From assembly GCA_963762565.1 (NCBI GenBank), contig CAVXLD010000003.1:352001-416000 (forward strand): a stretch of 64,000 nucleotides of DNA, given 5' to 3'. The position numbers were made by a program, and so were the translations under genes. Shown piece after piece: positions 1 through 64,000 of the stretch. Origin of the DNA: an uncultured Verrucomicrobiae bacterium (GTDB lineage: Bacteria > Verrucomicrobiota > Verrucomicrobiia > Chthoniobacterales > JAFAMB01). How positions within the stretch are numbered: the first letter of the stretch is position 1; each line of letters opens with the position of its first letter. The notes below the pieces were generated by a model that had not been told where the DNA came from, ran no database searches, and saw only the letters and a program-made list of their open reading frames with translations.

Positions 1-495
1 GAAAAGCTCGGCCACAATCCGAACCAGGACGCCGTTTCCGGCAGTCTCCGCGATATAAAGATGGAAGGCGCGATCGGCCGGAAGATATGATCCCTGATTA
101 TTCAGGTCAGGATCCATGGTTTCTAAGATGCTCTCCATTTCTCGTACCTGGGGGGCCCGGATGTGGCGAGCTGCCATGGCCGCGGTTTCACCCTCAATCG
201 CCATCCGAGCCCGCATAATTTCTAACGGACCCTCGCTGGGGGCGTGGTAGGGGAAAGCGCGCTGCGGCTTGCAAACGAAAACACCAGAACCTGTCCGTAC
301 TTCGACCAGGCCTTCTACCTCCAGCGCAATCAAGGCTTCTCGGACCGACGGTCGGGAAACTTTAAGCTGTTGAGCTAGTTCTCGTTCGGAAGGTAAGCGT
401 GATCCGCTGGGGAATTCTCCATTTTCAATATGGGTCCGAATCTGGAGAGCAATCTCTTGATAGATGCGACGGGGAGATATGACGCGAAACGCCAT
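1..495 (-). CDS. FadR/GntR-family transcriptional regulator (3' end runs off the window)
   Basis: Manual translation of the minus strand from ATG at 495: MAFRVISPRRIYQEIALQIRTHIENGEFPSGSRLPSERELAQQLKVSRPSVREALIALEVEGLVEVRTGSGVFV, a classic GntR winged HTH. Not in the ORF track because it is open-ended. Divergent from the sugar-acid genes. Confidence 0.93.
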   Translation of the reverse strand, partial: MAFRVISPRRIYQEIALQIRTHIENGEFPSGSRLPSERELAQQLKVSRPSVREALIALEVEGLVEVRTGSGVFVCKPQRAFPYHAPSEGPLEIMRARMAIEGETAAMAARHIRAPQVREMESILETMDPDLNNQGSYLPADRAFHLYIAETAGNGVLVRIVAELF

Positions 496-515
496 TGGTA
501 AGAGAGTAGCATAAA

Positions 516-783
516 TGGAGGGGAGCCGCTTTATTGTGTGGCGCAAGACGAGGGGGCATTTAGCCGTATCACGTGTTGCGACTGGGAAAGGGGAGAACAG
601 GCGGCTCCCGAGAATTACCCGGCGTGATGCATTGACCCAGTGTCTCCGCAGGATAGGCTAATAGAGCAGCAAAACGCTGGATCGTTCCCGGGAGCCGCCT
701 GTTTATCGCCCGTTTCGGCCAGACATGCTATAGAGCAATTGCCGTCGGGTCTATCGCCACGCTACAAAGCGGCTCCCCTCCAG
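516..783. repeat. Family C nested-palindrome, MITE-like element, copy 1
   Basis: Terminal inverted repeats TGGAGGGGAGCCGCTTT ... AAAGCGGCTCCCCTCCA, with an inner pair GGCGGCTCCCG ... CGGGAGCCGCC. Same layout at 12476 and 32258. Confidence 0.85.
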
Positions 784-802
784 ACGCGAATCGACCCATC
801 AC

Positions 803-848
803 CTCCTGGATTCTGGCTCCTGAACTCCTCGAACTCCTTGACTCCTCC
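803..848. repeat. CTCCTGAA/CTCCTGA-type short tandem repeat (family G)
   Basis: ctcctggattctggctcctgaactcctcgaactccttgactcct. The reverse complement occurs at 9125-9172 and an inverted pair at 23517-23642. Confidence 0.7.
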
Positions 849-877
849 TGTGTCTTCCAGTATCGGGGGGGGTCAAG

Positions 878-888
878 TGGTAAGACCA
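878..888. promoter_or_regulatory. Putative FadR/GntR operator TGGTAAGACCA
   Basis: TGGT-N3-ACCA palindrome 10 bp upstream of the uxaE-like start. Its exact reverse complement lies at 4377-4387 upstream of the ABC transporter. Confidence 0.75.
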
Positions 889-898
889 ATTTTGTACC

Positions 899-2146
899 AT
901 GTTGAGCATTGAACCCTATACTATCGGCATTGGCGATCGCTTCGCACACCAGGGCCGAGCTCAGCTCGAAGCGTTGGTTCGGGCCAGGGAGGTGGGGATC
1001 AACGTTTTTCCGGTTTGGAACAAGTCCCACCGCGAACACGTTTTAATCAAAACGAAACCGGCTGACGTGCGGGCAGAGGCGGACGCCGCCGTGAAGGCGC
1101 TGAATTGGACCGGCTCGTATTATGTGGATGCTGATCATATCAGCCTCAAAAATGTGGAAGGGTTTATTTCCGCTAGCAATTTTTTCACTATCGATGTAGC
1201 AGATTTCGCCGGCCAGACTGCCGGCCCTGACGCGGAAGAAAGTTTCGTTGAAGCGGCCCGGCGCTTTGGTAACACCTTCACTATCCCCGGCATCCAACGC
1301 CCATTCGAAATTGGTGAAGCCGGGTTGCGGGCTGCGGCTCGCAAGTTTCAACTTGCCATGCAGGAAGCGGGTCGCATTTACCGCGCAATTGCTGCTCAAA
1401 AAGGGGTGGATCATTTTGTTACCGAGATCTCGGTAGACGAAACGTCTACTGCCCAGACGCCGGTGGAGCTCCTGCTCATTTTAGCAATGATCCAAACCGA
1501 AGGGATTCCCGTGCAAACGATCGCTCCAAAATTCACCGGGCGGTTTAACAAGGGAATCGATTACCGCGGCGATCTCGCGCAGTTTGAGAAAGAATTTGAT
1601 GAGGATCTGTCCGTAATTGCTTTTGCCATCCCGGAGTTTGGTCTTCCGCCAACCTTGAAACTGAGCGTCCATTCTGGGAGCGACAAATTCGCGATTTACC
1701 CCATCATCAATCGCCTGATCAAAAGGAAGGACGCCCCTTTACATCTCAAGACAGCTGGCACTACCTGGTTAGAAGAATTGATCGGGCTAGCGGAAGCCGG
1801 AGTTGAGGGGCTGGAAATTGCGAAAGAAATCTATCGCCAGGCGTTCGCCAGGTTCGATGAGCTCAGTGCGCCCTATGCCCCGGTTATAGATATCGATAGA
1901 GCGCAATTACCTGATCCCGAAACCGTCTCGTCCTGGGATTCGAAAACCTATACGGAAACGCTCCGCCATGTGCAATCGTGCCCGAGTTACAATCCTAACT
2001 TTCGGCAGATGCTGCACATCGCCTTCAAAGTCGCGGCCGGAATGGGTGAACGGTTTCTTCAGGCGCTACAAGCAAACGAGGCGGTTATTGCCCGCAATGT
2101 GACGCAGAACCTGCTCGAACGGCATATTAAGCCAATCTTCGGCTAG
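899..2146 (+). CDS. uxaE: Tagaturonate/fructuronate epimerase, UxaE family
   Basis: Motifs G.GDRF, DADH, EISVDET, HSGSDKF, HLKTAGTTWLEE; 415 aa. Confidence 0.85.
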   Translation: MLSIEPYTIGIGDRFAHQGRAQLEALVRAREVGINVFPVWNKSHREHVLIKTKPADVRAEADAAVKALNWTGSYYVDADHISLKNVEGFISASNFFTIDVADFAGQTAGPDAEESFVEAARRFGNTFTIPGIQRPFEIGEAGLRAAARKFQLAMQEAGRIYRAIAAQKGVDHFVTEISVDETSTAQTPVELLLILAMIQTEGIPVQTIAPKFTGRFNKGIDYRGDLAQFEKEFDEDLSVIAFAIPEFGLPPTLKLSVHSGSDKFAIYPIINRLIKRKDAPLHLKTAGTTWLEELIGLAEAGVEGLEIAKEIYRQAFARFDELSAPYAPVIDIDRAQLPDPETVSSWDSKTYTETLRHVQSCPSYNPNFRQMLHIAFKVAAGMGERFLQALQANEAVIARNVTQNLLERHIKPIFG

Positions 2147-2171
2147 CCGAAGTGCGCTTTGAGGTTAAGCC

Positions 2172-3164
2172 ATGGAATACCGCGAGCTGGGGAATACGGG
2201 ACTTGAGGTATCTGTTCTAGGTTTCGGAGCGTCTTCTTTAGGAGGTGTCTTCCATCCGGTCGATCCGGATGACTGTCTTAAGACGGTGCGAGCCGCTTTA
2301 GATGGCGGCATTAACTTCTTCGATGTCTCGCCCGCTTATGGTGAGACCCTGGCAGAAACGAACCTGGGGAAGGCGCTCAAAGGAATCGCCCGTGATCGCT
2401 ATTATCTGGCGACGAAGGTGGGTTCTTACAGTGAGGCGAGAGGGGACTATGATTATTCAGCTGCCCGCACGGAACGGAGCCTGCACCAAAGCTTGAGCAG
2501 GCTTGGTGTCGACTATGTGGATTTAGTTCAATGCCACGACATTGAGTTTGCTGATCGCAACCAAATTTTGGAGGAGACTCTTCCCACTCTGCGCCGCTTG
2601 AAAGAGGTAGGATTAGCTCGTTTTATTGGGATTACCGGTCTGCCGCTCCGGGTCTTCCCGAATGTTCTGGATAACGCGGGGGAAAACCAAGTGGATACGA
2701 TCCTTTCGTTTTGTCACTACGAATTGAATGACCACTCTTTGCTTGAGTTGCTGCCCTATCTGACGAAAAGGGGGGTCGGTGTGATCAACGCGTCTCCGAC
2801 CGGGATGGGGTTATTGACTCCACAAGGCGCTCCCGCCTGGCATCCGGCGAGCAAACTGATCATCGATGGCTGCCGAAAAGCGGTCGAATACTGCCAAACC
2901 CGGGGGATAGATATCGTGAAACTTGCTATCCAGTTCGCCTGCTCGCAGCCCGGCATCGCCACCACCCTCGTGAGCACCGCGCGCCCGAGCAATATCCGCG
3001 ACAACATTGCCTACGTCGAAGAACCGATAGATCAGAGTCGGCTTGCCGAGGTGCTGGACGTACTCAAGCCCATCCACAATTTCAACTTTACCCGCGGCCG
3101 GTCAGAGCATCGCGACTTGTTAGTAGGCCCCGCTAGCGATTCGCCCGGCTGGGCTGTTTCATGA
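2172..3164 (+). CDS. Aldo/keto reductase, L-galactose dehydrogenase-like
   Basis: MEYRELGNTGLEVSVLGFGASSLGGVF, GINFFDVSPAYG, ATKVG, DLVQCHDIEF, GITGLPL, SFCHY match the L-galactose dehydrogenase subgroup of AKRs. Substrate is inferred. Confidence 0.8.
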   Translation: MEYRELGNTGLEVSVLGFGASSLGGVFHPVDPDDCLKTVRAALDGGINFFDVSPAYGETLAETNLGKALKGIARDRYYLATKVGSYSEARGDYDYSAARTERSLHQSLSRLGVDYVDLVQCHDIEFADRNQILEETLPTLRRLKEVGLARFIGITGLPLRVFPNVLDNAGENQVDTILSFCHYELNDHSLLELLPYLTKRGVGVINASPTGMGLLTPQGAPAWHPASKLIIDGCRKAVEYCQTRGIDIVKLAIQFACSQPGIATTLVSTARPSNIRDNIAYVEEPIDQSRLAEVLDVLKPIHNFNFTRGRSEHRDLLVGPASDSPGWAVS

Positions 3165-4187
3165 AAGCGATTCGTCTGGAAGCACCTGGCCGCTTCGCTC
3201 CGGTAACCCTTGACCCGGCTTCCACGCAGCTGCAACCCGACGAGGCCCTGGTTCGGGTTCACCGGATTGGCGTTTGTGGAACCGACATGCATGCTTTCAG
3301 GGGCGATCAGCCGTTTTTTAGTTATCCTCGAATCCTTGGTCATGAGCTCGGGGTCGAGGTATTGGAGTTGGGCGGACCTGCCGAAGGAATTCGACGCGGC
3401 CAGTTTTGCGCGGTTGAGCCTTACCTCAATTGCGGAACCTGCATTGCGTGCCGCCATGGGAAACCTAATTGCTGCGTTAAATTGCTAGTGCTTGGAGTTC
3501 ACGTCGACGGCGGGATGCGCGAAAGGTTGGTTCTGCCCAATCCGTAAACTCCATTTTTCCGAGAGCCTGGCCCTGGATCAGTTGGCGCTAGTCGAAACGC
3601 TGGCGATCGGTTGCCACGCGGTCGATCGGGCGGCTCTGGAAAGCAATGAATTTGTTTTGGTGATCGGCGCCGGGCCGATTGGGCTTGGGGTGGTGCAATT
3701 CGCTATCGAAGCCGGAGCCCAGGTCATCGTCTTGGATATTAGTCCACACCGTCTCGAGTTTTGCCGGAGCCGGCTTAACGTTCCCTACACGATCGATGCT
3801 TCCCGTGAAAATGTGCTGGCGGCGTTAGCAGAGATAACGTCAGGGGATTTACCCACTGCCGTTTTCGACGCCACCGGCAATGGACGATCGATGGCCAGCG
3901 CGTTTGAATATCCGGCGAACGGCGGTCGCCTGATTTTTGTGGGTCTGGTTCAAGGAGAAGTCGCTTTCAATGACCCTAATTTTCATCGCCGCGAGCTGAC
4001 GATTCTGGCTAGCAGAAACGCGCGTCCGGACGATTTTACCCGCATCATCACCCTGATCGAAGCGAATAGAATCGATACATCACCCTGGATCACGCACCGA
4101 GCTTTGCTCCCCGACGTGGTGACCGAATTCCCGCTCTGGACCAAGCCCGGTAGCGGGGTGGTGAAGGCGATGATCGAGGTGGTCTGA
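3161..4187 (+). pseudogene. Zn-dependent (MDR) sugar-acid dehydrogenase, L-galactonate 5-dehydrogenase-like; +1 frameshift near 3536-3540 (pseudogene or sequencing indel)
   Basis: N-half (GVCGTDMH, GHE, CxxCxxC...C) in ORF 3161..3547; C-half (GAGPIG, DATGN, FHRRELT, SRNA) in ORF 3492..4187. Removing one base from ctgcccaatccgt joins ...RERLVLP-IRKLHFSESL... Confidence 0.85.
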
Positions 4188-4226
4188 AAATCTGAGACCC
4201 TGGCAAACCCGGCAGAAGATATTCAG

Positions 4227-4328
4227 AATGACAAATGACAAATGCCAGATGACAAATGACAGATGACAAAGGCTCCTCGAGGATTCTGATAACCGGCGAT
4301 CTGTCATCTGATATTTGTCATTTGTCAT
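4227..4328. repeat. Inverted pair of AATGACA heptamer runs (family H)
   Basis: aatgacaaatgacaaatgccagatgacaaatgacagatgaca ... tctgtcatctgatatttgtcatttgtcat. Confidence 0.85.
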
Positions 4329-4374
4329 CCTGGATCGCTGGCGAATCCTTGGACGGATTTGCCAGCGATCCAGG
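4329..4374. repeat. 20-bp stem hairpin (possible terminator or REP-like element)
   Basis: CCTGGATCGCTGGCGAATCC-ttggac-GGATTTGCCAGCGATCCAGG, one G:T pair, no U-tract. Confidence 0.7.
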
Positions 4375-4376
4375 CC

Positions 4377-4407
4377 TGGTCTTACCAGTTAATTGGCCAG
4401 ACCAATT
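4377..4407. promoter_or_regulatory. Tandem putative FadR/GntR operators TGGTCTTACCA and AATTGGCCAGACCAATT
   Basis: The first is the exact reverse complement of the 878-888 site. The second is a near-palindromic variant. Both are upstream of the ABC substrate-binding gene. Confidence 0.75.
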
Positions 4408-4614
4408 CTGTTGGATTCCGTGAACCCAGGATGGCAAACCCCCGAAATGCTTCCGTTTCCGCCTCGTCAACGTCTGGGTTTCGTTTTCTTCAGCCTACAC
4501 CCTTGTCTGTAGAAGCATTATCGCTTATTTAAAGAATCGTTCGGTATGGCAGACGCCGGCCCTGCCGGAGTAAATCCATAGTTACGGCGTTGTAATTAGC
4601 AAGCTCACCCCCAA

Positions 4615-5616
4615 ATGAAACTCTTCAGCTCGATTCTGAGCCGCCGGGCCTTAATTGGTCTCGCCGGCGCAATCTTCGCCGCTGGTGTGGCTCAACCGCC
4701 CACGGCTCTAGCTCAAAAACCGAAAATTCCTTGTATTGTAAAGGACACGACCTCGAATTATTGGCAGATTGTTTTTGCCGGTGCTCGCAAGGCGGCTAAG
4801 GACCTCAACGTCGATGTGCCTGAACTTGGAGCGCAATCCGAGTCTGACATTAACGGTCAGATTGGGATTCTTGAGAACGCTGTTTCTGAGCACCCGGCTG
4901 CGATCGTGATTGCCCCAACCCAGTTCCACGCTCTTGGAAAGCCGATCGAGGAAGCGGCTAAGCAGGTCAAGATCATCGGGATCGATTCGGCCGCGGACAC
5001 AAACGCGTTCGTTTCCTTCCTCCAGACCGATAACACACAGGCCGGCCGGGTCGCGGCGGACTCCTTGGCGGAGGCAATCAAACAAAAGTACGGTAAGGCC
5101 GAAGGCGACGTCGCGCTCATCACCTCGTTACCTGGCGTTGGTTCGTTGGACCAGCGGGCCAAGGGCTTCAAGGAAGAGCTGGCCAAGTATCCGGGTTTGA
5201 AACTGGTTGCCGACAAAGTCGCCGATGGTATGGCTACGACCGGGCTGAATATCACGACCGATCTGATCACGGCCAACCCAAATCTCCGCGGTATTTTTGC
5301 TTCCAATCTGATTATGGCGCAGGGAGCGGGCCAAGCCATTGCTGAGAACAAAGCTGCTGACAAGATCAAACTGATCGGTTTCGACTCCGACGATAAGCTG
5401 ATCGGATACTTGAAAGACGGGACGATTTACGCCTTGATCATCCAGGATCCATTCCGGATGGGCTATGACGGAGTCAAGACCGCTCTGGCGGCTTCGAAGG
5501 GAGAGAAAGTTCCGGCCACAGTGGATACGGGTGTAACGGCTATTACTAAGGCGAACATGGATACGCCGAAGTGCAAGCACCTGCTGGATCCTATTAAAAA
5601 CCCCTCGGAATCCTAA
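4615..5616 (+). CDS. Sugar ABC transporter substrate-binding protein (RbsB-like)
   Basis: Signal peptide (SRRALIG...ALA-Q), Peripla_BP-type motifs (IDS, TDNTQAG, RAKGF, GFD, QDPFRMGY). Confidence 0.92.
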   Translation: MKLFSSILSRRALIGLAGAIFAAGVAQPPTALAQKPKIPCIVKDTTSNYWQIVFAGARKAAKDLNVDVPELGAQSESDINGQIGILENAVSEHPAAIVIAPTQFHALGKPIEEAAKQVKIIGIDSAADTNAFVSFLQTDNTQAGRVAADSLAEAIKQKYGKAEGDVALITSLPGVGSLDQRAKGFKEELAKYPGLKLVADKVADGMATTGLNITTDLITANPNLRGIFASNLIMAQGAGQAIAENKAADKIKLIGFDSDDKLIGYLKDGTIYALIIQDPFRMGYDGVKTALAASKGEKVPATVDTGVTAITKANMDTPKCKHLLDPIKNPSES

Positions 5617-5631
5617 GACGTTGCGACCTGG

Positions 5632-7191
5632 ATGACAGATCGGCCGTCGACAAATCCGGACGCCGAGGACGGAGATCAGAAAATTGGCGCGGCGAATGGA
5701 GCCGCGCCGATCCTGGTTCTGAAGGGCCTCGATAAACGATTCGGCGCTACCCATGCGCTGAAAACGGTCGACCTTGCTTTCGATCGCGGCGAGATTCACG
5801 CGATCGTCGGTGAAAACGGCGCGGGTAAATCCACCTTAATCAAACTCCTTACCGGCGTGTACCCGCGCACGGCCGGTGAGGTGGACTGGGAAGGGCGGCC
5901 CGTGGCTCTGGCGACTCCTCATGAGGCCATCAATCTAGGCATCAACGCGGTGCACCAAGAGGTTGTTCTTTGTCGTCATCTCACGGTGGCCGGCAACCTG
6001 TTTCTCGGCGACGAAAAAGAGCGGTTCGGACTTCTGCAGCACGGTGCGATGGTGCGAGAAGCCCAGCGGATCCTCAACGAACTCGGGTTCAAATTGCCGG
6101 CCGGCGCTCTGCTTTCCACCTTGACCATCGGCCAGCAGCAACTAGTCGCCGCCGCCCGCGCCACCATGCGTGGTACCAAATTTCTGATTTTCGATGAGCC
6201 AACCGCGTATCTGACTCGGCGCGAGGTCGGCCAGCTGTTTGCGTTGATCCGCCGGTTGAAAAAGCGCGGGGTTACCATCATCTACATTTCGCATCGTCTG
6301 GAAGAAGTGTTCCAGCTGGCAGACCGGGTCTCGATTCTGCGCGATGGCCAACTGGTATCCACCCGGCGGGTTGCCGAGACGAATGAACAAGCGCTCATCG
6401 CCGGCATGATCAATCGCTCGCTTGATCAAGTTCATTACAAAGAGACGATTCCGTTTGGCTCGGAGATCCTGCGGACGGAGCATTTGAGCGGCAAAGGATT
6501 TAAGGATGTTTCCATCCGTGTCCGGGCAGGTGAAGTGATCGGGCTTTACGGCCTGATTGGGGCCGGGCGCAGCGAGTTTGTGCAGAGTCTGTTTGGCCGG
6601 TTCCCAAAAACCGGCGGGCAGATTTTTTGGAAAGGTCAGCCGGTTGAGGTCCGCAAAGAAAAGAAGGCGATTGCGCTTGGTATCGCTCTGGTGCCAGAAA
6701 GCCGGCGAGACCAGGGGCTCTGTCTGAATCTTCCGGTCGCTCTCAATCTCAACCTGCCGATCTACAAGCGCCTGACCAAAGGACCGGTGATAAATCCGTT
6801 TGCAGAATCTGAAGCGGCTGATCGGCAAATCCGCAACGTGCAAATCAAAACCGCGTCGCGCAATTCCCTTGCGTCAAGTCTCTCCGGCGGTAACCAGCAG
6901 AAGATTGTGGTGGGTAAATGGCTCAACCATGGAGCGCAGTTGTTCATATTCGATGAGCCGACCACGGGAGTTGACGTAGGCACCAAGGCGGAGATTTACA
7001 AGCTCTTCGCCCAGCTACTGAAGGCGGGGGCGGGGATCATTCTGATTTCTTCCTACCTTCCAGAGGTCTATGACATTTGTGACACGCTACACGTGTTTCG
7101 CCGGGGCAGATTGGTGGCGACGCATGAGGCCGCGCACGTTAGCGAAAAAGTGTTGCATGAAACGATTTTGACTGAGGCAATAGGAACTTGA
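5632..7191 (+). CDS. Sugar ABC transporter ATP-binding protein (RbsA/MglA-like)
   Basis: GENGAGKST, DEPT, ISHRL, LSGGNQQK, DEPTTGVDVG; two nucleotide-binding domains. Confidence 0.95.
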   Translation: MTDRPSTNPDAEDGDQKIGAANGAAPILVLKGLDKRFGATHALKTVDLAFDRGEIHAIVGENGAGKSTLIKLLTGVYPRTAGEVDWEGRPVALATPHEAINLGINAVHQEVVLCRHLTVAGNLFLGDEKERFGLLQHGAMVREAQRILNELGFKLPAGALLSTLTIGQQQLVAAARATMRGTKFLIFDEPTAYLTRREVGQLFALIRRLKKRGVTIIYISHRLEEVFQLADRVSILRDGQLVSTRRVAETNEQALIAGMINRSLDQVHYKETIPFGSEILRTEHLSGKGFKDVSIRVRAGEVIGLYGLIGAGRSEFVQSLFGRFPKTGGQIFWKGQPVEVRKEKKAIALGIALVPESRRDQGLCLNLPVALNLNLPIYKRLTKGPVINPFAESEAADRQIRNVQIKTASRNSLASSLSGGNQQKIVVGKWLNHGAQLFIFDEPTTGVDVGTKAEIYKLFAQLLKAGAGIILISSYLPEVYDICDTLHVFRRGRLVATHEAAHVSEKVLHETILTEAIGT

Positions 7192-7224
7192 ACGCATGGA
7201 GCATTTTTTAGAGAAAGAAAAGAA

Positions 7225-8235
7225 ATGAGTGTTGAGGCTTCCGAAGTGCTTGAGGTAGCGGCAACGAAACGCAGAGCGCGTCTCGGAATGTTATTCAACC
7301 TGACGCTGGTTATCCTTCTGGTGCTTTTGTGGGTAACGCTGGCGTTCACGACCAAAAACTTCTTTACTCATATCAATATCCCGAACCTCCTGCGCCAGGG
7401 CTCGATGATCGCGATCCTGGCGATGGGGGAAACGTTCGTCATCATTACCGCAGGTATCGATCTCTCGGTTGGCGCGGTGGCCGCTTTCTGCACCGTCATC
7501 ACGGCCTTGCTGTTTAAGCAGAGTTACCCAATTCCTGCAGTCGTCCTCATTGTCCTGGTTGTCGGTTTTATAATCGGCAGTTTCCACGCGTTCGGTATCA
7601 CTAAGCTCGGGTTGCCGCCCTTTATTATGACGTTGGCCACAATGACAGTCCTACGCGGTCTCGGACTGATCTTAACCGGCGGCAGCACGGTCTCCATCGA
7701 CAATACTGCATTTACAAGCTTCTCGTATGGCGACCTGGGCGCTATCTGGTTGCCGGGTCTGGGCTTCCTGCCGTTACCGAATCTTTTCTGGATGGTGTTG
7801 CTGGTAGGAATTCCAGCGTACGTATTCCTGCATCACAGCAGGTTCGGCCGGTACTTGTTTGCGGTTGGCTCGAATACAGAAGCGGCTCGGCTTTCCGGGG
7901 TCAATACCCGATTCATGATTTACCTCGCTTACATACTCTCTGCGATGACTGCAGCTTTTGTCGGCGTGCTGTTGGCGTCGCGTATCGGCATAGGGATGGC
8001 GACCCAGGCAGAGGGTTGGGAACTGCAGGCGATCGCCTCGTCTGTAATTGGCGGCACCAGTCTCTTTGGTGCCATTGGATCAGTCCATGGACCGCTGCTC
8101 GGCGCCTTCATCCTGGCCACGATCAATAATGGCTGCAATCTGCTGAACGTGAACTCCTATTGGCAACTGGTTATTACCGGTTTCCTGATCATCGTGATCG
8201 TCTACTTCGACGGGCTGCGGAGAAAAAGCGCCTAA
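7225..8235 (+). CDS. Sugar ABC transporter permease (RbsC-like)
   Basis: GIDLSVG, GRYLFAVGSNTEAARLSGV, IGGTSLFG; multiple transmembrane helices. Confidence 0.95.
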   Translation: MSVEASEVLEVAATKRRARLGMLFNLTLVILLVLLWVTLAFTTKNFFTHINIPNLLRQGSMIAILAMGETFVIITAGIDLSVGAVAAFCTVITALLFKQSYPIPAVVLIVLVVGFIIGSFHAFGITKLGLPPFIMTLATMTVLRGLGLILTGGSTVSIDNTAFTSFSYGDLGAIWLPGLGFLPLPNLFWMVLLVGIPAYVFLHHSRFGRYLFAVGSNTEAARLSGVNTRFMIYLAYILSAMTAAFVGVLLASRIGIGMATQAEGWELQAIASSVIGGTSLFGAIGSVHGPLLGAFILATINNGCNLLNVNSYWQLVITGFLIIVIVYFDGLRRKSA

Positions 8236-8239
8236 TACG

Positions 8240-8384
8240 TTATAGGTTATAGGTTTTAAGTTTTAGGTCCTAAGCTGGACGTTCGAGGCCAGGACGGAAG
8301 AATCGCCAGGCAGCCATGCCAAGGGTTACAAGCCCAACCTAAAACTTAAAACCTATAACCTATAACCTATAGCCTAGAACCTAG
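8240..8384. repeat. Inverted pair of TTATAGG/TTTTAAG heptamer runs (family I) around a unique loop
   Basis: ttataggttataggttttaagttttagg ... cctaaaacttaaaacctataacctataacctatagcctag, between convergent genes. Confidence 0.85.
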
Positions 8385-8386
8385 AG

Positions 8387-8608
8387 TTACGGTTCTGGCA
8401 ACTTGGGGATCCGGCCGGCTGCCCTTTCCTGCTCTAGGAACAAGCGGATCTCGGAAGGCTCGATACCGGTATTCCTCAGGTATTGAATCGCTTTAACCAG
8501 ACCCTTTTCCGTGTGGATCTGGTGAAACCTTTCCCGCCAATCTTCATTTGCTTTAGCGGTAGCTTGGCGCATCTCACTTAATCCACCATCTCTCGGGCGA
8601 GATTGCAA
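8387..8608 (-). CDS. Small hypothetical protein (start may be the internal ATG, MRQATAK...)
   Basis: Protein-like charged helical composition; fills the gap between repeats. No family recognised. Confidence 0.4.
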   Translation of the reverse strand: MQSRPRDGGLSEMRQATAKANEDWRERFHQIHTEKGLVKAIQYLRNTGIEPSEIRLFLEQERAAGRIPKLPEP

Positions 8609-8660
8609 GGGTAAGCCTGCGGCGCTCCTCGGGCATTCGCCCGACCGCGGCGCAGGCTAT

Positions 8661-9116
8661 TCACAACCAACGGCGGACTCGTTTGCGGTAGGCATCGTAT
8701 TCCACCCCAAAATGCTCGTGGAGCAGCTGTTCTTCGAACGGGATCAGCCGAAAGTTTATTAGCCCGAAAAAGACAATTGGCGGAATAAGGAACCAAAGCG
8801 ATTCGAACGCGAATAAGCATCCGATAGAGATGAGTAGTAATCCGAGATACATCGGATTCCGAGTAATTCGATAGGGTCCGCTCAGCACCAATTGAGTCGG
8901 TTCTGCTCCCGGTCGAACCGGCGTGCGCCGAGACTTGAACGAGAAAAAACCGGCGGCCGCGGACCCGACTCCGGCCAAAATGAAGAGCGTGGCAATCGCG
9001 CCATGAAATGGGATCGTTAAGAAGGCAATCGGCGCAACGGAAGTCAGCAAAGCGGAGAGCAGGAGCAAAACGAGCATCAAGATAGGAGGTGGCAGGGGGA
9101 TCGGGGGCGACTTCAT
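8661..9116 (-). CDS. Isoprenylcysteine carboxyl methyltransferase / PEMT-family membrane protein
   Basis: LVLSGPYRITRNPMYLG and IPFEEQLL...FG.EY..Y...VRRWL. Confidence 0.92.
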   Translation of the reverse strand: MKSPPIPLPPPILMLVLLLLSALLTSVAPIAFLTIPFHGAIATLFILAGVGSAAAGFFSFKSRRTPVRPGAEPTQLVLSGPYRITRNPMYLGLLLISIGCLFAFESLWFLIPPIVFFGLINFRLIPFEEQLLHEHFGVEYDAYRKRVRRWL

Positions 9117-9181
9117 TGGAGGAAAGGAGTCGAGGAGTTCAAGAAGTTCAAGGAGAGGAGCCAGGAGTCAGGAGGCCGCAG

Positions 9182-9373
9182 CCGTGGAGCGCGCCTCGCT
9201 TGCGAGGCCGTGGTGAACAAGGTTGAAGGGATGGCGGAAACATGAGTTGGCTGCACTCTTGCGTTTATTATAAGGAAGCAACCGGCCACGAAATAGGGCG
9301 CAGACAGAGATAGGATCTGCGTCATGGTGTTCGTTTGCTTACCACGGCCTCGCAAGCGAGGCACGCTCCACGG
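9182..9373. repeat. Family A REP-like doublet (inverted pair of GGCCTCGCAAGCGAGGC-ACGCTCCACGG)
   Basis: ccgtggagcgcgcctcgcttgcgaggccgtggt ... accacggcctcgcaagcgaggcacgctccacgg; same doublets at 52446 and 63741. Confidence 0.9.
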
Positions 9374-9401
9374 GTCGCGGCGATTCGGGTTCCTGAAGAT
9401 A

Positions 9402-9417
9402 GTGACAATCTTGTCAC
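9402..9417. promoter_or_regulatory. Palindrome GTGACAA-TC-TTGTCAC, candidate operator upstream of the TonB-dependent receptor
   Basis: Perfect 7-bp inverted repeat about 80 bp upstream of the probable ATG at 9498. Confidence 0.4.
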
Positions 9418-9497
9418 AAAATTCTGGTTTTAAGACCCGGGAACCTGATCCTATATGGGCGGCGATGCGCTTAGGATACCCCTTCAAACTGTCAAGG

Positions 9498-12431
9498 ATG
9501 TCAGTGTTGTCTTCTGATCTGCAGAAATTGTTTATCACAGCGGTAGCGCTAACGAGCTGGTCGCTTGCTCTGGCTCAAGCGACAGCCCCGGACCCAACCG
9601 CGCCGGACTCAAACGCCCCAGGCCGCTCGCCCGCCGATGCGGATGATCAACAGCTCGGTCAAATGACGGTTACTGGATATATCGTTCCGCGAATCGGGGA
9701 GGGACCGGAACCGGTCACCACACTCGACCAAGATTTTATTACCAAACAAGGCGATCAAACGACGGCCGATGTCCTGTTGAGATTGCCGCAAAATTTCGCT
9801 GGATTTACTCCGTCATTGAACGCCGGTGAAAGCACGGCCGAGGGGGGCTCTGCAGTGAACCTCTACGGTCTCGGCGCTAATGCGACCTTGGTGCTGATTG
9901 ACGGCCGGAGACAAGCGACCTATCCGTATGCCCAGTTCGGGACCGAAGGCTTTGTTGATCTTAATTCGATTCCCCTGGCTGCGATTGACCGGATTGAAGT
10001 GCTGAAGGACGGCGCGAGTGCGACCTATGGCTCTGACGCGATCGCCGGGGTCGTGAACATCATCTTGAAAGATGAATACACCGGATCAGACCTAAGGTTT
10101 TACTATGGCGAAAGCCGCTACGGCGATGCCAATACCTTTCATATCTCGGCGGTAAGTGGATTCAGCGAAAAACTTAGCGAGAATTCGAAAATCAGCGTGC
10201 TGGCTACGTTCGATTTTTACGATCTGAGTCCCATCTTCTCCCGAGATCGTTCTTATAGTTCGCAGTTGTTGCACTCACAATTCGGGTCGTATTACGACCA
10301 GCCTTTGACCGACAGTTTTGCCGGTTCTTTTGGCGACGCCGCCGGTAACACTTACACGGTCATCCCTGGAACCAAAGGACCGCAGATTACTAAGAATGAT
10401 TTTATCATCAATGGGCCGTCTAACCTGTTAAACACCGTCCAGGGTCTCGAGACCGTCCCCCGGGAAGAGCGGTACGGCACCTACGATAAGATCAAGTACG
10501 ATTTCGCGAATTGGTTGAGGCTGTACGAAGAGTTTTCCTTCCAGCGGAATGAGGAAGTCAATGTCGACTATGCCTCCCAGCCGACTCAGGCGGATCCAAT
10601 CACAATTCCGGCTAACAACCCCTATAATCCCTTCGGGATACCACTTCAGCCACTGGGACAGACCCTCAACGAGGTTGGGCTGCAATCTCAAGATGCAGTG
10701 GTTAAGACCTATCGGACAGTTTCGGGAGTCACGCTGTTCCTGCCAAAGAACTGGACGGTAGACTTTAGCTTTCTCTACGCTGAAAGCGACGGGACAGCTT
10801 ATAGTTCTAATGAGGTCGCCGACTCTAAGCTGAACGAGGCGCTGGCCGGAACCTTACCGGGATACGGCGGCCAGTTTTACAATCCGTTCGTTGACCAAGG
10901 GGCGGTCGCAAATCCCAATGGCGGTCTAGCCAACGGGATTCGGATTACCCAGTTTCAAGATGTGAGAAGCAGCCAATTGACGTGGGCAGTGCGAGGCGGC
11001 GGCGACCTGATTGATTTGCCCAGCGGACCAATCACCTTGGGACTCGGTCTGGAGTATAACAGCCAAGACTATGTTTCGCGAGTGGACCCTTACACAGCAT
11101 CATTTGACGTGGTAGGCCTCGGCGCTGCGATCAACGGAATCGGCAAGCGCTACTGGGAGAGTGCTTATTATGAACTCTCTATTCCCATCCTCGGTAACCG
11201 CTGGTCATGGCCAGGCGCTCGCAGTCTGCAATTCGTTGCTTCCGAAAGGTACGACAACTACAACGATTTCGGCTCAACCGAAAAACCGAAGTTCGCGGTG
11301 CTTTACAAGCCGTTCGACGACCTCACCTTTCGCTTTTCCTACTCTGAGGGATTCCGGGCGCCTTCACTCACCGAGTTGTACAGCGGCACCTCCTTTGCCT
11401 TTGATGATCTGGTCGACCCAAAGAATCCCAGTCTCGGAGAGCAGACCTATGAAGTGCGCCAGTCTGGAAATCCCCATTTAAAACCGGAGACCTCTTATGG
11501 TTACTATGCCGGAGCAGTATGGTCGCCCGGATCCAGTGACCCGCAGCATAGCTGGTGGGGGTGGGCGAATGGCTTCAGCGCTAACATAGAGTATTTTCAG
11601 ATTCAAAGAGGAAACCAGGTCAGTCTACTCGACGCCCAACAACTGCTCAATGAGGAGCAGTTTTTTCCGAACCTAGTGGCCCGCCTACCCAATGGGACGA
11701 TTAAATACATCGACGATCCGTTTGTTAATCTGGGAGAAACGTTAGTCGATGGAATCAGTTTTGGGGCCAGCTATTCGACCAAAGAATACGGCTGGGGGAA
11801 AATCGACCTCGAGACGGACTGGACTTATCTTTATAATTATGCGGTCCAGCCGATCAATAACAACAGCGCCATCGTTTCAGGTTTCGGCACAATTAGTTTG
11901 CAACCGAGTCCGGTGATCCCGGAGCAAGGCACGTTCACCTTGCCGGAGATTAAGTCAACCTCCAGCGCTTTCTACACAAAGACGCTTTTTGGCATTGATA
12001 CGTTTAGAACCGGGCTAACCTTGAACTATGTGGGGCCGGAACATGACCAGTTGGATAACTATTACGGGGTTCTAGGAGGAGCTACAGTACAGCCGAATGG
12101 CTCGGTGCATGAGATCGGCAGTTGGACGACGCTGGATTGGCAAATTTCTTATGAGTTTGGAAAACCGGTTGAGATCACTCCGGAGACTCCGCAACCAGGC
12201 TATGGTAAAGATGGCAAGAGTTTGGCTGGAGAAGCCGCTATCGCCCCCAAGGCTGAAGGAGCGCACAACACCTGGATTCGATACTGGTTAGCGGGCAGCA
12301 AGATTACTTTCGGGATCAATAACGTCTTTGATACGCCACCGCCGTTTGCCGACACCTTCATGGGGTATGATCCGCAGACCGCAACTTCGATTGGTCGTTT
12401 CTTCTATTTTGAGCTGGAGAAGAAGTTTTAA
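9498..12431 (+). CDS. TonB-dependent outer-membrane receptor
   Basis: Signal peptide from ATG 9498 (…WSLALA-Q), plug motifs TLVLIDGRR, DLNSIPLAAIDRIEVLKDGASATYGSDAIAGVVNII, FRAPSL.ELY, GINNVFD, terminal F. The ORF-track start (9324) runs through a repeat and is unlikely. Confidence 0.93.
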   Translation: MSVLSSDLQKLFITAVALTSWSLALAQATAPDPTAPDSNAPGRSPADADDQQLGQMTVTGYIVPRIGEGPEPVTTLDQDFITKQGDQTTADVLLRLPQNFAGFTPSLNAGESTAEGGSAVNLYGLGANATLVLIDGRRQATYPYAQFGTEGFVDLNSIPLAAIDRIEVLKDGASATYGSDAIAGVVNIILKDEYTGSDLRFYYGESRYGDANTFHISAVSGFSEKLSENSKISVLATFDFYDLSPIFSRDRSYSSQLLHSQFGSYYDQPLTDSFAGSFGDAAGNTYTVIPGTKGPQITKNDFIINGPSNLLNTVQGLETVPREERYGTYDKIKYDFANWLRLYEEFSFQRNEEVNVDYASQPTQADPITIPANNPYNPFGIPLQPLGQTLNEVGLQSQDAVVKTYRTVSGVTLFLPKNWTVDFSFLYAESDGTAYSSNEVADSKLNEALAGTLPGYGGQFYNPFVDQGAVANPNGGLANGIRITQFQDVRSSQLTWAVRGGGDLIDLPSGPITLGLGLEYNSQDYVSRVDPYTASFDVVGLGAAINGIGKRYWESAYYELSIPILGNRWSWPGARSLQFVASERYDNYNDFGSTEKPKFAVLYKPFDDLTFRFSYSEGFRAPSLTELYSGTSFAFDDLVDPKNPSLGEQTYEVRQSGNPHLKPETSYGYYAGAVWSPGSSDPQHSWWGWANGFSANIEYFQIQRGNQVSLLDAQQLLNEEQFFPNLVARLPNGTIKYIDDPFVNLGETLVDGISFGASYSTKEYGWGKIDLETDWTYLYNYAVQPINNNSAIVSGFGTISLQPSPVIPEQGTFTLPEIKSTSSAFYTKTLFGIDTFRTGLTLNYVGPEHDQLDNYYGVLGGATVQPNGSVHEIGSWTTLDWQISYEFGKPVEITPETPQPGYGKDGKSLAGEAAIAPKAEGAHNTWIRYWLAGSKITFGINNVFDTPPPFADTFMGYDPQTATSIGRFFYFELEKKF

Positions 12432-12475
12432 AGGCAAGCTCGCTTAAGATCTTAGGGCTGATCAGCGCCCAATGC

Positions 12476-12688
12476 CTGGAGGGGAGCCGCTTTGTAGGTT
12501 AGCAAGTCTATCAGTTGCTATCAGGCGGCTCCCGAGCATTACCCAGCGCGTCTCAGCTTCATCGGATCCGGTCGTAAGCAGACCACGAGAGCCAGAGCCG
12601 CTGGACAAACTGAACCAGCGGTAATTCCCGGGAGCCGCCTGCTGCCAACCGATAGACCTTGCCAACCTACAAAGCGGCTCCCCTCCAG
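12476..12688. repeat. Family C nested-palindrome element, copy 2
   Basis: CTGGAGGGGAGCCGCTTTGTAGGTT ... AACCTACAAAGCGGCTCCCCTCCAG with inner CAGGCGGCTCCCG / CGGGAGCCGCCTG. Confidence 0.9.
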
Positions 12689-12708
12689 ATATTGGGCGTT
12701 GATCGATC

Positions 12709-12987
12709 TTATTGTCCTGCAAGCGGACTCGGCGCGCTACCAAGATCGATAGCGGTGATCGTGTCGAAAAAGAGAAGGCGCTGGCGGGAGCCTTTCCCGA
12801 ACACGATAAAGCACTGAGCTCTTTCTTCTTCGGCCTGCAGGACACCGTCCTCGTCAGTTTCGGGGAAGAAGGAAATGTGATCGGGCGTCGGCACCTTATA
12901 TCGCTCACCGCTGGCGGTCACAAGAGTGAACGGGATAAAAGGCGGCTTCGTCGCGACCTCGCGAATCTCTCTCTCTTTCGGGTGCAT
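12709..12987 (-). CDS. Small hypothetical protein
   Basis: PFIPFTLVTASGERYKVPTPDH resembles a recurrent small PVC-group protein pattern (PF.PF......G..Y.V..P.); recognition from memory only. Confidence 0.6.
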   Translation of the reverse strand: MHPKEREIREVATKPPFIPFTLVTASGERYKVPTPDHISFFPETDEDGVLQAEEERAQCFIVFGKGSRQRLLFFDTITAIDLGSAPSPLAGQ

Positions 12988-13095
12988 GGCCGCAACCAGT
13001 ATAGAAAGGGTTTGCTGTCTTGCAAGATCTTAATAACATAATGCATAAAAGTTGTATGCCGGGTGGATTGCTAGCGGCCAGCGCTTCGCGAATAG

Positions 13096-13270
13096 GGGAG
13101 GGCGCGCGTCCCCGCGCGCCGCGAGAACGTGGCACAACTTAAAGGTGTAATTTACCGGTGGATTAAAACGGGCGCTCGGCTTCGGTCACAATCGTGCAGC
13201 CGCCGGACGAGGACGCGATCCCTCCCGGCGATGGGCCTACGCACATTCCAAGAACGAAGCGCCTAACGAG
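13096..13270 (+). repeat. Family B element (GGGAGGGCGCG..CGCGCGCCGCG ... GACGCGATCCCTCCC)
   Basis: Both palindromic ends and the internal sequence align by eye with copies at 38118 and 40421. Confidence 0.85.
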
Positions 13271-13339
13271 TGGCATCCCGAAGTCGTTGCGAAGCGCCAC
13301 CGTAGTTGCGTTTGGTTTTTGGGCACGCCAGTTTGTGAC

Positions 13340-13804
13340 ATGACCCCTGATAGCGCTTGGTTAGAGGAACTTCGAAAGAGAGTATCTGCTGCCGCTCCTC
13401 GAATTCAAAAACTGCAAGGAATTGCCGTACTGATCCTAAACACCGGCAACTACCGTTGGGTTGGTCTTTATGAAATAGACAGACAAGCGGGTGAAGTGGT
13501 GAACTTGGTCTGGGATGGAACAGGTGTGCCGGAATATCCCCGGTTCCCGATTGGCAAAGGCCTGACAGGCGCCGCGATTCAACAGCGAAGAGTCATCAAT
13601 GTTGGCGACGTGGCCGCGGATCCACGTTACTTGACGGCATTCGATTCAACTCGTTCTGAAATCATCGTGCCGATTCTTGATGGCCAAGGGGAGAAGGTTA
13701 TTGGAACAATCGACGTGGAAAGCGAGCGGACGAACGCCTTTGATGAACAAACCGAACAGCTCCTGATGAGCTGTGCGGAAGTGATTGCCCCGTTGTGGAA
13801 GTAG
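13340..13804 (+). CDS. Stand-alone GAF-domain protein (fRMsr/MsrC-like fold)
   Basis: YRWVGLY, IGKGLTGAA, VGDV..DPRY, TRSEIIVPI, GTIDVES...AF. Confidence 0.85.
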   Translation: MTPDSAWLEELRKRVSAAAPRIQKLQGIAVLILNTGNYRWVGLYEIDRQAGEVVNLVWDGTGVPEYPRFPIGKGLTGAAIQQRRVINVGDVAADPRYLTAFDSTRSEIIVPILDGQGEKVIGTIDVESERTNAFDEQTEQLLMSCAEVIAPLWK

Positions 13805-13832
13805 AGGGTTGGCTCCCGGCACCGTTATCCTC

Positions 13833-14699
13833 TTACGGCTTACGCCTCTCGGGATTGCGGCACCAGGCTGCTACCAGTCCGATCCAGGGTACAACCGTGT
13901 TTGACATCGCAACCTCGTTTTGCAGCCGCTCTTGGAGCGTATCAAGATCGCCCAGAGCCTCGATGGATAAGGTGAGCTTTTGAATTTGTGGAAGGACGCT
14001 TCGTAGGGAATCAGAAACCCATCGAGTGAAGTCTGGATCACTTGCCAACTCTATTTCCAACCGCATATGCGGGGCTGGCAGCCCGGCATCTTGGAAGGCT
14101 TTGTGCAAACCGGGGCCCATCTCCAAATTCACGCCGGCACGGATCCCTGTCTCGTGGAGTAACGAAACACTCGCGTACCAAAGAGGCAAGTGCCTCGAAA
14201 GCGCAAGAAATGGGATCCAGGATCCTTCTTGAAACGGAAGAATGCCGCCAGGACGAATTCGTTGCGCTACAGAACGCAACGCGTCGACCGGGTCGGGAAG
14301 AAACTGTAGAATGTAACGACCAACTGCTGCATCAAAGATTAAGTGTGTCGAATACTCGGTCAGATCGGTTTGCACAAATTCAATGTTGCCCAGACCTGCG
14401 TCCGCGGCCCGAGCCCGAGCCCGGTTAATCGTACGGCCGTCCCGCTCGATCGCTACTACCTTTCCCGAAGGACCTACTATCCTGGCGACGAGCATAGCTA
14501 CGTCGCCGACCCCTGCGCCAAGATCTAAGACCAGTTGCCCAGATCCGATCCCCGCTTCTCGGAAAAATCGCTCGGTAACCGGAGCAAGCCGGATACCTTG
14601 GCGGATCAGTCGCTCGTGTTCTGCGTCGGTGTTGCCAAGGTGATAGTCGGTATAGCATTTGTCAGACGACATAGGCGCGGGGGCATTATCCTCAGACAT
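13833..14699 (-). CDS. Class I SAM-dependent methyltransferase
   Basis: EHERLIRQ N-terminus, VLDLGAGVGDV motif I, FDAAVGRYILQF. Confidence 0.9.
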   Translation of the reverse strand: MSEDNAPAPMSSDKCYTDYHLGNTDAEHERLIRQGIRLAPVTERFFREAGIGSGQLVLDLGAGVGDVAMLVARIVGPSGKVVAIERDGRTINRARARAADAGLGNIEFVQTDLTEYSTHLIFDAAVGRYILQFLPDPVDALRSVAQRIRPGGILPFQEGSWIPFLALSRHLPLWYASVSLLHETGIRAGVNLEMGPGLHKAFQDAGLPAPHMRLEIELASDPDFTRWVSDSLRSVLPQIQKLTLSIEALGDLDTLQERLQNEVAMSNTVVPWIGLVAAWCRNPERRKP

Positions 14700-14875
14700 G
14701 GGGCGAAATCGGGCAGATGGCAGGCGGACTTTTATACCAACTTACTGTATCGAAGACATTTACCAAGAATCTGACTAGCCCCTTTTTCTCACACGTGTAA
14801 ATCCCCGGACGTTCGAGCTTAAGCTGGCAATCCGCGCTGGCTTTTGTTTCACTTTTGCTTCTAGGGAGCTTTCGA

Positions 14876-15655
14876 ATGCACTACCGTGAATCACTGCCAT
14901 CATTCGGCTTGGCCCCTTTGGTCTTGTCGTTTTGGGAATTCGCGGTATCCGAGACAGTGCCGGGACCGCGTTACCACTACGTTTTTCCGGACGGTTGCAC
15001 CTTGTTATCCTACTGTGGAAAGTCCATGCGTTTAGCGCCAGGACTAAAGGTTATCGGACCCACCATCAGGTCTCGAGTGGTACCCGTACGGCCTGGAGAA
15101 GTGTGGTGGGGCGTCCGGCTTCAACCGGCCGCAGTTCAAGCCGTCACCGGCTGCGCACCTTGCATACTGCGGGATAGGGCGGAGTCCGGTGCTGTTATTA
15201 GTCCAGAACTTGACCGTGCGTTGCTCTACGCACTTGAGGGCAGCAAATGTTTTGCCGATGCCATCATTGGGTATGAACAGGTCCTGGGCACGCTTCTCCG
15301 CCAGCACATTGATGGTAAAGTTGCTGCCGCGGCGCATTTCATCGACAACACCGGCGGTAGAGCCAAGATAGAAGAGGTAGCGCTGGCTGTTGGGCTCAGC
15401 GAGCGCCAACTGCAGAGGCGTTTCAACCAAGCCGTTGGATTGACGCCCAAACAGTTTGCCCGTGTCCGGCGCTTACGAAGCACAACGGTCGCAATGCTTG
15501 GTAGGGAGCTAACAGACTGGGCTGGCCTGGCTGCCGACGCGGGTTATACCGATCAGTCCCACCTGACCCACGAGTTGAACGCGCTAACCGGACACCTGCC
15601 TACATCGTTTGAACGAAGGGTACGCAGGATCGAACACGGCTTTCTGCGCCGCTGA
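14876..15655 (+). CDS. AraC-family transcriptional regulator (DUF6597-type N-terminal domain)
   Basis: VFPDGC, LSERQLQRRF...VGLTPKQFARVRR, GYTDQSHL. Confidence 0.92.
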   Translation: MHYRESLPSFGLAPLVLSFWEFAVSETVPGPRYHYVFPDGCTLLSYCGKSMRLAPGLKVIGPTIRSRVVPVRPGEVWWGVRLQPAAVQAVTGCAPCILRDRAESGAVISPELDRALLYALEGSKCFADAIIGYEQVLGTLLRQHIDGKVAAAAHFIDNTGGRAKIEEVALAVGLSERQLQRRFNQAVGLTPKQFARVRRLRSTTVAMLGRELTDWAGLAADAGYTDQSHLTHELNALTGHLPTSFERRVRRIEHGFLRR

Positions 15656-15664
15656 ACCGTAACG

Positions 15665-15683
15665 TGTCGCAAATCTACAAGAC
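15665..15683 (+). promoter_or_regulatory. TGTCGCAAATCTACAAGAC, putative site or promoter motif of the AraC regulator
   Basis: Lies between the AraC stop and the next ATG; resembles the TGTC...TnCAAGAC motif I recall recurring after this AraC subfamily. Confidence 0.55.
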
Positions 15684-15714
15684 GATTGCTGCCCGGTGTG
15701 CTAGCTCGGCAGCG

Positions 15715-16254
15715 ATGAAGACGATCATAGCGCTGCTTTCTCTTTGTTTCTTGTGGTCCTCTGGATTTTCTCAGGACAACGAGTCAACGCAGTTAACGGA
15801 GATGAGAAAGCTGGCCTTCCTCGTTGGTCAGTGGGAAGGCACTGGATATTTCGAATACGCTCCAGGACAGCGCCGGGCGTTTACCGAAAGGGAGAATGTC
15901 CAGATGAAGCTCGGCGGATTGATGCTGGTTTTTGAGGGCTCAGGTCAGAGCAAGGGTGCAAACGGAGAAGCGATCACTGTGCATAGCGCTCTCGCTCTCG
16001 CCCACTATGACGATCAATCTCACACTTTCCGGTGGCAAGCCTACCGCGCCGACCGAGGCTCCTTATCAACCGTAGAGACCGAAGCCGAGGTCGCCGATCA
16101 AACGTTGGAGTGGGGCTATCAGGATAACCGTGGCGGACGGGTGCGGTTTACCATAAAACTGGATCAAACAGGAGCGTGGTCCGAGACCGGGGAGAGCAGC
16201 TCGGACGGCCAGAATTGGCGCACTTTCATGGAGATGACCCTAAAGCACCTCTGA
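15715..16254 (+). CDS. Secreted DUF1579-like protein
   Basis: Signal peptide MKTIIALLSLCFLWSSGFS-Q; LAFLVGQWEG, WSETGESSSDGQNWRTFMEMTL. Confidence 0.75.
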   Translation: MKTIIALLSLCFLWSSGFSQDNESTQLTEMRKLAFLVGQWEGTGYFEYAPGQRRAFTERENVQMKLGGLMLVFEGSGQSKGANGEAITVHSALALAHYDDQSHTFRWQAYRADRGSLSTVETEAEVADQTLEWGYQDNRGGRVRFTIKLDQTGAWSETGESSSDGQNWRTFMEMTLKHL

Positions 16255-16349
16255 TGAGAATTGGTCGAGTCGATCAAGAATTGTGAATGACCCTTTGTGC
16301 GAGGTTTTTTCGCACCGGCGAGGTGCGCTCCAGGGTGTCGACCGCTGTC

Positions 16350-16558
16350 GGCCTCGCAAGCGAGGCAAGCGCTCCACGGGTGGCGACCCCTTTCGGCCTC
16401 GCAAGCGAGGCAGCGCTCCACGGGTGGCGACCCCTTTCGGCCTCGCAAGCGAGGCAGCGCTCCGCGGGTGGCGACCCCTTTCGGCCTCGCAAGCGAGGCA
16501 CGCTCCACGGGTTGCGACCCCTTTCGGCCTTGCAAGCGAGGCACGCTCCACGGGTTGC
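16350..16558 (+). repeat. Tandem array of five 43-45 bp family A units
   Basis: GGCCTCGCAAGCGAGGC starts at 16350, 16395, 16439, 16483 and 16526 (last copy has one substitution), each followed by (A)GCGCTCCACGGGTGGCGACCCCTTTC or a variant. Between convergent genes. Confidence 0.95.
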
Positions 16559-16561
16559 GCG

Positions 16562-18217
16562 CTATCCGCCTTTGGCAAATTGGCGGGCGATTTCTTGACT
16601 CAGCGGGAGCTCGTAATCACCATTGATCCGGACATCCACAACCACAGGGCCTTCTTCGACCGCTAATGCGGCATCGATTCGGTCAAGCTCCTCCGGGTGG
16701 GTGACCCGGAAACCTTTGGCGCCGAAACCTTCCGCCAAGCGATCGAAGTCTGGTTGCGGAGTGTCAGCCAGTGTAGGATCGATCTCTTTACGCACGAGAT
16801 CGTGTTTCTCCTGACCGACAGCCTGATCGTTGAGAATGATGACCGTGAGAGGAAGGTGGAACGCGACTGCCGTATAAAAATCAGCCACGTTCATCATGAA
16901 AGCCGCATCGGCGGTGACATGAGTGACGCGTTCTCCGGGCCGGGCGAAACAAGCTCCAATGGCGATGGATAACCCTTGTCCGATCGATCCGAAATCCCAG
17001 CCGTTGCCCCAGCTGTCGGCATTGGGCGAGGTAAGAATTTGTTGAGAGACTAAACCGGCGTGGCCACCGTCGATCACGATGATCCGGTCGCGTTTTGGCA
17101 GTCTATCCTCCACATACCAAACCGCGCGCCGGGGATCGACCGAACCACCATCTTCAAAATCGGGGCGAACGAAAGAGAACTGCTTTATCTTTTGGATGGT
17201 CTGATCGTCAGGTTGGCGAGGAGCAGTCCGGGTCTCTTGGAGCCTCTTCAGTAGAGCCAGCAGAGCGATGCGGGCATCTCCTTCCAGGCCGACATCGACC
17301 GGCGTGTAAAAACCGAAAGCGTTATGTCGCCGGTCTATCTGAATCACTTTTTTATTTTGTAGGACGGCGCGGTTTTGTGTGGTCCAAGGATTAAGACTGG
17401 CGCCAATCGCGATCGCAAGGTCGGCTTCATTCAAGACGTCGTTCGCCAGGCCGGTGCCGAGGCCGCCGCTTACGCCCAAATAGAGTGAGTAATCGGAACA
17501 CATCCCCTTTGCGGGCAAGGTCACGGCAACGGGAGCACCGAGGTATTTTGCCAGCGCTAACACTTCGGGTTCGGCATGGGCGGCGCGCGCGCCTAACCCG
17601 CAAATGATCACCGGCCGGTTAGCGCCCTCTATCATTTTTGCGGCGGCTTCCAGATCGTCGGCCCCCGGTGGTTGCGGCTCCGGTGCTTTGTAGACCGGAC
17701 GATAGCTCCAGTCTGGAATAGGAACATCGGCTGCCTGTATATCTTGGGGTAGATTCAGTACGAACGGACCTTCTTTCGCCCTGAGATGTCTAAACGCTTC
17801 TCCCAGAACGTAATCGACTGCTTTCGGGTGATTCAATACGACGCCCGCTTGGGTCGCTTGAATGGCCATCGCATTCTGGTCCACTAATCCTTGCATGTTG
17901 AATGGATCACTAAGCGGTGCGTGCCCCGCCAACATCAGTAAGGGGGTGCGATGAGCGCGAGCCGCCACTAACGACGTGATGGAATTAGTGAACCCAGGTC
18001 CTTGCGTAACCGTGGCAATGCCTATCTTCCCGCTCACTCGAGCATAACCGTCTGCCATGGAGGTCGCGCTCTGCTCATGTTTCGCTTGGACGAACTTAAA
18101 GCCGTACTTGCCGCAAAGCTCGCCAATCAGATACATGTTCGCATTGCCCATCACACCGAAAATGGTGTCAGCGCCTTCCTTGTGAATTGCTTCAGCAATC
18201 GCCGCGTACACTTTCAT
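16562..18217 (-). CDS. Thiamine diphosphate-dependent enzyme (acetolactate synthase-like superfamily)
   Basis: KHEQSATSMADGYAR, TQGPGFTN, variant ThDP motif TADAAF...ILND. Confidence 0.9.
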   Translation of the reverse strand: MKVYAAIAEAIHKEGADTIFGVMGNANMYLIGELCGKYGFKFVQAKHEQSATSMADGYARVSGKIGIATVTQGPGFTNSITSLVAARAHRTPLLMLAGHAPLSDPFNMQGLVDQNAMAIQATQAGVVLNHPKAVDYVLGEAFRHLRAKEGPFVLNLPQDIQAADVPIPDWSYRPVYKAPEPQPPGADDLEAAAKMIEGANRPVIICGLGARAAHAEPEVLALAKYLGAPVAVTLPAKGMCSDYSLYLGVSGGLGTGLANDVLNEADLAIAIGASLNPWTTQNRAVLQNKKVIQIDRRHNAFGFYTPVDVGLEGDARIALLALLKRLQETRTAPRQPDDQTIQKIKQFSFVRPDFEDGGSVDPRRAVWYVEDRLPKRDRIIVIDGGHAGLVSQQILTSPNADSWGNGWDFGSIGQGLSIAIGACFARPGERVTHVTADAAFMMNVADFYTAVAFHLPLTVIILNDQAVGQEKHDLVRKEIDPTLADTPQPDFDRLAEGFGAKGFRVTHPEELDRIDAALAVEEGPVVVDVRINGDYELPLSQEIARQFAKGG

Positions 18218-18288
18218 AGGGGACTTGGACTATAACCATCGCGGATACCGAATGCATCGGGAAAACGTCTCTTGGGCGCATCTGGCCT

Positions 18289-18366
18289 TCGTCCTCGTCG
18301 TCGTCCTCGTCCTCGGATCCGGTCGCGCGGAGTGATGGAGTCTTGGAGTGCCGGAGTGTTGGAGTA
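18289..18366. repeat. CGTCCT/CGT repeat (family E) followed by GGAGT-N3 repeat (family F)
   Basis: cgtcctcgtcgtcgtcctcgtcctcg ... ggagtgatggagtcttggagtgccggagtgttggagt. The same composite occurs at 22640-22716; related copies at 44296-44450 and 25177-25207. Confidence 0.8.
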
Positions 18367-18541
18367 AATCGCCAAGTCGGACTCACATGCAGCGATTTGC
18401 GAGGATTGGAGTCGCACATCCGCAGCACACTGCATTATAGAAATTATGCGCAATATGGATTGACTTCTTAATTGTGGTTTATACAACGGCCTTCGTTTTC
18501 CACCTAACACAGGAATTAGGAACTCAGGAGAGGAACTAGGG

Positions 18542-18820
18542 ATGCTTAAAGAACAGCTTTTGATTCTACCGTTTATCACCGAGCAGGCATTCTGGTCAGT
18601 CCAGCTCGAAAAACTCGGGGTCGCCGCGCCGCATTTGAATCGCGATACGGTCACGACCGAACAGCTTGCCTCCGGCATAAGTCGCGTTCAGAACCGGACC
18701 ATGAGGGAAAGAGCAGCGGCGCTCGGCCAAGAAATTCGCGCCGAGAACGGTGTTGAAACCGCGATCGACCACCTGAAGTCCTGGGGTTTGTTAGGTGCAA
18801 CGGACTTGGCTGTCCGGTAG
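18542..18820 (+). pseudogene. C-terminal fragment of a GT1-family (sterol/macrolide-type) glycosyltransferase
   Basis: PFITEQAFW...LEKLGVA...MRERAAALGQEIRAENGVETA resembles the GT1 C-terminus. About 90 aa of a roughly 400-aa family; no N-terminal part upstream. Confidence 0.7.
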
Positions 18821-18830
18821 CGGGGAGCGT

Positions 18831-18950
18831 GGGATGGATCGCGTCCTCGCGATCCGCCGTTCGCCAAGCCCAGCGTGTTCTCAACCAAGGGGTTAGCCGA
18901 GCATAGGGTGTTGCATCGCCGTCACAGCGCGCGAGGACGCGCGCCCTCCC
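18831..18950 (-). repeat. Family B element, reverse orientation
   Basis: gggatggatcgcgtcctcgcgatcc ... cgcgcgaggacgcgcgccctccc, abutting the paaK stop. Confidence 0.8.
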
Positions 18951-18952
18951 GG

Positions 18953-20311
18953 TCACCGGCTCCGGGCAGGTTCCTTCGATCCCCGATCGTTGGATACGTC
19001 CTTCGATTTTGGCCGTTTGTCGATGACGCGTTTGGCTTTGCCAACCACGACACGCTCGATGTTACCTGGCGGTACGGGCGTGACAGCTGCGGTCACTCCG
19101 ACCCAGTTCTTTATCTGATGCCGGAGCTCGTTTGCTAACTGCAGCTCCTCGGTTTGGCTTAAAGTGACGCGAGCTTCGACCCTTACTTCAAGCTCGTCCA
19201 AGCGATCCACCCGGGACACCACCAATAAATAATGCGGCGAAAGCTTCGGGTGTTTGACGATCAATTCCTCGATTTGCGATGGGAACACGTTCACTCCCCG
19301 AATAATCAGCATATCATCCGAGCGACCGACGATTCTGCCGATGCGTCGCATCGAGCGAGCAGTCGGAGGCAGTAACCGGGCAAGGTCCCGGGTGCGATAC
19401 CGGATCAAGGGAAGCGCTTCCTTGGTTAAAGAGGTCAAGACCAGTTCTCCATAGGTTCCGTCCGGCACACCGGCGCCTGTTTCCGGATCAATAATTTCCG
19501 GATAAAAATGGTCCTCCCAAATAACCAACCCATCTTTGGTCTCGACGCACTCGCAAGCCACGCCGGGTCCCATTATCTCTGACAATCCGTAGATATCGAC
19601 CGCATCGAGATGGAATCGGCTTTCGATTTCGGCGCGGAGAGATTCAGACCACGGCTCGGCCCCAAAGATCCCAACTCGCAGGGAGCTCTTCGTCGCGTCG
19701 AGCCCCTGGCGCGCGAACTCGTCTGCGATGGTCAACATGTACGAAGGTGTCATCATGACGACGCTAGGCTGCAGGTCCGTAATCATCTGAACTTGTTTCT
19801 CCGTCTGTCCTCCCGACATCGGGATAACAGCACAGCCCAGGCGTTCAGCCCCGTAATGCGCGCCCAGGCCGCCGGTAAATAATCCGTAACCATAGGAAAC
19901 CAACACGATCTGACCGGGCCGCCCGCCCGCTGCTCGAATCGAGCGAGCCATCAAAGTGCTCCAATTGTCGATATCGTTTCGCGTGTAAGCGACGATCGTC
20001 GGTTTACCGGTTGTGCCGCTCGATGCGTGAATGCGAATGATTTCTTCCCGAGGCACAGCTATCATCCCAAAAGGATAGTTGCGGCGCAGGTCTTCTTTTA
20101 CCGTGAACGGGAACTTGTTGAGATCTTCCAAGGTCCTCAGGTTGCTCGGATGCAGACCTAGCGCACTAAACCTCTCGCGGTAGTGGCGCACTCGATCGTA
20201 GGCATGCTGCAACGACCATTTTAAGCGTTTGAGCTGCAGCGCTCTGAGTTCGTCTTGGCTAGCCTGCTCGATCGGCTCGAAGGAGGCAGCGCTGAGTGTT
20301 TGGGGGGACAT
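18953..20311 (-). CDS. paaK: Phenylacetate-CoA ligase
   Basis: RIHASSGTTGKPT, YGYGLFTGGLGAHYGAE, DIYGLSEIMGPGVA, RYRTRDL, GRSDDMLIIRGVNVFPSQIE. Confidence 0.96.
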   Translation of the reverse strand: MSPQTLSAASFEPIEQASQDELRALQLKRLKWSLQHAYDRVRHYRERFSALGLHPSNLRTLEDLNKFPFTVKEDLRRNYPFGMIAVPREEIIRIHASSGTTGKPTIVAYTRNDIDNWSTLMARSIRAAGGRPGQIVLVSYGYGLFTGGLGAHYGAERLGCAVIPMSGGQTEKQVQMITDLQPSVVMMTPSYMLTIADEFARQGLDATKSSLRVGIFGAEPWSESLRAEIESRFHLDAVDIYGLSEIMGPGVACECVETKDGLVIWEDHFYPEIIDPETGAGVPDGTYGELVLTSLTKEALPLIRYRTRDLARLLPPTARSMRRIGRIVGRSDDMLIIRGVNVFPSQIEELIVKHPKLSPHYLLVVSRVDRLDELEVRVEARVTLSQTEELQLANELRHQIKNWVGVTAAVTPVPPGNIERVVVGKAKRVIDKRPKSKDVSNDRGSKEPARSR

Positions 20312-20319
20312 AGGGGGAG

Positions 20320-20440
20320 GGTGAGAGGTGAGAAGTGAGAAGTGAGAAGAGGGTGAGAGGTGTTACCCGCGAGACATTTGCTATTTGCTATTGGCTATTG
20401 GCTATTGGCTATTGGCTATTGGCTATTGGCTATTGGCTAT
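20320..20440. repeat. GTGAGAA/G heptamer run followed by a GCTATTG heptamer run (about 9 units) overlapping the paaI stop
   Basis: ggtgagaggtgagaagtgagaagtgagaag ... gctatttgctattggctattggctattggctattggctattggctattggctattggctatt. Confidence 0.92.
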
Positions 20441-20897
20441 TCGCGCTTGCCGCGACCGTCTCCCCTGTGATTCGGTAGGATCGGCCTCGGAAGAAGGCGA
20501 CGGGGTGACCAGATTGATTGGTGACGACAACATCATAGAGGCCTAGACGGCCGGGCAGCGCGCGCTCGGTTGCTTCGGCGGTTAGTTCATCTCCGATCCG
20601 CGCCGGGGTGACAAAGTCGATTGAGCCTCCGGAGGCTACTGTGCTTCGGTTGTAGCTGTTACAGGCAAAGGCAAAGGCGCTATCTGCTAAGGTGAAAATT
20701 ACACCTCCATGACAGATCGAATGGCTGTTCGACATATCAGGCCGGACCGTCATCTTGAGGCGAGCGTACCCGGGGCGAATTTCGACAATACTAATACCGA
20801 GAGCGCGCGACATGGCGTCTTGCGCAAGCATTCCTTCCGCTACACGTTCGGCTAATCTTGTCTCGTCGGATCTAGTGTCATGTCTCATAAATAGCAT
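20430..20897 (-). CDS. paaI: Hydroxyphenylacetyl-CoA thioesterase PaaI
   Basis: CHGGVIFTLADSAFAFACNS, GLYDVVVTNQ, FRGRSYR; located in the paa cluster. Confidence 0.93.
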   Translation of the reverse strand: MLFMRHDTRSDETRLAERVAEGMLAQDAMSRALGISIVEIRPGYARLKMTVRPDMSNSHSICHGGVIFTLADSAFAFACNSYNRSTVASGGSIDFVTPARIGDELTAEATERALPGRLGLYDVVVTNQSGHPVAFFRGRSYRITGETVAASANSQ

Positions 20898-20940
20898 GGC
20901 TTTCGTGCAAGTTCGTTGCTCAGGGGTAATGAACTCACAG

Positions 20941-21025
20941 CGTACCCTAACGGGGCGGATCGCTGGGTGCGGCCTTCCCAGGCACTTCGTGCCAGGCTAC
21001 CATCGTTCCATCCCTCCGGGATTGA
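20941..21025. repeat. REP-like palindromic element (CCAGGCACTTCGTGCCAGG core)
   Basis: cgtaccctaacggggcgg ... ccaggcacttcgtgccaggctac ... atccctccgggat; short hairpins between paaH and paaI; single copy in the window. Confidence 0.5.
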
Positions 21026-21059
21026 AAGGCCCTCGCTGGGCCAGTTTTTCCATAACGTA

Positions 21060-22622
21060 CTAAAGTTCATCTAACTGTTTCCCCGTCCAGAGGGTGCGCG
21101 TGATCAAAGGAGAGGTTCGGTAACGGTCTTCGCCGTAATAGACCGAGAGGTTATGGAGAACGTCTCGGATGCGTCGAAGCCCGATCTTGCGACTCCATTC
21201 AAACGGGCCGGCCGGGTAACGTGTTCCCTTCCGCATCGCCAAATCGATATCGCCACAGGTTGCGACTTTTTGCAGAGCCGTGTCTGCTGCTTCATTTATC
21301 AGCATGGATACCGTTCGCATGACGGCTAAACCCGGCACGTCATCCAAAGTAACGACCTCGTAACCGGCTGCTTGAAATAGAGCCACCGCTGATTGGTATG
21401 CCTTTTCGCTACACCGAGGCGCAGGCGACAGTGCTATAGCTCCGGCGCTCTCATAGTCAAAAGCTAGATCAACCAGCACGGTGTTAGGTTGGTTCTCTTC
21501 GAACGCGATTTGGGCGGCGGTCCTCCCGTCGGTCAGGCGCACGTTTGCTTGATCGACCATCGCCACTAAATCGCCCTCTGCTCTTGCGATACGTCCGGCG
21601 CCAGGGAACGCCTTTCGCAGACGAGTTAACAATCCGTTCGTGAGCGAATCACCGGCCGACAGCCAGACCTCATGGGGAACCGAGTGTCGCATTTCCAGCG
21701 GAGGTTCACTCTTAGTCGAGTCCTCACCGTAGTCATAAAAACCGCGTCCGGTCTTACGTCCATAGAATCCCCCCTCCACCAGCTCTTTCTGATAAACCGA
21801 AGGCATGAACTTCGGGTTCTGATAGAAACCATCAAATACCGACTGGGTAACCGCAAAGTTAACATCGTTGCCGATCAGATCCATCAACTCAAACGGTCCC
21901 ATAGGAAACCGTCCGGCTTCACGCATGACATAATCGATCGTGACGGGATCGCTCCCTTCTGTCACCAGACGGAGAGCTTCGGCATAAAACGGGCGAGCGA
22001 CACGGTTAACAATGAACCCCGGTGTAGAATTGGCTTGGACTGGGATTTTGTCCCATGTCTTAACCGTCTCCAAAACAATCGACAGAGTAGTTTCGTCTGT
22101 CGATAGTCCGGAAACGACCTCCACGAGTTCCATGATCTGCGCCGGGTTAAAGAAATGCATCCCGATCACTCGATTTGGATAGACAAGTCCGGCTGCCAGT
22201 TTGGTAATCGAAAACGAGGAGGTATTGCTGGCGATAATCGACTCCTTTGAAAGGATATTCTCCAAGTCCTGGATAAGTCGTTTCTTGGTGTCGAGGTCTT
22301 CAACGACGGCCTCGATTACTAACCCGGCATCACCAAGGCCAAAAAGACTGGTGACGGGCGCGATCCGTCGCTCGATCTCTTCGGCCGCGCGGGCAGTCAA
22401 TTTACCTTTCCCCACAGACTTGTTCAGACTACGATTAACCTTTTCCAGCGCCCGAGTAACAGCCTCTGGAACCGAGTCGAAGATTTTGACTGGATGCCCC
22501 CCGCAAGCAGCTACCTCGGCGATTCCTGCGCCCATGGTCCCTGCACCGATGATCCCGACCACCGTATCCGGCGGGATCGGCTGTTTGGCAGCGAATTTAG
22601 GTCTGGGGAGTGTTGTCAGCAT
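21060..22622 (-). CDS. paaH: 3-hydroxyadipyl-CoA dehydrogenase
   Basis: GAGTMGAGIA, IASNTSS, GMHFFNPA, PGFIVNRVARPFYAEA, MGPFELMDLIG; duplicated C-terminal domain. Confidence 0.93.
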   Translation of the reverse strand: MLTTLPRPKFAAKQPIPPDTVVGIIGAGTMGAGIAEVAACGGHPVKIFDSVPEAVTRALEKVNRSLNKSVGKGKLTARAAEEIERRIAPVTSLFGLGDAGLVIEAVVEDLDTKKRLIQDLENILSKESIIASNTSSFSITKLAAGLVYPNRVIGMHFFNPAQIMELVEVVSGLSTDETTLSIVLETVKTWDKIPVQANSTPGFIVNRVARPFYAEALRLVTEGSDPVTIDYVMREAGRFPMGPFELMDLIGNDVNFAVTQSVFDGFYQNPKFMPSVYQKELVEGGFYGRKTGRGFYDYGEDSTKSEPPLEMRHSVPHEVWLSAGDSLTNGLLTRLRKAFPGAGRIARAEGDLVAMVDQANVRLTDGRTAAQIAFEENQPNTVLVDLAFDYESAGAIALSPAPRCSEKAYQSAVALFQAAGYEVVTLDDVPGLAVMRTVSMLINEAADTALQKVATCGDIDLAMRKGTRYPAGPFEWSRKIGLRRIRDVLHNLSVYYGEDRYRTSPLITRTLWTGKQLDEL

Positions 22623-22729
22623 GCAAGGGTATCAGGGGCTCGTCCTCGTTCTCGTCGTCGTCCTCGTCCTCGAGAAAGCGGGAACGGAGTAATGGAGCGG
22701 CGGAGTAATGGAGTGTTGTAGTATTGCTT

Positions 22730-23515
22730 TCACGTCCCCGTAAACTTCGGAGGCCTCTTCTCTAAAAATGCCGTAACCCCTTCCCGAAAATCATTACTGC
22801 GCCCGAGCTCCCGCATATAGTCGCGTTCCAGATCGAGCTGTTTGTCCAGCAACAAACCAATCGAACTATTAATTGCTGCTTTTGTATACGCGAGCCCCTT
22901 GGTTGGCGCTATGGCCAGGGTATTAAGCAATTCTTCGATGCTGGCCTTGAACGCTTCGTCCTCGACGCAGCGCCAGATCAAACCCCAAGCCGCGGCTTGC
23001 TCGGCGGAAAGCCGTTCACCTAGCAGAGCGAGCCCCAGTGCTCTCGCAGTGCCAACCAATCTAGGCAAAAAGAAGGTTCCACCGGTGTCAGGAATTAGAC
23101 CGAGTTTAGCAAATGACTGGATAAAGCTGGCAGACTTAGTTGCGATCACGAGATCACAAGCCAGGGCCAAGCTTACTCCGGCTCCGGCAGCAACTCCGTT
23201 AACCCCGGCGACCACAGGTAAAGGAAGAGCGCGGAGTGTACGCACCAACGGCGCATAGTATTTCTCAATACTATCGCCTAAATCGATCGCGCCTTCTCCG
23301 GTCTTGGTGTTTCTGTCTGCGAGATCCTGCCCGGCGCAGAAAGCGCGTCCAGCTCCAGTCATCAATAGCACGCGTACGCGCTGCTCCTTCACCTGCTCAA
23401 GCGCTTCGCGCACTTCCAGATGCATCGCTTCGTTGAAGCTGTTGAGCTTGTCGGGACGGTTAAGCGTCAACCGAGCGATGTCGTCCTTAAGATCGAGAAG
23501 AATAGTTTGAAACAT
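22730..23515 (-). CDS. paaG: 2-(1,2-epoxy-1,2-dihydrophenyl)acetyl-CoA isomerase
   Basis: LNRPDKLNSF, FCAGQDL, VNGVAAGAG, LIPDTGGT; crotonase fold. Confidence 0.93.
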   Translation of the reverse strand: MFQTILLDLKDDIARLTLNRPDKLNSFNEAMHLEVREALEQVKEQRVRVLLMTGAGRAFCAGQDLADRNTKTGEGAIDLGDSIEKYYAPLVRTLRALPLPVVAGVNGVAAGAGVSLALACDLVIATKSASFIQSFAKLGLIPDTGGTFFLPRLVGTARALGLALLGERLSAEQAAAWGLIWRCVEDEAFKASIEELLNTLAIAPTKGLAYTKAAINSSIGLLLDKQLDLERDYMRELGRSNDFREGVTAFLEKRPPKFTGT

Positions 23516-23641
23516 AGGAGGTTCAGGAGTTCAGCATGGGGCGGTTAAAGAAATGGCGAGACAGAAAAAGTTGCGGTGACCTGAATACGAGATCAGCGCG
23601 GTGGTCTCCTGAACTCCTGAACTTCTGCAACTCCTGAACTC

Positions 23642-24427
23642 CTATTTGTTTTTGAATCTCGGTTCACGTTTCTCTAAAAAGGCTGCCATGCCTTCTTTCT
23701 GATCTTCGAGTGCAAAGGTTGCTTGGAAGCTGCGTCGTTCTACCCTTAGCCCTTCCGTCAGCGGTAGCTCATAGGCGGCGTTAACCGCGTCTTTGATCAT
23801 CATCACACTTGGCCGAGAAAGAGATGCGATTTTAGTTGCGGTACGGATGGCTTCCTCTTTCAGATCAGCGAGTGGAACCACTCGACTGACCAATCCGGCG
23901 CGTTCGGCCTCGTTGGCATCGATGAATCGACCGGTCAGACACATCTCCATGGCTTTCGATTTCCCGATGAGTCTGGTAAGTCTTTGGGTGCCGCCGGCCC
24001 CGGGCATCGCCCCGATCATGACCTCGGGTTGACCGAACTTAGCGTTGTCAGCGGCAATGATAAAATCGCATGCCATCGCTAGCTCGCACCCTCCACCAAG
24101 GGCATACCCGGAAACAGCAGCGATGATCGGTTTTCGAATTGCGGAGACCCGGGTCCAGGCGCCGCCGCGACCTTCGGGAAAGTCCTGTAGAAGGAGAGCG
24201 GCAAAGGTCTGATCTTGCATCTCCTGGATGTCCGCTCCGGCAGCGAAGGCTTTATCATTTCCCATTAGAATCATTGCCCCTATCGCATCGTCCGCCTCCC
24301 ATTCTTGCAGTGCGTGCACGACCTCACGCATCAACGCCGTAGAAAGTGCGTTGCGCCTCTCGGGCCGATTTAAGATCAGAATCCCAACCGGGCCACGAGT
24401 CTCGCAGAGAATGTTTTGATAGCTCAT
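23642..24427 (-). CDS. paaF: 2,3-dehydroadipyl-CoA hydratase (enoyl-CoA hydratase)
   Basis: AFAAGADIQEM, GYALGGGCELAMACD, FGQPE, PGAGGTQRL. Confidence 0.9.
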   Translation of the reverse strand: MSYQNILCETRGPVGILILNRPERRNALSTALMREVVHALQEWEADDAIGAMILMGNDKAFAAGADIQEMQDQTFAALLLQDFPEGRGGAWTRVSAIRKPIIAAVSGYALGGGCELAMACDFIIAADNAKFGQPEVMIGAMPGAGGTQRLTRLIGKSKAMEMCLTGRFIDANEAERAGLVSRVVPLADLKEEAIRTATKIASLSRPSVMMIKDAVNAAYELPLTEGLRVERRSFQATFALEDQKEGMAAFLEKREPRFKNK

Positions 24428-25056
24428 AGTTGGCGGAAGCCAGAAGCAAAAATGTCATGGAGCTCCTTTGCGGGTGGGTCATATCTGGGGAGCTGAAACC
24501 GGCGACGATTTGGTTCCGGTTGGGTCAGGGGTTCGCAGGCTCGCATAGTGGCTAGCGAACGTTTGGTCAACATTTGATAAACCCCGGTCCCTGTTGTTTT
24601 GGTGGCGACCTCTTCTTCGGTTAGTTCACGCACAAGTCTGCCTGGGATCCCGGCAACCAACATCCGGGGAGGAACGAACATGCCGGCCTTCACAAAAGAT
24701 AGTGCGGCCACCAGCGAGGATTCACCGATCTCCACTTCATCCATCACCACGGCGTTCATGCCGATCATGGCGTTTTTACCGATTCTACACCCATGCAGAA
24801 TTGCACCGTGACCGATATGTCCGCCTGCCTCGACCGTTACTTCCATATTCGGATAGGTATGCACCACGCAACCATCTTGAAGATTGCTGCCTGCCTCTAT
24901 CACGATCCTTCCCATGTCGCCCCGAAGGGATGCGCCCGGGCCGATGTAACAGCCGGGGCCGATAATAACGTCGCCAATGAGAACCGCGGTTGGATGAACG
25001 AACGCTGCCGGATCCACTACCGGGGTGATATCGTCGATGGAATAGATGTTAGACAT
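24424..25056 (-). CDS. paaY: PaaY hexapeptide-repeat (gamma-carbonic-anhydrase-like) protein
   Basis: PVVDPAAFVHPTAVLIGDV, SLRGD, GHIGHGAILHGC. Confidence 0.9.
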   Translation of the reverse strand: MSNIYSIDDITPVVDPAAFVHPTAVLIGDVIIGPGCYIGPGASLRGDMGRIVIEAGSNLQDGCVVHTYPNMEVTVEAGGHIGHGAILHGCRIGKNAMIGMNAVVMDEVEIGESSLVAALSFVKAGMFVPPRMLVAGIPGRLVRELTEEEVATKTTGTGVYQMLTKRSLATMRACEPLTQPEPNRRRFQLPRYDPPAKELHDIFASGFRQL

Positions 25057-25211
25057 AGGATGGAGGATGAAGGTAGGGGAGGCGGATTGGTAGCGAGGCT
25101 CCCGATTGCACGGAGTAGAGATCCCGGAATGACCCAGGAGGTTGAGGTCCGAAATGCGCCGAGCCGTTGGGGAGATGGAATAATGGAGGATTGGAGTAAT
25201 GGAGGATTTGG

Positions 25212-26876
25212 TTAGACTGGAATTCTGGTTTCGATGATGCGGAAGCGGTTCGCGACAAAGGCGCTATCGGTTAGGCTGGCGTTAGCGGCTGGATTGGCTC
25301 CAGTGCCGTGATAGTCGCTGAAGGCGGCAGATTGGTTTACGTAGATTCCGCCGGTGAGGTTGCACGACAAACTGACGCCGGCCTCGGCCGCGATTTCGCC
25401 GGCCGCGTGTAAGAGAGATTCCTTGGTTGAGTAGACCGCGAACGTCAGGGAGCCGCAGCGAAGAGAAGTCATGCGTGACAGCTCTAGTGCTTGTTCGGCA
25501 GTGTCCACGGGAATAACGAACACAATCGGGCCGAAACATTCTTGTAAGTAATAGTCGTGGTCGGATGCCGTTAATTGAACGAGCAGGGGGGTCCGCACGC
25601 AGGCGTCGGGAAATTGCGGATGGCTAATGCTTTGGGTATCGGAAATAATTTTGCCTAGTTTGCGAGCGCCTTCCAAGCGATCCAGGGTTGCTTCACTCTG
25701 GATTGCTCCGAGAATTTCGACTGCCCGGGCGGGGTCACCAAGGAGTTTAGCAAGACTATCGGCGAGGCCTTGGACAACTTGGTCAAAAGAGAGATGTCCA
25801 TCAGGCGTCTCCACTCCGTCCTTGGGAATGTAAAGATTTTGAGGGGCAGTGCACATTTGACCGGAATAGAGCGAGATCGAGAAAGCCAGGTTCTTGACCA
25901 TTCCGGCAAAATCATTTGTGGAATCAATTACAACCTGATTTACACCGGCTTTCTCGGTATAAACCGTGGCCTGTCTGGCTTCTTTCTCCAGCCATTCTCC
26001 GTTCCTGGTGCTTCCGGTGAAATCGATAATTTTAATTTCCGGACGCAAAGCGAGCTTTTTGGGGGTGTCGTCATTTGGATCATGGGCGACGAGGGTGACG
26101 ATGTTCGGATCGAAACCGGCTTCCGTCAGGACTTGGCGCGCAGTTTCGACAGTTAAGGCCAAGGGAAGAATCGCACCGGGATGCGGTTTTACGATTACTG
26201 CGTTTCCTGTCGCCAAGTTAGCAAAGAAACCTGGGTACGCATTCCAGGTCGGGAAGGTAGAACAACCGATGACCAAGCCGATACCACGGGGGACGATTTT
26301 AAACTGTTTGTTCAGTTTTAAGGGCTCGTTCTTGCCTTGCGGTTTTTCCCAGTACGCGGTTTTGGGGACATGATTAAGTTCGGTCCATGCATAAGCCACT
26401 GCCTCGAGACCTCTATCTTGCGCATGGGGTCCTCCGGCTTGGAAAGCCATCATGAAGCCTTGGCCGGTGGTGTGCATGACTGAGTAAGCCATCTCGAAGC
26501 TTCGCCGGTTCAGGCGCTGGAGGATTTCAAGGCAAACCCCAACCCAGGTTTCCGGGTCTGCCGCGCGCCAAGGTTTTTGCGCGGCGAGCATTGTCTTCAA
26601 GAGCGGGTCGAGGTCAACTTTGGGATAAGTGATTTCCAAAGGGAAACCGTAGGGCGACCGCTCCGAGCCAGTTTGACCAACGGTCGCCGGAAGGTTGAGA
26701 GGATACGGATGATGGAGCCTGGATTCGAACGCTGCTTTCCCGGATTCGTTAGCAGTCTCACCATAAATCTTGCCGCTCGGAATCTCTGGGAACGCGCTCC
26801 AATAAGTCCGCTTCTCAATGGCTTGCACAGCGTCCTTCAGGAGCTGTTGATGAGTAGAAAAGAAAGAGTTAGACAT
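25212..26876 (-). CDS. paaN: Phenylacetic acid degradation aldehyde dehydrogenase PaaN
   Basis: HTTGQGFMMAFQAGGPHAQDRGLEA, GCSTFPTWN, SLYSGQMCTAPQN, VNQSAAFSDYHGTGANPAANA. Confidence 0.93.
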   Translation of the reverse strand: MSNSFFSTHQQLLKDAVQAIEKRTYWSAFPEIPSGKIYGETANESGKAAFESRLHHPYPLNLPATVGQTGSERSPYGFPLEITYPKVDLDPLLKTMLAAQKPWRAADPETWVGVCLEILQRLNRRSFEMAYSVMHTTGQGFMMAFQAGGPHAQDRGLEAVAYAWTELNHVPKTAYWEKPQGKNEPLKLNKQFKIVPRGIGLVIGCSTFPTWNAYPGFFANLATGNAVIVKPHPGAILPLALTVETARQVLTEAGFDPNIVTLVAHDPNDDTPKKLALRPEIKIIDFTGSTRNGEWLEKEARQATVYTEKAGVNQVVIDSTNDFAGMVKNLAFSISLYSGQMCTAPQNLYIPKDGVETPDGHLSFDQVVQGLADSLAKLLGDPARAVEILGAIQSEATLDRLEGARKLGKIISDTQSISHPQFPDACVRTPLLVQLTASDHDYYLQECFGPIVFVIPVDTAEQALELSRMTSLRCGSLTFAVYSTKESLLHAAGEIAAEAGVSLSCNLTGGIYVNQSAAFSDYHGTGANPAANASLTDSAFVANRFRIIETRIPV

Positions 26877-26890
26877 AATTGTTACTCTGG

Positions 26891-28000
26891 TTAGTGGATT
26901 TTGTCGAAATCGACTACGAGCTCGTTAGTTCTAGGATAGCTTTGACAGGTCAGAATAAATCCGCGATCGATTTCGTAGTCTTCTAACCCGTAGTGAGCAT
27001 GCATCTCCACTTGCCCGGTGCGGAGATGGGCCCGGCAACTTGCGCAAACACCCCCTTGGCAACCATAACGCAATTCCAGTCCGTGGCGTAACCCTGCCTT
27101 TAGCACTGATTCTGTCTCTCGCGGCATGGTAAATTGATGCTCGATGCCATCTAAAATGATGGTGACGGCACACTGCTGTTCTGGCGCTGGGACCTGATCA
27201 ATGCCGACGCCGTTCTTGGGGGCGGCAAATAGTTCTGTCCTGATCTTGGCGTCCGGTAACCCTTCGGATCGCAAAGCGGCCTTGACTTCTTCGCGCATCG
27301 AGGCAGGGCCACAGATGAAAGCGTTATCGATATTATTCCCAGGGACCCAGCGTTTCAGTAAATCGCGGGACTTCGAGTAGTCAATTCGGCCATATAGCAG
27401 ATCGCTCTCTTGTCTTTCGCGAGTTAGTATGTGGACCAGAGTAAGCCGGTTAACAAAGCGGTCCTTAAGGTCACCTAGTTCATTCCGCAGCATGACGGAG
27501 CCGGTAGATCGGTTACCATAAAAGAGAGTAAATTCGCTCTTCGGTTCGGCGATCAACGTTGACTTGATAATAGAAAATACTGGAGTGATACCGCTGCCGG
27601 CGGCAAAGGCGACGTAGTTGTGGCGCTCGGCGGCTGATAGCGGCACCCCGAAGCGGCCGGTCGGCGGCATGATCTCGATCATAGTGCCGGGCTTTAATTC
27701 CGTAAATGCCCAGTTCGAAAACAGGCCATTGGGCGCCCGTTTGATCGCAATTCGCAGAGCGTCGTCTTGAACTGCGGCGCAGATGGAGTAAGGACGGCGC
27801 ACCTCAGTTCCATTGATGATCGCTCGTAGGATCAGGTGTTGCCCGGGACCAAAGGAGAACTTTGGTCTTAGCACGTCGGGAACCGCAAAAGTCACGAGAA
27901 GGGAGTCGGCTGTATCCAAGCGAACGTCGGCAACTTCCAACGGGAAAAAAACGGTGGCTGGAGAGACCGTGGTCGCGACCTTCGTCGAGTTCAGTGACAT
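26891..28000 (-). CDS. paaE: Phenylacetyl-CoA epoxidase reductase subunit
   Basis: RRPYSIC, AAGSGITP, FYGNR, FICGP, C-terminal 2Fe-2S motif CQGGVCASC...LTCQ. Start ATG 28000 overlaps the paaD end. Confidence 0.93.
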   Translation of the reverse strand: MSLNSTKVATTVSPATVFFPLEVADVRLDTADSLLVTFAVPDVLRPKFSFGPGQHLILRAIINGTEVRRPYSICAAVQDDALRIAIKRAPNGLFSNWAFTELKPGTMIEIMPPTGRFGVPLSAAERHNYVAFAAGSGITPVFSIIKSTLIAEPKSEFTLFYGNRSTGSVMLRNELGDLKDRFVNRLTLVHILTRERQESDLLYGRIDYSKSRDLLKRWVPGNNIDNAFICGPASMREEVKAALRSEGLPDAKIRTELFAAPKNGVGIDQVPAPEQQCAVTIILDGIEHQFTMPRETESVLKAGLRHGLELRYGCQGGVCASCRAHLRTGQVEMHAHYGLEDYEIDRGFILTCQSYPRTNELVVDFDKIH

Positions 28001-28692
28001 TTGAAGTAATCGAATGGTTCCAGGCAAGAGTTACAGATGTAAAAGGCTTTGCAGGGAGTCGAACCGAACTGGCTGACGACTCGCGTGTCAGATGAGCCGC
28101 AACGCGGACAACAAATGGCGTCATCCTGTGCACCAGGGGCTTCGTGCTCGTGCTTCCGACTTCGCCAACCTCCTGTTGTGGAGCGCGCCTCGCTTGCGAG
28201 GCCGACTTCGAGCGGTTGGCAACATTGAGCTCGGGCTTCGTCGGACAAGCTGTGCTCGACTTCTTGCGGACGGAGTGATGGAGTAGTGGAGTGTTGGAGT
28301 GTTGCGCCTTCACCGGATTGCCGCTGGAAGCTGCGGGAGAGACGCGCGCAAGGTCCAGGCGGTGCAATACCGTATTCTAGCAATCGAGTCCTTCCGCGTT
28401 TGGTCATCCAGTCCGTTGTCCAAGCCGGCGAAAGCTGCGTTTCTATGCGGACTCGGTTTATGCCTCGCTGTTGCAGCTCCCGTTGAATGTCGTTTTTGAT
28501 GACGGCTATAGCCGGACAACCGGAGTAAGTCGGGGTGACGTTGACAACCAAGGTCGAGCTGCCGTTTTCCTCGATCCATTTAACCTTGCGCACAATCCCT
28601 AAATCAATGACTGACAATACGGGAATTTCGGGGTCGTTGACTGAGTCTAACCAAGTCCAAATTTCTTCTAGCGATGGTAAGCTCGTCAGCAT
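27991..28692 (-). CDS. paaD: Phenylacetyl-CoA epoxidase subunit PaaD with an 82-aa repeat-derived linker
   Basis: DPEIPVLSVIDLGIVR, TPTYSGCPA, LSPAWTTDW, CPRCGS, FGSTPCKA, C..CLEPFDYFKCH. Confidence 0.93.
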   Translation of the reverse strand: MLTSLPSLEEIWTWLDSVNDPEIPVLSVIDLGIVRKVKWIEENGSSTLVVNVTPTYSGCPAIAVIKNDIQRELQQRGINRVRIETQLSPAWTTDWMTKRGRTRLLEYGIAPPGPCARLSRSFQRQSGEGATLQHSTTPSLRPQEVEHSLSDEARAQCCQPLEVGLASEARSTTGGWRSRKHEHEAPGAQDDAICCPRCGSSDTRVVSQFGSTPCKAFYICNSCLEPFDYFKCH

Positions 28693-28697
28693 GGCAG

Positions 28698-29472
28698 TTA
28701 CCATTTAGCTTGGGGATAGGCACGCTGCAGAAACTGCATCTCAGCTAACAAATAGCCCAGCGCCTCGGTGTGAATGCCGTACTTGCCGCCGGTGTGCATC
28801 CAATCCGATTCAGGGATTTGCAGGGTAGCCTCGGTGAGGACGGCTCTCACGCTAGACAGCCAATCCGTAGCCAATTTTGTTCAAGTCCAGGCCGATTCGC
28901 TCCCCCCACATGGCCTCATCGACCGAGTCAGGTTTATATAATTCACCCGTGTAACACCAAAGATCGTCTATCGCTTTTTGGATCCTGCGGTTGCTTTCGT
29001 CGGTTCCGTCTCCCAAGCGAATCACCCACCCGCTGCTGTGGCGTAGATGATAGGTGACTTCTTTTAGACTCTTTTCGCTGATCTCTCGAATCCGTTGATC
29101 GGTTGAGTCCAGCAAATCAGTTAGCGCTAAATGGTGCCAGGTATCAAAGTAGAACTGACGAGCCATGGTGTAGGCAAAATCCTGGTTGGGCTGTTCCAGC
29201 AAAAGACAGTTCCTGAAGTCGCCCGCATCTCGAAGGAAGGCAAGTATGTCTGGTGTCCGCTGGCGGCCTTCCAATTCAGCGGCGTATTCCAGCCAGTTCT
29301 GCGCCTGACCGTTGAGATCCAGCGCGATGTTAGTTAAAGCCATATCCTCTTCCAGCTCCGGCCCATGTCCGCACCATTCACCGAGGCGCTGGCTCAAGAT
29401 GAGACAGTTGTCGGCCAGCCGGAGGACGAACTCGAGGCGGGGGTTCTGAGCGCTGGGAGGTGGAGGCATCAT
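28698..29472 (-). pseudogene. paaC: Phenylacetyl-CoA epoxidase subunit PaaC, +1 frameshift in an A4 run (28875-28878); pseudogene or sequencing error
   Basis: LSQRLGEWCGHGPELEEDMAL, KEVTYH. Removing one A restores ...NKLATDWLSSVRAVLTEATLQIP...GGKYGIHTEALGYLLAEMQFLQRAYPQAKW*. Confidence 0.9.
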
Positions 29473-29478
29473 TGGAAG

Positions 29479-29600
29479 AATAGATCGCAAATCGCAAATC
29501 GCAAATAGCAAATTAGTGGACAGCGCCGGGTGCGGAGTTGTCGTCTCTTTTCTCATGCTCGGTGAGCCAATTTGCTATCTGCTATCTGCTATTTGCTATT
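29479..29600. repeat. Inverted pair of ATAGCAA/ATCGCAA heptamer runs (family J) around a ~60-bp unique loop
   Basis: atcgcaaatcgcaaatcgcaaatagcaaat ... atttgctatctgctatctgctatttgctatt, between paaB and paaC. Confidence 0.85.
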
Positions 29601-29609
29601 TCGTAAGCC

Positions 29610-29891
29610 TTAAAGATGCTTGACCTCCGGCGGCACGGTGTAAAACGTCGGATGGCGATAGATCTTGTTCTTGGCCGGGTCAAAAAAGGCGTCTTTATCG
29701 GCGGGATCGCTCGCGTACAGGTCTGCGGATCGGACCACCCAGATGCTGATTCCTTCGTTCCGCCGGGCGTAAACGTCGCGAGCATTTTCGATTGCCATCT
29801 TAGCGTCGGCTGCGTGCAGACTGCCCACGTGTTTATGAGAGAGTCCATTCTGGCTCCGAACGAAAATTTCCCACAGTGGCCAATCATTCAT
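29610..29891 (-). CDS. paaB: Phenylacetyl-CoA epoxidase subunit PaaB
   Basis: MNDWPLWEIFVRS..GLSHKHVGSLHAAD..MAIENARDVYARRNEG.SIWVV, YRHPTFY. Confidence 0.95.
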   Translation of the reverse strand: MNDWPLWEIFVRSQNGLSHKHVGSLHAADAKMAIENARDVYARRNEGISIWVVRSADLYASDPADKDAFFDPAKNKIYRHPTFYTVPPEVKHL

Positions 29892-30019
29892 AGGCAGGGA
29901 GGGCGCGCAGCCTGTCCGACATAGCCTGCGGCCCTGCGGTTGTCTTTTCTTTTGCTCGGCGAAGTCGGATCCCCGCGCGCCGCGGGATAGCCAATAGCCG
30001 AGGAGGAAGCAGGGGAATA

Positions 30020-30143
30020 ACAGATAGCAGATAGCAAATAGCAAATGGACAAGCCCAAGTGTGCTCGAAACACTGTCGACCATTGAAAATGGTAGTGAAC
30101 TTGTTGCGGAACCATTTGCTAATTTGCTATCTGCTATTTGCTA
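30020..30143. repeat. Inverted pair of family J heptamer runs; the right arm supplies the paaA stop codon
   Basis: cagatagcagatagcaaatagcaaat ... atttgctaatttgctatctgctatttgctat. Confidence 0.85.
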
Positions 30144-31104
30144 TGGCCGAGCGCTTGCGCGCATAGGCATTGGCTGCTTCCCGGACCCAGGCGCCATCGG
30201 CATGAGCTTGGCGGCGGGTTCGTAGACGTTGGACATTGCAGGGACCATTTCCCTTGATGACACTATAAAATTCTGCCCAGTCGATCTCCCCGAAATCGTA
30301 GTGTCCGGTCTCCTCGTTCCATTTTAAATCCGGATCAGGAACAGTCAGATCGAGGTACTCGGCCTGAGGCACGGTCTGGTCGATGAATCGTTGCCGAAGC
30401 TGATCGTTAGTCAGCAATTTGATTTTCCAACGGACCGACTCGGCGGTATGCGAGGATTGGGCGTCAGGCGGGCCAAACATCATGAGCGAAGGCCACCACC
30501 AACGGTTCAGCGCGTCTTGGGCCATACTTCGTTGAGCCCCGGTCCCTCGGGCCATGACCGTCATTATCTCGAAACCCTGGCGTTGATGAAAACTTTCTTC
30601 CTTACAGATCCGAATCATCGCCCTCGCGTAGGGGCCGTATGAACAGCGGCACAACGGGATCTGATTCATGATAGCCGCGCCGTCCACTAACCAACCAATG
30701 GCGCCGATATCTGCCCAGGTAAGGGTAGGATAGTTGAAGATGCTGGAATACTTCGCTTTCCCCACCAACAGGTCATTGACCAGTTGTTCCCGGGTGATGC
30801 CTAAAGTCTCGGCCGCACCGTAAAGATAAAGACCGTGACCGGCTTCGTCCTGGACTTTGGCTAACAAGATGGCCTTACGCTGCAAGCTAGGAGCACGCGT
30901 GATCCAGTTAGCCTCCGGCAACTGACCCACGATTTCGGAATGCGCGTGTTGCGAGATCTGCCGGATTAAAGTTTTGCGATAGCCTTCCGGCATCCAATCC
31001 CGAGCTTCGATAGTGTCGCCCGCATCGATGCGCGCCTGGAACGCGGCTAATTCAGGGGATGATTCGTCGCCGATTGCGTCGACTTTGACCATCTGTGCGT
31101 ACAT
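30127..31104 (-). CDS. paaA: Phenylacetyl-CoA epoxidase catalytic subunit PaaA
   Basis: [56 protein letters not shown]. Confidence 0.96.
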
Positions 31105-31259
31105 AAGGGGGATCAATGGTAAGGCCCACCGCAACGAAACGAATCTTGCTTCAGAGACACAGAGTTCACAGAGAGAAGGGAGGGACGGTTCCTCTGCGTT
31201 CGCTGTACCTCGGCTTCAAAAATCGAAGCGTTGCGGCTCTGTCAGCGATTGTGACGTTA

Positions 31260-31298
31260 TGATACAAGAATTGATTAGTCAAAGAGAATAGTGTATCA
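31260..31298. promoter_or_regulatory. Putative PaaX operator TGATAC-N27-GTATCA
   Basis: TGATAC (31260-31265) and GTATCA (31293-31298) are 27 nt apart in the paaA/paaX divergent region. This matches the geometry of the E. coli PaaX site TGATTC-N27-GAATCA. Confidence 0.8.
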
Positions 31299-31315
31299 AA
31301 TAGATCGTTCTGACT

Positions 31316-32302
31316 GTGGCCCGTACCCCCGACCTGCAACGCCGAATTTCTACCATTGAGCTCTGGATTCGCCGGACTCTGGCGATGGATCCTCCCCGGG
31401 CAAAATCTCTGGTGGTTTCAATCTTCGGAGACGCGATCGCACCGCGGGGAGGGGCGATTCGGTTAAAGAACTTGATCGAATTGCTCGGTCCTTTTGACGT
31501 CAACGAACGCTCGGTCCGAACCAGTGTATTCCGCTTGGTCAAGGAGGATTGGTTGGAGACGACTCGGAATGGCCGAGAAAGTTCCTATCGCTTGACTCGT
31601 ACCGGCTTTCGAAGACTCGAACACGCCTATGAAAAGGTGTATCGACGCCCAGCGGCTGCCTGGGACGGAACCTGGACATTCATTCTGATTCCAAATGAAC
31701 ATCTGACCGTTCCGCGCCGGCTCAAGGTGAAGCAGGAATTGGAATGGGAGGGCGTCCGGCAACTGACCCCGCAGCTGTTCGCGCATCCCACGGTCCGCGT
31801 TGAAGCGTTGAGCGAGATATTCGATCGCTCAGAAGTAAGAGGAAAGGTCATCAGTTTTAGCGGCGCCACAACGGATCAATTGGGCATGTGCGTGATCCGC
31901 GAGCTAGTGAATGGAACCTGGAACCTGAGACAGGTTGCCGGGGCATACAAAAGATTCGAGCGCGACTTTGCCAAGTTGAAATCGGTCTTAGCTCGTGGCG
32001 CGCGGTTGTCCGGTTGGGAGTGGCTCGCGATCCGGGTGCTGCTCATCCACTCGTTCCGGCGAATCGTTTTACACGATCCGCTATTGCCGAATGAATTGTT
32101 GCCCAATCCCTGGATTGGAGATGACGCGTATCGGTTGGCCGGAGAAATTTATCGGATCTCGTTGCCGGAGTCGGAGAGGTATCTTTGCGAGGGGTTGGGA
32201 CCCGCGACCGAGGAAGCGGTACGTACGATGGGGCGGCGATTTAATACCGCGCCACCGGCCTGGAGGGGAGCCGCTTTACAAGCTGGCAGCTCTATCGGTT
32301 AG
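31316..32302 (+). CDS. paaX: Phenylacetate catabolism repressor PaaX
   Basis: SLVVSIFGDAIAPRGG, NERSVRTSVFRL, WDGTW, RVLLIHSFRRIVLHDPLLPNELLP..W.G. Confidence 0.95.
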   Translation: MARTPDLQRRISTIELWIRRTLAMDPPRAKSLVVSIFGDAIAPRGGAIRLKNLIELLGPFDVNERSVRTSVFRLVKEDWLETTRNGRESSYRLTRTGFRRLEHAYEKVYRRPAAAWDGTWTFILIPNEHLTVPRRLKVKQELEWEGVRQLTPQLFAHPTVRVEALSEIFDRSEVRGKVISFSGATTDQLGMCVIRELVNGTWNLRQVAGAYKRFERDFAKLKSVLARGARLSGWEWLAIRVLLIHSFRRIVLHDPLLPNELLPNPWIGDDAYRLAGEIYRISLPESERYLCEGLGPATEEAVRTMGRRFNTAPPAWRGAALQAGSSIG

Positions 32303-32498
32303 CAGCCACCGAAAGCCTTCGGGGTAGACAAGCGGCTCCCGGGAGTTACCCAACGCGATGTTTCGCCCATCGCGCCTGTTCTGTGCCGCGGCTACAGCGC
32401 CCATAGAACTGCCACACCTCGAGACGTTCCCGGGAGCCGCCTGCTACCCCGACTAACCCCATAGAGCTGCCAGGCTACAAAGCGGCTCCCCTCCAGGC
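32258..32498. repeat. Family C nested-palindrome element, copy 3, overlapping the paaX 3' end
   Basis: GCCTGGAGGGGAGCCGCTTT ... AAAGCGGCTCCCCTCCAGGC; encodes the PaaX tail AWRGAALQAGSSIG*. Confidence 0.9.
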
Positions 32499-32660
32499 GT
32501 TCGGTCCGCTCAATACTCGGCGTGTTTGCAACCCTTTATGGTCTGTAACTGCTGCGCTGTCCTTATCGCTCTACCAACGTAGGTTCGGCATTTGCAGGAC
32601 CGACCGAACGAAGCTATAGAATAGCTGCTACAGATTAGGGGACGCCCCCTTATATCGGTT

Positions 32661-33170
32661 TTGCGAGGTCATTTGAGTATTCGAAAGAAAAGATCCACTA
32701 AAGACGACGAGCTTGAGGCGCCAACGCAGGTCTGGACCACTCGATGCAACGCTGGCGCCGTCAGGAGAGCCGGCCGGCGCCTGCTGCACATGTACGACAC
32801 CATAATAGCGCCAACTGGTCTGAGACAGTGCCAATACGGAATTCTGTCGGCGTTGAACCGAAGAGGTGCGGCGTTGCCGAGTGTGCAAGAGCTGGCGGAG
32901 GAGCTGGTGCTGGATCGATCGACGTTAGGGCAGAATTTGCGGCCTCTGGAGCGGGACGATTTTGTCACCCTGTTAACGGATCCAAGAGATCGCCGAGTCC
33001 GGTTGATCGCGCTGACCAAACTGGGGATCGCCAAGTTTAAGGAGGCGGAGCCGTATTGGCAAACGGCCCAGGAACGGTTTGAGAAGGTTTTTGGCAAGGA
33101 CGAGGCAGCGACGCTGCGGTCGGTCTTGTTGGGGATTGCGTATAATCCGGAGTTGGGCAAGAAGCGATGA
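32661..33170 (+). CDS. MarR-family transcriptional regulator (start uncertain)
   Basis: C...VRRAGRRL..MYD....PTGL...QY, ELAEELVLDRSTLGQNLRPLERD, DRRVRLIALT..G. Confidence 0.9.
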   Translation: MRGHLSIRKKRSTKDDELEAPTQVWTTRCNAGAVRRAGRRLLHMYDTIIAPTGLRQCQYGILSALNRRGAALPSVQELAEELVLDRSTLGQNLRPLERDDFVTLLTDPRDRRVRLIALTKLGIAKFKEAEPYWQTAQERFEKVFGKDEAATLRSVLLGIAYNPELGKKR

Positions 33171-33580
33171 TCGGTAGGGCGAAAAACTCGGCGCGCCCCT
33201 GATTGCGTTTCGGTATTGGGTAATTCGCGCCGGTTTTGAGCCGCGCCGTGGGCCCGGCATCGGTCACAAATCATCTCGAACGCAATGCTTTGATTTTGCC
33301 GCGCCGTGGAGCGGGCGATCCCCACGGCACGGCTCAAATCCGGCGCGAAATTCATCCTTAGAGGTGGCAACGTCCTGGGCGCGCCGAGACCCGCCGCCGC
33401 TACGCTTTGGCGCGGCCCGGCCCTGCGTTGTGTCACGCCTTGAGATTGGCCGCGACGTAGGCCTTGCGAAGTCGGGTTTTTCGCCGTACCACTTGACAGA
33501 ACGGTCAAGTAAGGGGATATCCCTGTATTCTCCGATGCGTAATTCTCTTTGCTTAACGCTCGTGCCTACCTAGGTGCTCT

Positions 33581-36500
33581 ATGTGGATCGTTAAACTCGC
33601 TCTCACTCGGCCGTATACCTTTATCGTGTTCGCACTTCTGATCTTTGTGTTGAGCCCGTTGATCATCCTGCGGACGCCCACGGACATTTTCCCGAACATC
33701 GATATTCCGGTGATCTCGGTCGCGTGGACCTATACTGGCCTGAACCCGGAAGATATCGAGGGGCGGTTGACCACGCCTTACGAGAAAGTGCTCACTACGC
33801 TGGTTGATAATATCGAGCACATAGAATCCACGAGCTATAACGGTGCCTCCGTCATCAAAATCTTTCTGCAACCGCATGCGAGCTTGGATCGAGCGAACTC
33901 TCAGGTGGTCAGCGCTTCTCAATTTGCGCTGCGATTGCTGCCATCGAGTATTCAGCCGCCTGAGATTATTAATTTCAGCGCTTCTAGCGTACCGATTCTT
34001 CAACTTGGACTCTCCGGTCAGGGTCTCTCCGAACAACAATTGAATGACCTGGCACTGAATTTTGTCCGGACGCAAATGATCACGGTTCCGGGAGCGGTGA
34101 TTCCTCTTCCCTACGGCGGCAAGCAGCGTCAGGTGATGATCAATCTGGATCACAACCTGATGCAGGCGAGAAACATTTCGCCGACGGATGTTCTCAGCGC
34201 AGTGAATGCCCAAAGCCTGGTGCTCCCGTCTGGCACCGTGAAGCTGGGTCAGAGCGAATTGGATATCCGGGCCAACACGTATCCTCGGACCGTGGCCGAA
34301 CTGAACAATCTACCGATCAAGCAGGTGGGCGATACCACGGTTTATCTGCGAGACGTCGCTACGGCTAGCGACGGGTTTGCGCTACAGACGAACGTGGTTC
34401 GCCAGGATGGCCGACGTGGTGTGCTGATGAGTATCCTCAAAGCGGGAAACGCATCGACTCTCAGTGTGGTGAGCGGCGTAAAAACTCTACTCCCGCGCGT
34501 GGCTACCATTGTTCCGCCGGCGCTGAAAATGACGCCTTTGGCAGATCAAAGCATTTTCGTACAGAGTGCGGTGAACGGGGTTATCCGGGAGGCGGTGATT
34601 GCGGCAGCGTTAACCGGGCTCATGATCCTTTTATTCCTAGGGAGTTGGCGGAGCACCCTGATCATTGCTGTCTCTATACCGCTATCGATTTTGACCTCAA
34701 TAATGATCATCAGCCTTCTTGGCGAAACGATCAATATCATGACGCTGGGAGGCTTGGCCCTGGCGGTTGGGATACTAGTCGATGATGCTACGGTCACGAT
34801 CGAGAATATCGAGCGGGTACTAAGGCAGGGACGTTCCCTTCACGATGGCATTTTAGAAGGCGCAGCCCAGATTGCCGTACCGGCCTTAGTCTCTACCCTC
34901 TGTATCTGTATCGTTTTTCTTCCCATGTTTCTCTTGGACGGGGTCGCGCGTTATCTTTTCGTCCCCCTGGCAGAAGCCGTGGTGTTTGCCATGCTGGCCT
35001 CGTACGTCCTCTCGCGAACGTTAGTTCCTACGTTAGCGATGTATCTATTGAAGGCCAAACATCATGAGCCGAATCCGAAAAACATCTTTGCCCGTCTGCA
35101 ACACGGGTTCGAAAAAGGGTTCGAGTTAGTTCGAAACAGCTATAGCGGATTGCTCACCAGTTTGGTGGCTCATCGCAAGCTATTTATCCCGGCGTTTCTT
35201 GGGGCCTGTCTATGCGGGGTTTTCCTGGTGCCGTGGCTAGGCCAGGACTTTTTTCCTGACACCGATAGTGGTCAATTCATTCTGCATGTTCGCGCTAGGA
35301 CTGGGACCCGAATTGAAGAGACCGCGCGTTTGTTCGACTTGGTTGAGGACGTTATCCGGCAAAACATTCCAGCCAAAGAGATGGACAACATCCTGGATAA
35401 CATCGGTTTGCCCTATAGCCCGTACAATACCATGCACTCAACCTCGGGGGTGTTAGGCGCAAACGATGGCGACGTATTGGTATCGCTCCGCCAGAATCAT
35501 AGTCCGGTGGCTGATTATGTTCGGGACCTTCGGGTTCTGCTGCCGCAGCGGTTTCCCGGCGTCACCTTCTACTTTTTGCCGGCTGATATTGTGACGCAGA
35601 TTCTTGATTTTGGTCTTCCGTCTCCGATCGATGTCCAGGTTGAAGGCAATGATGTGGTGGCAAGCCAACAGATCGCTGAGAAGCTAATGGCCAAGATGCG
35701 GCAGGTTCCGGGCTTGGTTGATCTGAGGGTACAGCAGCCACTGGACTATCCGACGTTGGATGTCGCGGTTGACCGGGTAAAAGCGCTCCAAGCTGGCTAC
35801 ACAGAGCAGAATGTTGCTAACAGCGCATTGAACGCTCTGAGCGGGAGTTTTCAGATAACTCCGTTGTTCTTTATGAACTGGAAGAACGGAGTCAATTACA
35901 ACTTAGTGGCTCAGACCCCTCAATATCGATTCCAGTCAATAAACGACCTCCTCAATATTCCGCTCCCGGCGGCCAGCGGAAGTAACACCGAGATATTGGG
36001 AGACATCGCCTCCGTCAGCCGTGGCCACGAGATGGGATTAATCACCCACTACAACATCCGCCGGGTCATTGATATTTACGGGGCGGTCCAGGACCGAGAT
36101 TTGGGTGCAGTGAGCCGGGACGTGCAAAAGATCGTCGATAATAGCCGGTCACAACTTCCGCGCGGTACGTTCCTAACGATCCGCGGCCAAGTGCGAACCA
36201 TGGACAGCTCGTATACCGGCCTTTTGACAGGCTTGGGGTTAGCCGTGGTGCTGGTTTACATGTTGATCGTCATTAACTTTCAATCGTGGCTGGATCCATT
36301 CATTATCATTACCGCGTTACCGGCTGCCCTGACTGGTATCGTTGTTTTTCTGTTTTTGACGCATACCACGCTCAGCGTCCCGGCTCTAATGGGAGCGTTG
36401 ATGTGTATGGGAATCGCGACTGCCAACAGCATCTTAGTGGTTTCTTTTGCTAAAGAGCGTTTACGGGAACACGGAGATTCGGTACGCGCGGCTGTCGAAG

Positions 36501-36796
36501 CGGGAGCAACTCGGTTCCGTCCGGTGGTAATGACCGCCCTGGCGATGATCATCGGCATGATTCCGATGGCTCTTGGACTAGGGGACGGCGGTGAACAAAA
36601 CGCGCCGTTAGGCCGGGCTGTGATCGGGGGGTTACTGGCTGCGACGGTCGCTACCTTGGTCTTCGTTCCTTCGGTTTTCAGTATGCTGCATTATCGCGCC
36701 TCGAGGGTCGGCCTCGCAAGCGAGGCGCGCTCCACGTACGCCTCGAGGGTCGACGCCAGTGCAGCCGGGCAATCGGACCCGGTAACTAACAGCTAA
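33581..36796 (+). CDS. RND efflux transporter permease subunit (AcrB/AcrD/AcrF superfamily)
   Basis: MWIVKLALTRPYTF, GILVDDATVTIENI, RFRPVVMTALAMIIGMIPMALG.G.GGEQNAPLGRAVIGG. Confidence 0.95.
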   Translation: MWIVKLALTRPYTFIVFALLIFVLSPLIILRTPTDIFPNIDIPVISVAWTYTGLNPEDIEGRLTTPYEKVLTTLVDNIEHIESTSYNGASVIKIFLQPHASLDRANSQVVSASQFALRLLPSSIQPPEIINFSASSVPILQLGLSGQGLSEQQLNDLALNFVRTQMITVPGAVIPLPYGGKQRQVMINLDHNLMQARNISPTDVLSAVNAQSLVLPSGTVKLGQSELDIRANTYPRTVAELNNLPIKQVGDTTVYLRDVATASDGFALQTNVVRQDGRRGVLMSILKAGNASTLSVVSGVKTLLPRVATIVPPALKMTPLADQSIFVQSAVNGVIREAVIAAALTGLMILLFLGSWRSTLIIAVSIPLSILTSIMIISLLGETINIMTLGGLALAVGILVDDATVTIENIERVLRQGRSLHDGILEGAAQIAVPALVSTLCICIVFLPMFLLDGVARYLFVPLAEAVVFAMLASYVLSRTLVPTLAMYLLKAKHHEPNPKNIFARLQHGFEKGFELVRNSYSGLLTSLVAHRKLFIPAFLGACLCGVFLVPWLGQDFFPDTDSGQFILHVRARTGTRIEETARLFDLVEDVIRQNIPAKEMDNILDNIGLPYSPYNTMHSTSGVLGANDGDVLVSLRQNHSPVADYVRDLRVLLPQRFPGVTFYFLPADIVTQILDFGLPSPIDVQVEGNDVVASQQIAEKLMAKMRQVPGLVDLRVQQPLDYPTLDVAVDRVKALQAGYTEQNVANSALNALSGSFQITPLFFMNWKNGVNYNLVAQTPQYRFQSINDLLNIPLPAASGSNTEILGDIASVSRGHEMGLITHYNIRRVIDIYGAVQDRDLGAVSRDVQKIVDNSRSQLPRGTFLTIRGQVRTMDSSYTGLLTGLGLAVVLVYMLIVINFQSWLDPFIIITALPAALTGIVVFLFLTHTTLSVPALMGALMCMGIATANSILVVSFAKERLREHGDSVRAAVEAGATRFRPVVMTALAMIIGMIPMALGLGDGGEQNAPLGRAVIGGLLAATVATLVFVPSVFSMLHYRASRVGLASEARSTYASRVDASAAGQSDPVTNS

Positions 36797-36814
36797 AAAA
36801 GAGGAGTAGAGAAA

Positions 36815-38044
36815 ATGCCAATTGAATCGCACGAAACCATGGCTGGGTTGCCGTCGGAAGTCGCGACCCAGGTCGCCAAAGTTACCTCGCCCAAGCGATC
36901 GCAAACTCGGCGACCAATCATTATCGGAGGCGCTATCTTGATCGCAGGGTTCGCTTTTTGGATTTACTCCGGAATCAATTCTCGGCTCGATGCTGAGAAA
37001 AAACTGGAAAAGACCGTCAAACTCACGTCGACTGCGGTGGTTAATGTCGTGCATCCGACGAGTGGTTCCGATGCCCAGGCAATTGAATTACCCGGCAACA
37101 CGCAGGCTTTCACGGATGCCCCGATTTATGCCCGGACGAGCGGTTATCTAAAACAATGGTATTTCGATATCGGCGCTCGGGTTAAGCGAGGACAACTTCT
37201 GGCGGAGATCGAGACACCCGAGTTAGACGAGCAATTGGATCAAGCCGAGAACCAGGTAAAAACAGCAGAAGCGAATCTCCAATTAGCGCAGGTCACGGCG
37301 GACCGCTGGGTCTATTTAGAGAAGTCGAGTGTCGTCTCGAAACAGGAGCGAGATCAAGCAGTTAGCGATCTAAACGCCAAACGCGCAACCGCTGATTCGG
37401 CCAGAGCGAACGTAGCCCGGTTGCAAAAACTGCAAGAGTTTGAGCATGTGTACGCGCCATTCGATGGCGTGATTACGGCGCGGAACACGGACATTGGAGA
37501 CCTGATTCAGGGAGATAATACGGCTCCGAAGGAATTGTTCCATCTGGCTGCTGTGGGCAAACTCCGGGTTTATATTTCTGTGCCGGAAGTTTATGCGGCG
37601 GCGATCAAGTCCGGCGAGACGGTGACGCTAAGTCTGGATGCGTTTCCTGGAGAAAAGTTTACCGGTATACTAGTCCGAGATTCTAATTCGATCGATCAAG
37701 CCTCTCGGACCTTGCGAGTGGAGGTCGATGTCGATAATCCTACCGGGCGTTTGCTACCTGGAGCCTACGCATTTGTGTATTTGAAGCTCCCCTCGGCGGC
37801 AGGGGCCGTCACGGTTCCGACCAATACCTTGTTATTTCGAGCCGAGGGGTTACGCGTGGCAGTCGTGCGAGACGGGCAGGTGAAGTTAGTTCCGATCACG
37901 ATCGGTCACGACTATGGGAGTACAGTCGAAGTGTTGAATGGCTTGACGGCAGGGGACAGCGTAATTCTGGATCCGTCCGATTCGATCATAGATGGTTCGC
38001 CGGTGAAGATTGCTGAGCCGGTGAAAGTGGCGGCCTCTAAATGA
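36815..38044 (+). CDS. RND efflux periplasmic adaptor (membrane fusion protein)
   Basis: N-terminal transmembrane anchor, IYARTSGYL...DIGARVKRGQLLAEI, APFDGVITARN. Confidence 0.93.
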   Translation: MPIESHETMAGLPSEVATQVAKVTSPKRSQTRRPIIIGGAILIAGFAFWIYSGINSRLDAEKKLEKTVKLTSTAVVNVVHPTSGSDAQAIELPGNTQAFTDAPIYARTSGYLKQWYFDIGARVKRGQLLAEIETPELDEQLDQAENQVKTAEANLQLAQVTADRWVYLEKSSVVSKQERDQAVSDLNAKRATADSARANVARLQKLQEFEHVYAPFDGVITARNTDIGDLIQGDNTAPKELFHLAAVGKLRVYISVPEVYAAAIKSGETVTLSLDAFPGEKFTGILVRDSNSIDQASRTLRVEVDVDNPTGRLLPGAYAFVYLKLPSAAGAVTVPTNTLLFRAEGLRVAVVRDGQVKLVPITIGHDYGSTVEVLNGLTAGDSVILDPSDSIIDGSPVKIAEPVKVAASK

Positions 38045-38117
38045 GGAGGAGCAACAGCGTAGGTGCTTGAGGAATCCTAAAAGCACCCCAACCCCACATT
38101 CGCGGGGTGTAATTCGA

Positions 38118-38250
38118 GGAGGGCGCGTGTCCCCGCGCGCCGCGAGGACGTGGCGCATTCCCAAGGTGTGTTTTCCTCAGCGGTCACAACACGTCCTGGG
38201 CTTCGGTAACGACGGATCGCGAAGGCGCGATCCCTCCCGAGCGATGGCCC
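38118..38250 (+). repeat. Family B element
   Basis: ggagggcgcgtgtccccgcgcgccgcgaggacgtgg ... ggcgcgatccctcccgagcgatgg. Confidence 0.85.
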
Positions 38251-38272
38251 GGATTTCTGAGCCTGTTGATTC

Positions 38273-40339
38273 TTAGACCACTGAAAGGTTCTCTTTTCGC
38301 AATCGCGAGAGGGCAACGCCAACTCCGTTCAGCGAGATGATCACGGCGTCCGGTTCGCAGAGCTGTTCGAGAGTGGGCGCGGGCGGAGAGTCTCCGCGCA
38401 ATAACCAGATGGTCTTCATTCCTATGCGCTGTGCGGGTCGAATATCGTTGTCCAACCGGTTACCAACGTGAATGGCGCGATCTGCCGGAACACCAGCGTG
38501 CTCCAGCGTCAGCCGGAAGATTGCTTCGTCCGGTTTCTCGATACCTGCTTCCTCTGAGAGGATAATAACACTAAAGAACCGGTCGAGCCCATCTCTGCGC
38601 AGCGCTTTTTTTGCGGCTGCGCCTGCGTTGGCGACTAACCCAAGCTTGAACCTCTGAGCCAGGCTACTCAATGCCGGCTTCACGTCAGGATAGAGGGTAG
38701 AGGCCGGATATTCCCAATATTTGTGTGCCAGCGCAACGAGAGTAGCGCGGTCACCCCCGGGGACGAACCGTTTTGCGATGGCAGTGCGCAACGATCCGGA
38801 TGATTGGCCGCGCTGTTCGTCGTACACCGCCCAGAACTCGTGTTCCTCCAAACTCGGATTCAGCTCCCGCGCAGCGCGCAATAGTGCGCGGGTGAATGTT
38901 TCATCGTCGTAGATCGTCCCTCCCAGGTCAAAGAGGATCAACTCGATCTCTTCTGGTAGTAGAGTCATTATTGGTGGATGCCCAAGGAGAGAACCGGCCG
39001 CCGCAAAAGAAAAACCGCCAAGCGGTCGTTGAGTTTCTATGCTTCCATCCGGTCTCTCGTACTCCGGGGCTGTTAAGAATAGGGCGAGGATCGCGCTGAG
39101 CGCATAGAGCGCAGCGAAGATCCAGATCACGCCTCGTATCCCGCAAAGACTGAGAAAACATCCGACAATGGCAGGTCCAAGCCACACGCTCGCGCCTGCG
39201 CCTAGATTTAGCATCGAGATCGCCGCACCAGGATTTTCCGGAGCAAGGCACGGCATGATCGCCGACAGCGGCACGTAACCGGCCAGGGTGGCGCCGTAAA
39301 GCATGGCGCTTACCACCGCCACCAGATAGTTTCCGGGAAACCTGAGCGGCAAATAATAAAGAAGTAGTGTCGTGATAGTACAACCGATCCCACCGATATA
39401 GGCCACGGTTCTGCGCCAGCCGAGGCGGTCCCCGATCATGCCCAGGGCCAGGTCACAGATAATGTTGCTGAAGAACATCCAACTCAACACCTGCAGCCAC
39501 TGGCTCAAGGTAAACCCGAGTGTTCCGACATAGAACGATGGCAGGAAAAGCAGGAAACCGAACTGTGGTGCGGTATTAATCATCCGGACAATTGAACCGA
39601 GGACTACCTTCGGTTTTTCCCAGGCGATACTGATAGCGGCGAATAACGCTTTCCGATGGTGTTGAACCTCCGCTCTCACCGGAGGAGCGCCAACCGCCCG
39701 AGGCAGGCCGAGCAACATGATGATGCCCCCAATGATTACGAACACGAGCGAGCACCAGAAGGTCGCATATTGGCCGATGAGCGGGATTGTATAACTAGCC
39801 AAAAGGGAGCCGAGTGTCGGTAACCCGGCAGTAAACGCGAACCAGAACCAACCGACAGCAGAACCTAACCGTTTCGGAGGCGTGACTGCAGCGACACAAA
39901 CCAGGAACCCGTACGCGAAAAGTGGGTAACCAAGGCCGCGAAGAAAATAGCTCAACACAAGGAGGTCGCGATCGGAGAAGGCGACTCCAAAAACGAGAAA
40001 AATAACTTCGAAAAACGCCCAGATGGCAACCCCGAGCCACATCACCACGCGGGCGCCGACGGTGTCCGCTAGAGCGCCTGACAGTCGCGCAGCGAGAGCG
40101 GCAGCCAGACCGTAAAGGGTGAACATCAAAGCGATTTTGACCTGAGAAACACCAATGCCGTTGAGAAAAGGCGCAAGGTAACCGGCTTCGATTCCGTCGC
40201 CGATCATGAACAGCAAGAGACCAAGATATCCCCAGGCAAGCTGAGGGGGAATACCCAGTCGCTTGAGAATGGTAGGACGCGTGCTGACCATGGGTACGCC
40301 TGACACCGCCGTCGCCATATGCACAACTCTAGCCTGCAA
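38273..40339 (-). CDS. MFS sugar/polyol permease (RbtT/DalT/CsbX type) fused to a C-terminal HAD-superfamily hydrolase
   Basis: GYLGLLLFMIGDGIEAGYL, RGLGYPLFAYGFL, INTAPQFGF, LNLGAGASVWLGP (12-TM MFS), then ILFDLGGT, KPDEAIF, HVGNRLDNDIRPAQRIGM (HAD class IA) in one ORF. The true start may be a downstream ATG. Confidence 0.88.
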   Translation of the reverse strand: MQARVVHMATAVSGVPMVSTRPTILKRLGIPPQLAWGYLGLLLFMIGDGIEAGYLAPFLNGIGVSQVKIALMFTLYGLAAALAARLSGALADTVGARVVMWLGVAIWAFFEVIFLVFGVAFSDRDLLVLSYFLRGLGYPLFAYGFLVCVAAVTPPKRLGSAVGWFWFAFTAGLPTLGSLLASYTIPLIGQYATFWCSLVFVIIGGIIMLLGLPRAVGAPPVRAEVQHHRKALFAAISIAWEKPKVVLGSIVRMINTAPQFGFLLFLPSFYVGTLGFTLSQWLQVLSWMFFSNIICDLALGMIGDRLGWRRTVAYIGGIGCTITTLLLYYLPLRFPGNYLVAVVSAMLYGATLAGYVPLSAIMPCLAPENPGAAISMLNLGAGASVWLGPAIVGCFLSLCGIRGVIWIFAALYALSAILALFLTAPEYERPDGSIETQRPLGGFSFAAAGSLLGHPPIMTLLPEEIELILFDLGGTIYDDETFTRALLRAARELNPSLEEHEFWAVYDEQRGQSSGSLRTAIAKRFVPGGDRATLVALAHKYWEYPASTLYPDVKPALSSLAQRFKLGLVANAGAAAKKALRRDGLDRFFSVIILSEEAGIEKPDEAIFRLTLEHAGVPADRAIHVGNRLDNDIRPAQRIGMKTIWLLRGDSPPAPTLEQLCEPDAVIISLNGVGVALSRLRKENLSVV

Positions 40340-40420
40340 CTGGAGTTGAGTCTAAGAAGGTTCGTAGCCGGAGATCGCCCTGAAAGCATCTCCAACCCCG
40401 GTGTTTGCAGGGTGCAAATC

Positions 40421-40590
40421 GGGGAGGGCGCGCGTACCCGCGCGCCGCGAGGACGTGCTACAACCCAAAGATGTATTTTCGTCCGCCGATCACAACGCGC
40501 CCTCGGTTTCGGTCACAACGGATCGCAGGGACGCGATCCCTCCCGGGCGATGGGCCTACACACAATCCAAGGGCGAAGCGCCTCACGAGG
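40421..40590 (+). repeat. Family B element
   Basis: ggggagggcgcgcgtacccgcgcgccgcgagg ... gacgcgatccctcccgggcgatgggcctacacacaatccaagggcgaagcgcc. Confidence 0.85.
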
Positions 40591-40675
40591 GATCTTTAAC
40601 CGCGCTACGCGGCTGCAAATCGGGGGAAGCGCTTTCCAGGAGTTTAGCCAGTCTTTGCTGCTAACAACCACTTTC

Positions 40676-40746
40676 GAGGACGAGGACGAGGACGACGGAC
40701 GAGCACGAAAAGGCGAACGCCGAACGCCAAACGCCAAACGCGCCGA
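40676..40746. repeat. GAGGAC repeat plus CGAACGC/CAAACGC heptamer run abutting the permease stop
   Basis: cgaggacgaggacgaggacgacg ... ggcgaacgccgaacgccaaacgccaaacgcgcc. Confidence 0.8.
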
Positions 40747-42366
40747 CTAACCAACTGTCATTATGTGGGGGAAGAACAGGTAGAACAAAACGCCGATCAA
40801 TATCAGGTAAACCAGCAGGACCAACGTCCAGACCATGTTATGCCGAATAACAGCGCCTTCATTCCGCACAAACCGGCTGGTGGATACGCCGACGCTCGCT
40901 GTTTGCGGCGCTACCGGTTTGCCAACTTCGGCTCCGACCGAGTTCAAGGTTGGCAACAGCAGCGGTGGGAAACCTAACAACTTGCCAACTGTAGCTTGGA
41001 ACGCACCGAACATAGCGTTGGTCGAGGTATTGCTGCCAGAAAGGGCGACCCCAATCCAACCCAGGATCGGCGCCACCACGATGAACCAGGCGCCGAGTTT
41101 GGAAAACCCGAACGCAAGGGAGCCGGCCATACCCGAAAAATTAAATACAAACGCCAGGCCGAAAATAAAGAAACCGACGAGAAAAGCGCCCCACATCTGG
41201 TGCCAGGTCTTCTTCATCACCTCGCCGAACTGAGCTCCCTTGAGCCTAAGGAGTAGGGCGATCACGATCCAAGAGGCCATAATGGCGGTTCCGCCGGAAA
41301 AAGGTCCCCAAGCGAACGCGGCCGATACTTTACTTCCTTGGGAAATCGAAGATGCGGCATCAACAGAAAGTTTGAATGGCACATACTTAGGCAGGAGTGA
41401 CCAAGGTCCGGTCCAGAGGACGACGATGACCACCAGAACGAAGAATGGCAACCAGGCCAGAAAAACGTCCTTTTGGGGCAACCGTTCAGCGGAACCCGCG
41501 GACCGGGTTTGATCGGCTTCCGATAGAGCGACACCACCGTAACCGAGGACGGTTTTTGGCCGCCAAAACTTGAGCAGGATTAAGAGCGCCGCAAAACAGA
41601 CGATCGATCCAGACACGTCCGGCAGGTAGGGGCCCAGGTAAACCGCGACTGGGAACTGACCGGCGATGTAGCCGAGAGAACCGACAATGGCCAGAGGCCA
41701 GCCTTCGCGAAATCCTTTCTTGCCGCTGACGAGGTAGATCAGAATCCAAGGTGGGAGCAGCGCTAGTATGGCAACAATATGGCCGACAGAACCGGAGAGC
41801 TGCAGCAGCGGGAGCCCGGTCACCGCAGCCAAAGCGATAATGGGCGCTCCGAGAGCTCCGTAAGAGACCGGGGCGTTGTTAGCGATAGCGGCGACCCGGA
41901 TCGCATCAAGATCCGGGATACCAAGTGAGATCAAGATCGGAGCAACGAATGCCCAAGGGTAACCGAAGCCGACTAACCCTTCGAGAAGCGCTCCGAATGC
42001 CCAGGCGAATAACATCGCTTGGACGCGCACGTCCGCGGTCCCGTGAGCAACCAGCCAACGCCGGAATTTTTCAAAGACACCGGTTACCACCAGGGTATTG
42101 AACAAGATGACACCCCAGAGGGTGATCCAGTCGACGGCCCAGACACCGGTAGCGGAACCGTACAGATAAGCGCGGATACCTTCGGCAAAAGGCATTTGCC
42201 AGACCAAAACAGCCAATAAAAATGTAATGATCGAACCGATTAGAGTGGAAAGCCAAGCGGACACTCGAAAGACAGCCAACATTACGAGGAGCGCAACGAC
42301 AGGTATGAGCGCGACCAACCAGGTCAACGCCTGATTACCAGCGGGATTGAGAATTTGTTGGAACAT
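40747..42366 (-). CDS. lctP: L-lactate/glycolate permease (LctP/GlcA family)
   Basis: FGALLEGLVGFG.P, ANNAPVSYGALGAPI, LGWIGVALSGSNTSTNAMFG..Q. Confidence 0.88.
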   Translation of the reverse strand: MFQQILNPAGNQALTWLVALIPVVALLVMLAVFRVSAWLSTLIGSIITFLLAVLVWQMPFAEGIRAYLYGSATGVWAVDWITLWGVILFNTLVVTGVFEKFRRWLVAHGTADVRVQAMLFAWAFGALLEGLVGFGYPWAFVAPILISLGIPDLDAIRVAAIANNAPVSYGALGAPIIALAAVTGLPLLQLSGSVGHIVAILALLPPWILIYLVSGKKGFREGWPLAIVGSLGYIAGQFPVAVYLGPYLPDVSGSIVCFAALLILLKFWRPKTVLGYGGVALSEADQTRSAGSAERLPQKDVFLAWLPFFVLVVIVVLWTGPWSLLPKYVPFKLSVDAASSISQGSKVSAAFAWGPFSGGTAIMASWIVIALLLRLKGAQFGEVMKKTWHQMWGAFLVGFFIFGLAFVFNFSGMAGSLAFGFSKLGAWFIVVAPILGWIGVALSGSNTSTNAMFGAFQATVGKLLGFPPLLLPTLNSVGAEVGKPVAPQTASVGVSTSRFVRNEGAVIRHNMVWTLVLLVYLILIGVLFYLFFPHIMTVG

Positions 42367-42757
42367 TGCAGATCTCCCGTAGTGGTAGTCCTAGCATCCA
42401 AGCCGTGTGGCAATGCAGGTTTCGGAATCGGCGACCGCGGTGCTGCTAAAGGTAGGAATAGAAACGAGAGATGGGGGAACAGGCTTCATAGGTTTGCAGA
42501 GAGGAGCTGAGTTTGGAGCAGTAAACGACCAAGTTCCGAAGTCCTGCCAGAGGGAACGCACGGCCAAGAGCCGGAACCGGGCAATTCAGGTTATCTGAAC
42601 TTGGGTCAGCGCGTAAAGAGCAACCTTTTGCCGGCTCTAACCTACAATTGGATTTGATTTGGAGGCGAAAAATATGGACAGCTGTTCGCAAAAAAATTGA
42701 CTCCACATCTGACCCCCGATTCGAGCACGAGCACGAGCACGAGCACGAAAAATTAGG

Positions 42758-44245
42758 CTATTGCTGAATTGCACTTTCCTCATGCGTCGGCCACTTGGAG
42801 ACCTGGGAGGGAGTCGGCAAATGTGAAACATCCCAACCGCCACCAAGCGCTTCAACCAGGGATACCGCGCTGGTCATCTGTAAAACTTGGACAGTGATGA
42901 CGGCTTGCTGGTCGGTAAGCAGGGTGGTCTGAGCAGTGACCACATCAACGTACGGATCGATCCCGGTTTGGTATCGGCTCATCTCCAGGGTCAAAAACTC
43001 TTCGGCGGATTTCTCAGCGTCGCGCTGTTCCCGCAATTGTTTGGAGTACAGACGGATTTCGGCCAGGGCATCTTCTGTCTGTTGAAAGGCGGTGAGCACA
43101 GTCTGCCGGTAGGCGTACAAATCAGAGTTATAGGTGGCAATGAATTGATGAACCGTCGCAGTCCGAAGACCCGCATCAAATATGGTTTCAGAGGCGGACG
43201 GACCGATTGACCAAGTGCGGTTTGACGAATGAAATAGATTGCTGAAATGCTGGCTCTGAAATCCCGCGTCAGAACTCAACTCGAAAGTTGGGAAATAGGC
43301 GGCATAAGCCTCGCCGATTTGCGCGTTAGCAGATGCCATCGTCCGTTCCGCACCGGCGATATCGGGTCTGCGTTCCAGTAATTGGGAGGGAACACCGACC
43401 GGGATCCGAGGCGGCTCCCGATGTAAAGTTCTGACTGGAATGGAAAAGTTAGAAGCGACTCTACCGAGTAATACGGCGATAGCATGTTCGAATTGGGCTC
43501 GAGCAACGCCGATATTAGTGGCTGTGGCCTCGGCGTTTTGCAGGGTGTTCTGAGCTTCTACAACCGAAATCTTATCCGTGATTCCGGTTTCGTACTGGAC
43601 TTGGTTGTAAGCGAGCGCCTTTTCGAAAGCAACGATGGTATCGTTAAAAAGTTTCTGTAGCGTGTCCTGGCCGCGAATCTGGAAGTAAAGCGTGGCCAGG
43701 GTAGCCTGTTCGGTTAATTTCTCATTCTCCAGGTCAGCGGCGCTGAGCTGCGCGGTATATTGGGCTGACCGGATCGCGTTCCTGACTTTACCCCAGACAT
43801 CAGCCGCCCATGAGATTTCCAATGTGGACAGGATAGTAGTGATCGGGTTGAGCGGCGGGGTGCGTGCCTTGGTCCAGGAGGCGTTAGCGGTAAGAGTAGG
43901 ATAAAGCTGGGCGTTGGCTTCCGCGATTAGCGCCCGGGCTTCCATGAAGTTCTGGAAGAACTCTTTAATGTTCTGGTTATTGATATTGAGTTGATCTTCC
44001 AGCGCATTCAGATCCGGATCATTGAAAACTCTCCACCATTCTCCGCGCAACATCGCATCTCGCGGTTGGGCGATATCCCAACCTTCGGAATTTTTATAGT
44101 GAGCGGGAATCTCTTTGTAAGTGGATGGTAGCGGTTCCTGGGTAGCGGCCGGCCTATGGTATCTCGGACCCACTAATATGCATCCCGTTAAGGTGGACAG
44201 CATGACGCAGAGACAGATCCGGAATGTTGGTTGGAAGTAACTCAT
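42758..44245 (-). CDS. Outer-membrane efflux lipoprotein (NodT/OprM family)
   Basis: Lipobox LTGC, VGPRY.RP, EWWRVFND..LN.L, PSQLLERRPDIA.AER, ALGGGW. Confidence 0.95.
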   Translation of the reverse strand: MSYFQPTFRICLCVMLSTLTGCILVGPRYHRPAATQEPLPSTYKEIPAHYKNSEGWDIAQPRDAMLRGEWWRVFNDPDLNALEDQLNINNQNIKEFFQNFMEARALIAEANAQLYPTLTANASWTKARTPPLNPITTILSTLEISWAADVWGKVRNAIRSAQYTAQLSAADLENEKLTEQATLATLYFQIRGQDTLQKLFNDTIVAFEKALAYNQVQYETGITDKISVVEAQNTLQNAEATATNIGVARAQFEHAIAVLLGRVASNFSIPVRTLHREPPRIPVGVPSQLLERRPDIAGAERTMASANAQIGEAYAAYFPTFELSSDAGFQSQHFSNLFHSSNRTWSIGPSASETIFDAGLRTATVHQFIATYNSDLYAYRQTVLTAFQQTEDALAEIRLYSKQLREQRDAEKSAEEFLTLEMSRYQTGIDPYVDVVTAQTTLLTDQQAVITVQVLQMTSAVSLVEALGGGWDVSHLPTPSQVSKWPTHEESAIQQ

Positions 44246-44295
44246 CGGTTAGTTGATGGTCAAAAGCTTTCTAGCTGAGTGCGGGGCGCATCGTT

Positions 44296-44450
44296 CTCGT
44301 CCTCGTCGTCGTCCTCGTCCTCGTCCTCGACTCAGGCCGAGCGCTATGTCGGAGTGCCGGACTATCGAGGCGATCCAAAACAGACCTGCATTCCTCAATA
44401 CTCCAGCGCCCCGATTTCGAGGACGAGGACGACGACGAGAACGAGGACGA
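44296..44450. repeat. Inverted pair of family E repeats
   Basis: ctcgtcctcgtcgtcgtcctcgtcctcgtcctcga ... tcgaggacgaggacgacgacgagaacgaggacga. Confidence 0.85.
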
Positions 44451-44480
44451 AATGCCCGGCCAGCGGCGTCTATTTCCACG

Positions 44481-47400
44481 TCACGCGGTTGCCTCTCCAT
44501 GATGAAACACATCGGGTTTCTCGCCTTTTATTCGCAGCCGGAGGCGGTCGAACGCGAGGTAAAGAACGGGGGTGGTATACAGCGTTAGGAGTTGGCTCAC
44601 AATGAGGCCGCCGACAATGCTGATTCCAAGCGGGCGTCGCAGCTCTGAACCGGTACCGGTGCCTAGCGCCAACGGTAATGCGCCGAACAGGGCGCACATC
44701 GTCGTCATCATGATCGGGCGAAAGCGCAGCATGCAGGCTTCAAAGATCGCGTCCGCGGTACCTTTTCCTTCCAGGCGCTCCGCTTGCAGGGCGAAGTCGA
44801 TCATCATGATCGCGTTCTTTTTTACGATTCCGATCAGCAGTACGATGCCGATAATCGAGATCACGTTCAGATCGCTGTTCCCAATGGTTAGCGCCAGCAT
44901 GGCGCCTACACCGGCGGACGGCAAAGTGGATATAATCGTGATGGGATGCACCAGATTTTCGTAGAGAATCCCGAGAACGATATAAACGGCGAGCAGCGCC
45001 GTTAGTACCAGGAGCGGCATTGTACCCAGCGACTGTTGGTAACCGAGGAGGGTACCGGCATAAAAACCTTGGATAGAAGATGGCATTCCAAGCTGTCTCT
45101 GCATATTCGTGATCTGGGTGGTGGCATCACTGAGAGACATGTTTGGCGCCAGATTAAATGAAACCGTTACCGACGGGAATAAACCCGTATGATTAATGGC
45201 CAGGGGAATGGTATTCGCCTGGTTCGTGGTTAACGCAAAGAGGGGGATGTGACCGTTGTTTGAAGAAGACACCAGGTATACATCCTTGAAGTTCTCCGGG
45301 CTTTGAAAGTAGGGTGGCGCCACTTCCAAGACGACATAGTACTGGTTCAATTGGGTGTAGATCACGGATACCTCGGCTTGACCAAATGCGTCGTAAAGCG
45401 CGGTATCTAGGTTCTGAACCGTCAATCCTAACTTAGCCGCGGTCGTTCGATCGTAAGTGAGATATTCATCCCGGCCACCATTCTGTTGGTCCGAGTTAAC
45501 ATCTTGAAATCCTGGTATCCCTCGCATGGCGTTCATCAGGATCGGTCCCCAATGAGCGAGCTCTTTCGCGCTGTCGGATTGAATCGTATACTGATATAGA
45601 GCGTTGCTGCCGCGGCCCCCGATACGGATGTCCTGTGCCGCTTGGAGGAATACGGATGCGACCGGCAGACGGCTCAGTTGGGGACGCAGACGATTGATGA
45701 TGGTAGCGGCATCAACCTTCCGTTCGGCCAAAGGTTTAAGGGAAATGTAAACAAACGCAGTATTCGTCGCGCCTTGACCACCGGTGAACTCGATGACGTT
45801 AGCTACGCCGGGATCGTTCTTAATCACTTTACCGATCTGTTGAATCGCGTTGTTAATGGTGGCAAAGGATGAATCCTGTGGACCTTGAACTCCACCAACG
45901 ATGGCGCCGGTGTCTTGCTGCGGGAAAAAGCCTTTCGGCATATTAGTGATCAGCACCACATTGAGCCCAATCAAAAGCAACAAGACCACCAGCGGCAGGG
46001 TCGGATTGTCGAGAACCCAGACCAGGCTGCGGCGATAAATAGATTGCACCCAGTTAAACGCCTGTTCGTTAGCTCGGTAAAGCCGACCATGTTTCTTGGT
46101 GCGTTCGCTTTTTAAAATGTAGGCGCACATCATGGGGGTCGTGGTCAGTGAGATGAACATCGACACCAGAATGGCAGTCGAGAGGGTAACAGCGAACTCC
46201 CGAAATAGACGGCCGACGATTCCGCCCATGGCTAAAAGAGGGATGAAGACGGCAATCAGCGATATACTGATTGAAAAGACGGTGAAACCCATTTGCTGCG
46301 TACCCCGGAGCGCAGCTTCCAGCGGTTTCATGCCTCCTTCCAGGTAGCGCGTGATGTTTTCCATGACGACGATGGCATCGTCGACCACAAACCCTGTCGA
46401 AATGGTCAGCGCCATTAAAGACAGGTTATCGATGCTGTAGCCGAACAGATACATTACTGCGCAGGTGCCGATGAGTGAGACTGGAACGGCGACAGCCGGG
46501 ATGAGCGTAGCCCGAGGATTACGCAGAAAGACAAAAACGACTACGATTACGAGAACCACCGAAAGCATGAGCGTTCGCTCAACGTCTTCGACCGAAGCGC
46601 GAATTGTGGTGGTTCGATCCATCACCACGGTCACATCGATCCCTTCCGGGATTGACGCTTTGATCCAGGGGATCTGGCCTCGCAGCCGGCCTACCGTGTT
46701 GATGATATTGGCTCCCGGTTCCCGGAAGATGATCAGGGTGACGGCACGTTGGCCATTTAGAAAGCCGCCGGCGCGGATGTTCTGAACGGAGTCTGTCACT
46801 TGGGCAACGTCCGATAAGTGCACGGCCGCGCCGTTGCTATAACCGACAATCAGGGGTTTATATTCCTCAGCATGGAAAATCTGGTCGTTGGCTAAGATGT
46901 CCCTGGTGATATTTCCATCAGTGAGTTGACCCTTTGGGAGATCGGCGTTCTGCACGCTTAAGATCGACTGCACATTTGCCATGCTGAGGCCGTAGTTAGC
47001 TAATTGGGTCGGGTTAACATCCACCCGCACGGATGGCAACGCGCCCCCTCCAACGTTCACCTGGCCGACACCCTTAACTTGCGAGAGCTTTTGTTGAATG
47101 ACGGTGGAGGCTTCGTCATACATCTTAGCCGCGCCGTATTTGTCCGAGGTAAGAGCAAGAATCATGATCGGCGCGTCGGCGGGATTGACCTTTCGATAGG
47201 TCGGATTCGACGGCAAGTTTGCAGGTAGATAAGTGCGGGCAGCATTGATAGCCGCTTGCACATCTCGAGCGGCGCCATCGATGTTGCGGCTGAGGTCAAA
47301 TTGGATGGTAATTGATGTGGTGCCCAGCGAACTGGCTGACGTCATTTCCGTAACGCCGGCGATATGACCGAATTGTCGCTCCAAAGGAGTGGCAACGGAC

Positions 47401-47582
47401 GAGGCCATGATCTCGGCGCTGCCTCCTGGCAAACTGGCACTGACGGAAATGGTGGGAAAATCCACTTGGGGCAAAGGAGACACGGGCAGCACCGAGTAGG
47501 CAATCGCTCCGGCAAACGCGATGCCGACGGTGATCAAGGTCGTCCCCACCGGACGACGAATGAACGTTTCCGAGAAGTTCAT
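44481..47582 (-). CDS. mdtC: RND transporter subunit, MdtC-like
   Basis: FIRRPVGTTL, PVSPLPQVDFPTI, SSVATPLERQFG, NPTYRKVNPADAPI, GIVKKNAIMMIDFAL. Confidence 0.9.
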   Translation of the reverse strand: MNFSETFIRRPVGTTLITVGIAFAGAIAYSVLPVSPLPQVDFPTISVSASLPGGSAEIMASSVATPLERQFGHIAGVTEMTSASSLGTTSITIQFDLSRNIDGAARDVQAAINAARTYLPANLPSNPTYRKVNPADAPIMILALTSDKYGAAKMYDEASTVIQQKLSQVKGVGQVNVGGGALPSVRVDVNPTQLANYGLSMANVQSILSVQNADLPKGQLTDGNITRDILANDQIFHAEEYKPLIVGYSNGAAVHLSDVAQVTDSVQNIRAGGFLNGQRAVTLIIFREPGANIINTVGRLRGQIPWIKASIPEGIDVTVVMDRTTTIRASVEDVERTLMLSVVLVIVVVFVFLRNPRATLIPAVAVPVSLIGTCAVMYLFGYSIDNLSLMALTISTGFVVDDAIVVMENITRYLEGGMKPLEAALRGTQQMGFTVFSISISLIAVFIPLLAMGGIVGRLFREFAVTLSTAILVSMFISLTTTPMMCAYILKSERTKKHGRLYRANEQAFNWVQSIYRRSLVWVLDNPTLPLVVLLLLIGLNVVLITNMPKGFFPQQDTGAIVGGVQGPQDSSFATINNAIQQIGKVIKNDPGVANVIEFTGGQGATNTAFVYISLKPLAERKVDAATIINRLRPQLSRLPVASVFLQAAQDIRIGGRGSNALYQYTIQSDSAKELAHWGPILMNAMRGIPGFQDVNSDQQNGGRDEYLTYDRTTAAKLGLTVQNLDTALYDAFGQAEVSVIYTQLNQYYVVLEVAPPYFQSPENFKDVYLVSSSNNGHIPLFALTTNQANTIPLAINHTGLFPSVTVSFNLAPNMSLSDATTQITNMQRQLGMPSSIQGFYAGTLLGYQQSLGTMPLLVLTALLAVYIVLGILYENLVHPITIISTLPSAGVGAMLALTIGNSDLNVISIIGIVLLIGIVKKNAIMMIDFALQAERLEGKGTADAIFEACMLRFRPIMMTTMCALFGALPLALGTGTGSELRRPLGISIVGGLIVSQLLTLYTTPVLYLAFDRLRLRIKGEKPDVFHHGEATA

Positions 47583-50500
47583 CCGTGTGCTGGTTCGCTG
47601 AACTCGCCTCCGTTTTCAGGATCGCGCTGCTTGCGTGAAAAGCGGCGCGAGAGATTGTCAAAAAAGATGTAAATAACCGGAGTGGTGTAAAGCGTCAGGA
47701 CTTGGCTAAATATCAGTCCTCCTACCATCGCGATACCGAGCGGACGGCGTATTTCGGAACCGAATCCTGAGCCAAACGCCAATGGTACACCGGCCAATAG
47801 GGCGGCCATTGTGGTCATCATGATGGGACGAAAGCGCAACAAACAGGCCTCGTAAGCCGCTTCAGTAGCATTTTTCCCTCGCTGTCTGGACGCTTGCAGA
47901 GCGAAGTCGACAATCATGATGCCGTTCTTTTTGACAATGCCGAGCAATAGAACCAGTCCGATGATAGCGACCACACCGAGGTCCTCATGAAAGAGAATCA
48001 AGGCTAACAGCGCGCCCACACAGGCAGAGGGCAACGTCGACAAAATGGTGATGGGGTGAATGAAGTTTTCGTAGAGGATCCCCAGGACGAGGTAGACGGT
48101 GATCAAAGCAGCCAGAATGAGTATCGGCTCGTTAGTCAGTGAGGCTTGAAATGATGCGGCTGTACCTTGGAAACCAGCCTGGATGCTGGCGGGCATGTGC
48201 AGGTCCTTTTGCGTTTTCTCGACTAGTGATATGGCTTCGCCAAGCGAGGTGTTCGGGGAGAGATTGAACGAAACGGTGACCGCGGGGAATTGACCCTGGT
48301 GATTGATTGCGAGGAGTTCGGTTGTGTTTTCGAAATGGCAAAACGCGCTCAACGGAACCAGGTTGCTCAATGTGGAACTGGTCGAGCCGGCTGAAGTGGC
48401 GCCGGTGCTAGCGGTCTTGTTTGACAGAGCGTTCCCGGGTGGGTTCAACGTGTTGGCTGCCGAAGTATAAAGAACGGGACCGGTTAGAGCATTTGAACCA
48501 GCCGAGGATGAACCCGAGGCTGAGAAGGAGGTAGACGCCCCGGGGCCACTCGTCCCTTGAGAAGTGTTAGCCTGAATATAAATCTGATTCAGGTTGGATG
48601 GGTCTATCCTGAATGACGGCTCAACTTCCAGCAGGACGTGGTACTGATTGACCTGCGTGTACATCGTATTGATCTGTCGCTGACCAAATGCGTCGTACAG
48701 CGTGTTGTCGATGGCGTTCGGCGCGATGCCCAGTCGCGAGGCCGTAACTCGATCGATCTTTAAACGGACGGCGAGTCCTCCCGGTTGTTGATCGGTGGCG
48801 ACACTCTCCAGTTGTGGCAATGTCTTAAGGCGATCGACAAAACGGTCAGTCCAAGTGGTCAATTCCGTGGCGTCTGGACCTTCCAGTGTGAACTGGAACT
48901 GGGCCCGGCTCACCCGATCATCCACTGTGATGTTCTGGACCGGAGTCATGTACAGGTGGATTCCTTGGACCTGTTCCAGTTTTGGCGTTAGCCGGCGAAT
49001 AACATCGGCCGCACTAACGCGTTCTTCCAGCGGCTTGAGATTGATCGACATTCTCCCGCTGTTGATCGTGGTGTTAGTTCCGTCTGCACCGATAAAAGAG
49101 GAGAGGCTTTCCACCGCCGGGTCTTGGAGAACGACCTTGGCTAGTTCTTGTTGTTTCACCGCCATCTCCTTGGACCCGATGGTCGGCGGTGCTTGCGTAA
49201 TCCCTTGAATCACACCGGTATCCTGGGCTGGGAAAAAGCCTTTCGGGATGACGATGTAGAGGTAGACGGTAAAGACTAGAGTTACGACCGCGACAACGAG
49301 GGTGAGTCCCTGATGTTGGAGAACGATCTTCAGGGTGCGTCCGTAAAACGCGATCATGCCTTCAAAAGCGCGCTCGGACAGCCGGTAGAATCTGCCTTGC
49401 TGGGCTTCCGGCTTATGCTTAACAATGCGAGCGGTCATCATCGGCGTTAAGGTCAAAGAAACCACCGCCGAGATGACGATTGTCACTGCCAAGGTAACCG
49501 CGAATTCTCGGAAGAGACGTCCAACCACGTCGCCCATAAAGAGCAGCGGAATCAGTACGGCAATCAGGGATACGGTTAATGAAAGAATGGTAAATCCGAT
49601 CTGCTCCGCACCCTTTAGAGCCGCTTGCATTGGTGGTTCGCCCTCTTCGATGTAGCGGGTGATGTTTTCGATCATCACGATGGCGTCATCCACCACAAAC
49701 CCGGTGGCAATGGTGAGGGCCATTAGCGACAGGTTGTCCAGGCTGTACCCGAGAAAATACATGGCCGCGAAAGTGCCCACTAACGACAAAGGCACCGCGA
49801 CGCTGGGGATGATCGTGGCCGAAAGACTTCGTAAGAAGAGAAAGATGACCATCACGACCAAACCGATGGTTAGCATCAATTCAAACTCTACATCTGCTAC
49901 GGACGCGTTAATGGCGGTGGTGAGGTCGGTAAGGGTGGTGATCCGGATACTGGCCGGCAGACTGGATTGAAGGCTCGGCAAAAGGTGTTTAATACTGTTT
50001 ACCACGCTGATCGTGTTAGCGCCGGGCTGCCGTTGCACATTCAGAATTACGGCCGGCGTGGTATTCATCCAGGCCGCTTGCTGGTTGTTCTCGACGCCAT
50101 CGATAACCCGGGCCACGTCGGTCAGCATGACGGGAGCGCCGTTCCGGTAAGCGACAACCACGTTGTGATAGTCATTGCTGCTGACCAGCTGATCGTTGGC
50201 ATCGATCTGGAAGTTCTGGCGTGGACCGTCGAAATTGCCTTTGGCCGCGTTCAAGCTGGTGTCCACCAAGGCGGTTCGCACGTCCTCCAAATTGATGCCG
50301 TAAGACGACAGGGCGGTAGGGTTAACCTGAATGCGCACCGCGGGTTTTTGACCACCACTTATGCTGACCAGACCGACCCCGCTCAACTGCGCGATCTTAG
50401 GCGCCAGACGGGTATCAACCAAGTCCTCCACTTGGTTAAGTGGCATCGCATCCGAAGTGATCGCCAGCGTGATCACTGGGGCGTCGGCCGGATTCGTCTT

Positions 50501-50890
50501 ATTATAAACTGGTGGTGCCGGCAGGTTAGCCGGCAGCAAGCTTTGGGAGGCGTTGATGGCAGCCTGAACTTCTTCCTCGGCGACATCGAGTTTGAGGGTC
50601 AACGTAAATTGCAACACGATCACCGATGTCCCGCCGGAACTGCTCGACGTCATCTGGTTCAGTCCCGGCATTTGCCCGAATTGGCGTTCGAGCGGCGCAG
50701 TGACCGTGGTCGCGACTACATCCGGACTGGCGCCCGGATAAAATGTGACCACCTGAATGGTCGGATAATCAACCTGCGGCAAAGCAGAGACCGGGAGTTG
50801 TAAATAAGCAACGGCACCGGTCAGGAAGATGGCGACCATTAGCAGCGACGTTGCTACTGGTCGCAGGATAAATGGGCTGGACGGACTCAT
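47579..50890 (-). CDS. mdtB: RND transporter subunit, MdtB-like, with a Ser/Thr/Gly-rich insertion
   Basis: FILRPVATSLLM, LPVSALPQVDYPTIQV.TFYPGASP, TAPLERQFGQMPGL, SISGGQKPAVR. Confidence 0.9.
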   Translation of the reverse strand: MSPSSPFILRPVATSLLMVAIFLTGAVAYLQLPVSALPQVDYPTIQVVTFYPGASPDVVATTVTAPLERQFGQMPGLNQMTSSSSGGTSVIVLQFTLTLKLDVAEEEVQAAINASQSLLPANLPAPPVYNKTNPADAPVITLAITSDAMPLNQVEDLVDTRLAPKIAQLSGVGLVSISGGQKPAVRIQVNPTALSSYGINLEDVRTALVDTSLNAAKGNFDGPRQNFQIDANDQLVSSNDYHNVVVAYRNGAPVMLTDVARVIDGVENNQQAAWMNTTPAVILNVQRQPGANTISVVNSIKHLLPSLQSSLPASIRITTLTDLTTAINASVADVEFELMLTIGLVVMVIFLFLRSLSATIIPSVAVPLSLVGTFAAMYFLGYSLDNLSLMALTIATGFVVDDAIVMIENITRYIEEGEPPMQAALKGAEQIGFTILSLTVSLIAVLIPLLFMGDVVGRLFREFAVTLAVTIVISAVVSLTLTPMMTARIVKHKPEAQQGRFYRLSERAFEGMIAFYGRTLKIVLQHQGLTLVVAVVTLVFTVYLYIVIPKGFFPAQDTGVIQGITQAPPTIGSKEMAVKQQELAKVVLQDPAVESLSSFIGADGTNTTINSGRMSINLKPLEERVSAADVIRRLTPKLEQVQGIHLYMTPVQNITVDDRVSRAQFQFTLEGPDATELTTWTDRFVDRLKTLPQLESVATDQQPGGLAVRLKIDRVTASRLGIAPNAIDNTLYDAFGQRQINTMYTQVNQYHVLLEVEPSFRIDPSNLNQIYIQANTSQGTSGPGASTSFSASGSSSAGSNALTGPVLYTSAANTLNPPGNALSNKTASTGATSAGSTSSTLSNLVPLSAFCHFENTTELLAINHQGQFPAVTVSFNLSPNTSLGEAISLVEKTQKDLHMPASIQAGFQGTAASFQASLTNEPILILAALITVYLVLGILYENFIHPITILSTLPSACVGALLALILFHEDLGVVAIIGLVLLLGIVKKNGIMIVDFALQASRQRGKNATEAAYEACLLRFRPIMMTTMAALLAGVPLAFGSGFGSEIRRPLGIAMVGGLIFSQVLTLYTTPVIYIFFDNLSRRFSRKQRDPENGGEFSEPAHG

Positions 50891-52173
50891 GTACCCTGAC
50901 TGCCGTGCTGTTTCTGACCACCGCCCTGCTTTTGGTTATCCTGTTTGTCTGGACTCCCTTGTTTTTGCGGGCCACCAGGCCCAGGCTTGCCGGGTGCAAC
51001 GGTGACCTTGCTGTTGTCCTGTAGTTTGTCGAAGCTACTGTCGGCCAGCACATCGCCGGGATTAATTCCATCGACCTGGGTTAGCCCGTTATCGGAGACT
51101 CCCGGCTTGATGTTCTTCAAATGGGCGACGTTGTCTTGAACGACATACACAAACGACGTCTGACCATTTTGCTGGATGGTTGAGGATGGAACCAATGTCA
51201 CGCCCTGCAGCGTTTTTACTAGCAGACGCGCGTTGACAAATTGATTGGGGAACAGGGCAAAGTCAGTGTTGGGAAAACTCGCCCGGACTTTCACCGTGCC
51301 GGTGGTAGTGTCGATCTGGTTATCCACCGCAATTAACTCGCCGGTTGCCAGTTTCTTTTGTGCTGCCCGATCATAGACATCAACCGTAAGCTTGGCGCCG
51401 TTGCGCAGCTGCTCCTCAACTTGGTCCAGGTTATCTTCCGCGATAGTAAACACTACCGTGATCGGTTGGATCTGGGTGATAACCACCAATGGCGTAGAGC
51501 TACTGCTGCTCGAGCTGGTGCCGGCGGTTACCAGGTTCCCAGGATCGATGGGACGTAGTCCAACCCGTCCCGGGATCGGAGCGGCGATATGACAATATTC
51601 GACCTGGAGCTGGTCAAACTGGACTGCTCCTTCATCATTTTTTACCGTTCCTTGTTCCTGGAGCACCAGCTTCTCCTGGTCGTCCAGAATTTGTTTAGCG
51701 ACACCGTTCCGGGCCCAAGCATCGCGATAGCGTTGAAGGTCCATTTGGGCCTGCCCTAATACGTTCTGATCTCGTTGGAGGGCGCCTTGCGCCTGTACTA
51801 ACTGTGCCTGGTATTGGCGGTCATCAATATCGACAAGCGGATCACCTTGCTTAACGATTTGGCCTTCCTGATAGTTCACCTTGGTTACCACCCCAGTCAC
51901 CTGACTGAAAATGGAAGCGGTGTAGACCGGGGTCACGGTTCCGATGGCGTCCAGGTAGTCGCCAATGTCTCCCTTCGTTGCCGTGGCTGTGGTGATCATG
52001 GTGGCTCCAACCACGCGCCCCTTCGGCGCTTCCTTGGGCATCGAGATCAGGTAGAACCCAAGCGCGAATAACCCCAACACCGCAATCCAGATCAGCACTC
52101 GAAGAAATCGGCTCCGCTTAGGGGTAGAGGGTGGAGCGGGTTTGGTTTTTAGATTTGTCGTCTGAACACTCAT
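50887..52173 (-). CDS. mdtA: RND periplasmic adaptor, MdtA-like
   Basis: AIGTVTP, GRVGLR.IDPGNLV, QIQPITVVFTI, DNQIDTTTGTVK, LFPNQFVNARL. Confidence 0.9.
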   Translation of the reverse strand: MSVQTTNLKTKPAPPSTPKRSRFLRVLIWIAVLGLFALGFYLISMPKEAPKGRVVGATMITTATATKGDIGDYLDAIGTVTPVYTASIFSQVTGVVTKVNYQEGQIVKQGDPLVDIDDRQYQAQLVQAQGALQRDQNVLGQAQMDLQRYRDAWARNGVAKQILDDQEKLVLQEQGTVKNDEGAVQFDQLQVEYCHIAAPIPGRVGLRPIDPGNLVTAGTSSSSSSSTPLVVITQIQPITVVFTIAEDNLDQVEEQLRNGAKLTVDVYDRAAQKKLATGELIAVDNQIDTTTGTVKVRASFPNTDFALFPNQFVNARLLVKTLQGVTLVPSSTIQQNGQTSFVYVVQDNVAHLKNIKPGVSDNGLTQVDGINPGDVLADSSFDKLQDNSKVTVAPGKPGPGGPQKQGSPDKQDNQKQGGGQKQHGSQGT

Positions 52174-52445
52174 TCGGTCGGTACGAATCTACTATCCGGG
52201 GTGTGGATCTAGGGCGACCGCGAAGTGCGGGGCAATCTATGCCACCCGCACGATTCGGTCGATGTTAATTTACGAAGCGCTGTTTCGATCTTTAAGTGCC
52301 GCGATACAAGCGGATTTTATGCCCTCGCTGGTTGGAGTGTAGTTTTTCGAGGGGGGGCGTCCTCTGGCTGCTGATTAATAAGCTCTTACTATCGTGCAAA
52401 CTGCAGGGAAGATAAAACTCATTCTGCAGGGTGCATTGTGACAAT

Positions 52446-52666
52446 CGTGGAGCGTGCCTCACTTGCGAGGCCGTGGTGAGCAGGGGAGAAATCGTGAAGT
52501 AACCCATTGTTGTCTGCCCTCTATGCCGCCGTGTCTTCACACCTTGTAGAGCGCAGTCAGACAGGGTGATTGAATGCGGGTAATCCCTTTGTTCACCACG
52601 GCCTCGCAAGCGAGGCACGCTCCACGGTTCCGACCGATTCGGCCTGGAAAGCGAGGCACGCTCCAC
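52446..52666. repeat. Family A doublet plus a degenerate third copy
   Basis: cgtggagcgtgcctcacttgcgaggccgtggtgagcagggg ... gttcaccacggcctcgcaagcgaggcacgctccacgg ... ggcctggaaagcgaggcacgctccac. Confidence 0.88.
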
Positions 52667-52754
52667 CATTTCTAACTCGCCACGGCGGGCACATCCCGCC
52701 AACAGCTAAACTCATCCCAGGAATTTCGTTCCACCAACTCCGTAAGCAACGAAA

Positions 52755-54074
52755 TCAAAGTCGAACGCCACGAATCGATGCATCAACGAGCTCTATACCG
52801 TGATGAACGGGCACCTTGCGTCCTGCCCGAGCCAGGGCCGATTGAAGCTGGAGGAGGCATCCAGGGTTAGCTGATACGACCATGTCCGGGTTCACCTCGG
52901 CGACGTGACTCACCTTGCGATCACCGAGCTCGGCGGCAGCTTCGGGTTGAACAAGGTTGTAAATGCCGGCAGAGCCGCAGCAGACGGCAGCTTCGGGGAT
53001 CTCCAGGATTTCCAGGTTCGGGATACCGGTAAGCACAGTCCGGGGCTGTGACCGGATTTTTTGCGCATGCTGCAGATGACAAGCATCGTGGTAAGCAACG
53101 CGGATCGGCAAGGGATGTCGTTGCGCGCGGGGCTCCAGTTCGGCTAGGAATTCGAAAATGTCACGGCATTTGGCTGAAAATGTTTTCGCGCGTTCGGCAT
53201 ATTCCGGGTCATCCCGTAGCAGGTGGCCGTAGTCTTTCATATTCGAACCGCACCCGGCGGCATTGATGATCACGGTGTCGACCTCAGCCTTTTCAAATAG
53301 GTCGATGGTTCGTCGGGCGAACCGTATCGCCTGTTCTTCTTCGCCTGTGTGAACCAGCAGGGCGCCGCAACAGGGTTGGGCCTCCGGAGCCACCACTTCA
53401 CAGCCTTCCGCGGCCAGCACCCGCGCCGTGGCCGCGTTTACCTGCGGGAAAAAGACGCGCTGAACACAGCCTAGTAATAAACCCACTCGGCGCCGTTTCT
53501 CGCCTTGGGCCGGACTCAATTCAGGGACTCTCTCCTGTGCCGGGACGCGCGGTAACAACGCTTCCATAGCCTGAAACCGTTTCGGCAGCAGTTTCGGGAT
53601 ACCAAGGCGTCGAACTAGTTTATCCAGCCCGGTCTGCTGATAGAGACGAAGCGGCAAGGCTAACAAGCGCAGCCGTTCCGGCCGGGTAAACGTGCTGAAC
53701 AAGAACTGGCGAAATCGTTTTTCGGCGGCAGGTCGCTCGTAACGGCGTTCGATCTGGGCGCGGGTTGCTTCGATCAGTTTTCCGTAGTCAACACCGGAAG
53801 GGCAGGCGGTCATGCAGGCCATGCAACCAAGGCAAGCGTCGAAATGTCCGACCCAGGTTTTGTTGATGGACGCATCGCCTTCGGCGGCCATCTTCATCAG
53901 ATAGATACGGCCGCGGGGCGAATCCATCTCCTCTTTCCAAAGGATATAAGTAGGACACACCGGCAGGCAAAAACCGCAGTGAACGCATTGGTCGATGAGC
54001 TCGCTTGCCGGCGGATGATGAGCGTCGTAAGCGCTTATTCTGGCTGGATGCAATGTCGCTGATTCAGGCATCAA
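52755..54074 (-). CDS. glcF: Glycolate oxidase iron-sulfur subunit
   Basis: CVHCGFCLPVCPTY, DSPRGRI, CLGCMACMTACPSGV.Y, CCG domains, ANPGC. Confidence 0.92.
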   Translation of the reverse strand: MMPESATLHPARISAYDAHHPPASELIDQCVHCGFCLPVCPTYILWKEEMDSPRGRIYLMKMAAEGDASINKTWVGHFDACLGCMACMTACPSGVDYGKLIEATRAQIERRYERPAAEKRFRQFLFSTFTRPERLRLLALPLRLYQQTGLDKLVRRLGIPKLLPKRFQAMEALLPRVPAQERVPELSPAQGEKRRRVGLLLGCVQRVFFPQVNAATARVLAAEGCEVVAPEAQPCCGALLVHTGEEEQAIRFARRTIDLFEKAEVDTVIINAAGCGSNMKDYGHLLRDDPEYAERAKTFSAKCRDIFEFLAELEPRAQRHPLPIRVAYHDACHLQHAQKIRSQPRTVLTGIPNLEILEIPEAAVCCGSAGIYNLVQPEAAAELGDRKVSHVAEVNPDMVVSANPGCLLQLQSALARAGRKVPVHHGIELVDASIRGVRL

Positions 54075-55393
54075 ATTCCTCCGACGAATCGTCCGGGATT
54101 CAGTGTCTTTCGCGGGTCGAGTTGTTCCTTAATACTCAGCATCAGAGGCAGGGTATCGCCGCAATTTCCCCACGCATCGATGGCCGGCATGTCCGGCGGT
54201 CGATGTGCCACGGCCAGCGACCCGCCAGTCCGTTCCAGCTCGGAACGGAGTGCCTGCAGCATTTGGTGAATGGCCATCGGATTCCGTGCCTCGAGCCGGA
54301 CCCACCCCAGGCCTGTTCCTTGCACTACCGCACGCCAATCGACCCCTCCAAACCTCGCCAAGTCGCAGACTTGCTTGCAGGTGTCAGCGATGGCTGTGGG
54401 CAGCACGCTGAACTTAGCGATCGCTGCCGGTATCGGCCCCGTCGTGTTCTTGTTTAGTGAAGCCGTTTCATCGAAGAGGTCTTGGCGCGCTTGCCAGACT
54501 TTATCGCTGGATTCAGTTTCCTTGGCCACCCCCGCCAGTTTTCGTAAGCTCTCGGTTTGGGCGGCGAGGCCGGCCTCGGTTCCGTCAAAACGAATATCGA
54601 TCGCAGGCAATGTTTCCGATGCAGATCGGATCTGCAACCCCGTGTGTGCGAGCTTGGAATCCTGAACTGCTAACAATAAGCGGTTAGCATCGGCCGGGTT
54701 CTGAGCCTCGAATGTGAACGACAGAATATTCCGGGGCAGGGGATGCAACCGAAATATGGCCCGGGTAATAACGCCCAGTGTGCCCAGCGCTCCGGTGACC
54801 AGTTTCGGAAGGTCATATCCGGCCACGTTTTTTACGACTTTGCCACCACTCGATGCCAGAGTGCCGTCGGGCAAGGCAATCGTCGTGCCGATAACCAGAT
54901 CGCGCAGCGCACCGTACCGTATCCGCAAGGTCCCGCTATCGTTGGTGGAAAGGATGCCGCCGATGGTCGCTTGCTCGGGCCACAAAGGATCCACCGCAAC
55001 GTGTTGTCCATGTTGAGCCAGGGTCTGTTGAAGTTTCCCGATAGTGCACCCGGCTTCCACGCTGACGGTCAGATCAGCCCAGGCATGTTCGATAACCCGG
55101 TTGAGCCGCGCGGTTGAAAGAATAAGGTCCGCCCGGGTTGGCGGGTTGCCCCAACTATTCTTGGAGCCGCCGCCGCGCGGTATTACACTGAGTCCGGCGG
55201 CATCGGCGTTACCCAGGACAGCAGCCAGTTCGGTTTCATTTGCCGGCTCGAAGACCAGCTGCGGCTGGATGCCGGCCACGATGTCACCCGCTCCGGCGTC
55301 TCGCCATTGTTCCGCGTTTCCGATAGCGCTGAGATCCGCCAATGAGCTTGCGATCCCTGCGTTCGTTCCCGAAGTTGACAGTGGGGCCGCCAT
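54071..55393 (-). CDS. glcE: Glycolate oxidase FAD-binding subunit
   Basis: DLTVSVEAG, ATIGG, GGKVVKNVAGYDLPKL.TG..GTLGVI, LDP...LNPGR. Confidence 0.9.
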   Translation of the reverse strand: MAAPLSTSGTNAGIASSLADLSAIGNAEQWRDAGAGDIVAGIQPQLVFEPANETELAAVLGNADAAGLSVIPRGGGSKNSWGNPPTRADLILSTARLNRVIEHAWADLTVSVEAGCTIGKLQQTLAQHGQHVAVDPLWPEQATIGGILSTNDSGTLRIRYGALRDLVIGTTIALPDGTLASSGGKVVKNVAGYDLPKLVTGALGTLGVITRAIFRLHPLPRNILSFTFEAQNPADANRLLLAVQDSKLAHTGLQIRSASETLPAIDIRFDGTEAGLAAQTESLRKLAGVAKETESSDKVWQARQDLFDETASLNKNTTGPIPAAIAKFSVLPTAIADTCKQVCDLARFGGVDWRAVVQGTGLGWVRLEARNPMAIHQMLQALRSELERTGGSLAVAHRPPDMPAIDAWGNCGDTLPLMLSIKEQLDPRKTLNPGRFVGGI

Positions 55394-55394
55394 C

Positions 55395-56843
55395 TTAGAA
55401 ACGCTCTGCTATTCCGGCCACCTCCAAAGGATGAGGCTCATATTTTCCCGGCTCTTCGCCGCAAAGTCGTGGACGCGGAAAAACCTTGGTCGGATTCGAA
55501 AGTTGTTTCGGGTCGAAAGCGCAGCGCACCCGTTGCATTGTTTCCAGATCGGGCTCAGCATACATCTTCGACATCATCATCTTTTTCTCTTCGCCGACGC
55601 CGTGCTCACCGGTGATTGAACCGCCCGCCTCAATACAAAGTTCCAGGATGCGGTTCGCCAGCGTTTCTGCGGCATGCTCTTGTCCTTCTATTCTCCGATC
55701 ATAAAGCACTAAAGGATGCAGATTCCCGTCGCCGGCGTGAAACACATTAGCGACTCTGACTCCGGATTCGGCGCCGAGCCGCTCGATCTCCCTCATAATC
55801 CGGGGCAGCGCGGTGCGCGGAATCACGCCGTCCTGCACAATATAATTAGGCGAGATGCGGCCGACAGCGGCGAACGCCGCTTTGCGGCCTTTCCAAACCA
55901 AGGCGCGTTCAGCATCGGTTTGGGCTACCCGAATCTCCGTGGCGCCGCACTTGCGGCAGATCGCGTCGACTTGCGGCATGAGGGCTTCGACTTCCGCAAT
56001 CGGGCCGTCGAGCTCAACCAACAATAAGCCACCACAGTTTGGATAATTGGCATGCACGGCGGCTTCAGCTGCTTGAATAGCCAGGTTGTCCATCATCTCG
56101 ATTGCGGCCGGTAACATGCCTGCGCCGATGATATCGCTAACCGCAACTCCTGCCTCCATCGTGGAACCAAACGCAGCCAGCAAGGTGTGAATGCATTCCG
56201 GACGTTTGACGATGCGGAGGATGACTTTGGTGGCGATACCTAAGGTTCCCTCTGAACCGACAAAGACTCCGGTGAGATCGTAACCAGGGGCGTCGAGTGC
56301 TCTGCCACCTAAATGGGCAAGCGACCCGTCCGGTAGCACCACTTCCAACCCCAGCACATGCGTGGTTGTAAAACCGTATTTCAGGCAGTGAGCGCCGCCG
56401 GCGTTTTCCGCCACATTCCCACCGATACTGCAGACTGATTGTGATGAAGGATCCGGTGCATAAAAGAATCCATAGGGTGCGACCCGCTCGGTTACCTCCA
56501 GATTGATCACGCCGGGCTCAACCACCATCCGAGCGTTAGGTAAATCGACTTCCAGAATCCGATTCATCCGAGCAGTGCTGATCACCACGCCGTTCTTCAC
56601 TGGCAAAGCGCCTCCGCTCAATCCAGTACCAGAGCCTCGCGCCACGAATGGAATTTCGGCCCGATGACAGACGCGCACGACTCCTTGCACTTGTTCGGTT
56701 GAGCTTGGTAGCAGCACTGCATCCGGCAACACGCGAAAGATGGTTAGCCCATCGCACTCGTAGGTCTTTAATTGTTCGGGGGAGCTGATCAGTCCGCGAT
56801 CGCCGACAACGTCGCGAAATTCTTGGAGAATGCGGGGGTCCAC
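55395..56843 (-). CDS. glcD: Glycolate oxidase subunit GlcD
   Basis: RGSGTGLSGGA, PDPSSQ..CSIGGNVAENAGGAHCLKYG, FHAGDGNLHP, TGEHGVG.EK. Confidence 0.94.
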   Translation of the reverse strand: MDPRILQEFRDVVGDRGLISSPEQLKTYECDGLTIFRVLPDAVLLPSSTEQVQGVVRVCHRAEIPFVARGSGTGLSGGALPVKNGVVISTARMNRILEVDLPNARMVVEPGVINLEVTERVAPYGFFYAPDPSSQSVCSIGGNVAENAGGAHCLKYGFTTTHVLGLEVVLPDGSLAHLGGRALDAPGYDLTGVFVGSEGTLGIATKVILRIVKRPECIHTLLAAFGSTMEAGVAVSDIIGAGMLPAAIEMMDNLAIQAAEAAVHANYPNCGGLLLVELDGPIAEVEALMPQVDAICRKCGATEIRVAQTDAERALVWKGRKAAFAAVGRISPNYIVQDGVIPRTALPRIMREIERLGAESGVRVANVFHAGDGNLHPLVLYDRRIEGQEHAAETLANRILELCIEAGGSITGEHGVGEEKKMMMSKMYAEPDLETMQRVRCAFDPKQLSNPTKVFPRPRLCGEEPGKYEPHPLEVAGIAERF

Positions 56844-56901
56844 GTGTGAGTCAGCCTAGTGCGGTGGCGGGAGGACGTCAACGGCCTGAGGGCCTCGTAA
56901 C

Positions 56902-57193
56902 TGGTGGGGCGAGGCTCCCGAACGATCTAACGCTGTTCGCGGCGGCGCCGAGCGGTTGCTATCCCTGGTAGTCCAAGGTCCGGCGCGCGCCGAGCCGCCG
57001 ACCCATGACGCGCTCTCACCCAACGCAACGCCGGAATGGGATCACGTTGGCGGCCTCGAGAATAATCCTTGAGAACGGAATCAGCGCTGGGTCAATCGCG
57101 GCTCGGCGCGCGCATGGCGTTCGATACGATGCGTCGAGATACGTCAACTGCGCTGCGAAGACCTGTCGGTACTGCGGGAGCCTCGCCCCACCA
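56902..57193. repeat. Family D nested-palindrome element overlapping the EamA 3' end
   Basis: TGGTGGGGCGAGGCTCCCG ... CGGGAGCCTCGCCCCACCA with inner GCGCGCGCCGAGCCGC / GCGGCTCGGCGCGCGC. Confidence 0.85.
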
Positions 57194-58088
57194 AATTTGC
57201 TCCCTCACGCCCTTTCTCCGCCCGATGCAGTGCTACCCCGGCGACTACCAATGCCAGGCCAACCAGTTGTGGGCCGGATGGGAATTGTCGCAAAACAATG
57301 ATACCCATCGCGGTGGCGGTAGCGGGGAGAAGGGATAACAGAAGCGAGAAACTCGCGGCCGGTAGCTTCTTCATGGCGAGTTGGTCGCACACGTAGGGGA
57401 TAACCGAGGAGGAGATGCCGACTCCGGCGGCAGCAGCTAGAAGGACGGGACTCACGAACGCGACCCTGGCATCCCGGATCCCGATGGGGATAATCGTTAT
57501 CATGGCGACCAGCATCGCTGAGCCGATGGCATCGGCTCCTGCAATGACGCTGCTCGAAGCGATAGCATGTCCAATCGATACATACAGCATGAAAAGGGCG
57601 CAATTGGCGAAAGCGAAGAAATACCCGACGACTGCGTTCTTAATCTCGATCCGGGTAAGAAAATAGACGCCGGCCACGGCTAGACCTAAGCTCACAAAGT
57701 TACGAGGGGTTCGGAATTGGGAAACGGCCAGCAGAATCGGACCGAGAAATTCAATCGCGCCCACCGTGCCCAATGGCAGCACCGAGATCGAAAGATAGAA
57801 ACAGCTGTTCATCGCGGCCAGAACAACGCCGAACGCGATAATGCGGTGTCGATCCCGGCGATCCAACGCTAAGAAGACGCGCCAAGGTTTTCGGAAGAGG
57901 GCGAAGACGGCCGCAGCCGTTGCGATCCGCAACCAGGCGACACCCAGTGGTGCGACGTCCCTGAAGAGGATTACGGCAAAGGCCGGTCCGAGGTAATGAA
58001 AGACCGCGCTGATCAGGAAAAAGGAAAGTGGTGGCCACCGAGATAAACGCGTTTCAAGGTCAGTTGTTGGCAAAACCCTAAAATGCAT
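57144..58088 (-). CDS. EamA/RhtA-type DMT transporter
   Basis: FHYLGPAFAV, VAWLRI, LPLGTVGAIEFLGP, SSVIPYVCDQLAM, LLPATA; about 10 transmembrane helices. Confidence 0.9.
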   Translation of the reverse strand: MHFRVLPTTDLETRLSRWPPLSFFLISAVFHYLGPAFAVILFRDVAPLGVAWLRIATAAAVFALFRKPWRVFLALDRRDRHRIIAFGVVLAAMNSCFYLSISVLPLGTVGAIEFLGPILLAVSQFRTPRNFVSLGLAVAGVYFLTRIEIKNAVVGYFFAFANCALFMLYVSIGHAIASSSVIAGADAIGSAMLVAMITIIPIGIRDARVAFVSPVLLAAAAGVGISSSVIPYVCDQLAMKKLPAASFSLLLSLLPATATAMGIIVLRQFPSGPQLVGLALVVAGVALHRAEKGREGANLVGRGSRSTDRSSQRS

Positions 58089-58176
58089 TTACCATTTTAG
58101 GTAGATAGAACGGCTAAAGCTATACTGGAACTGTAATCAATCAGACGAATCTTTTTCTGAATATGAGAATAACTTC

Positions 58177-58744
58177 GTGAAAAGTTATCAAAATGGTAAA
58201 TCGGATTTAGATGCGCGGGATTTGGCGATTCTCAAGTGCCTGGAGAATGACCCTCGCTTGGGGATCAGCGAGCTTGCCCGGCAAGTCGATTTGTCCGCTC
58301 CAACCGTACGGGAACGTTTACAACGGCTAGCCGACACGGGCGTGATTCGCCGTTGGTGGATGGAAATCGATCCGCGGGCGTTGGGTTATCCGATCTGTGT
58401 TTACATTCGAGTGCGTCCAATGCCGGGACAGCTGAACAAAATTGCAGGTCTATGGTGCGGGGTGATCGAGCCAAAAAAGAGATTCATCTGGTGATTGAGC
58501 CTCGGATGTGTACCCACTTTTACCACTACTTCCTGCACGCCGATTTTGGGCTGATGCACGTACGGGTACAGAGTTGGTTTCTTACGCTAACGACCTGCCT
58601 CAAGTGGTCGAGGCGCATCGGGTCACCGGGGAAGATTGTTTTATCATCAAGGCGTACATCAAAGCTCTGGAGAACTTGGATCAGCTGCTGGACCGTTTTT
58701 AAGCGTTCGGTCAAACGACCACCTCGATAGTCCAGTCTTCACCG
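58177..58744 (+). pseudogene. Lrp/AsnC-family regulator disrupted by a 133-bp insertion (58453-58585) and a nonsense codon (58700-58702)
   Basis: LD.RD..IL..L..DPR....ELARQVDLSAPTVRERLQRL, RVRPMPGQLNKIAGL | ANDLPQVVEAHRVTGEDCF...LDQLLDRF*AFGQTTTSIVQSSP. Confidence 0.85.
58453..58585 (+). mobile_element. Fragment 1 of a putative mobile-element protein
   Basis: Translates as MVRGDRAKKEIHLVIEPRMCTHFYHYFLHADFGLMHVRVQSWF, matching my recollection of an uncharacterised ~500-aa transposase-like family (C.H.Y.YF....FG..HVR.Q.WF). Confidence 0.65.
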
Positions 58745-58750
58745 GAGGGC

Positions 58751-59075
58751 TATACTGGAGTGAGGCCAAAGCGAGTACGCTACGGATCTGCTTTTTAAAG
58801 ATGAAGGAGTCTGGCTGCACTTTACCGACAGTTTTTACATCACGGCATTAGTAGTTATGCCAGTCCCGACGTGCTGCGCTTCCTTGGCCAGCGCCGGCCC
58901 ATAGCTCTGAGGCTCAGATAACCAGAACCCTAAAGCAACGGCCCGAAGAGATACGCATACGCCATAGTGTCAACGCTAACTCAATTAAGCTCTATGACAA
59001 GCAGAGCCTGATTTTGCGCGTGGAGACGACGATAAATGAACCAAAACAGTTCAAGGTCTATCGGGCCAGGGGTTC
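58751..59075 (+). mobile_element. Fragment 2 (frameshifted) of the same putative mobile-element protein
   Basis: Pieces across frames: YWS, QSEYATDLLFKDE, LAALYRQFLHHGISSYASPDVLRFLG, LKQRPEEIRIRHSVNANSIKLYDKQSLILRVETTINEPKQFKVYR. Confidence 0.7.
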
Positions 59076-59102
59076 CACAGCGAGGATTGCCGATCCCGGT
59101 AG

Positions 59103-59339
59103 TTGGTAGGGCGAAGCTCCCGAAAGGCGGACCGGCGAATCGGCGAATGGGCGAAACGGCGAGAGGGCGAACCAAGGCGCAAGGCGCTGTGAAGACAATA
59201 ACCTAGAGGCTATAAGGCCAATGACATCGAAAACCAGAGGGTAAGCGCTGAAAGCGTCTACAGAGCGTTCCGTCACAGCGCGTCGCGTGTGTATTCGCCG
59301 TTTCGCCCATTCGCTGTTTCGGGAGCCTCGCCCTACCAA
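59103..59339. repeat. Family D element with internal CGGCGAA repeats
   Basis: TTGGTAGGGCGAAGCTCCCGAAA ... TTTCGGGAGCCTCGCCCTACCAA; inner ggcgaatcggcgaatgggcgaaacggcga / tcgccgtttcgcccattcgc. Confidence 0.85.
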
Positions 59340-59345
59340 ATATCG

Positions 59346-61319
59346 TTACTTTGCAGACCGGTAAGGCAATCCGTTCCGGTAATGATCGAGCTCGGACTGG
59401 AGCGCGTTTGCTAGCGCCGAGTTTCTCTGGTCCGTTGCAAGTTTTAGCGCGTGTTCTGCGGTTTCGATTGCTTCAGAGAATTGTCCTTGCTGGGCATAGG
59501 CTGCCGCCAGGATGCGGAGTACCAAAGGATTCGTGCCACTGGTAGCTTCGTTGGCGCGTTCGGCCAATTTCACCGCGATCGCTTTTCGAATAGTTGATTG
59601 CGGCGATGTAGCCAATGCCCAGGCGAGGTTACCTTCCGCCCGCACATCTTGAGGATTAATTTCGAGTGCCTTCTGGTAGTGATCGATTGCTTCGTCAAGC
59701 TTTCCCTGTTGAAGTAAAACGGCGCCAAGATTGTTGTGGGCGTCTGCGTTATTCGGATTGATTGCCAGCGTCGACTGGTACTCAGTAATTGCGTCATCAA
59801 CTTCACCTCGAGCCAGCAGCGCGTTGGCGAGATTGTAATGAACGCCGGCTTCACCCGGTTTTAATTCAACCGCTTTTTGATATTGGTAAATCGCTTCACC
59901 GAGTTCTCCTTTATTGAGCAGCGCGTTACCGAGATTGGCATAGGCGCTAGCTTCATCCGGTTTGATCTCGATCGCTTTACTAAAGTGGTCGATGGCCTCG
60001 TCGAGTTGCCCCTTCTTTAGAAGAAGTGCGCCCAGGTTATTATGAGCCATCCACGCGGTCGGATTCTTTCTGATGGTTGTCTGCCACACGGTTTCGACGT
60101 CTTGATAAATCCCACTCTGGGTGTGACTCAGCAGAGTCATGGTGATCAATAAGAGGCCGCACAGTGTATATCCGGTCCAACGGTGCCACGGCTGCAAGTG
60201 TTCAAGCAGCAGTGTGATCCCGGCCGATATCGGGACGATGATGCCAAGCAGAGCCAGATATTGGAAATGATCTGCTACTAATGAATACCGGAAAGGATAA
60301 ACGTTAAAAAAACCCAGCACCGGAAACAACGTTCCGATGAAGAAGAGCATTCCAGCTAACGGTGCGCGCCGCCAACGGCTTAACCAGACGAGTATGGCCA
60401 AGGTCAGCCCTAGTGCGACCGGGAATAGGTATTGCCACCAGACGGATTGGCTGACCTGCCAGCGCGGATAAATGAAAATCAGGTCTAACGGCCAAAGCAG
60501 TTTGCCCAGATAAAAGCAGGTAACCCGTCCCGCAATGAGAACGCGTTCGATTAACGAGAATGCGTAGGCTGAGCCTTCAGCGCCGATAAGGCTTCGCTCG
60601 ATCCAGGCGGTAACGGACGCTGCCGCTATGCCAAGAACGAAGAAAGGGAAAAGCGGCAACGCGTCGCGTTTTAAGGATAATTTCCCTCGTTTCCACCAAA
60701 AGATGAGAAGCAGTGCGGCGGGAAGAGTGGCGATGACGGTTTTCGATAGGAGTCCTAATAGAAAAAGTGCAATGGCCGTTAAGTATGGGCCAAGTTTACG
60801 GGTGCGATCGAACTCGAGATAGACCAATCCGGAGCCGAGATAGAAAACGCCCGAAAGTGTGTTCTTAAGTTCTGAGATCCAAGCGACGGATTCGACTTGA
60901 ACAGGATGAAGAGCGAAGATAGCGGCCGCTAACCATGTTCCCGGAATCTCAAGCCGGCGCAAGATCTTGAGCAGGAGGAGGGCCGAAAGGCACTGGAGGA
61001 CGATATTGACCAGGTGATAGCCTACGGGTGAGTTGCCCCAAAGCTGGTGCTCGACCCAAAAGAACGTATGGACCAAAGGATAATATTGTTGGGTGCTACC
61101 CGGCTGGGTCCAGATCTTGACCAGTCCGTCCCAGGAACGTAAATCGGGGCGGGTAATGTGAGCGTCGTCGTCCCAGATGGGGCTTCCATTCAGTGCAGGA
61201 AAGTAGGCGAGGGCGGTGAGAACAAACAAGAGCAGGGCAAAGACCCAATCGTGGCGCCACCAGGGCATCGCTTCGCCGGCTGTAGTTGATGCTTTGATGC
61301 TTTCTCGAAGCTGAGTCAT
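59346..61319 (-). CDS. Multi-TM (GT-C/TMTC-like) membrane protein with C-terminal TPR repeats
   Basis: IWDDD..I, YYPL, GYHLVN, FALHPVQVESVAWISE.KN, LLSK, ADHFQY; TPR units AHNNLG, AYANLG, VHYNLA. Confidence 0.85.
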   Translation of the reverse strand: MTQLRESIKASTTAGEAMPWWRHDWVFALLLFVLTALAYFPALNGSPIWDDDAHITRPDLRSWDGLVKIWTQPGSTQQYYPLVHTFFWVEHQLWGNSPVGYHLVNIVLQCLSALLLLKILRRLEIPGTWLAAAIFALHPVQVESVAWISELKNTLSGVFYLGSGLVYLEFDRTRKLGPYLTAIALFLLGLLSKTVIATLPAALLLIFWWKRGKLSLKRDALPLFPFFVLGIAAASVTAWIERSLIGAEGSAYAFSLIERVLIAGRVTCFYLGKLLWPLDLIFIYPRWQVSQSVWWQYLFPVALGLTLAILVWLSRWRRAPLAGMLFFIGTLFPVLGFFNVYPFRYSLVADHFQYLALLGIIVPISAGITLLLEHLQPWHRWTGYTLCGLLLITMTLLSHTQSGIYQDVETVWQTTIRKNPTAWMAHNNLGALLLKKGQLDEAIDHFSKAIEIKPDEASAYANLGNALLNKGELGEAIYQYQKAVELKPGEAGVHYNLANALLARGEVDDAITEYQSTLAINPNNADAHNNLGAVLLQQGKLDEAIDHYQKALEINPQDVRAEGNLAWALATSPQSTIRKAIAVKLAERANEATSGTNPLVLRILAAAYAQQGQFSEAIETAEHALKLATDQRNSALANALQSELDHYRNGLPYRSAK

Positions 61320-61377
61320 CGATGTTCCCGGCGCGGAGGTTAGCCGATTTTTAGTATTTTGTCGTCACGGGAGATCC

Positions 61378-62070
61378 GGGAGGGCGCGCGTCCTCGCGCG
61401 CCGCGAACAGGTCTGTATTGGCGGTGTAACCCAACGCTCAGTCGGGTCTATCTTGGGCTTCGAGAACGACTGATCGCGAGGACGCGATCCCTCCCAGCGC
61501 TGGGTCCAACAATGCCCCGCGTCGGTGCGCGCGCGTTGACGTAAGGAATCGATGTGATCACCCCGGACGGGGAGGGCGCGCGTCCTCGCGCGCCGCGAAC
61601 AGGTCTGTATTGTCGGTGTAATCCTACGCTCAATCGGGTCTATCTTGGGCTTCGAGAACGACTGATCGCGAGGACGCGATCCCTCCCAGCGCTGGGTCCA
61701 ACAATGCCCCGCGTCGGTGCGCGCGCGTTGACGTAAGGAATCGATGTGATCAACCCTGACGGGGAGGGCGCGCGTCCTCGCGCGCCGCGAACAGGTCTGT
61801 ATTGTCGGTGTAATCCTACGCTCAATCGGGTCTATCTTGGGCTTCGAGAACGACTGATCGCGAGGACGCGATCTCTCCCAGCGCTGGGTCCAACAATGCC
61901 CCGCGTCGGTGCACGCGCGTTGACGTAAGGAATCGATGTGATCACCCCCGACGGGGAGGGCGCACGTCCTCGCGCGCCGCGAACAGGTCTGTATTGTCGG
62001 TGTAACCCAACGCTCAATCGGATCTATCTTGGGCTTCGAGAACAACGGATCGCGAGGACGCGATCCCTCC
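61378..62070 (+). repeat. Tandem array of 192-bp family B units (about 3.6 copies)
   Basis: AGGGCGC starts at 61381, 61573, 61765 and 61957 (exact 192-bp period); units are nearly identical. Confidence 0.95.
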
Positions 62071-62091
62071 AGGCGCGGGCATTGCTCATCC

Positions 62092-63546
62092 CTACCGCTC
62101 AATCACTATCCCGCTCCGACGCTTTAATTTTCTGTTTTGGACCTTGGTCTGAGGAAATTCGCGTTTGTCTTTATGAAAATAACAGATCTCGACCAGGGTC
62201 GGCCAAATCTCGAGGGCCGCGTGGATCTGGCTCACTACGTCATCGACAATGCGGGAGACGTTTTGTTGAAAGAAATCCGGTTCAAATCCGTAAAATGAAC
62301 GCGCCAAGGTCTCGGCAAAGAGTAGAAGAGCCTGTTTGCGTTCAGGGATTTTAGTGACGGCGGCCGCTTGCAGGACGCGCGCGTGTACCGCGGAAATGCG
62401 CTCCAAAATCTCTTCACTATCCTGCAGGCTTACTTCGCCCTCGTAGTCAAAGCGGATCGACAAATCATCAACGCTCTCAAGTGAGGACTTAATCTTTTTC
62501 TTAAGCAGAGTACATATCTCCTCGTTGAATACATCCATCGCTAACGGACTTCGCATGTAGTTGTTCTTAACATGCGTCTGGGCTGCATCGATGTGAGCTG
62601 TGACAATACCGTCCTGTTGGATCCATAACCGGTAGATGTAGTCTTCGAACCGGAGCCGGGTAGGAAAGAAAGGCGGCAAGCCCAAACGATTATCATAGCC
62701 GGCGACGCCGCAATCGATTCGCCAGTTTTTGTTGGTTACAGCGGGGCGGAAGTTTTCGAGGACGTAGACCGCGTCGAGCTCATGCAGATCGTTATGCTGC
62801 TGGTTCTGGTCATGCAGATACATCTCCAAGTAATCCAGCGCGTCGATATCGTTGGTGCCGGTGCGAAAGGTTTGAGCAATCTTTACCACCGCGTTTTTGG
62901 AGACGGGTCCTCGTTCCAAAAGCAGCGAATTTTCGATGGCGAACTCTTTGGTGACATTCGTTTCCAAATCCATCGAAGTATCGATTATCAGGTTACCGGC
63001 TTCGAAGTTGTCCGGCACTTCGCTGACCTTTTTGCCGAGGACATCTTTAAAGGACATCAAGATATCGAATGATTTTTCGATGTAACCGTTATCGCCGTTC
63101 TTCTTTAAGTGGCCACGGCTGATTTCATCCGGCCGAAGCGATTCCGGGCTGCTTTCCACTAGCGCGTAGGGACGCATATCGTCGTCAGCGCTGACCAGGA
63201 ATGAACCCAAGGTGTAAATAAGAGAAAAGTTACGGTTGCCGCCGTAACTTGGCCGGAACAGCGTCCGGACCAGGGACTCGAGTTTTCGGTCGCGCAGTTT
63301 CTTGTTCAGGAACTTCAAGAACTGCTCTTTCTCTCGAGGGCCAATGTAATAGAGGTCGTTGACGGTCCTCGTCTTCTCGAGTTTAGGAAAGTATTTTTCG
63401 TGATTTGCGAGGCTGGAATCATCGAAGACGAGCATTTTGACCGAATGGCCGTTGGTCCAAAAATGTTCGTCGTAAGCCTCAATCGTTTCGGGAACATCAC
63501 GTAAACGGTAAGTCGGTATAGCAAAGACGGTCTCTGGCAATTTCAT
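62092..63546 (-). CDS. Uncharacterised protein with GT-A/nucleotide-sugar-binding-like motifs
   Basis: AIPTYR, VFDDS, SYGGNRNF, SADDDMRP, FFPT.LRFEDY; long ORF with natural composition. Start at ATG 63546 or GTG 63579. Confidence 0.7.
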   Translation of the reverse strand: MKLPETVFAIPTYRLRDVPETIEAYDEHFWTNGHSVKMLVFDDSSLANHEKYFPKLEKTRTVNDLYYIGPREKEQFLKFLNKKLRDRKLESLVRTLFRPSYGGNRNFSLIYTLGSFLVSADDDMRPYALVESSPESLRPDEISRGHLKKNGDNGYIEKSFDILMSFKDVLGKKVSEVPDNFEAGNLIIDTSMDLETNVTKEFAIENSLLLERGPVSKNAVVKIAQTFRTGTNDIDALDYLEMYLHDQNQQHNDLHELDAVYVLENFRPAVTNKNWRIDCGVAGYDNRLGLPPFFPTRLRFEDYIYRLWIQQDGIVTAHIDAAQTHVKNNYMRSPLAMDVFNEEICTLLKKKIKSSLESVDDLSIRFDYEGEVSLQDSEEILERISAVHARVLQAAAVTKIPERKQALLLFAETLARSFYGFEPDFFQQNVSRIVDDVVSQIHAALEIWPTLVEICYFHKDKREFPQTKVQNRKLKRRSGIVIER

Positions 63547-63718
63547 TAATGAGAACTGCGATAAATCGCGAAGTGGCACTTATAGCGATTTGCGTGCCGG
63601 GGGTTTGGGTTGTTAGCGTAAGTCACGTGTATTCAGTAGATTATGACGAGGTCCTATTTTACGTCGCCGTGTAGTGTTCGCATGATGCGACTCTGACGAG
63701 CGTAAAAGATCGCAAAGG

Positions 63719-63955
63719 GCGAGGCCCAAGGGGTCGCCACCCGTGGAGCGTTGCCTCGCTTGCGAGGCCGTGGTGAGCAGGGCGAATACCTTGTGTGGGC
63801 CTGAGCTATATCCTCGCTCTGCAGTGCTCTCGTGGTCTGATACTGACAAGGAGGCCTATCAAGCAGTTCAGAGCGCGGATCGAGCTCAGTCCTGCTCCAA
63901 GTTTCCCCTTGTTCGCCACGGCCTCGCAAGCGAGGCAGCGCTCCACGGGTGGCGA
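63719..63955. repeat. Family A doublet
   Basis: ggggtcgccacccgtggagcgttgcctcgcttgcgaggccgtggtgagcaggg ... cccttgttcgccacggcctcgcaagcgaggcagcgctccacgggtggcgac. Confidence 0.9.
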
Positions 63956-64000
63956 CGCCGCTCAGAGTATCATCTAGCGAGCCAGTTTTCGACCTTCAAA

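Follow-up and report, generated by a model that had tools for sequence, protein, structure and literature searches.

A nested composite of small repeats in the PaaD linker of a Chthoniobacterales bacterium and its empty, half-filled and filled alleles

How does a conserved protein come to hold, between its two domains, a long peptide encoded by repeats that are otherwise dispersed between genes, and should such a peptide be regarded as new protein sequence or as DNA that the gene tolerates? This question is raised by paaD in a stretch of 64,000 nucleotides (the window) from the genome of an uncultured bacterium of the order Chthoniobacterales (contig CAVXLD010000003.1). The ORF of 237 aa at 27991..28704 on the reverse strand was identified by profile and domain matches: it scores 176.9 bits against the NCBIfam PaaD profile TIGR02159 (cut-off 108.15), contains the Pfam domains FeS_assembly_P (PF01883; residues 13-78) and PaaD zinc ribbon (PF23451; residues 187-235), and lies within paaABCDE, so that curated score, both domains and position place it in PaaD. 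The paa cluster (21060..32302) consists of paaX on the forward strand and, on the reverse strand, paaABCDE, an aldehyde dehydrogenase gene and paaY-, paaF-, paaG- and paaH-like genes; PaaA, PaaB and PaaC exceed their cut-offs and PaaE falls narrowly below its own. PaaD has been described as dispensable in vitro and essential in vivo (PMC9493321). A first-pass annotation of the window proposed that the linker of this PaaD had been built in frame from three stacked, unrelated intergenic repeat families (A, E and F), in parallel to the Rickettsia palindromic elements (RPEs), and that such creation of protein sequence might be ongoing. The labels A, E and F are retained from it, and K, B and “module” are introduced here.

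The linker between IAPP and CPRC indeed measures 82 aa (28111..28356, reverse strand), with no stop and an intact frame, and all three proposed motifs with their peptides are present; the Cys-rich C-terminus is likewise preserved, its Cys residues being invariant when 65 sequences are aligned. The usual length, put at 15-30 aa, is in fact shorter: the median is 12 aa in the 117 of 120 top homologues in which both anchors were found, and 19 distant metagenome loci have 5-19 aa. Eight of the 117 linkers reach at least 40 aa and all eight contain repeat-like peptides, as judged by eye. Source names found among the homologues are Chthoniobacterales or Verrucomicrobia, and the runs are soil metagenomes, with no RNA run among 20. 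The insert does not occupy the whole linker, as had been supposed; it comprises 28135..28356 (reverse strand; 222 bp, 74 codons), a boundary read from the sequence and from an empty allele in run X5 and 163-aa proteins. It is bounded by a 3-bp direct repeat (28135-28137 and 28357-28359), and, of the two hallmarks of a MITE (terminal inverted repeats and a target-site duplication), no terminal inverted repeat was seen around the 222 bp. A stable hairpin formed by the whole insert was rejected, since it folds no better than shuffles (z 0.91 for RNA and -0.92 for DNA, not significant).

Read on the forward strand, the insert begins with the left half of repeat E, an array of 6-bp units (28141..28154), which is whole in an allele of run X8. 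E is interrupted by a 97-bp module (28155..28251) that is absent in the X8 and P0003 alleles. The outer arms of the module (28155-28166 and 28234-28249) are from a 30-bp hairpin element, K, and its inner stem (28164-28170 / 28214-28220) encloses repeat A, a 28-bp REP-like hairpin that starts with GTGG (28178..28205). The right end of E follows (28252..28259) and, 12 bp further, repeat F, an array of 9-bp units (28272..28301). The remaining 28302..28356, missing from the empty allele, is probably a degenerate tail of the composite; these last ~55 bp have a loose likeness to the tails of other copies and gave no significant blastn match, and ~170 of the 222 bp clearly match other copies. Repeat A is thus not a free family member in the linker but sits inside the module that splits E, which the first-pass annotation had overlooked. 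The insert represents a single copy of a nested composite, E[K[A]]-F, and not three separate arrivals.

That unrelated families were stacked in paaD itself, as first suggested, is not supported; the same stack is a genome-wide composite. Motif searches gave 264 matches for A and 91 for F, against none for either in the base-shuffled genome, and 39 against 2 for the PaaD variant of E; both K arms flank 62 of the 264 A matches. Many of the 83 blastn matches of at least 60 nt run from E through A to F, so the pieces of the insert travel together. The spacing between E and F is 12 bp in 68 of 74 measured junctions. The module occurs at 68 loci and is preceded by E in 65 of them; the full stack, module then F, is found at 35 loci (that of paaD counted by pattern), and E+F without the module at 49. 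Copies of K (30 bp) are also found free, inside A and inside K itself, and further small inserts of 24 bp and ~36 bp lie in the repeats. High-copy 15-mers cover 238 kb of the 6.1-Mb genome. Among 40 genomes searched, the full composite is present in four of the five of the same genus, and other genera have only pieces, the 35 other relatives matching short pieces of it. High-copy repeats also occupy intergenic gaps of the paa operon itself (22690-22730, 29510-29610 and 29940-30120), as seen from an E-type peptide in a shadow ORF and from depth peaks and joints.

The claim of an ongoing process is supported, in that the insert is polymorphic among near-identical strains. PaaD proteins whose cores are 95-99% identical have linkers of 8 aa (P0006, P0129 and P0131, proteins of 163 aa), 36 aa (P0005), 52 aa (P0003, P0004 and P0125), 64 aa (P0128), 82 aa (the window allele, P0001 and P0121), 84 aa (P0124) and 93 aa (P0002), a protein series that is biased to intact frames. 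The evidence for alleles consists of assembled contigs only, plus separately assembled proteins of 237-239 aa. The empty allele is found in a 5456-bp contig of X5, which skips 28125-28356 (232 bp) with 10 letters between, a net change of -222 bp; the half-filled allele is found in X8, where a contig skips the module (net -90 bp) and E is whole, and both forms are in frame. Other relatives form separate series at the same linker, with 12 aa, 19 aa with A, and 29 or 32 aa with further elements in A. A second PaaD loop varies in relatives in its own series of 16, 26-30, 47-50 and 58 aa: at residues ~45-50 (L009, L010, L037-L053) a beta-hairpin loop of 16 aa is extended to 26-58 aa by the repeats found on either side of GxxExxY genes, and nesting continues inside them. 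Repeat-like peptides are also seen at the N-terminus of PaaD in two relatives of other genera (L007, L008).

In what order were these alleles made? Two pairs of proteins indicate insertion in place: P0124 equals P0003/P0125 plus the module, with identical private flanks and linkers otherwise alike, and P0128 equals P0004 plus a 12-aa element in F. The comparison of P0124 with P0003 is consistent with insertion of the module without target duplication. Remnants of E+F are also seen in a clade whose cores are 85-89% identical, which makes the first insertion old, and persistence for so long would be compatible with some function. On the other hand, the empty P0131 groups with the window allele in the tree (100/75), and at least one empty allele therefore looks like a later loss or a recombinant. 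The tree was made from 68 rows and 140 columns, after 24 anchor-less proteins were dropped and 7 duplicate cores removed, and its support is thin; with so few columns and alleles that likely recombine, the order of events is not fixed by it. From comparison of the alleles the composite likely reached paaD in about two steps, E+F arriving first. The opposite reading, that the full stack was inserted once, ready-made, and that all shorter alleles are its deletion products, draws on the presence of that stack at 35 loci, on the grouping of P0131, on the empty P0006, which has the same linker end as the filled P0003, and on P0008 of a more distant clade, which keeps a peptide like a module remnant. 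It would require exact removal of the module several times over, while E is whole and clean in the 52-aa alleles, just as it is in the 49 free E+F copies, and P0007 and P0010 have E+F without the module; we regard a single insertion as unlikely. Stepwise arrival of one common nested composite, kept because it is in frame at a floppy joint, is in our judgement the probable explanation of the linker.

The joint itself appears permissive. In an AlphaFold2 model built from 65 sequences the two domains have pLDDT mostly of 87-97 and 75-92, and residues 119-193 fall below 50 with no secondary structure, so the insert peptide is predicted to be a disordered, floppy joint between two domains; the alignment-based fold was used because that from the single sequence was poor (pLDDT 41.9). 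A search for a solved PaaD structure returned none, only four DUF59-type matches. NCBIfam has a haloarchaeal family of its own for each of the two domains, and their existence as separate proteins fits a tolerant joint between them in PaaD. The frame, by comparison, seems to be under selection. The module is not frame-locked, as 22 of 51 genomic copies would preserve the frame at paaD without bringing in a stop, and yet among 23 close metagenome loci all 22 measurable linkers and all 23 second loops are multiples of three, which supports selection on the frame even though protein-based searches favour intact genes. Whichever frame is taken, 43-49 of the 49 E+F copies are free of stops on the paaD coding strand, so the openness of E+F is compositional. 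Among the differences listed, those in the core lean synonymous (synonymous/nonsynonymous 10/3 in X1, 9/5 in X8 and 7/3 in X5), with two of the five nonsynonymous ones in X8 lying in the old linker and the X1 signal possibly brought in by a donor allele. In the X8 insert, all six of the changed codons counted are nonsynonymous, a small indel pair being among them; the two 1-bp indels in its tail (28321/28324) lie too near each other to be called a compensated frameshift.

Several other explanations have to be weighed against these data. Assembly error or a pseudogene in a decaying operon comes to mind since high-copy repeats break short-read contigs inside A, and since paaC is frameshifted in the present assembly. 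No single contig across the whole insert was found in the runs examined, which yielded junction contigs only; nevertheless, two X1 contigs (26800-28204, with one difference, and 28196-29599) bridge both insert junctions, the right junction is bridged also in X2, X7 and X8, and the 237-aa form recurs in two other assemblies, with a 239-aa variant in a third. The frameshift is due to one surplus base at 28869..28872 (reverse strand), and because this base is missing from all contigs covering the site, in four of four runs (X1, X2, X5 and X7), it must be either an error of this assembly or a peculiarity of one strain. The operon is intact in the read contigs and the remaining paa genes have full domains, so the decay that the first-pass annotation had kept in mind is not seen, and we consider artefact or pseudogene hardly credible. 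The contigs of X1 and X2 differ from the window at ~30 places within 28606-28873 and hardly elsewhere, a pattern that probably reflects recombination over the paaC-paaD junction.

The insert might alternatively be removed or bypassed at the level of RNA or translation, by excision like that of an intervening sequence (IVS) or by ribosome bypass, leaving a short protein; E and F do come from cassettes of the protein family of 23S rRNA intervening sequences. Yet the mRNA strand does not fold unusually, the insert is not closed by a terminal stem, and all alleles seen keep an open frame, which fewer than half of the modules would provide, so that this seems very improbable and the insert is presumably translated. 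Recruitment of the repeat-derived peptide for a function (a binding site, metal ligands or regulation) would accord with the Cys and His residues in it, with the persistence of E+F across the clade at 85-89% core identity, and with two further genes that read E+F as paaD does, in the same frame: a KsgA-NUDIX fusion (L094, G000:C4:18167-19681) and an M20 peptidase (L081, G000:C7:236183-237541). It fits poorly with a linker that varies from 8 to 93 aa between near-identical cores and is lost again, with predicted disorder, with the six nonsynonymous changes of X8 and with the compositional openness of E+F, and it too is very improbable. There is no evidence for a new function of the insert, which we suppose to be near neutral, and “creation of protein sequence” is accurate in the literal sense only. 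Tolerated selfish DNA that comes and goes, rather than new protein function, is the likely nature of the linker.

Where, then, do the repeats come from? One gene of the four-helix-bundle family PF05635 lies between perfect inverted E arms of 36 bp (L101:268-799), and another between inverted F arms of 160 nt (L100:166-1168). In 41 genomes the E-type gene has 11 matches (one of them partial and one at a contig end), with E upstream in nine and F flanking none, and the F-type gene has seven, with F upstream in all seven, inverted F downstream in six and E in none; several of these cassette loci are orthologous and not independent. Outside the genus the F-type gene is found only in G012 and G014, the same two in which the insert has the most matches (17 and 16). 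E and F are thus the inverted arms of two PF05635 gene cassettes, each paired with its own subfamily, and the link is one of association. We know of no catalytic role for PF05635. Other PF05635 and GxxExxY genes of the present genome (G000) each have their own inverted arrays of short units. The peptide that occupies the second PaaD loop of relatives is that of the repeat flanking GxxExxY genes here. A genome search found no partner gene for A, K or the module, and what lay between inverted pairs of A, K, B, EF or module proved to be either ordinary genes or non-coding frames. A RAYT mobiliser was rejected: none of 12 matches to Y1 (PF01797) has A, E, F or K within 400-500 bp, in a genome that is 94% complete. 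GIY-YIG and DUF559 genes were rejected as partners as well, having no linked repeats. A short GIY-YIG ORF lies between duplicated tRNA-like sequences (G000:C1:180071-180283).

These observations can be arranged in a scenario in which an E+F element arose from cassette arms without a gene, spread, and came to lie in the paaD linker; a hairpin module carrying A then entered E, and more small modules were inserted into E and F in turn. Products in frame would have survived at the predicted floppy joint, and arrivals out of frame were presumably removed by selection; short alleles may have been restored by deletion between short direct repeats or by recombination. As a best guess, the gene-less arms and hairpins were moved in trans by the cassette proteins; homology-guided copying between E copies could be an alternative. 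A broader reading, in which PF05635/GxxExxY minigene cassettes are the autonomous partners of a kit of tiny repeats, and the gene-less arms of these cassettes nest in one another and, repeatedly and inside one species, add or remove 10-90 residues in protein loops, is a tentative one. If it were true, soil Chthoniobacterales would be a natural system in which repeat-born peptides are made and purged at population speed, and the alleles of paaD would be a series at hand for testing it. In any case the specific match of E and of F to a PF05635 subfamily each is a testable lead on the role of an unexplained family.

Small dispersed repeats (SDR) of Nostoc were reportedly treated by Elhai in 2008. 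Very small modules of this kind are inserted precisely into another repeat, such as SDR5 into HIP1 (PMC4390886). The module likewise goes precisely into E, and K into A or K; with E around the module at 65 of 68 loci and 49 empty E+F copies, the present case is SDR-like, whereas sequences and phylum are different. We know of no link between SDRs and four-helix-bundle cassettes. Mosaic clusters of short repeats copied as units are familiar from BIME/REPIN with RAYT (PMC3184786), but the elements here are nested rather than side by side, consist of 6- and 9-bp arrays plus hairpins, and have PF05635 instead of RAYT as cognate genes. The 23S rRNA intervening sequences share this protein family, although the cassettes here lie between protein genes, not in rRNA, and paaD holds gene-less arms only. 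Closer at hand, the same phylum offers the intragenic GTAG REPs of Opitutus terrae, and REP dimers or clusters inside ORFs add 43-82 aa in Thauera and R. conorii (Di Nocera 2013, PMC3733652), so the “different lineage” put forward as a novelty was already on record. uvrA is struck in both cases, REPs are inserted within other palindromes there too, and A begins with GTGG like some O. terrae REPs; by sequence, the GTAG/GTGG tetranucleotide with a short stem-loop is found in A and not in E, F or K. Classification of A/E/F/K as RAYT-linked GTAG REPs or REPINs was rejected, as no RAYT here is flanked by them, in difference to the REPs of that study, and neither multi-family nesting nor an allelic series came up in the portions of it consulted. 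Its supplement, with 70 occurrences of “terrae”, gave no match for ASEAR or HST of the A and F peptides. A literature search returned no paper on the A/E/F/K families or on repeat-armed PF05635/GxxExxY cassettes, overlap with the SDR work of 2008 and Ogata 2002 being possible. In-frame selfish repeats were already known, usually as fixed end points; new here are empty, half-filled, filled and over-filled paaD alleles in near-identical strains, so that gain and loss can be followed step by step and the alleles tested one by one. The case is real and well supported, and its value lies in the allelic series and in the association of E and F with particular cassettes.

The proposed parallel with RPEs (Ogata 2000, 2002) holds in the way the elements work: dispersed repeats lie in frame in unrelated genes and add peptide without breaking them. 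RPEs are single families of ~150 bp with nearly half of their copies in ORFs (PMC10969869). The paaD insert was rejected as a true RPE, for which one palindromic family of ~100-150 bp with many of its copies in ORFs would be expected, since it is a nested mosaic of at least four small elements with insignificant fold z-scores, a few percent of the copies are in genes, and empty and filled alleles coexist. A heuristic gene caller placed 17 of 245 copies of A, 8 of 314 of E and 2 of 132 of F within genes, in a genome of which 60% is called gene interior; a codon-model filter for read-through inserts returned 23 distinct ORFs, and since both caller and filter missed paaD, these intragenic counts are lower bounds. 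All 23 have Pfam domains, among them IspG, UvrA, MutS, CobN, CitG, a U32 peptidase and an RND pump, and one, GltX with an 18-bp match, is likely a chance hit, so that ~22 other genes carry in-frame inserts. Six inserts lie within the best-matching domain stretch and two between stretches of one domain, and most of the remainder are in inter-domain linkers. In a heuristic, informal frame check, 19 blocks were read through and 27 met a shift or stop, again as lower bounds; 23 of these 27 are gene ends at most 32 nt away, and two of the other four were scanned and are separate genes. Such repeats yield recurring false “motifs” in annotated proteins. Within the window, the RND pump (ORF 33581-36796) has an in-frame copy of family A in its C-terminal tail. 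A double-length UvrA (L083, G000:C10:11417-17230) has two A inserts, an echo of the REP-interrupted uvrA of O. terrae, and a tandem A array after an ADP-ribosylglycohydrolase domain (L079, G000:C3:903965-904270) is read through in an ORF of 798 aa.

Follow-up and report, generated by a model that had tools for sequence, protein, structure and literature searches.

A REP-like core lies in frame between 14-nt direct repeats in the tail of an RND efflux pump of a Chthoniobacterales genome

The REPs in Table 1 of PMC2817692 have a palindrome behind an initial GTAG or GTGG, and the available text of PMC3184786 gives REPs a size of about 21-65 nt. Enzymes of the IS200/IS605 type, the relatives of the REP-linked transposases, are reported in the accessible part of PMC2817692 not to make larger duplications, and the available text of PMC3116915 reports excision footprints for REPs and no confirmed insertions. 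Palindromic repeats that lie in frame inside functional genes or at their 3' ends add peptide to the product, as described in the accessible sections of PMC10969869 and PMC3184786. The in-frame residence of small repeats in genes is already known; the repeat described here, family A, adds one unusual, informative insertion. In templated insertions an ectopic segment is copied at short homologies, the flanking bases are re-copied and the extent of the copied segment is variable. No REP-type core with a long target duplication was found in the literature searched, part of which was available as excerpts, which is weak evidence of absence, and no description of REP-type repeats in Verrucomicrobiota was found in that literature.

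The stretch of DNA that was analysed (the window, 64,000 nt, within which all feature positions are counted) looks like ordinary chromosome, with a paa operon, three RND systems, a TonB receptor and sugar transport, and it is rich in short tandem repeats. The 16-nt hairpin of family A, GCCTCGCAAGCGAGGC, is found at 14 sites in the 64 kb, against 0.06 expected. CG stands immediately before the hairpin at all 14 sites, and CTCCAC, which contains the GTGG head, follows 1-5 bases after it at 13 of them (the copy at 16440 has CTCCGC). On the other strand, the unit reads as GTGG, about five bases and a GC-rich palindrome (stem 6 bp, loop 4 nt), and the conserved unit is about 26-50 nt long. Family A is a REP-like repeat of this genome, which belongs to Chthoniobacterales (Verrucomicrobiota) judging by the source names of the closest proteins, and it has the short multi-copy palindrome and the conserved head of a REP. 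The copies in the pump and in PaaD are solo cores (singlets), and the others include the array, the doublet and the three inverted pairs of Table 1. In these pairs the heads point outward, the spacing is 154, 145 and 168 nt, about 26-36 nt at the ends align in the manner of terminal inverted repeats, the interiors are poorly conserved and the total length is about 200 bp. A scan of the full window against Rfam at gathering thresholds gave no matches, so family A corresponds to no described RNA family. The Pfam scan detected no transposase family among the 50 window ORFs scanned, and the hairpin core was detected in none of the 74 related loci that were fetched (one mismatch allowed).

Family A shares with the REP/REPIN-RAYT systems a short GC-rich palindrome behind a GTGG head, as in the REPs of Table 1 of PMC2817692, together with a high local copy number and clustered arrays. 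Its location mostly between genes (12 of the 14 sites are outside Pfam-supported genes and two are inside genes, the pump and PaaD) and its inverted pairs recall these systems in part. It differs in that no RAYT gene lies within the window, the pairs are 145-168 nt apart rather than the 71 bp given for the SBW25 doublet in the available text of PMC3116915, some copies lie inside genes, and one copy has a 14-nt target duplication. With the Rickettsia palindromic elements, BOX/RUP, BRE and ERIC, family A has in common its in-frame residence (here in the tail of a pump, in the PaaD linker and in a regulator of the TetR family). Those elements, each with its own conserved peptide, measure about 100-150 bp, whereas the pump insert has 28 nt and codes for a module of 9-10 residues, well short of a conserved peptide module of about 30-50 residues, and family A DNA, unlike them, is read in different frames in different genes. 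MITEs (Correia, Chunjie, ERIC) resemble the three inverted pairs of about 200 bp with their TIR-like ends, and, like MITEs, the pump copy stands between direct repeats. However, the pump insert is far below MITE size and has no terminal inverted repeats, its ends (GCCTCG...CCACGTA) not being inverted copies, the MITE-like pairs lack a flanking duplication and have poorly conserved interiors, and no target duplication of fixed length accompanies each copy. Template-switch insertions (quasi-palindrome, microhomology-mediated) would be the likeness that corresponds to the reading of the pump event we favour.

Table 1. Positions of the pump locus, of the PaaD locus and of other family A features in the window
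Feature	Position	Strand	Basis or remark
Inverted family A pair (9193 minus / 9347 plus), heads outward	9181..9374	.	Ends align like terminal inverted repeats
Tandem array, 5.6 family A units, period 44 nt	16318..16559	+	Tandem Repeats Finder, 93% matches, score 391
PaaD gene, 237 aa	27991..28704	-	Pfam FeS_assembly_P, Zn_ribbon_PaaD
PaaD copy with 8-nt direct repeat CGAAGTCG	28157..28210	-	Geometry as in the pump copy
Second in-gene family A copy, PaaD interdomain linker	28175..28202	-	Same frame, EVGLASEARSTT
RND (AcrB-type) efflux permease gene	33581..36796	+	ORF; PF00873 in 120/120 listed homologues
Target stretch CGCGCCTCG	36695..36703	+	9/9 complementary to REP 3' arm CGAGGCGCG (36721-36729)
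Direct repeat copy 1 CGCCTCGAGGGTCG, pre-existing target, codes ASRV	36697..36710	+	Single homologue in L001/L031
Palindrome CCTCGAGG within the target	36699..36706, again at 36741-36748	.	Inverted repeat
Family A (REP-like) core	36711..36738	+	Hairpin 36711-36726, then GCGCTCCACG, then TA
Direct repeat copy 2, duplicated target	36739..36752	+	With 36711-36738, 42-nt net insertion
Membrane-fusion (HlyD-type) gene directly downstream of pump	36815..38044	+	Pfam HlyD_D23, HlyD_3
Further inverted family A pairs	52444-52628; 63741-63948		
Direct doublet of family A	52601/52642		

The pump ORF encodes 1071 aa with the translated tail ...HYRASRVGLASEARSTYASRVDASAAGQSDPVTNS*, and the source names of all 120 listed homologues are efflux RND permease or AcrB. 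In its tail, the 14-mer CGCCTCGAGGGTCG stands on either side of GCCTCGCAAGCGAGGCGCGCTCCACGTA. This adds a net 42 bp (14 codons) to the gene, made up of the 28-nt family A core and the second 14-mer. The sequence-only reading had described precisely this, a family A element in frame in an RND pump tail between 14-bp repeats with ASRV-GLASEARSTY-ASRV as the product; both copies of the repeat were recovered and the ORF translation bears out the peptide. The hairpin of this core has the arms GCCTCG/CGAGGC and the loop CAAG, and on the minus strand the core reads GTGG-AGCGC-palindrome. In a repeat search, the 14-mer pair is a single direct repeat of 14 nt with a spacing of 42; it is exactly 14 nt because the outer bases of the two copies differ. 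No third match to the 14-mer occurs in the window with up to two mismatches allowed. A search of the window for exact direct repeats of at least 14 nt within 100 bp yields 15 rows, and the 14 besides this one are all in tandem arrays (16318-16559, 20317-20441, 52601/52642); first-order Markov shuffles (n=30) contain a mean of 0.07 and a maximum of one such repeat. The insertion lies 44-86 nt ahead of the stop codon, past the last conserved membrane segment, in a variable C-terminal tail: beyond ...FVPxVFSxLH, the tails of homologues differ in both sequence and length.

The flanking 14-mers duplicate a sequence that was already present once in the pump gene. Of the 74 loci fetched, only L001 and L031 (95% and 94% protein identity) are closely related at the DNA level. 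Each has a single homologue of the 14-mer (CGCACCTCGAGAATCG in L001 and CGCACCTCGAAAGTAG in L031) and one clean 42-nt gap in its alignment with the window, which places the gain of the 42 bp in the window's lineage. The tails of both are colinear with the window on both sides of the gap, through the stop codon to the membrane-fusion gene, which is itself syntenic in the two loci (blastn synteny 33491-38025). Synteny with them is confined to 32.6-38.0 kb, so the DNA-level empty site is available for the pump only. At the protein level, 46 of the 120 listed homologues have 1057 aa (1071 minus 14), and the repeated ASRV is shared with only one protein of the 120, P0002 (1071 aa).

The pump insertion is recent, a polymorphism inside a very close group. 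An empty homologue, P0004 (1057 aa, tail ASRVGTSAAGQSDPVTNS, C-terminal end ...HYRASRVGTSAAGQSDPVTNS), is 99% identical to the window pump over 1037 aligned columns; the C-terminal end of P0005 and P0006 is ...HYRASRVEASAAGQSDLVTNS. In a FastTree phylogeny of 103 pumps from which the tails had been removed, the window pump groups with P0002, P0003 and P0004 at path lengths of at most 0.0067. Relative to the window pump, each of these three proteins has 6-7 differences in 1035 positions, five of them common to all. The empty P0004 differs from the filled P0002 at three positions and from the window pump at six of 1035, and the group that holds filled and empty alleles is probably recombining. 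Just past the site, P0004 has GT where the window pump has DA; it is thus not a simple revertant. The last residues of P0003 (1052 aa, six differences from the window over 1035 positions) are exactly ...ASKVGLASEARST. Three origins of this ending fit equally well: a 28-nt insertion without the second 14-mer (read as ACG TAA), a contig broken at the repeat's edge, and a mutation to a stop codon. Because of the last two, P0003 was rejected as proof of a duplication-free intermediate.

The site of the pump insertion is not random: it contains GTCG and the palindrome CCTCGAGG, together with nine nt complementary to the REP arm. We call the target REP-like because CGCGCCTCG is complementary to the REP arm at nine of nine positions. 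By inverted-repeat search, this complement corresponds to the REP 3' arm plus GCG. A 9-mer match to the 28-mer (either strand, copies excluded) occurs within 20 nt of just 0.5% of window positions, a figure calculated post hoc. The GTCG that precedes the PaaD hairpin is also present in the pump target. When the CG before the hairpin is counted as part of the element, the duplication shrinks to 12 nt, with the CCTCGAGG dyad at its centre. The two copies of CCTCGAGG are able to pair with each other and enclose the REP hairpin between them, and the minimum-energy DNA fold of the pump locus has this outer CCTCGAGG stem and the inner hairpin. The z-score of this fold is -1.0 to -1.1, and that of the PaaD locus is -2.0; these are weak, and therefore we make no structural claim from energy.

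The second in-gene copy lies in the linker of PaaD (translation ...PLEVGLASEARSTT...). It uses the same strand and frame as the pump copy and is preceded by a similar motif (CTCGAAGTCG in PaaD versus CTCGAGGGTCG in the pump), two points that had been made from the letters of the window and that agree with the PaaD translation and with the alignment of the flanks. A 29-nt run (36707-36735), GTCG included, is identical between the pump and PaaD copies, and the upstream flank of PaaD, CGC-TCGAA-GTCG, is similar to the whole pump 14-mer. One copy of the 8-nt repeat CGAAGTCG (28203-28210) adjoins the 5' side of the hairpin and the second (28157-28164) lies 22 nt past it, a spacing that gives a net length of 46, which is no multiple of three. 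This linker is low-complexity and hypervariable, with an in-frame 8-mer microsatellite and GAGCAC repeats, and the 8-nt repeat may be chance, the linker being full of short repeats. A block of about 30 aa that contains both the copy and its supposed target is missing from the closest PaaD orthologues, P0125 and P0126 (207 aa); another orthologue, P0124, has it. The block was also considered as a larger mobile unit and rejected: its non-REP flanks occur nowhere else in the window except as 8-mer and 6-mer microsatellites.

Family A also resides in two TetR/AcrR proteins on other contigs (P0245, P0246), as a 26-residue in-frame insert in which it is read in another frame. This insert corresponds to about 78 nt and begins in the REP tail, and a protein-level comparison found no repeated peptide flanking it. 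The nearest homologue found without the insert is 62-66% identical, too distant for base-level junctions. A peptide search for in-gene copies (E-value 10) yielded at least six proteins among 321 candidates: three repeat-array ORFs, the two TetR/AcrR regulators and one GlxA-type regulator with an N-terminal repeat. Six is a floor, because single short copies score too low for listing. What was inserted comprises a 25-nt core plus 3 nt in the pump, and the same 25 nt plus 13 other nt, followed by the 8-nt repeat, in PaaD; comparing the pump, PaaD and TetR inserts, the inserted segment differs in extent in every gene.

The 14-nt duplication is no family-wide signature and is a single case so far. 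At 11 loci, the 40 nt ahead of the hairpin were compared with the 80 nt that follow it. Besides the pump, none of the 10 loci has a non-array flanking repeat of at least 10 nt, the other long match being array-internal, and none of the three inverted pairs has an outer-flank direct repeat of at least 6 nt. The flanking repeats themselves differ in length, 14 nt at the pump and 8 nt at PaaD. The independent insertions that enter this comparison are two in the window, plus the proteins at the peptide level. The sequence-only reading had proposed to look for the empty allele in orthologous pumps and for flanking duplications at other copies, and would have fallen had both been missing. The first part stood, the single 14-mer being present in L001 and L031 and the shorter form in the 1057-aa homologues; the second did not, as no other copy in the window has a comparable duplication. 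Its wider proposal, that target duplication is how the family moves, fares poorly against the counts of 0/10 loci and 0/3 pairs, the unrepeated flanks of the TetR insert and the varying extent of the inserts, the last of which argues against a transposase with defined ends.

The same codon appears to have been used in other pump lineages. In 12 of the 120 listed homologues, the tail begins with GLA-like residues directly after the (R/K)(V/A) codon, and these GLA-tailed pumps fall in four places of the tree; the label requires at least two changes on well-supported branches and five by parsimony. In the pump frame, family A copies of the window read as GLASEARST... or GLASEAALHGW..., set by a one-base difference after the hairpin. 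The P0030 tail matches the window copy at 9347 over 12 of 16 residues, extending past the core, the P0007 and P0048 tails each match the AALHG type at 8 of 10 residues, and the tails of P0008, P0012, P0022, P0029 and P0071 are weaker matches to family A peptides. Read by eye, the tail of P0008 and P0012 (PGNQSR) resembles the ancestral tail with its frame shifted by one base. Both ARST-type and AALHG-type REP peptides are therefore encountered at one pump codon, with inserted lengths that differ by lineage, and the presence of different subtypes there suggests, as far as peptides can tell, a hot spot.

Two readings of the mechanism survive. The one we prefer, tentatively and with a probability of roughly 0.45, is that replication or repair copied the repeat in, guided by homology, and re-copied 14 bp. 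A minimal family A core (25-28 nt) would have been copied recently into the dispensable C-terminal tail of the pump, and the same event would have re-copied 12-14 nt of the target, for a net 42 bp and 14 additional residues. The growing strand would leave the pump template at ...GTCG, pair at the same bases beside a REP elsewhere, copy the hairpin and head, and then rejoin the pump template 14 nt behind the point of departure; the donor would read ...GTCG-core-...CCACGTACG. We infer the template switch, its direction and the donor from the sequence. If the copy-in occurred in one event, the duplication would be a by-product and no signature of a transposase. Such a copy-in would account for the variable extent of the in-gene inserts, the bare canonical copies, the REP-like target and the hot spot, and the variable extent fits copy-choice better than defined ends. 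Against it counts the return junction, which reads as at most 2 nt of microhomology, and the exact abutting 14-nt repeat, which is equally expected from a staggered cut with fill-in; the post hoc calculation of the 9-nt match rarity weakens the homology argument. No donor with the 3' junction ...CCACGTA(CG) was found in the window.

The second surviving reading, a true target-site duplication, is possible but in our view less probable. Here the strands would be nicked 12-14 bp apart around the palindrome, a 28-30-nt element pasted in and the gaps filled, and this would be how family A solo cores move, as first proposed from the window. Such a staggered cut is the simplest explanation of an exact 14-nt repeat that abuts the hairpin. 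A palindromic target core is typical of symmetric target recognition, and the 12-nt duplication centred on CCTCGAGG, obtained if the CG found before 14/14 hairpins belongs to the element, points the same way, as do the PaaD 8-nt repeat with its like geometry and similar upstream motif and the use of one codon in several pump lineages, as from a site-specific enzyme. The 28-nt insert, however, has no terminal inverted repeats, and both the duplication lengths (14 versus 8) and the 3' ends of the element differ between the pump and PaaD. A flanking repeat is seen neither at the three inverted pairs nor at any other intergenic copy, the TetR insert has no repeated flanking peptide, and no transposase is among the 50 ORFs scanned; the report on IS200/IS605-type enzymes in the accessible part of PMC2817692, with no larger duplications, also speaks against it. 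That solo cores are placed by an enzyme recognising the REP-like palindrome in double-stranded DNA and nicking 12-14 bp apart seems doubtful to us, more so than the duplication itself. If true, double-strand nicking would make REP mobility here unlike the duplication-free single-strand route assumed for RAYT/IS200-type enzymes, and a palindrome-recognising enzyme would also explain the repeated hits on one pump codon across lineages.

It is improbable that the REP at the pump codon is old and that the empty alleles are secondary deletions between the 14-mers. Direct repeats of 14 nt that are 28 nt apart are prone to deletion, and this is the arrangement at the pump; the empty P0004 is placed among filled alleles by its core sequence, and groups with REP-like tails branch low in a clade of 74 rows. 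But the uninterrupted tail is colinear in 61 of the 120 homologues, those ending in xT[NKS]x, and in L001 and L031 as well, and the GT of P0004 beyond the site, against DA in the window, is not what a simple reversion leaves. The other REP-bearing tails use different subtypes and frames, and the tree needs two (well-supported branches) to five (parsimony) changes either way. Slightly more improbable again are two steps, in which a plain 28-nt insertion ended the protein at ...ARST via ACG TAA and a 14-mer then restored the frame. The ending of P0003 at ...ASKVGLASEARST is as a 28-nt insertion ahead of ACGCC would give it, but P0003 may equally end at a contig break by the repeat or through a TAC-to-stop substitution, and a non-tandem 14-nt duplication across 28 nt requires two strand jumps. 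Selection to restore the frame is also doubtful, given how widely this tail varies among homologues, some of which have an even shorter one. An origin by chance or by local slippage, without any mobile repeat, is hardly credible despite the abundance of short tandem repeats in the window, as the 28-nt insert matches five other window sites at up to three mismatches with none expected, it is not templated by the adjoining sequence, only 0.07 such 14-nt repeats are expected, and the 42-nt gap relative to L001/L031 also contradicts it.

The spread of REP-type repeats is still argued from indirect evidence, and the pump locus is a natural insertion caught young, with filled and empty pumps that are 99% identical, intact junctions and a repeat-like target. 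More pairs of filled and empty alleles from the same population with the same duplication would argue for a staggered cut, and scattered junctions for copy-choice at short homologies. REP cores are tolerated inside genes, in the pump tail, the PaaD linker and the TetR regulator, and are there a source of small peptide insertions.

Family A, the REP-like repeat in which a GTGG head is followed by a palindrome, is found in frame in genes other than that of the RND pump. PaaD (27991-28704, minus strand; 237 aa) is longer than many of its homologues (163-177 aa), and its interdomain linker differs in length among orthologues. In two TetR/AcrR regulators encoded on other contigs (P0245 and P0246, 242 aa), family A is translated in a different frame, as part of an in-frame insert of 26 residues (…LHGWRPLSAPQARQRSTGG…); their closest homologue lacking this insert has 217 aa.

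Repeats and unusual ORFs in the window
Feature	Position	Strand	Description
Inverted family A pairs (n = 3)	9181-9374, 52444-52628, 63741-63948		Heads outward, spacing 145-168 nt
Family A tandem array	16318-16559		5.6 units, period 44 nt, 93% matches
PaaD interdomain linker	about 28120-28330	minus	Mosaic of in-frame 8-mer microsatellite (28272-28304), family A core and GAGCAC repeats
Second short repeat family, GGAGTGTT / AACACTCC	18329-18365, 22684-22718, 28272-28304		8-nt period
7-nt tandem repeats (many)	4227-4270, 8235-8268, 8336-8383, 20320-20441, 29484-29601, 30016-30144		Intergenic
Palindromic stretch	33230-33345		Between MarR and pump genes
192-nt tandem repeat	61378-62070		3.6 copies, 96% identity; within ORF 61365..62102
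Alcohol dehydrogenase halves	3161..3547; 3492..4187		ADH_N; ADH_zinc_N
MFS transporter-HAD-type hydrolase fusion	38273-40339	minus	Single ORF, 688 aa

The three inverted family A pairs share the inner flank CACCACG...GAGCAGGG, and they look like REPINs or MITEs. No flanking duplication was found at any of the three in the window. Between the MarR and pump genes, GCCGCGCCGTGG is present twice (at 33240 and 33298) and a CGTGGAGCG motif at 33305 resembles the family A head; the palindromic stretch there could represent a further type of REP, or else an operator.

Other short repeats are also present. The 7-nt arrays at 8235 (ATAGGTT) and 8336 (AACCTAT) are mutual reverse complements about 70 nt apart, and 9.4 copies of ATTGGCT occupy 20376-20441. 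The second short repeat family occurs in at least three places in the window, one of them within PaaD.

ORF 61365..62102 (minus strand, 245 aa), which contains the 192-nt tandem repeat, has no Pfam match, and the repeat adjoins a TPR protein gene. The zinc alcohol dehydrogenase (3161-4187) appears to be divided between two ORFs that overlap and differ in frame, which may reflect a frameshift or a sequencing error.

The family A tandem array is flanked on one side by ORF 15664..16254 and on the other by a minus-strand TPP-enzyme gene (16562..18217), whose end faces it. It contains no stop in any of the six frames, and gene callers accordingly predict 'proteins' from arrays of this kind elsewhere (P0243 and P0248).
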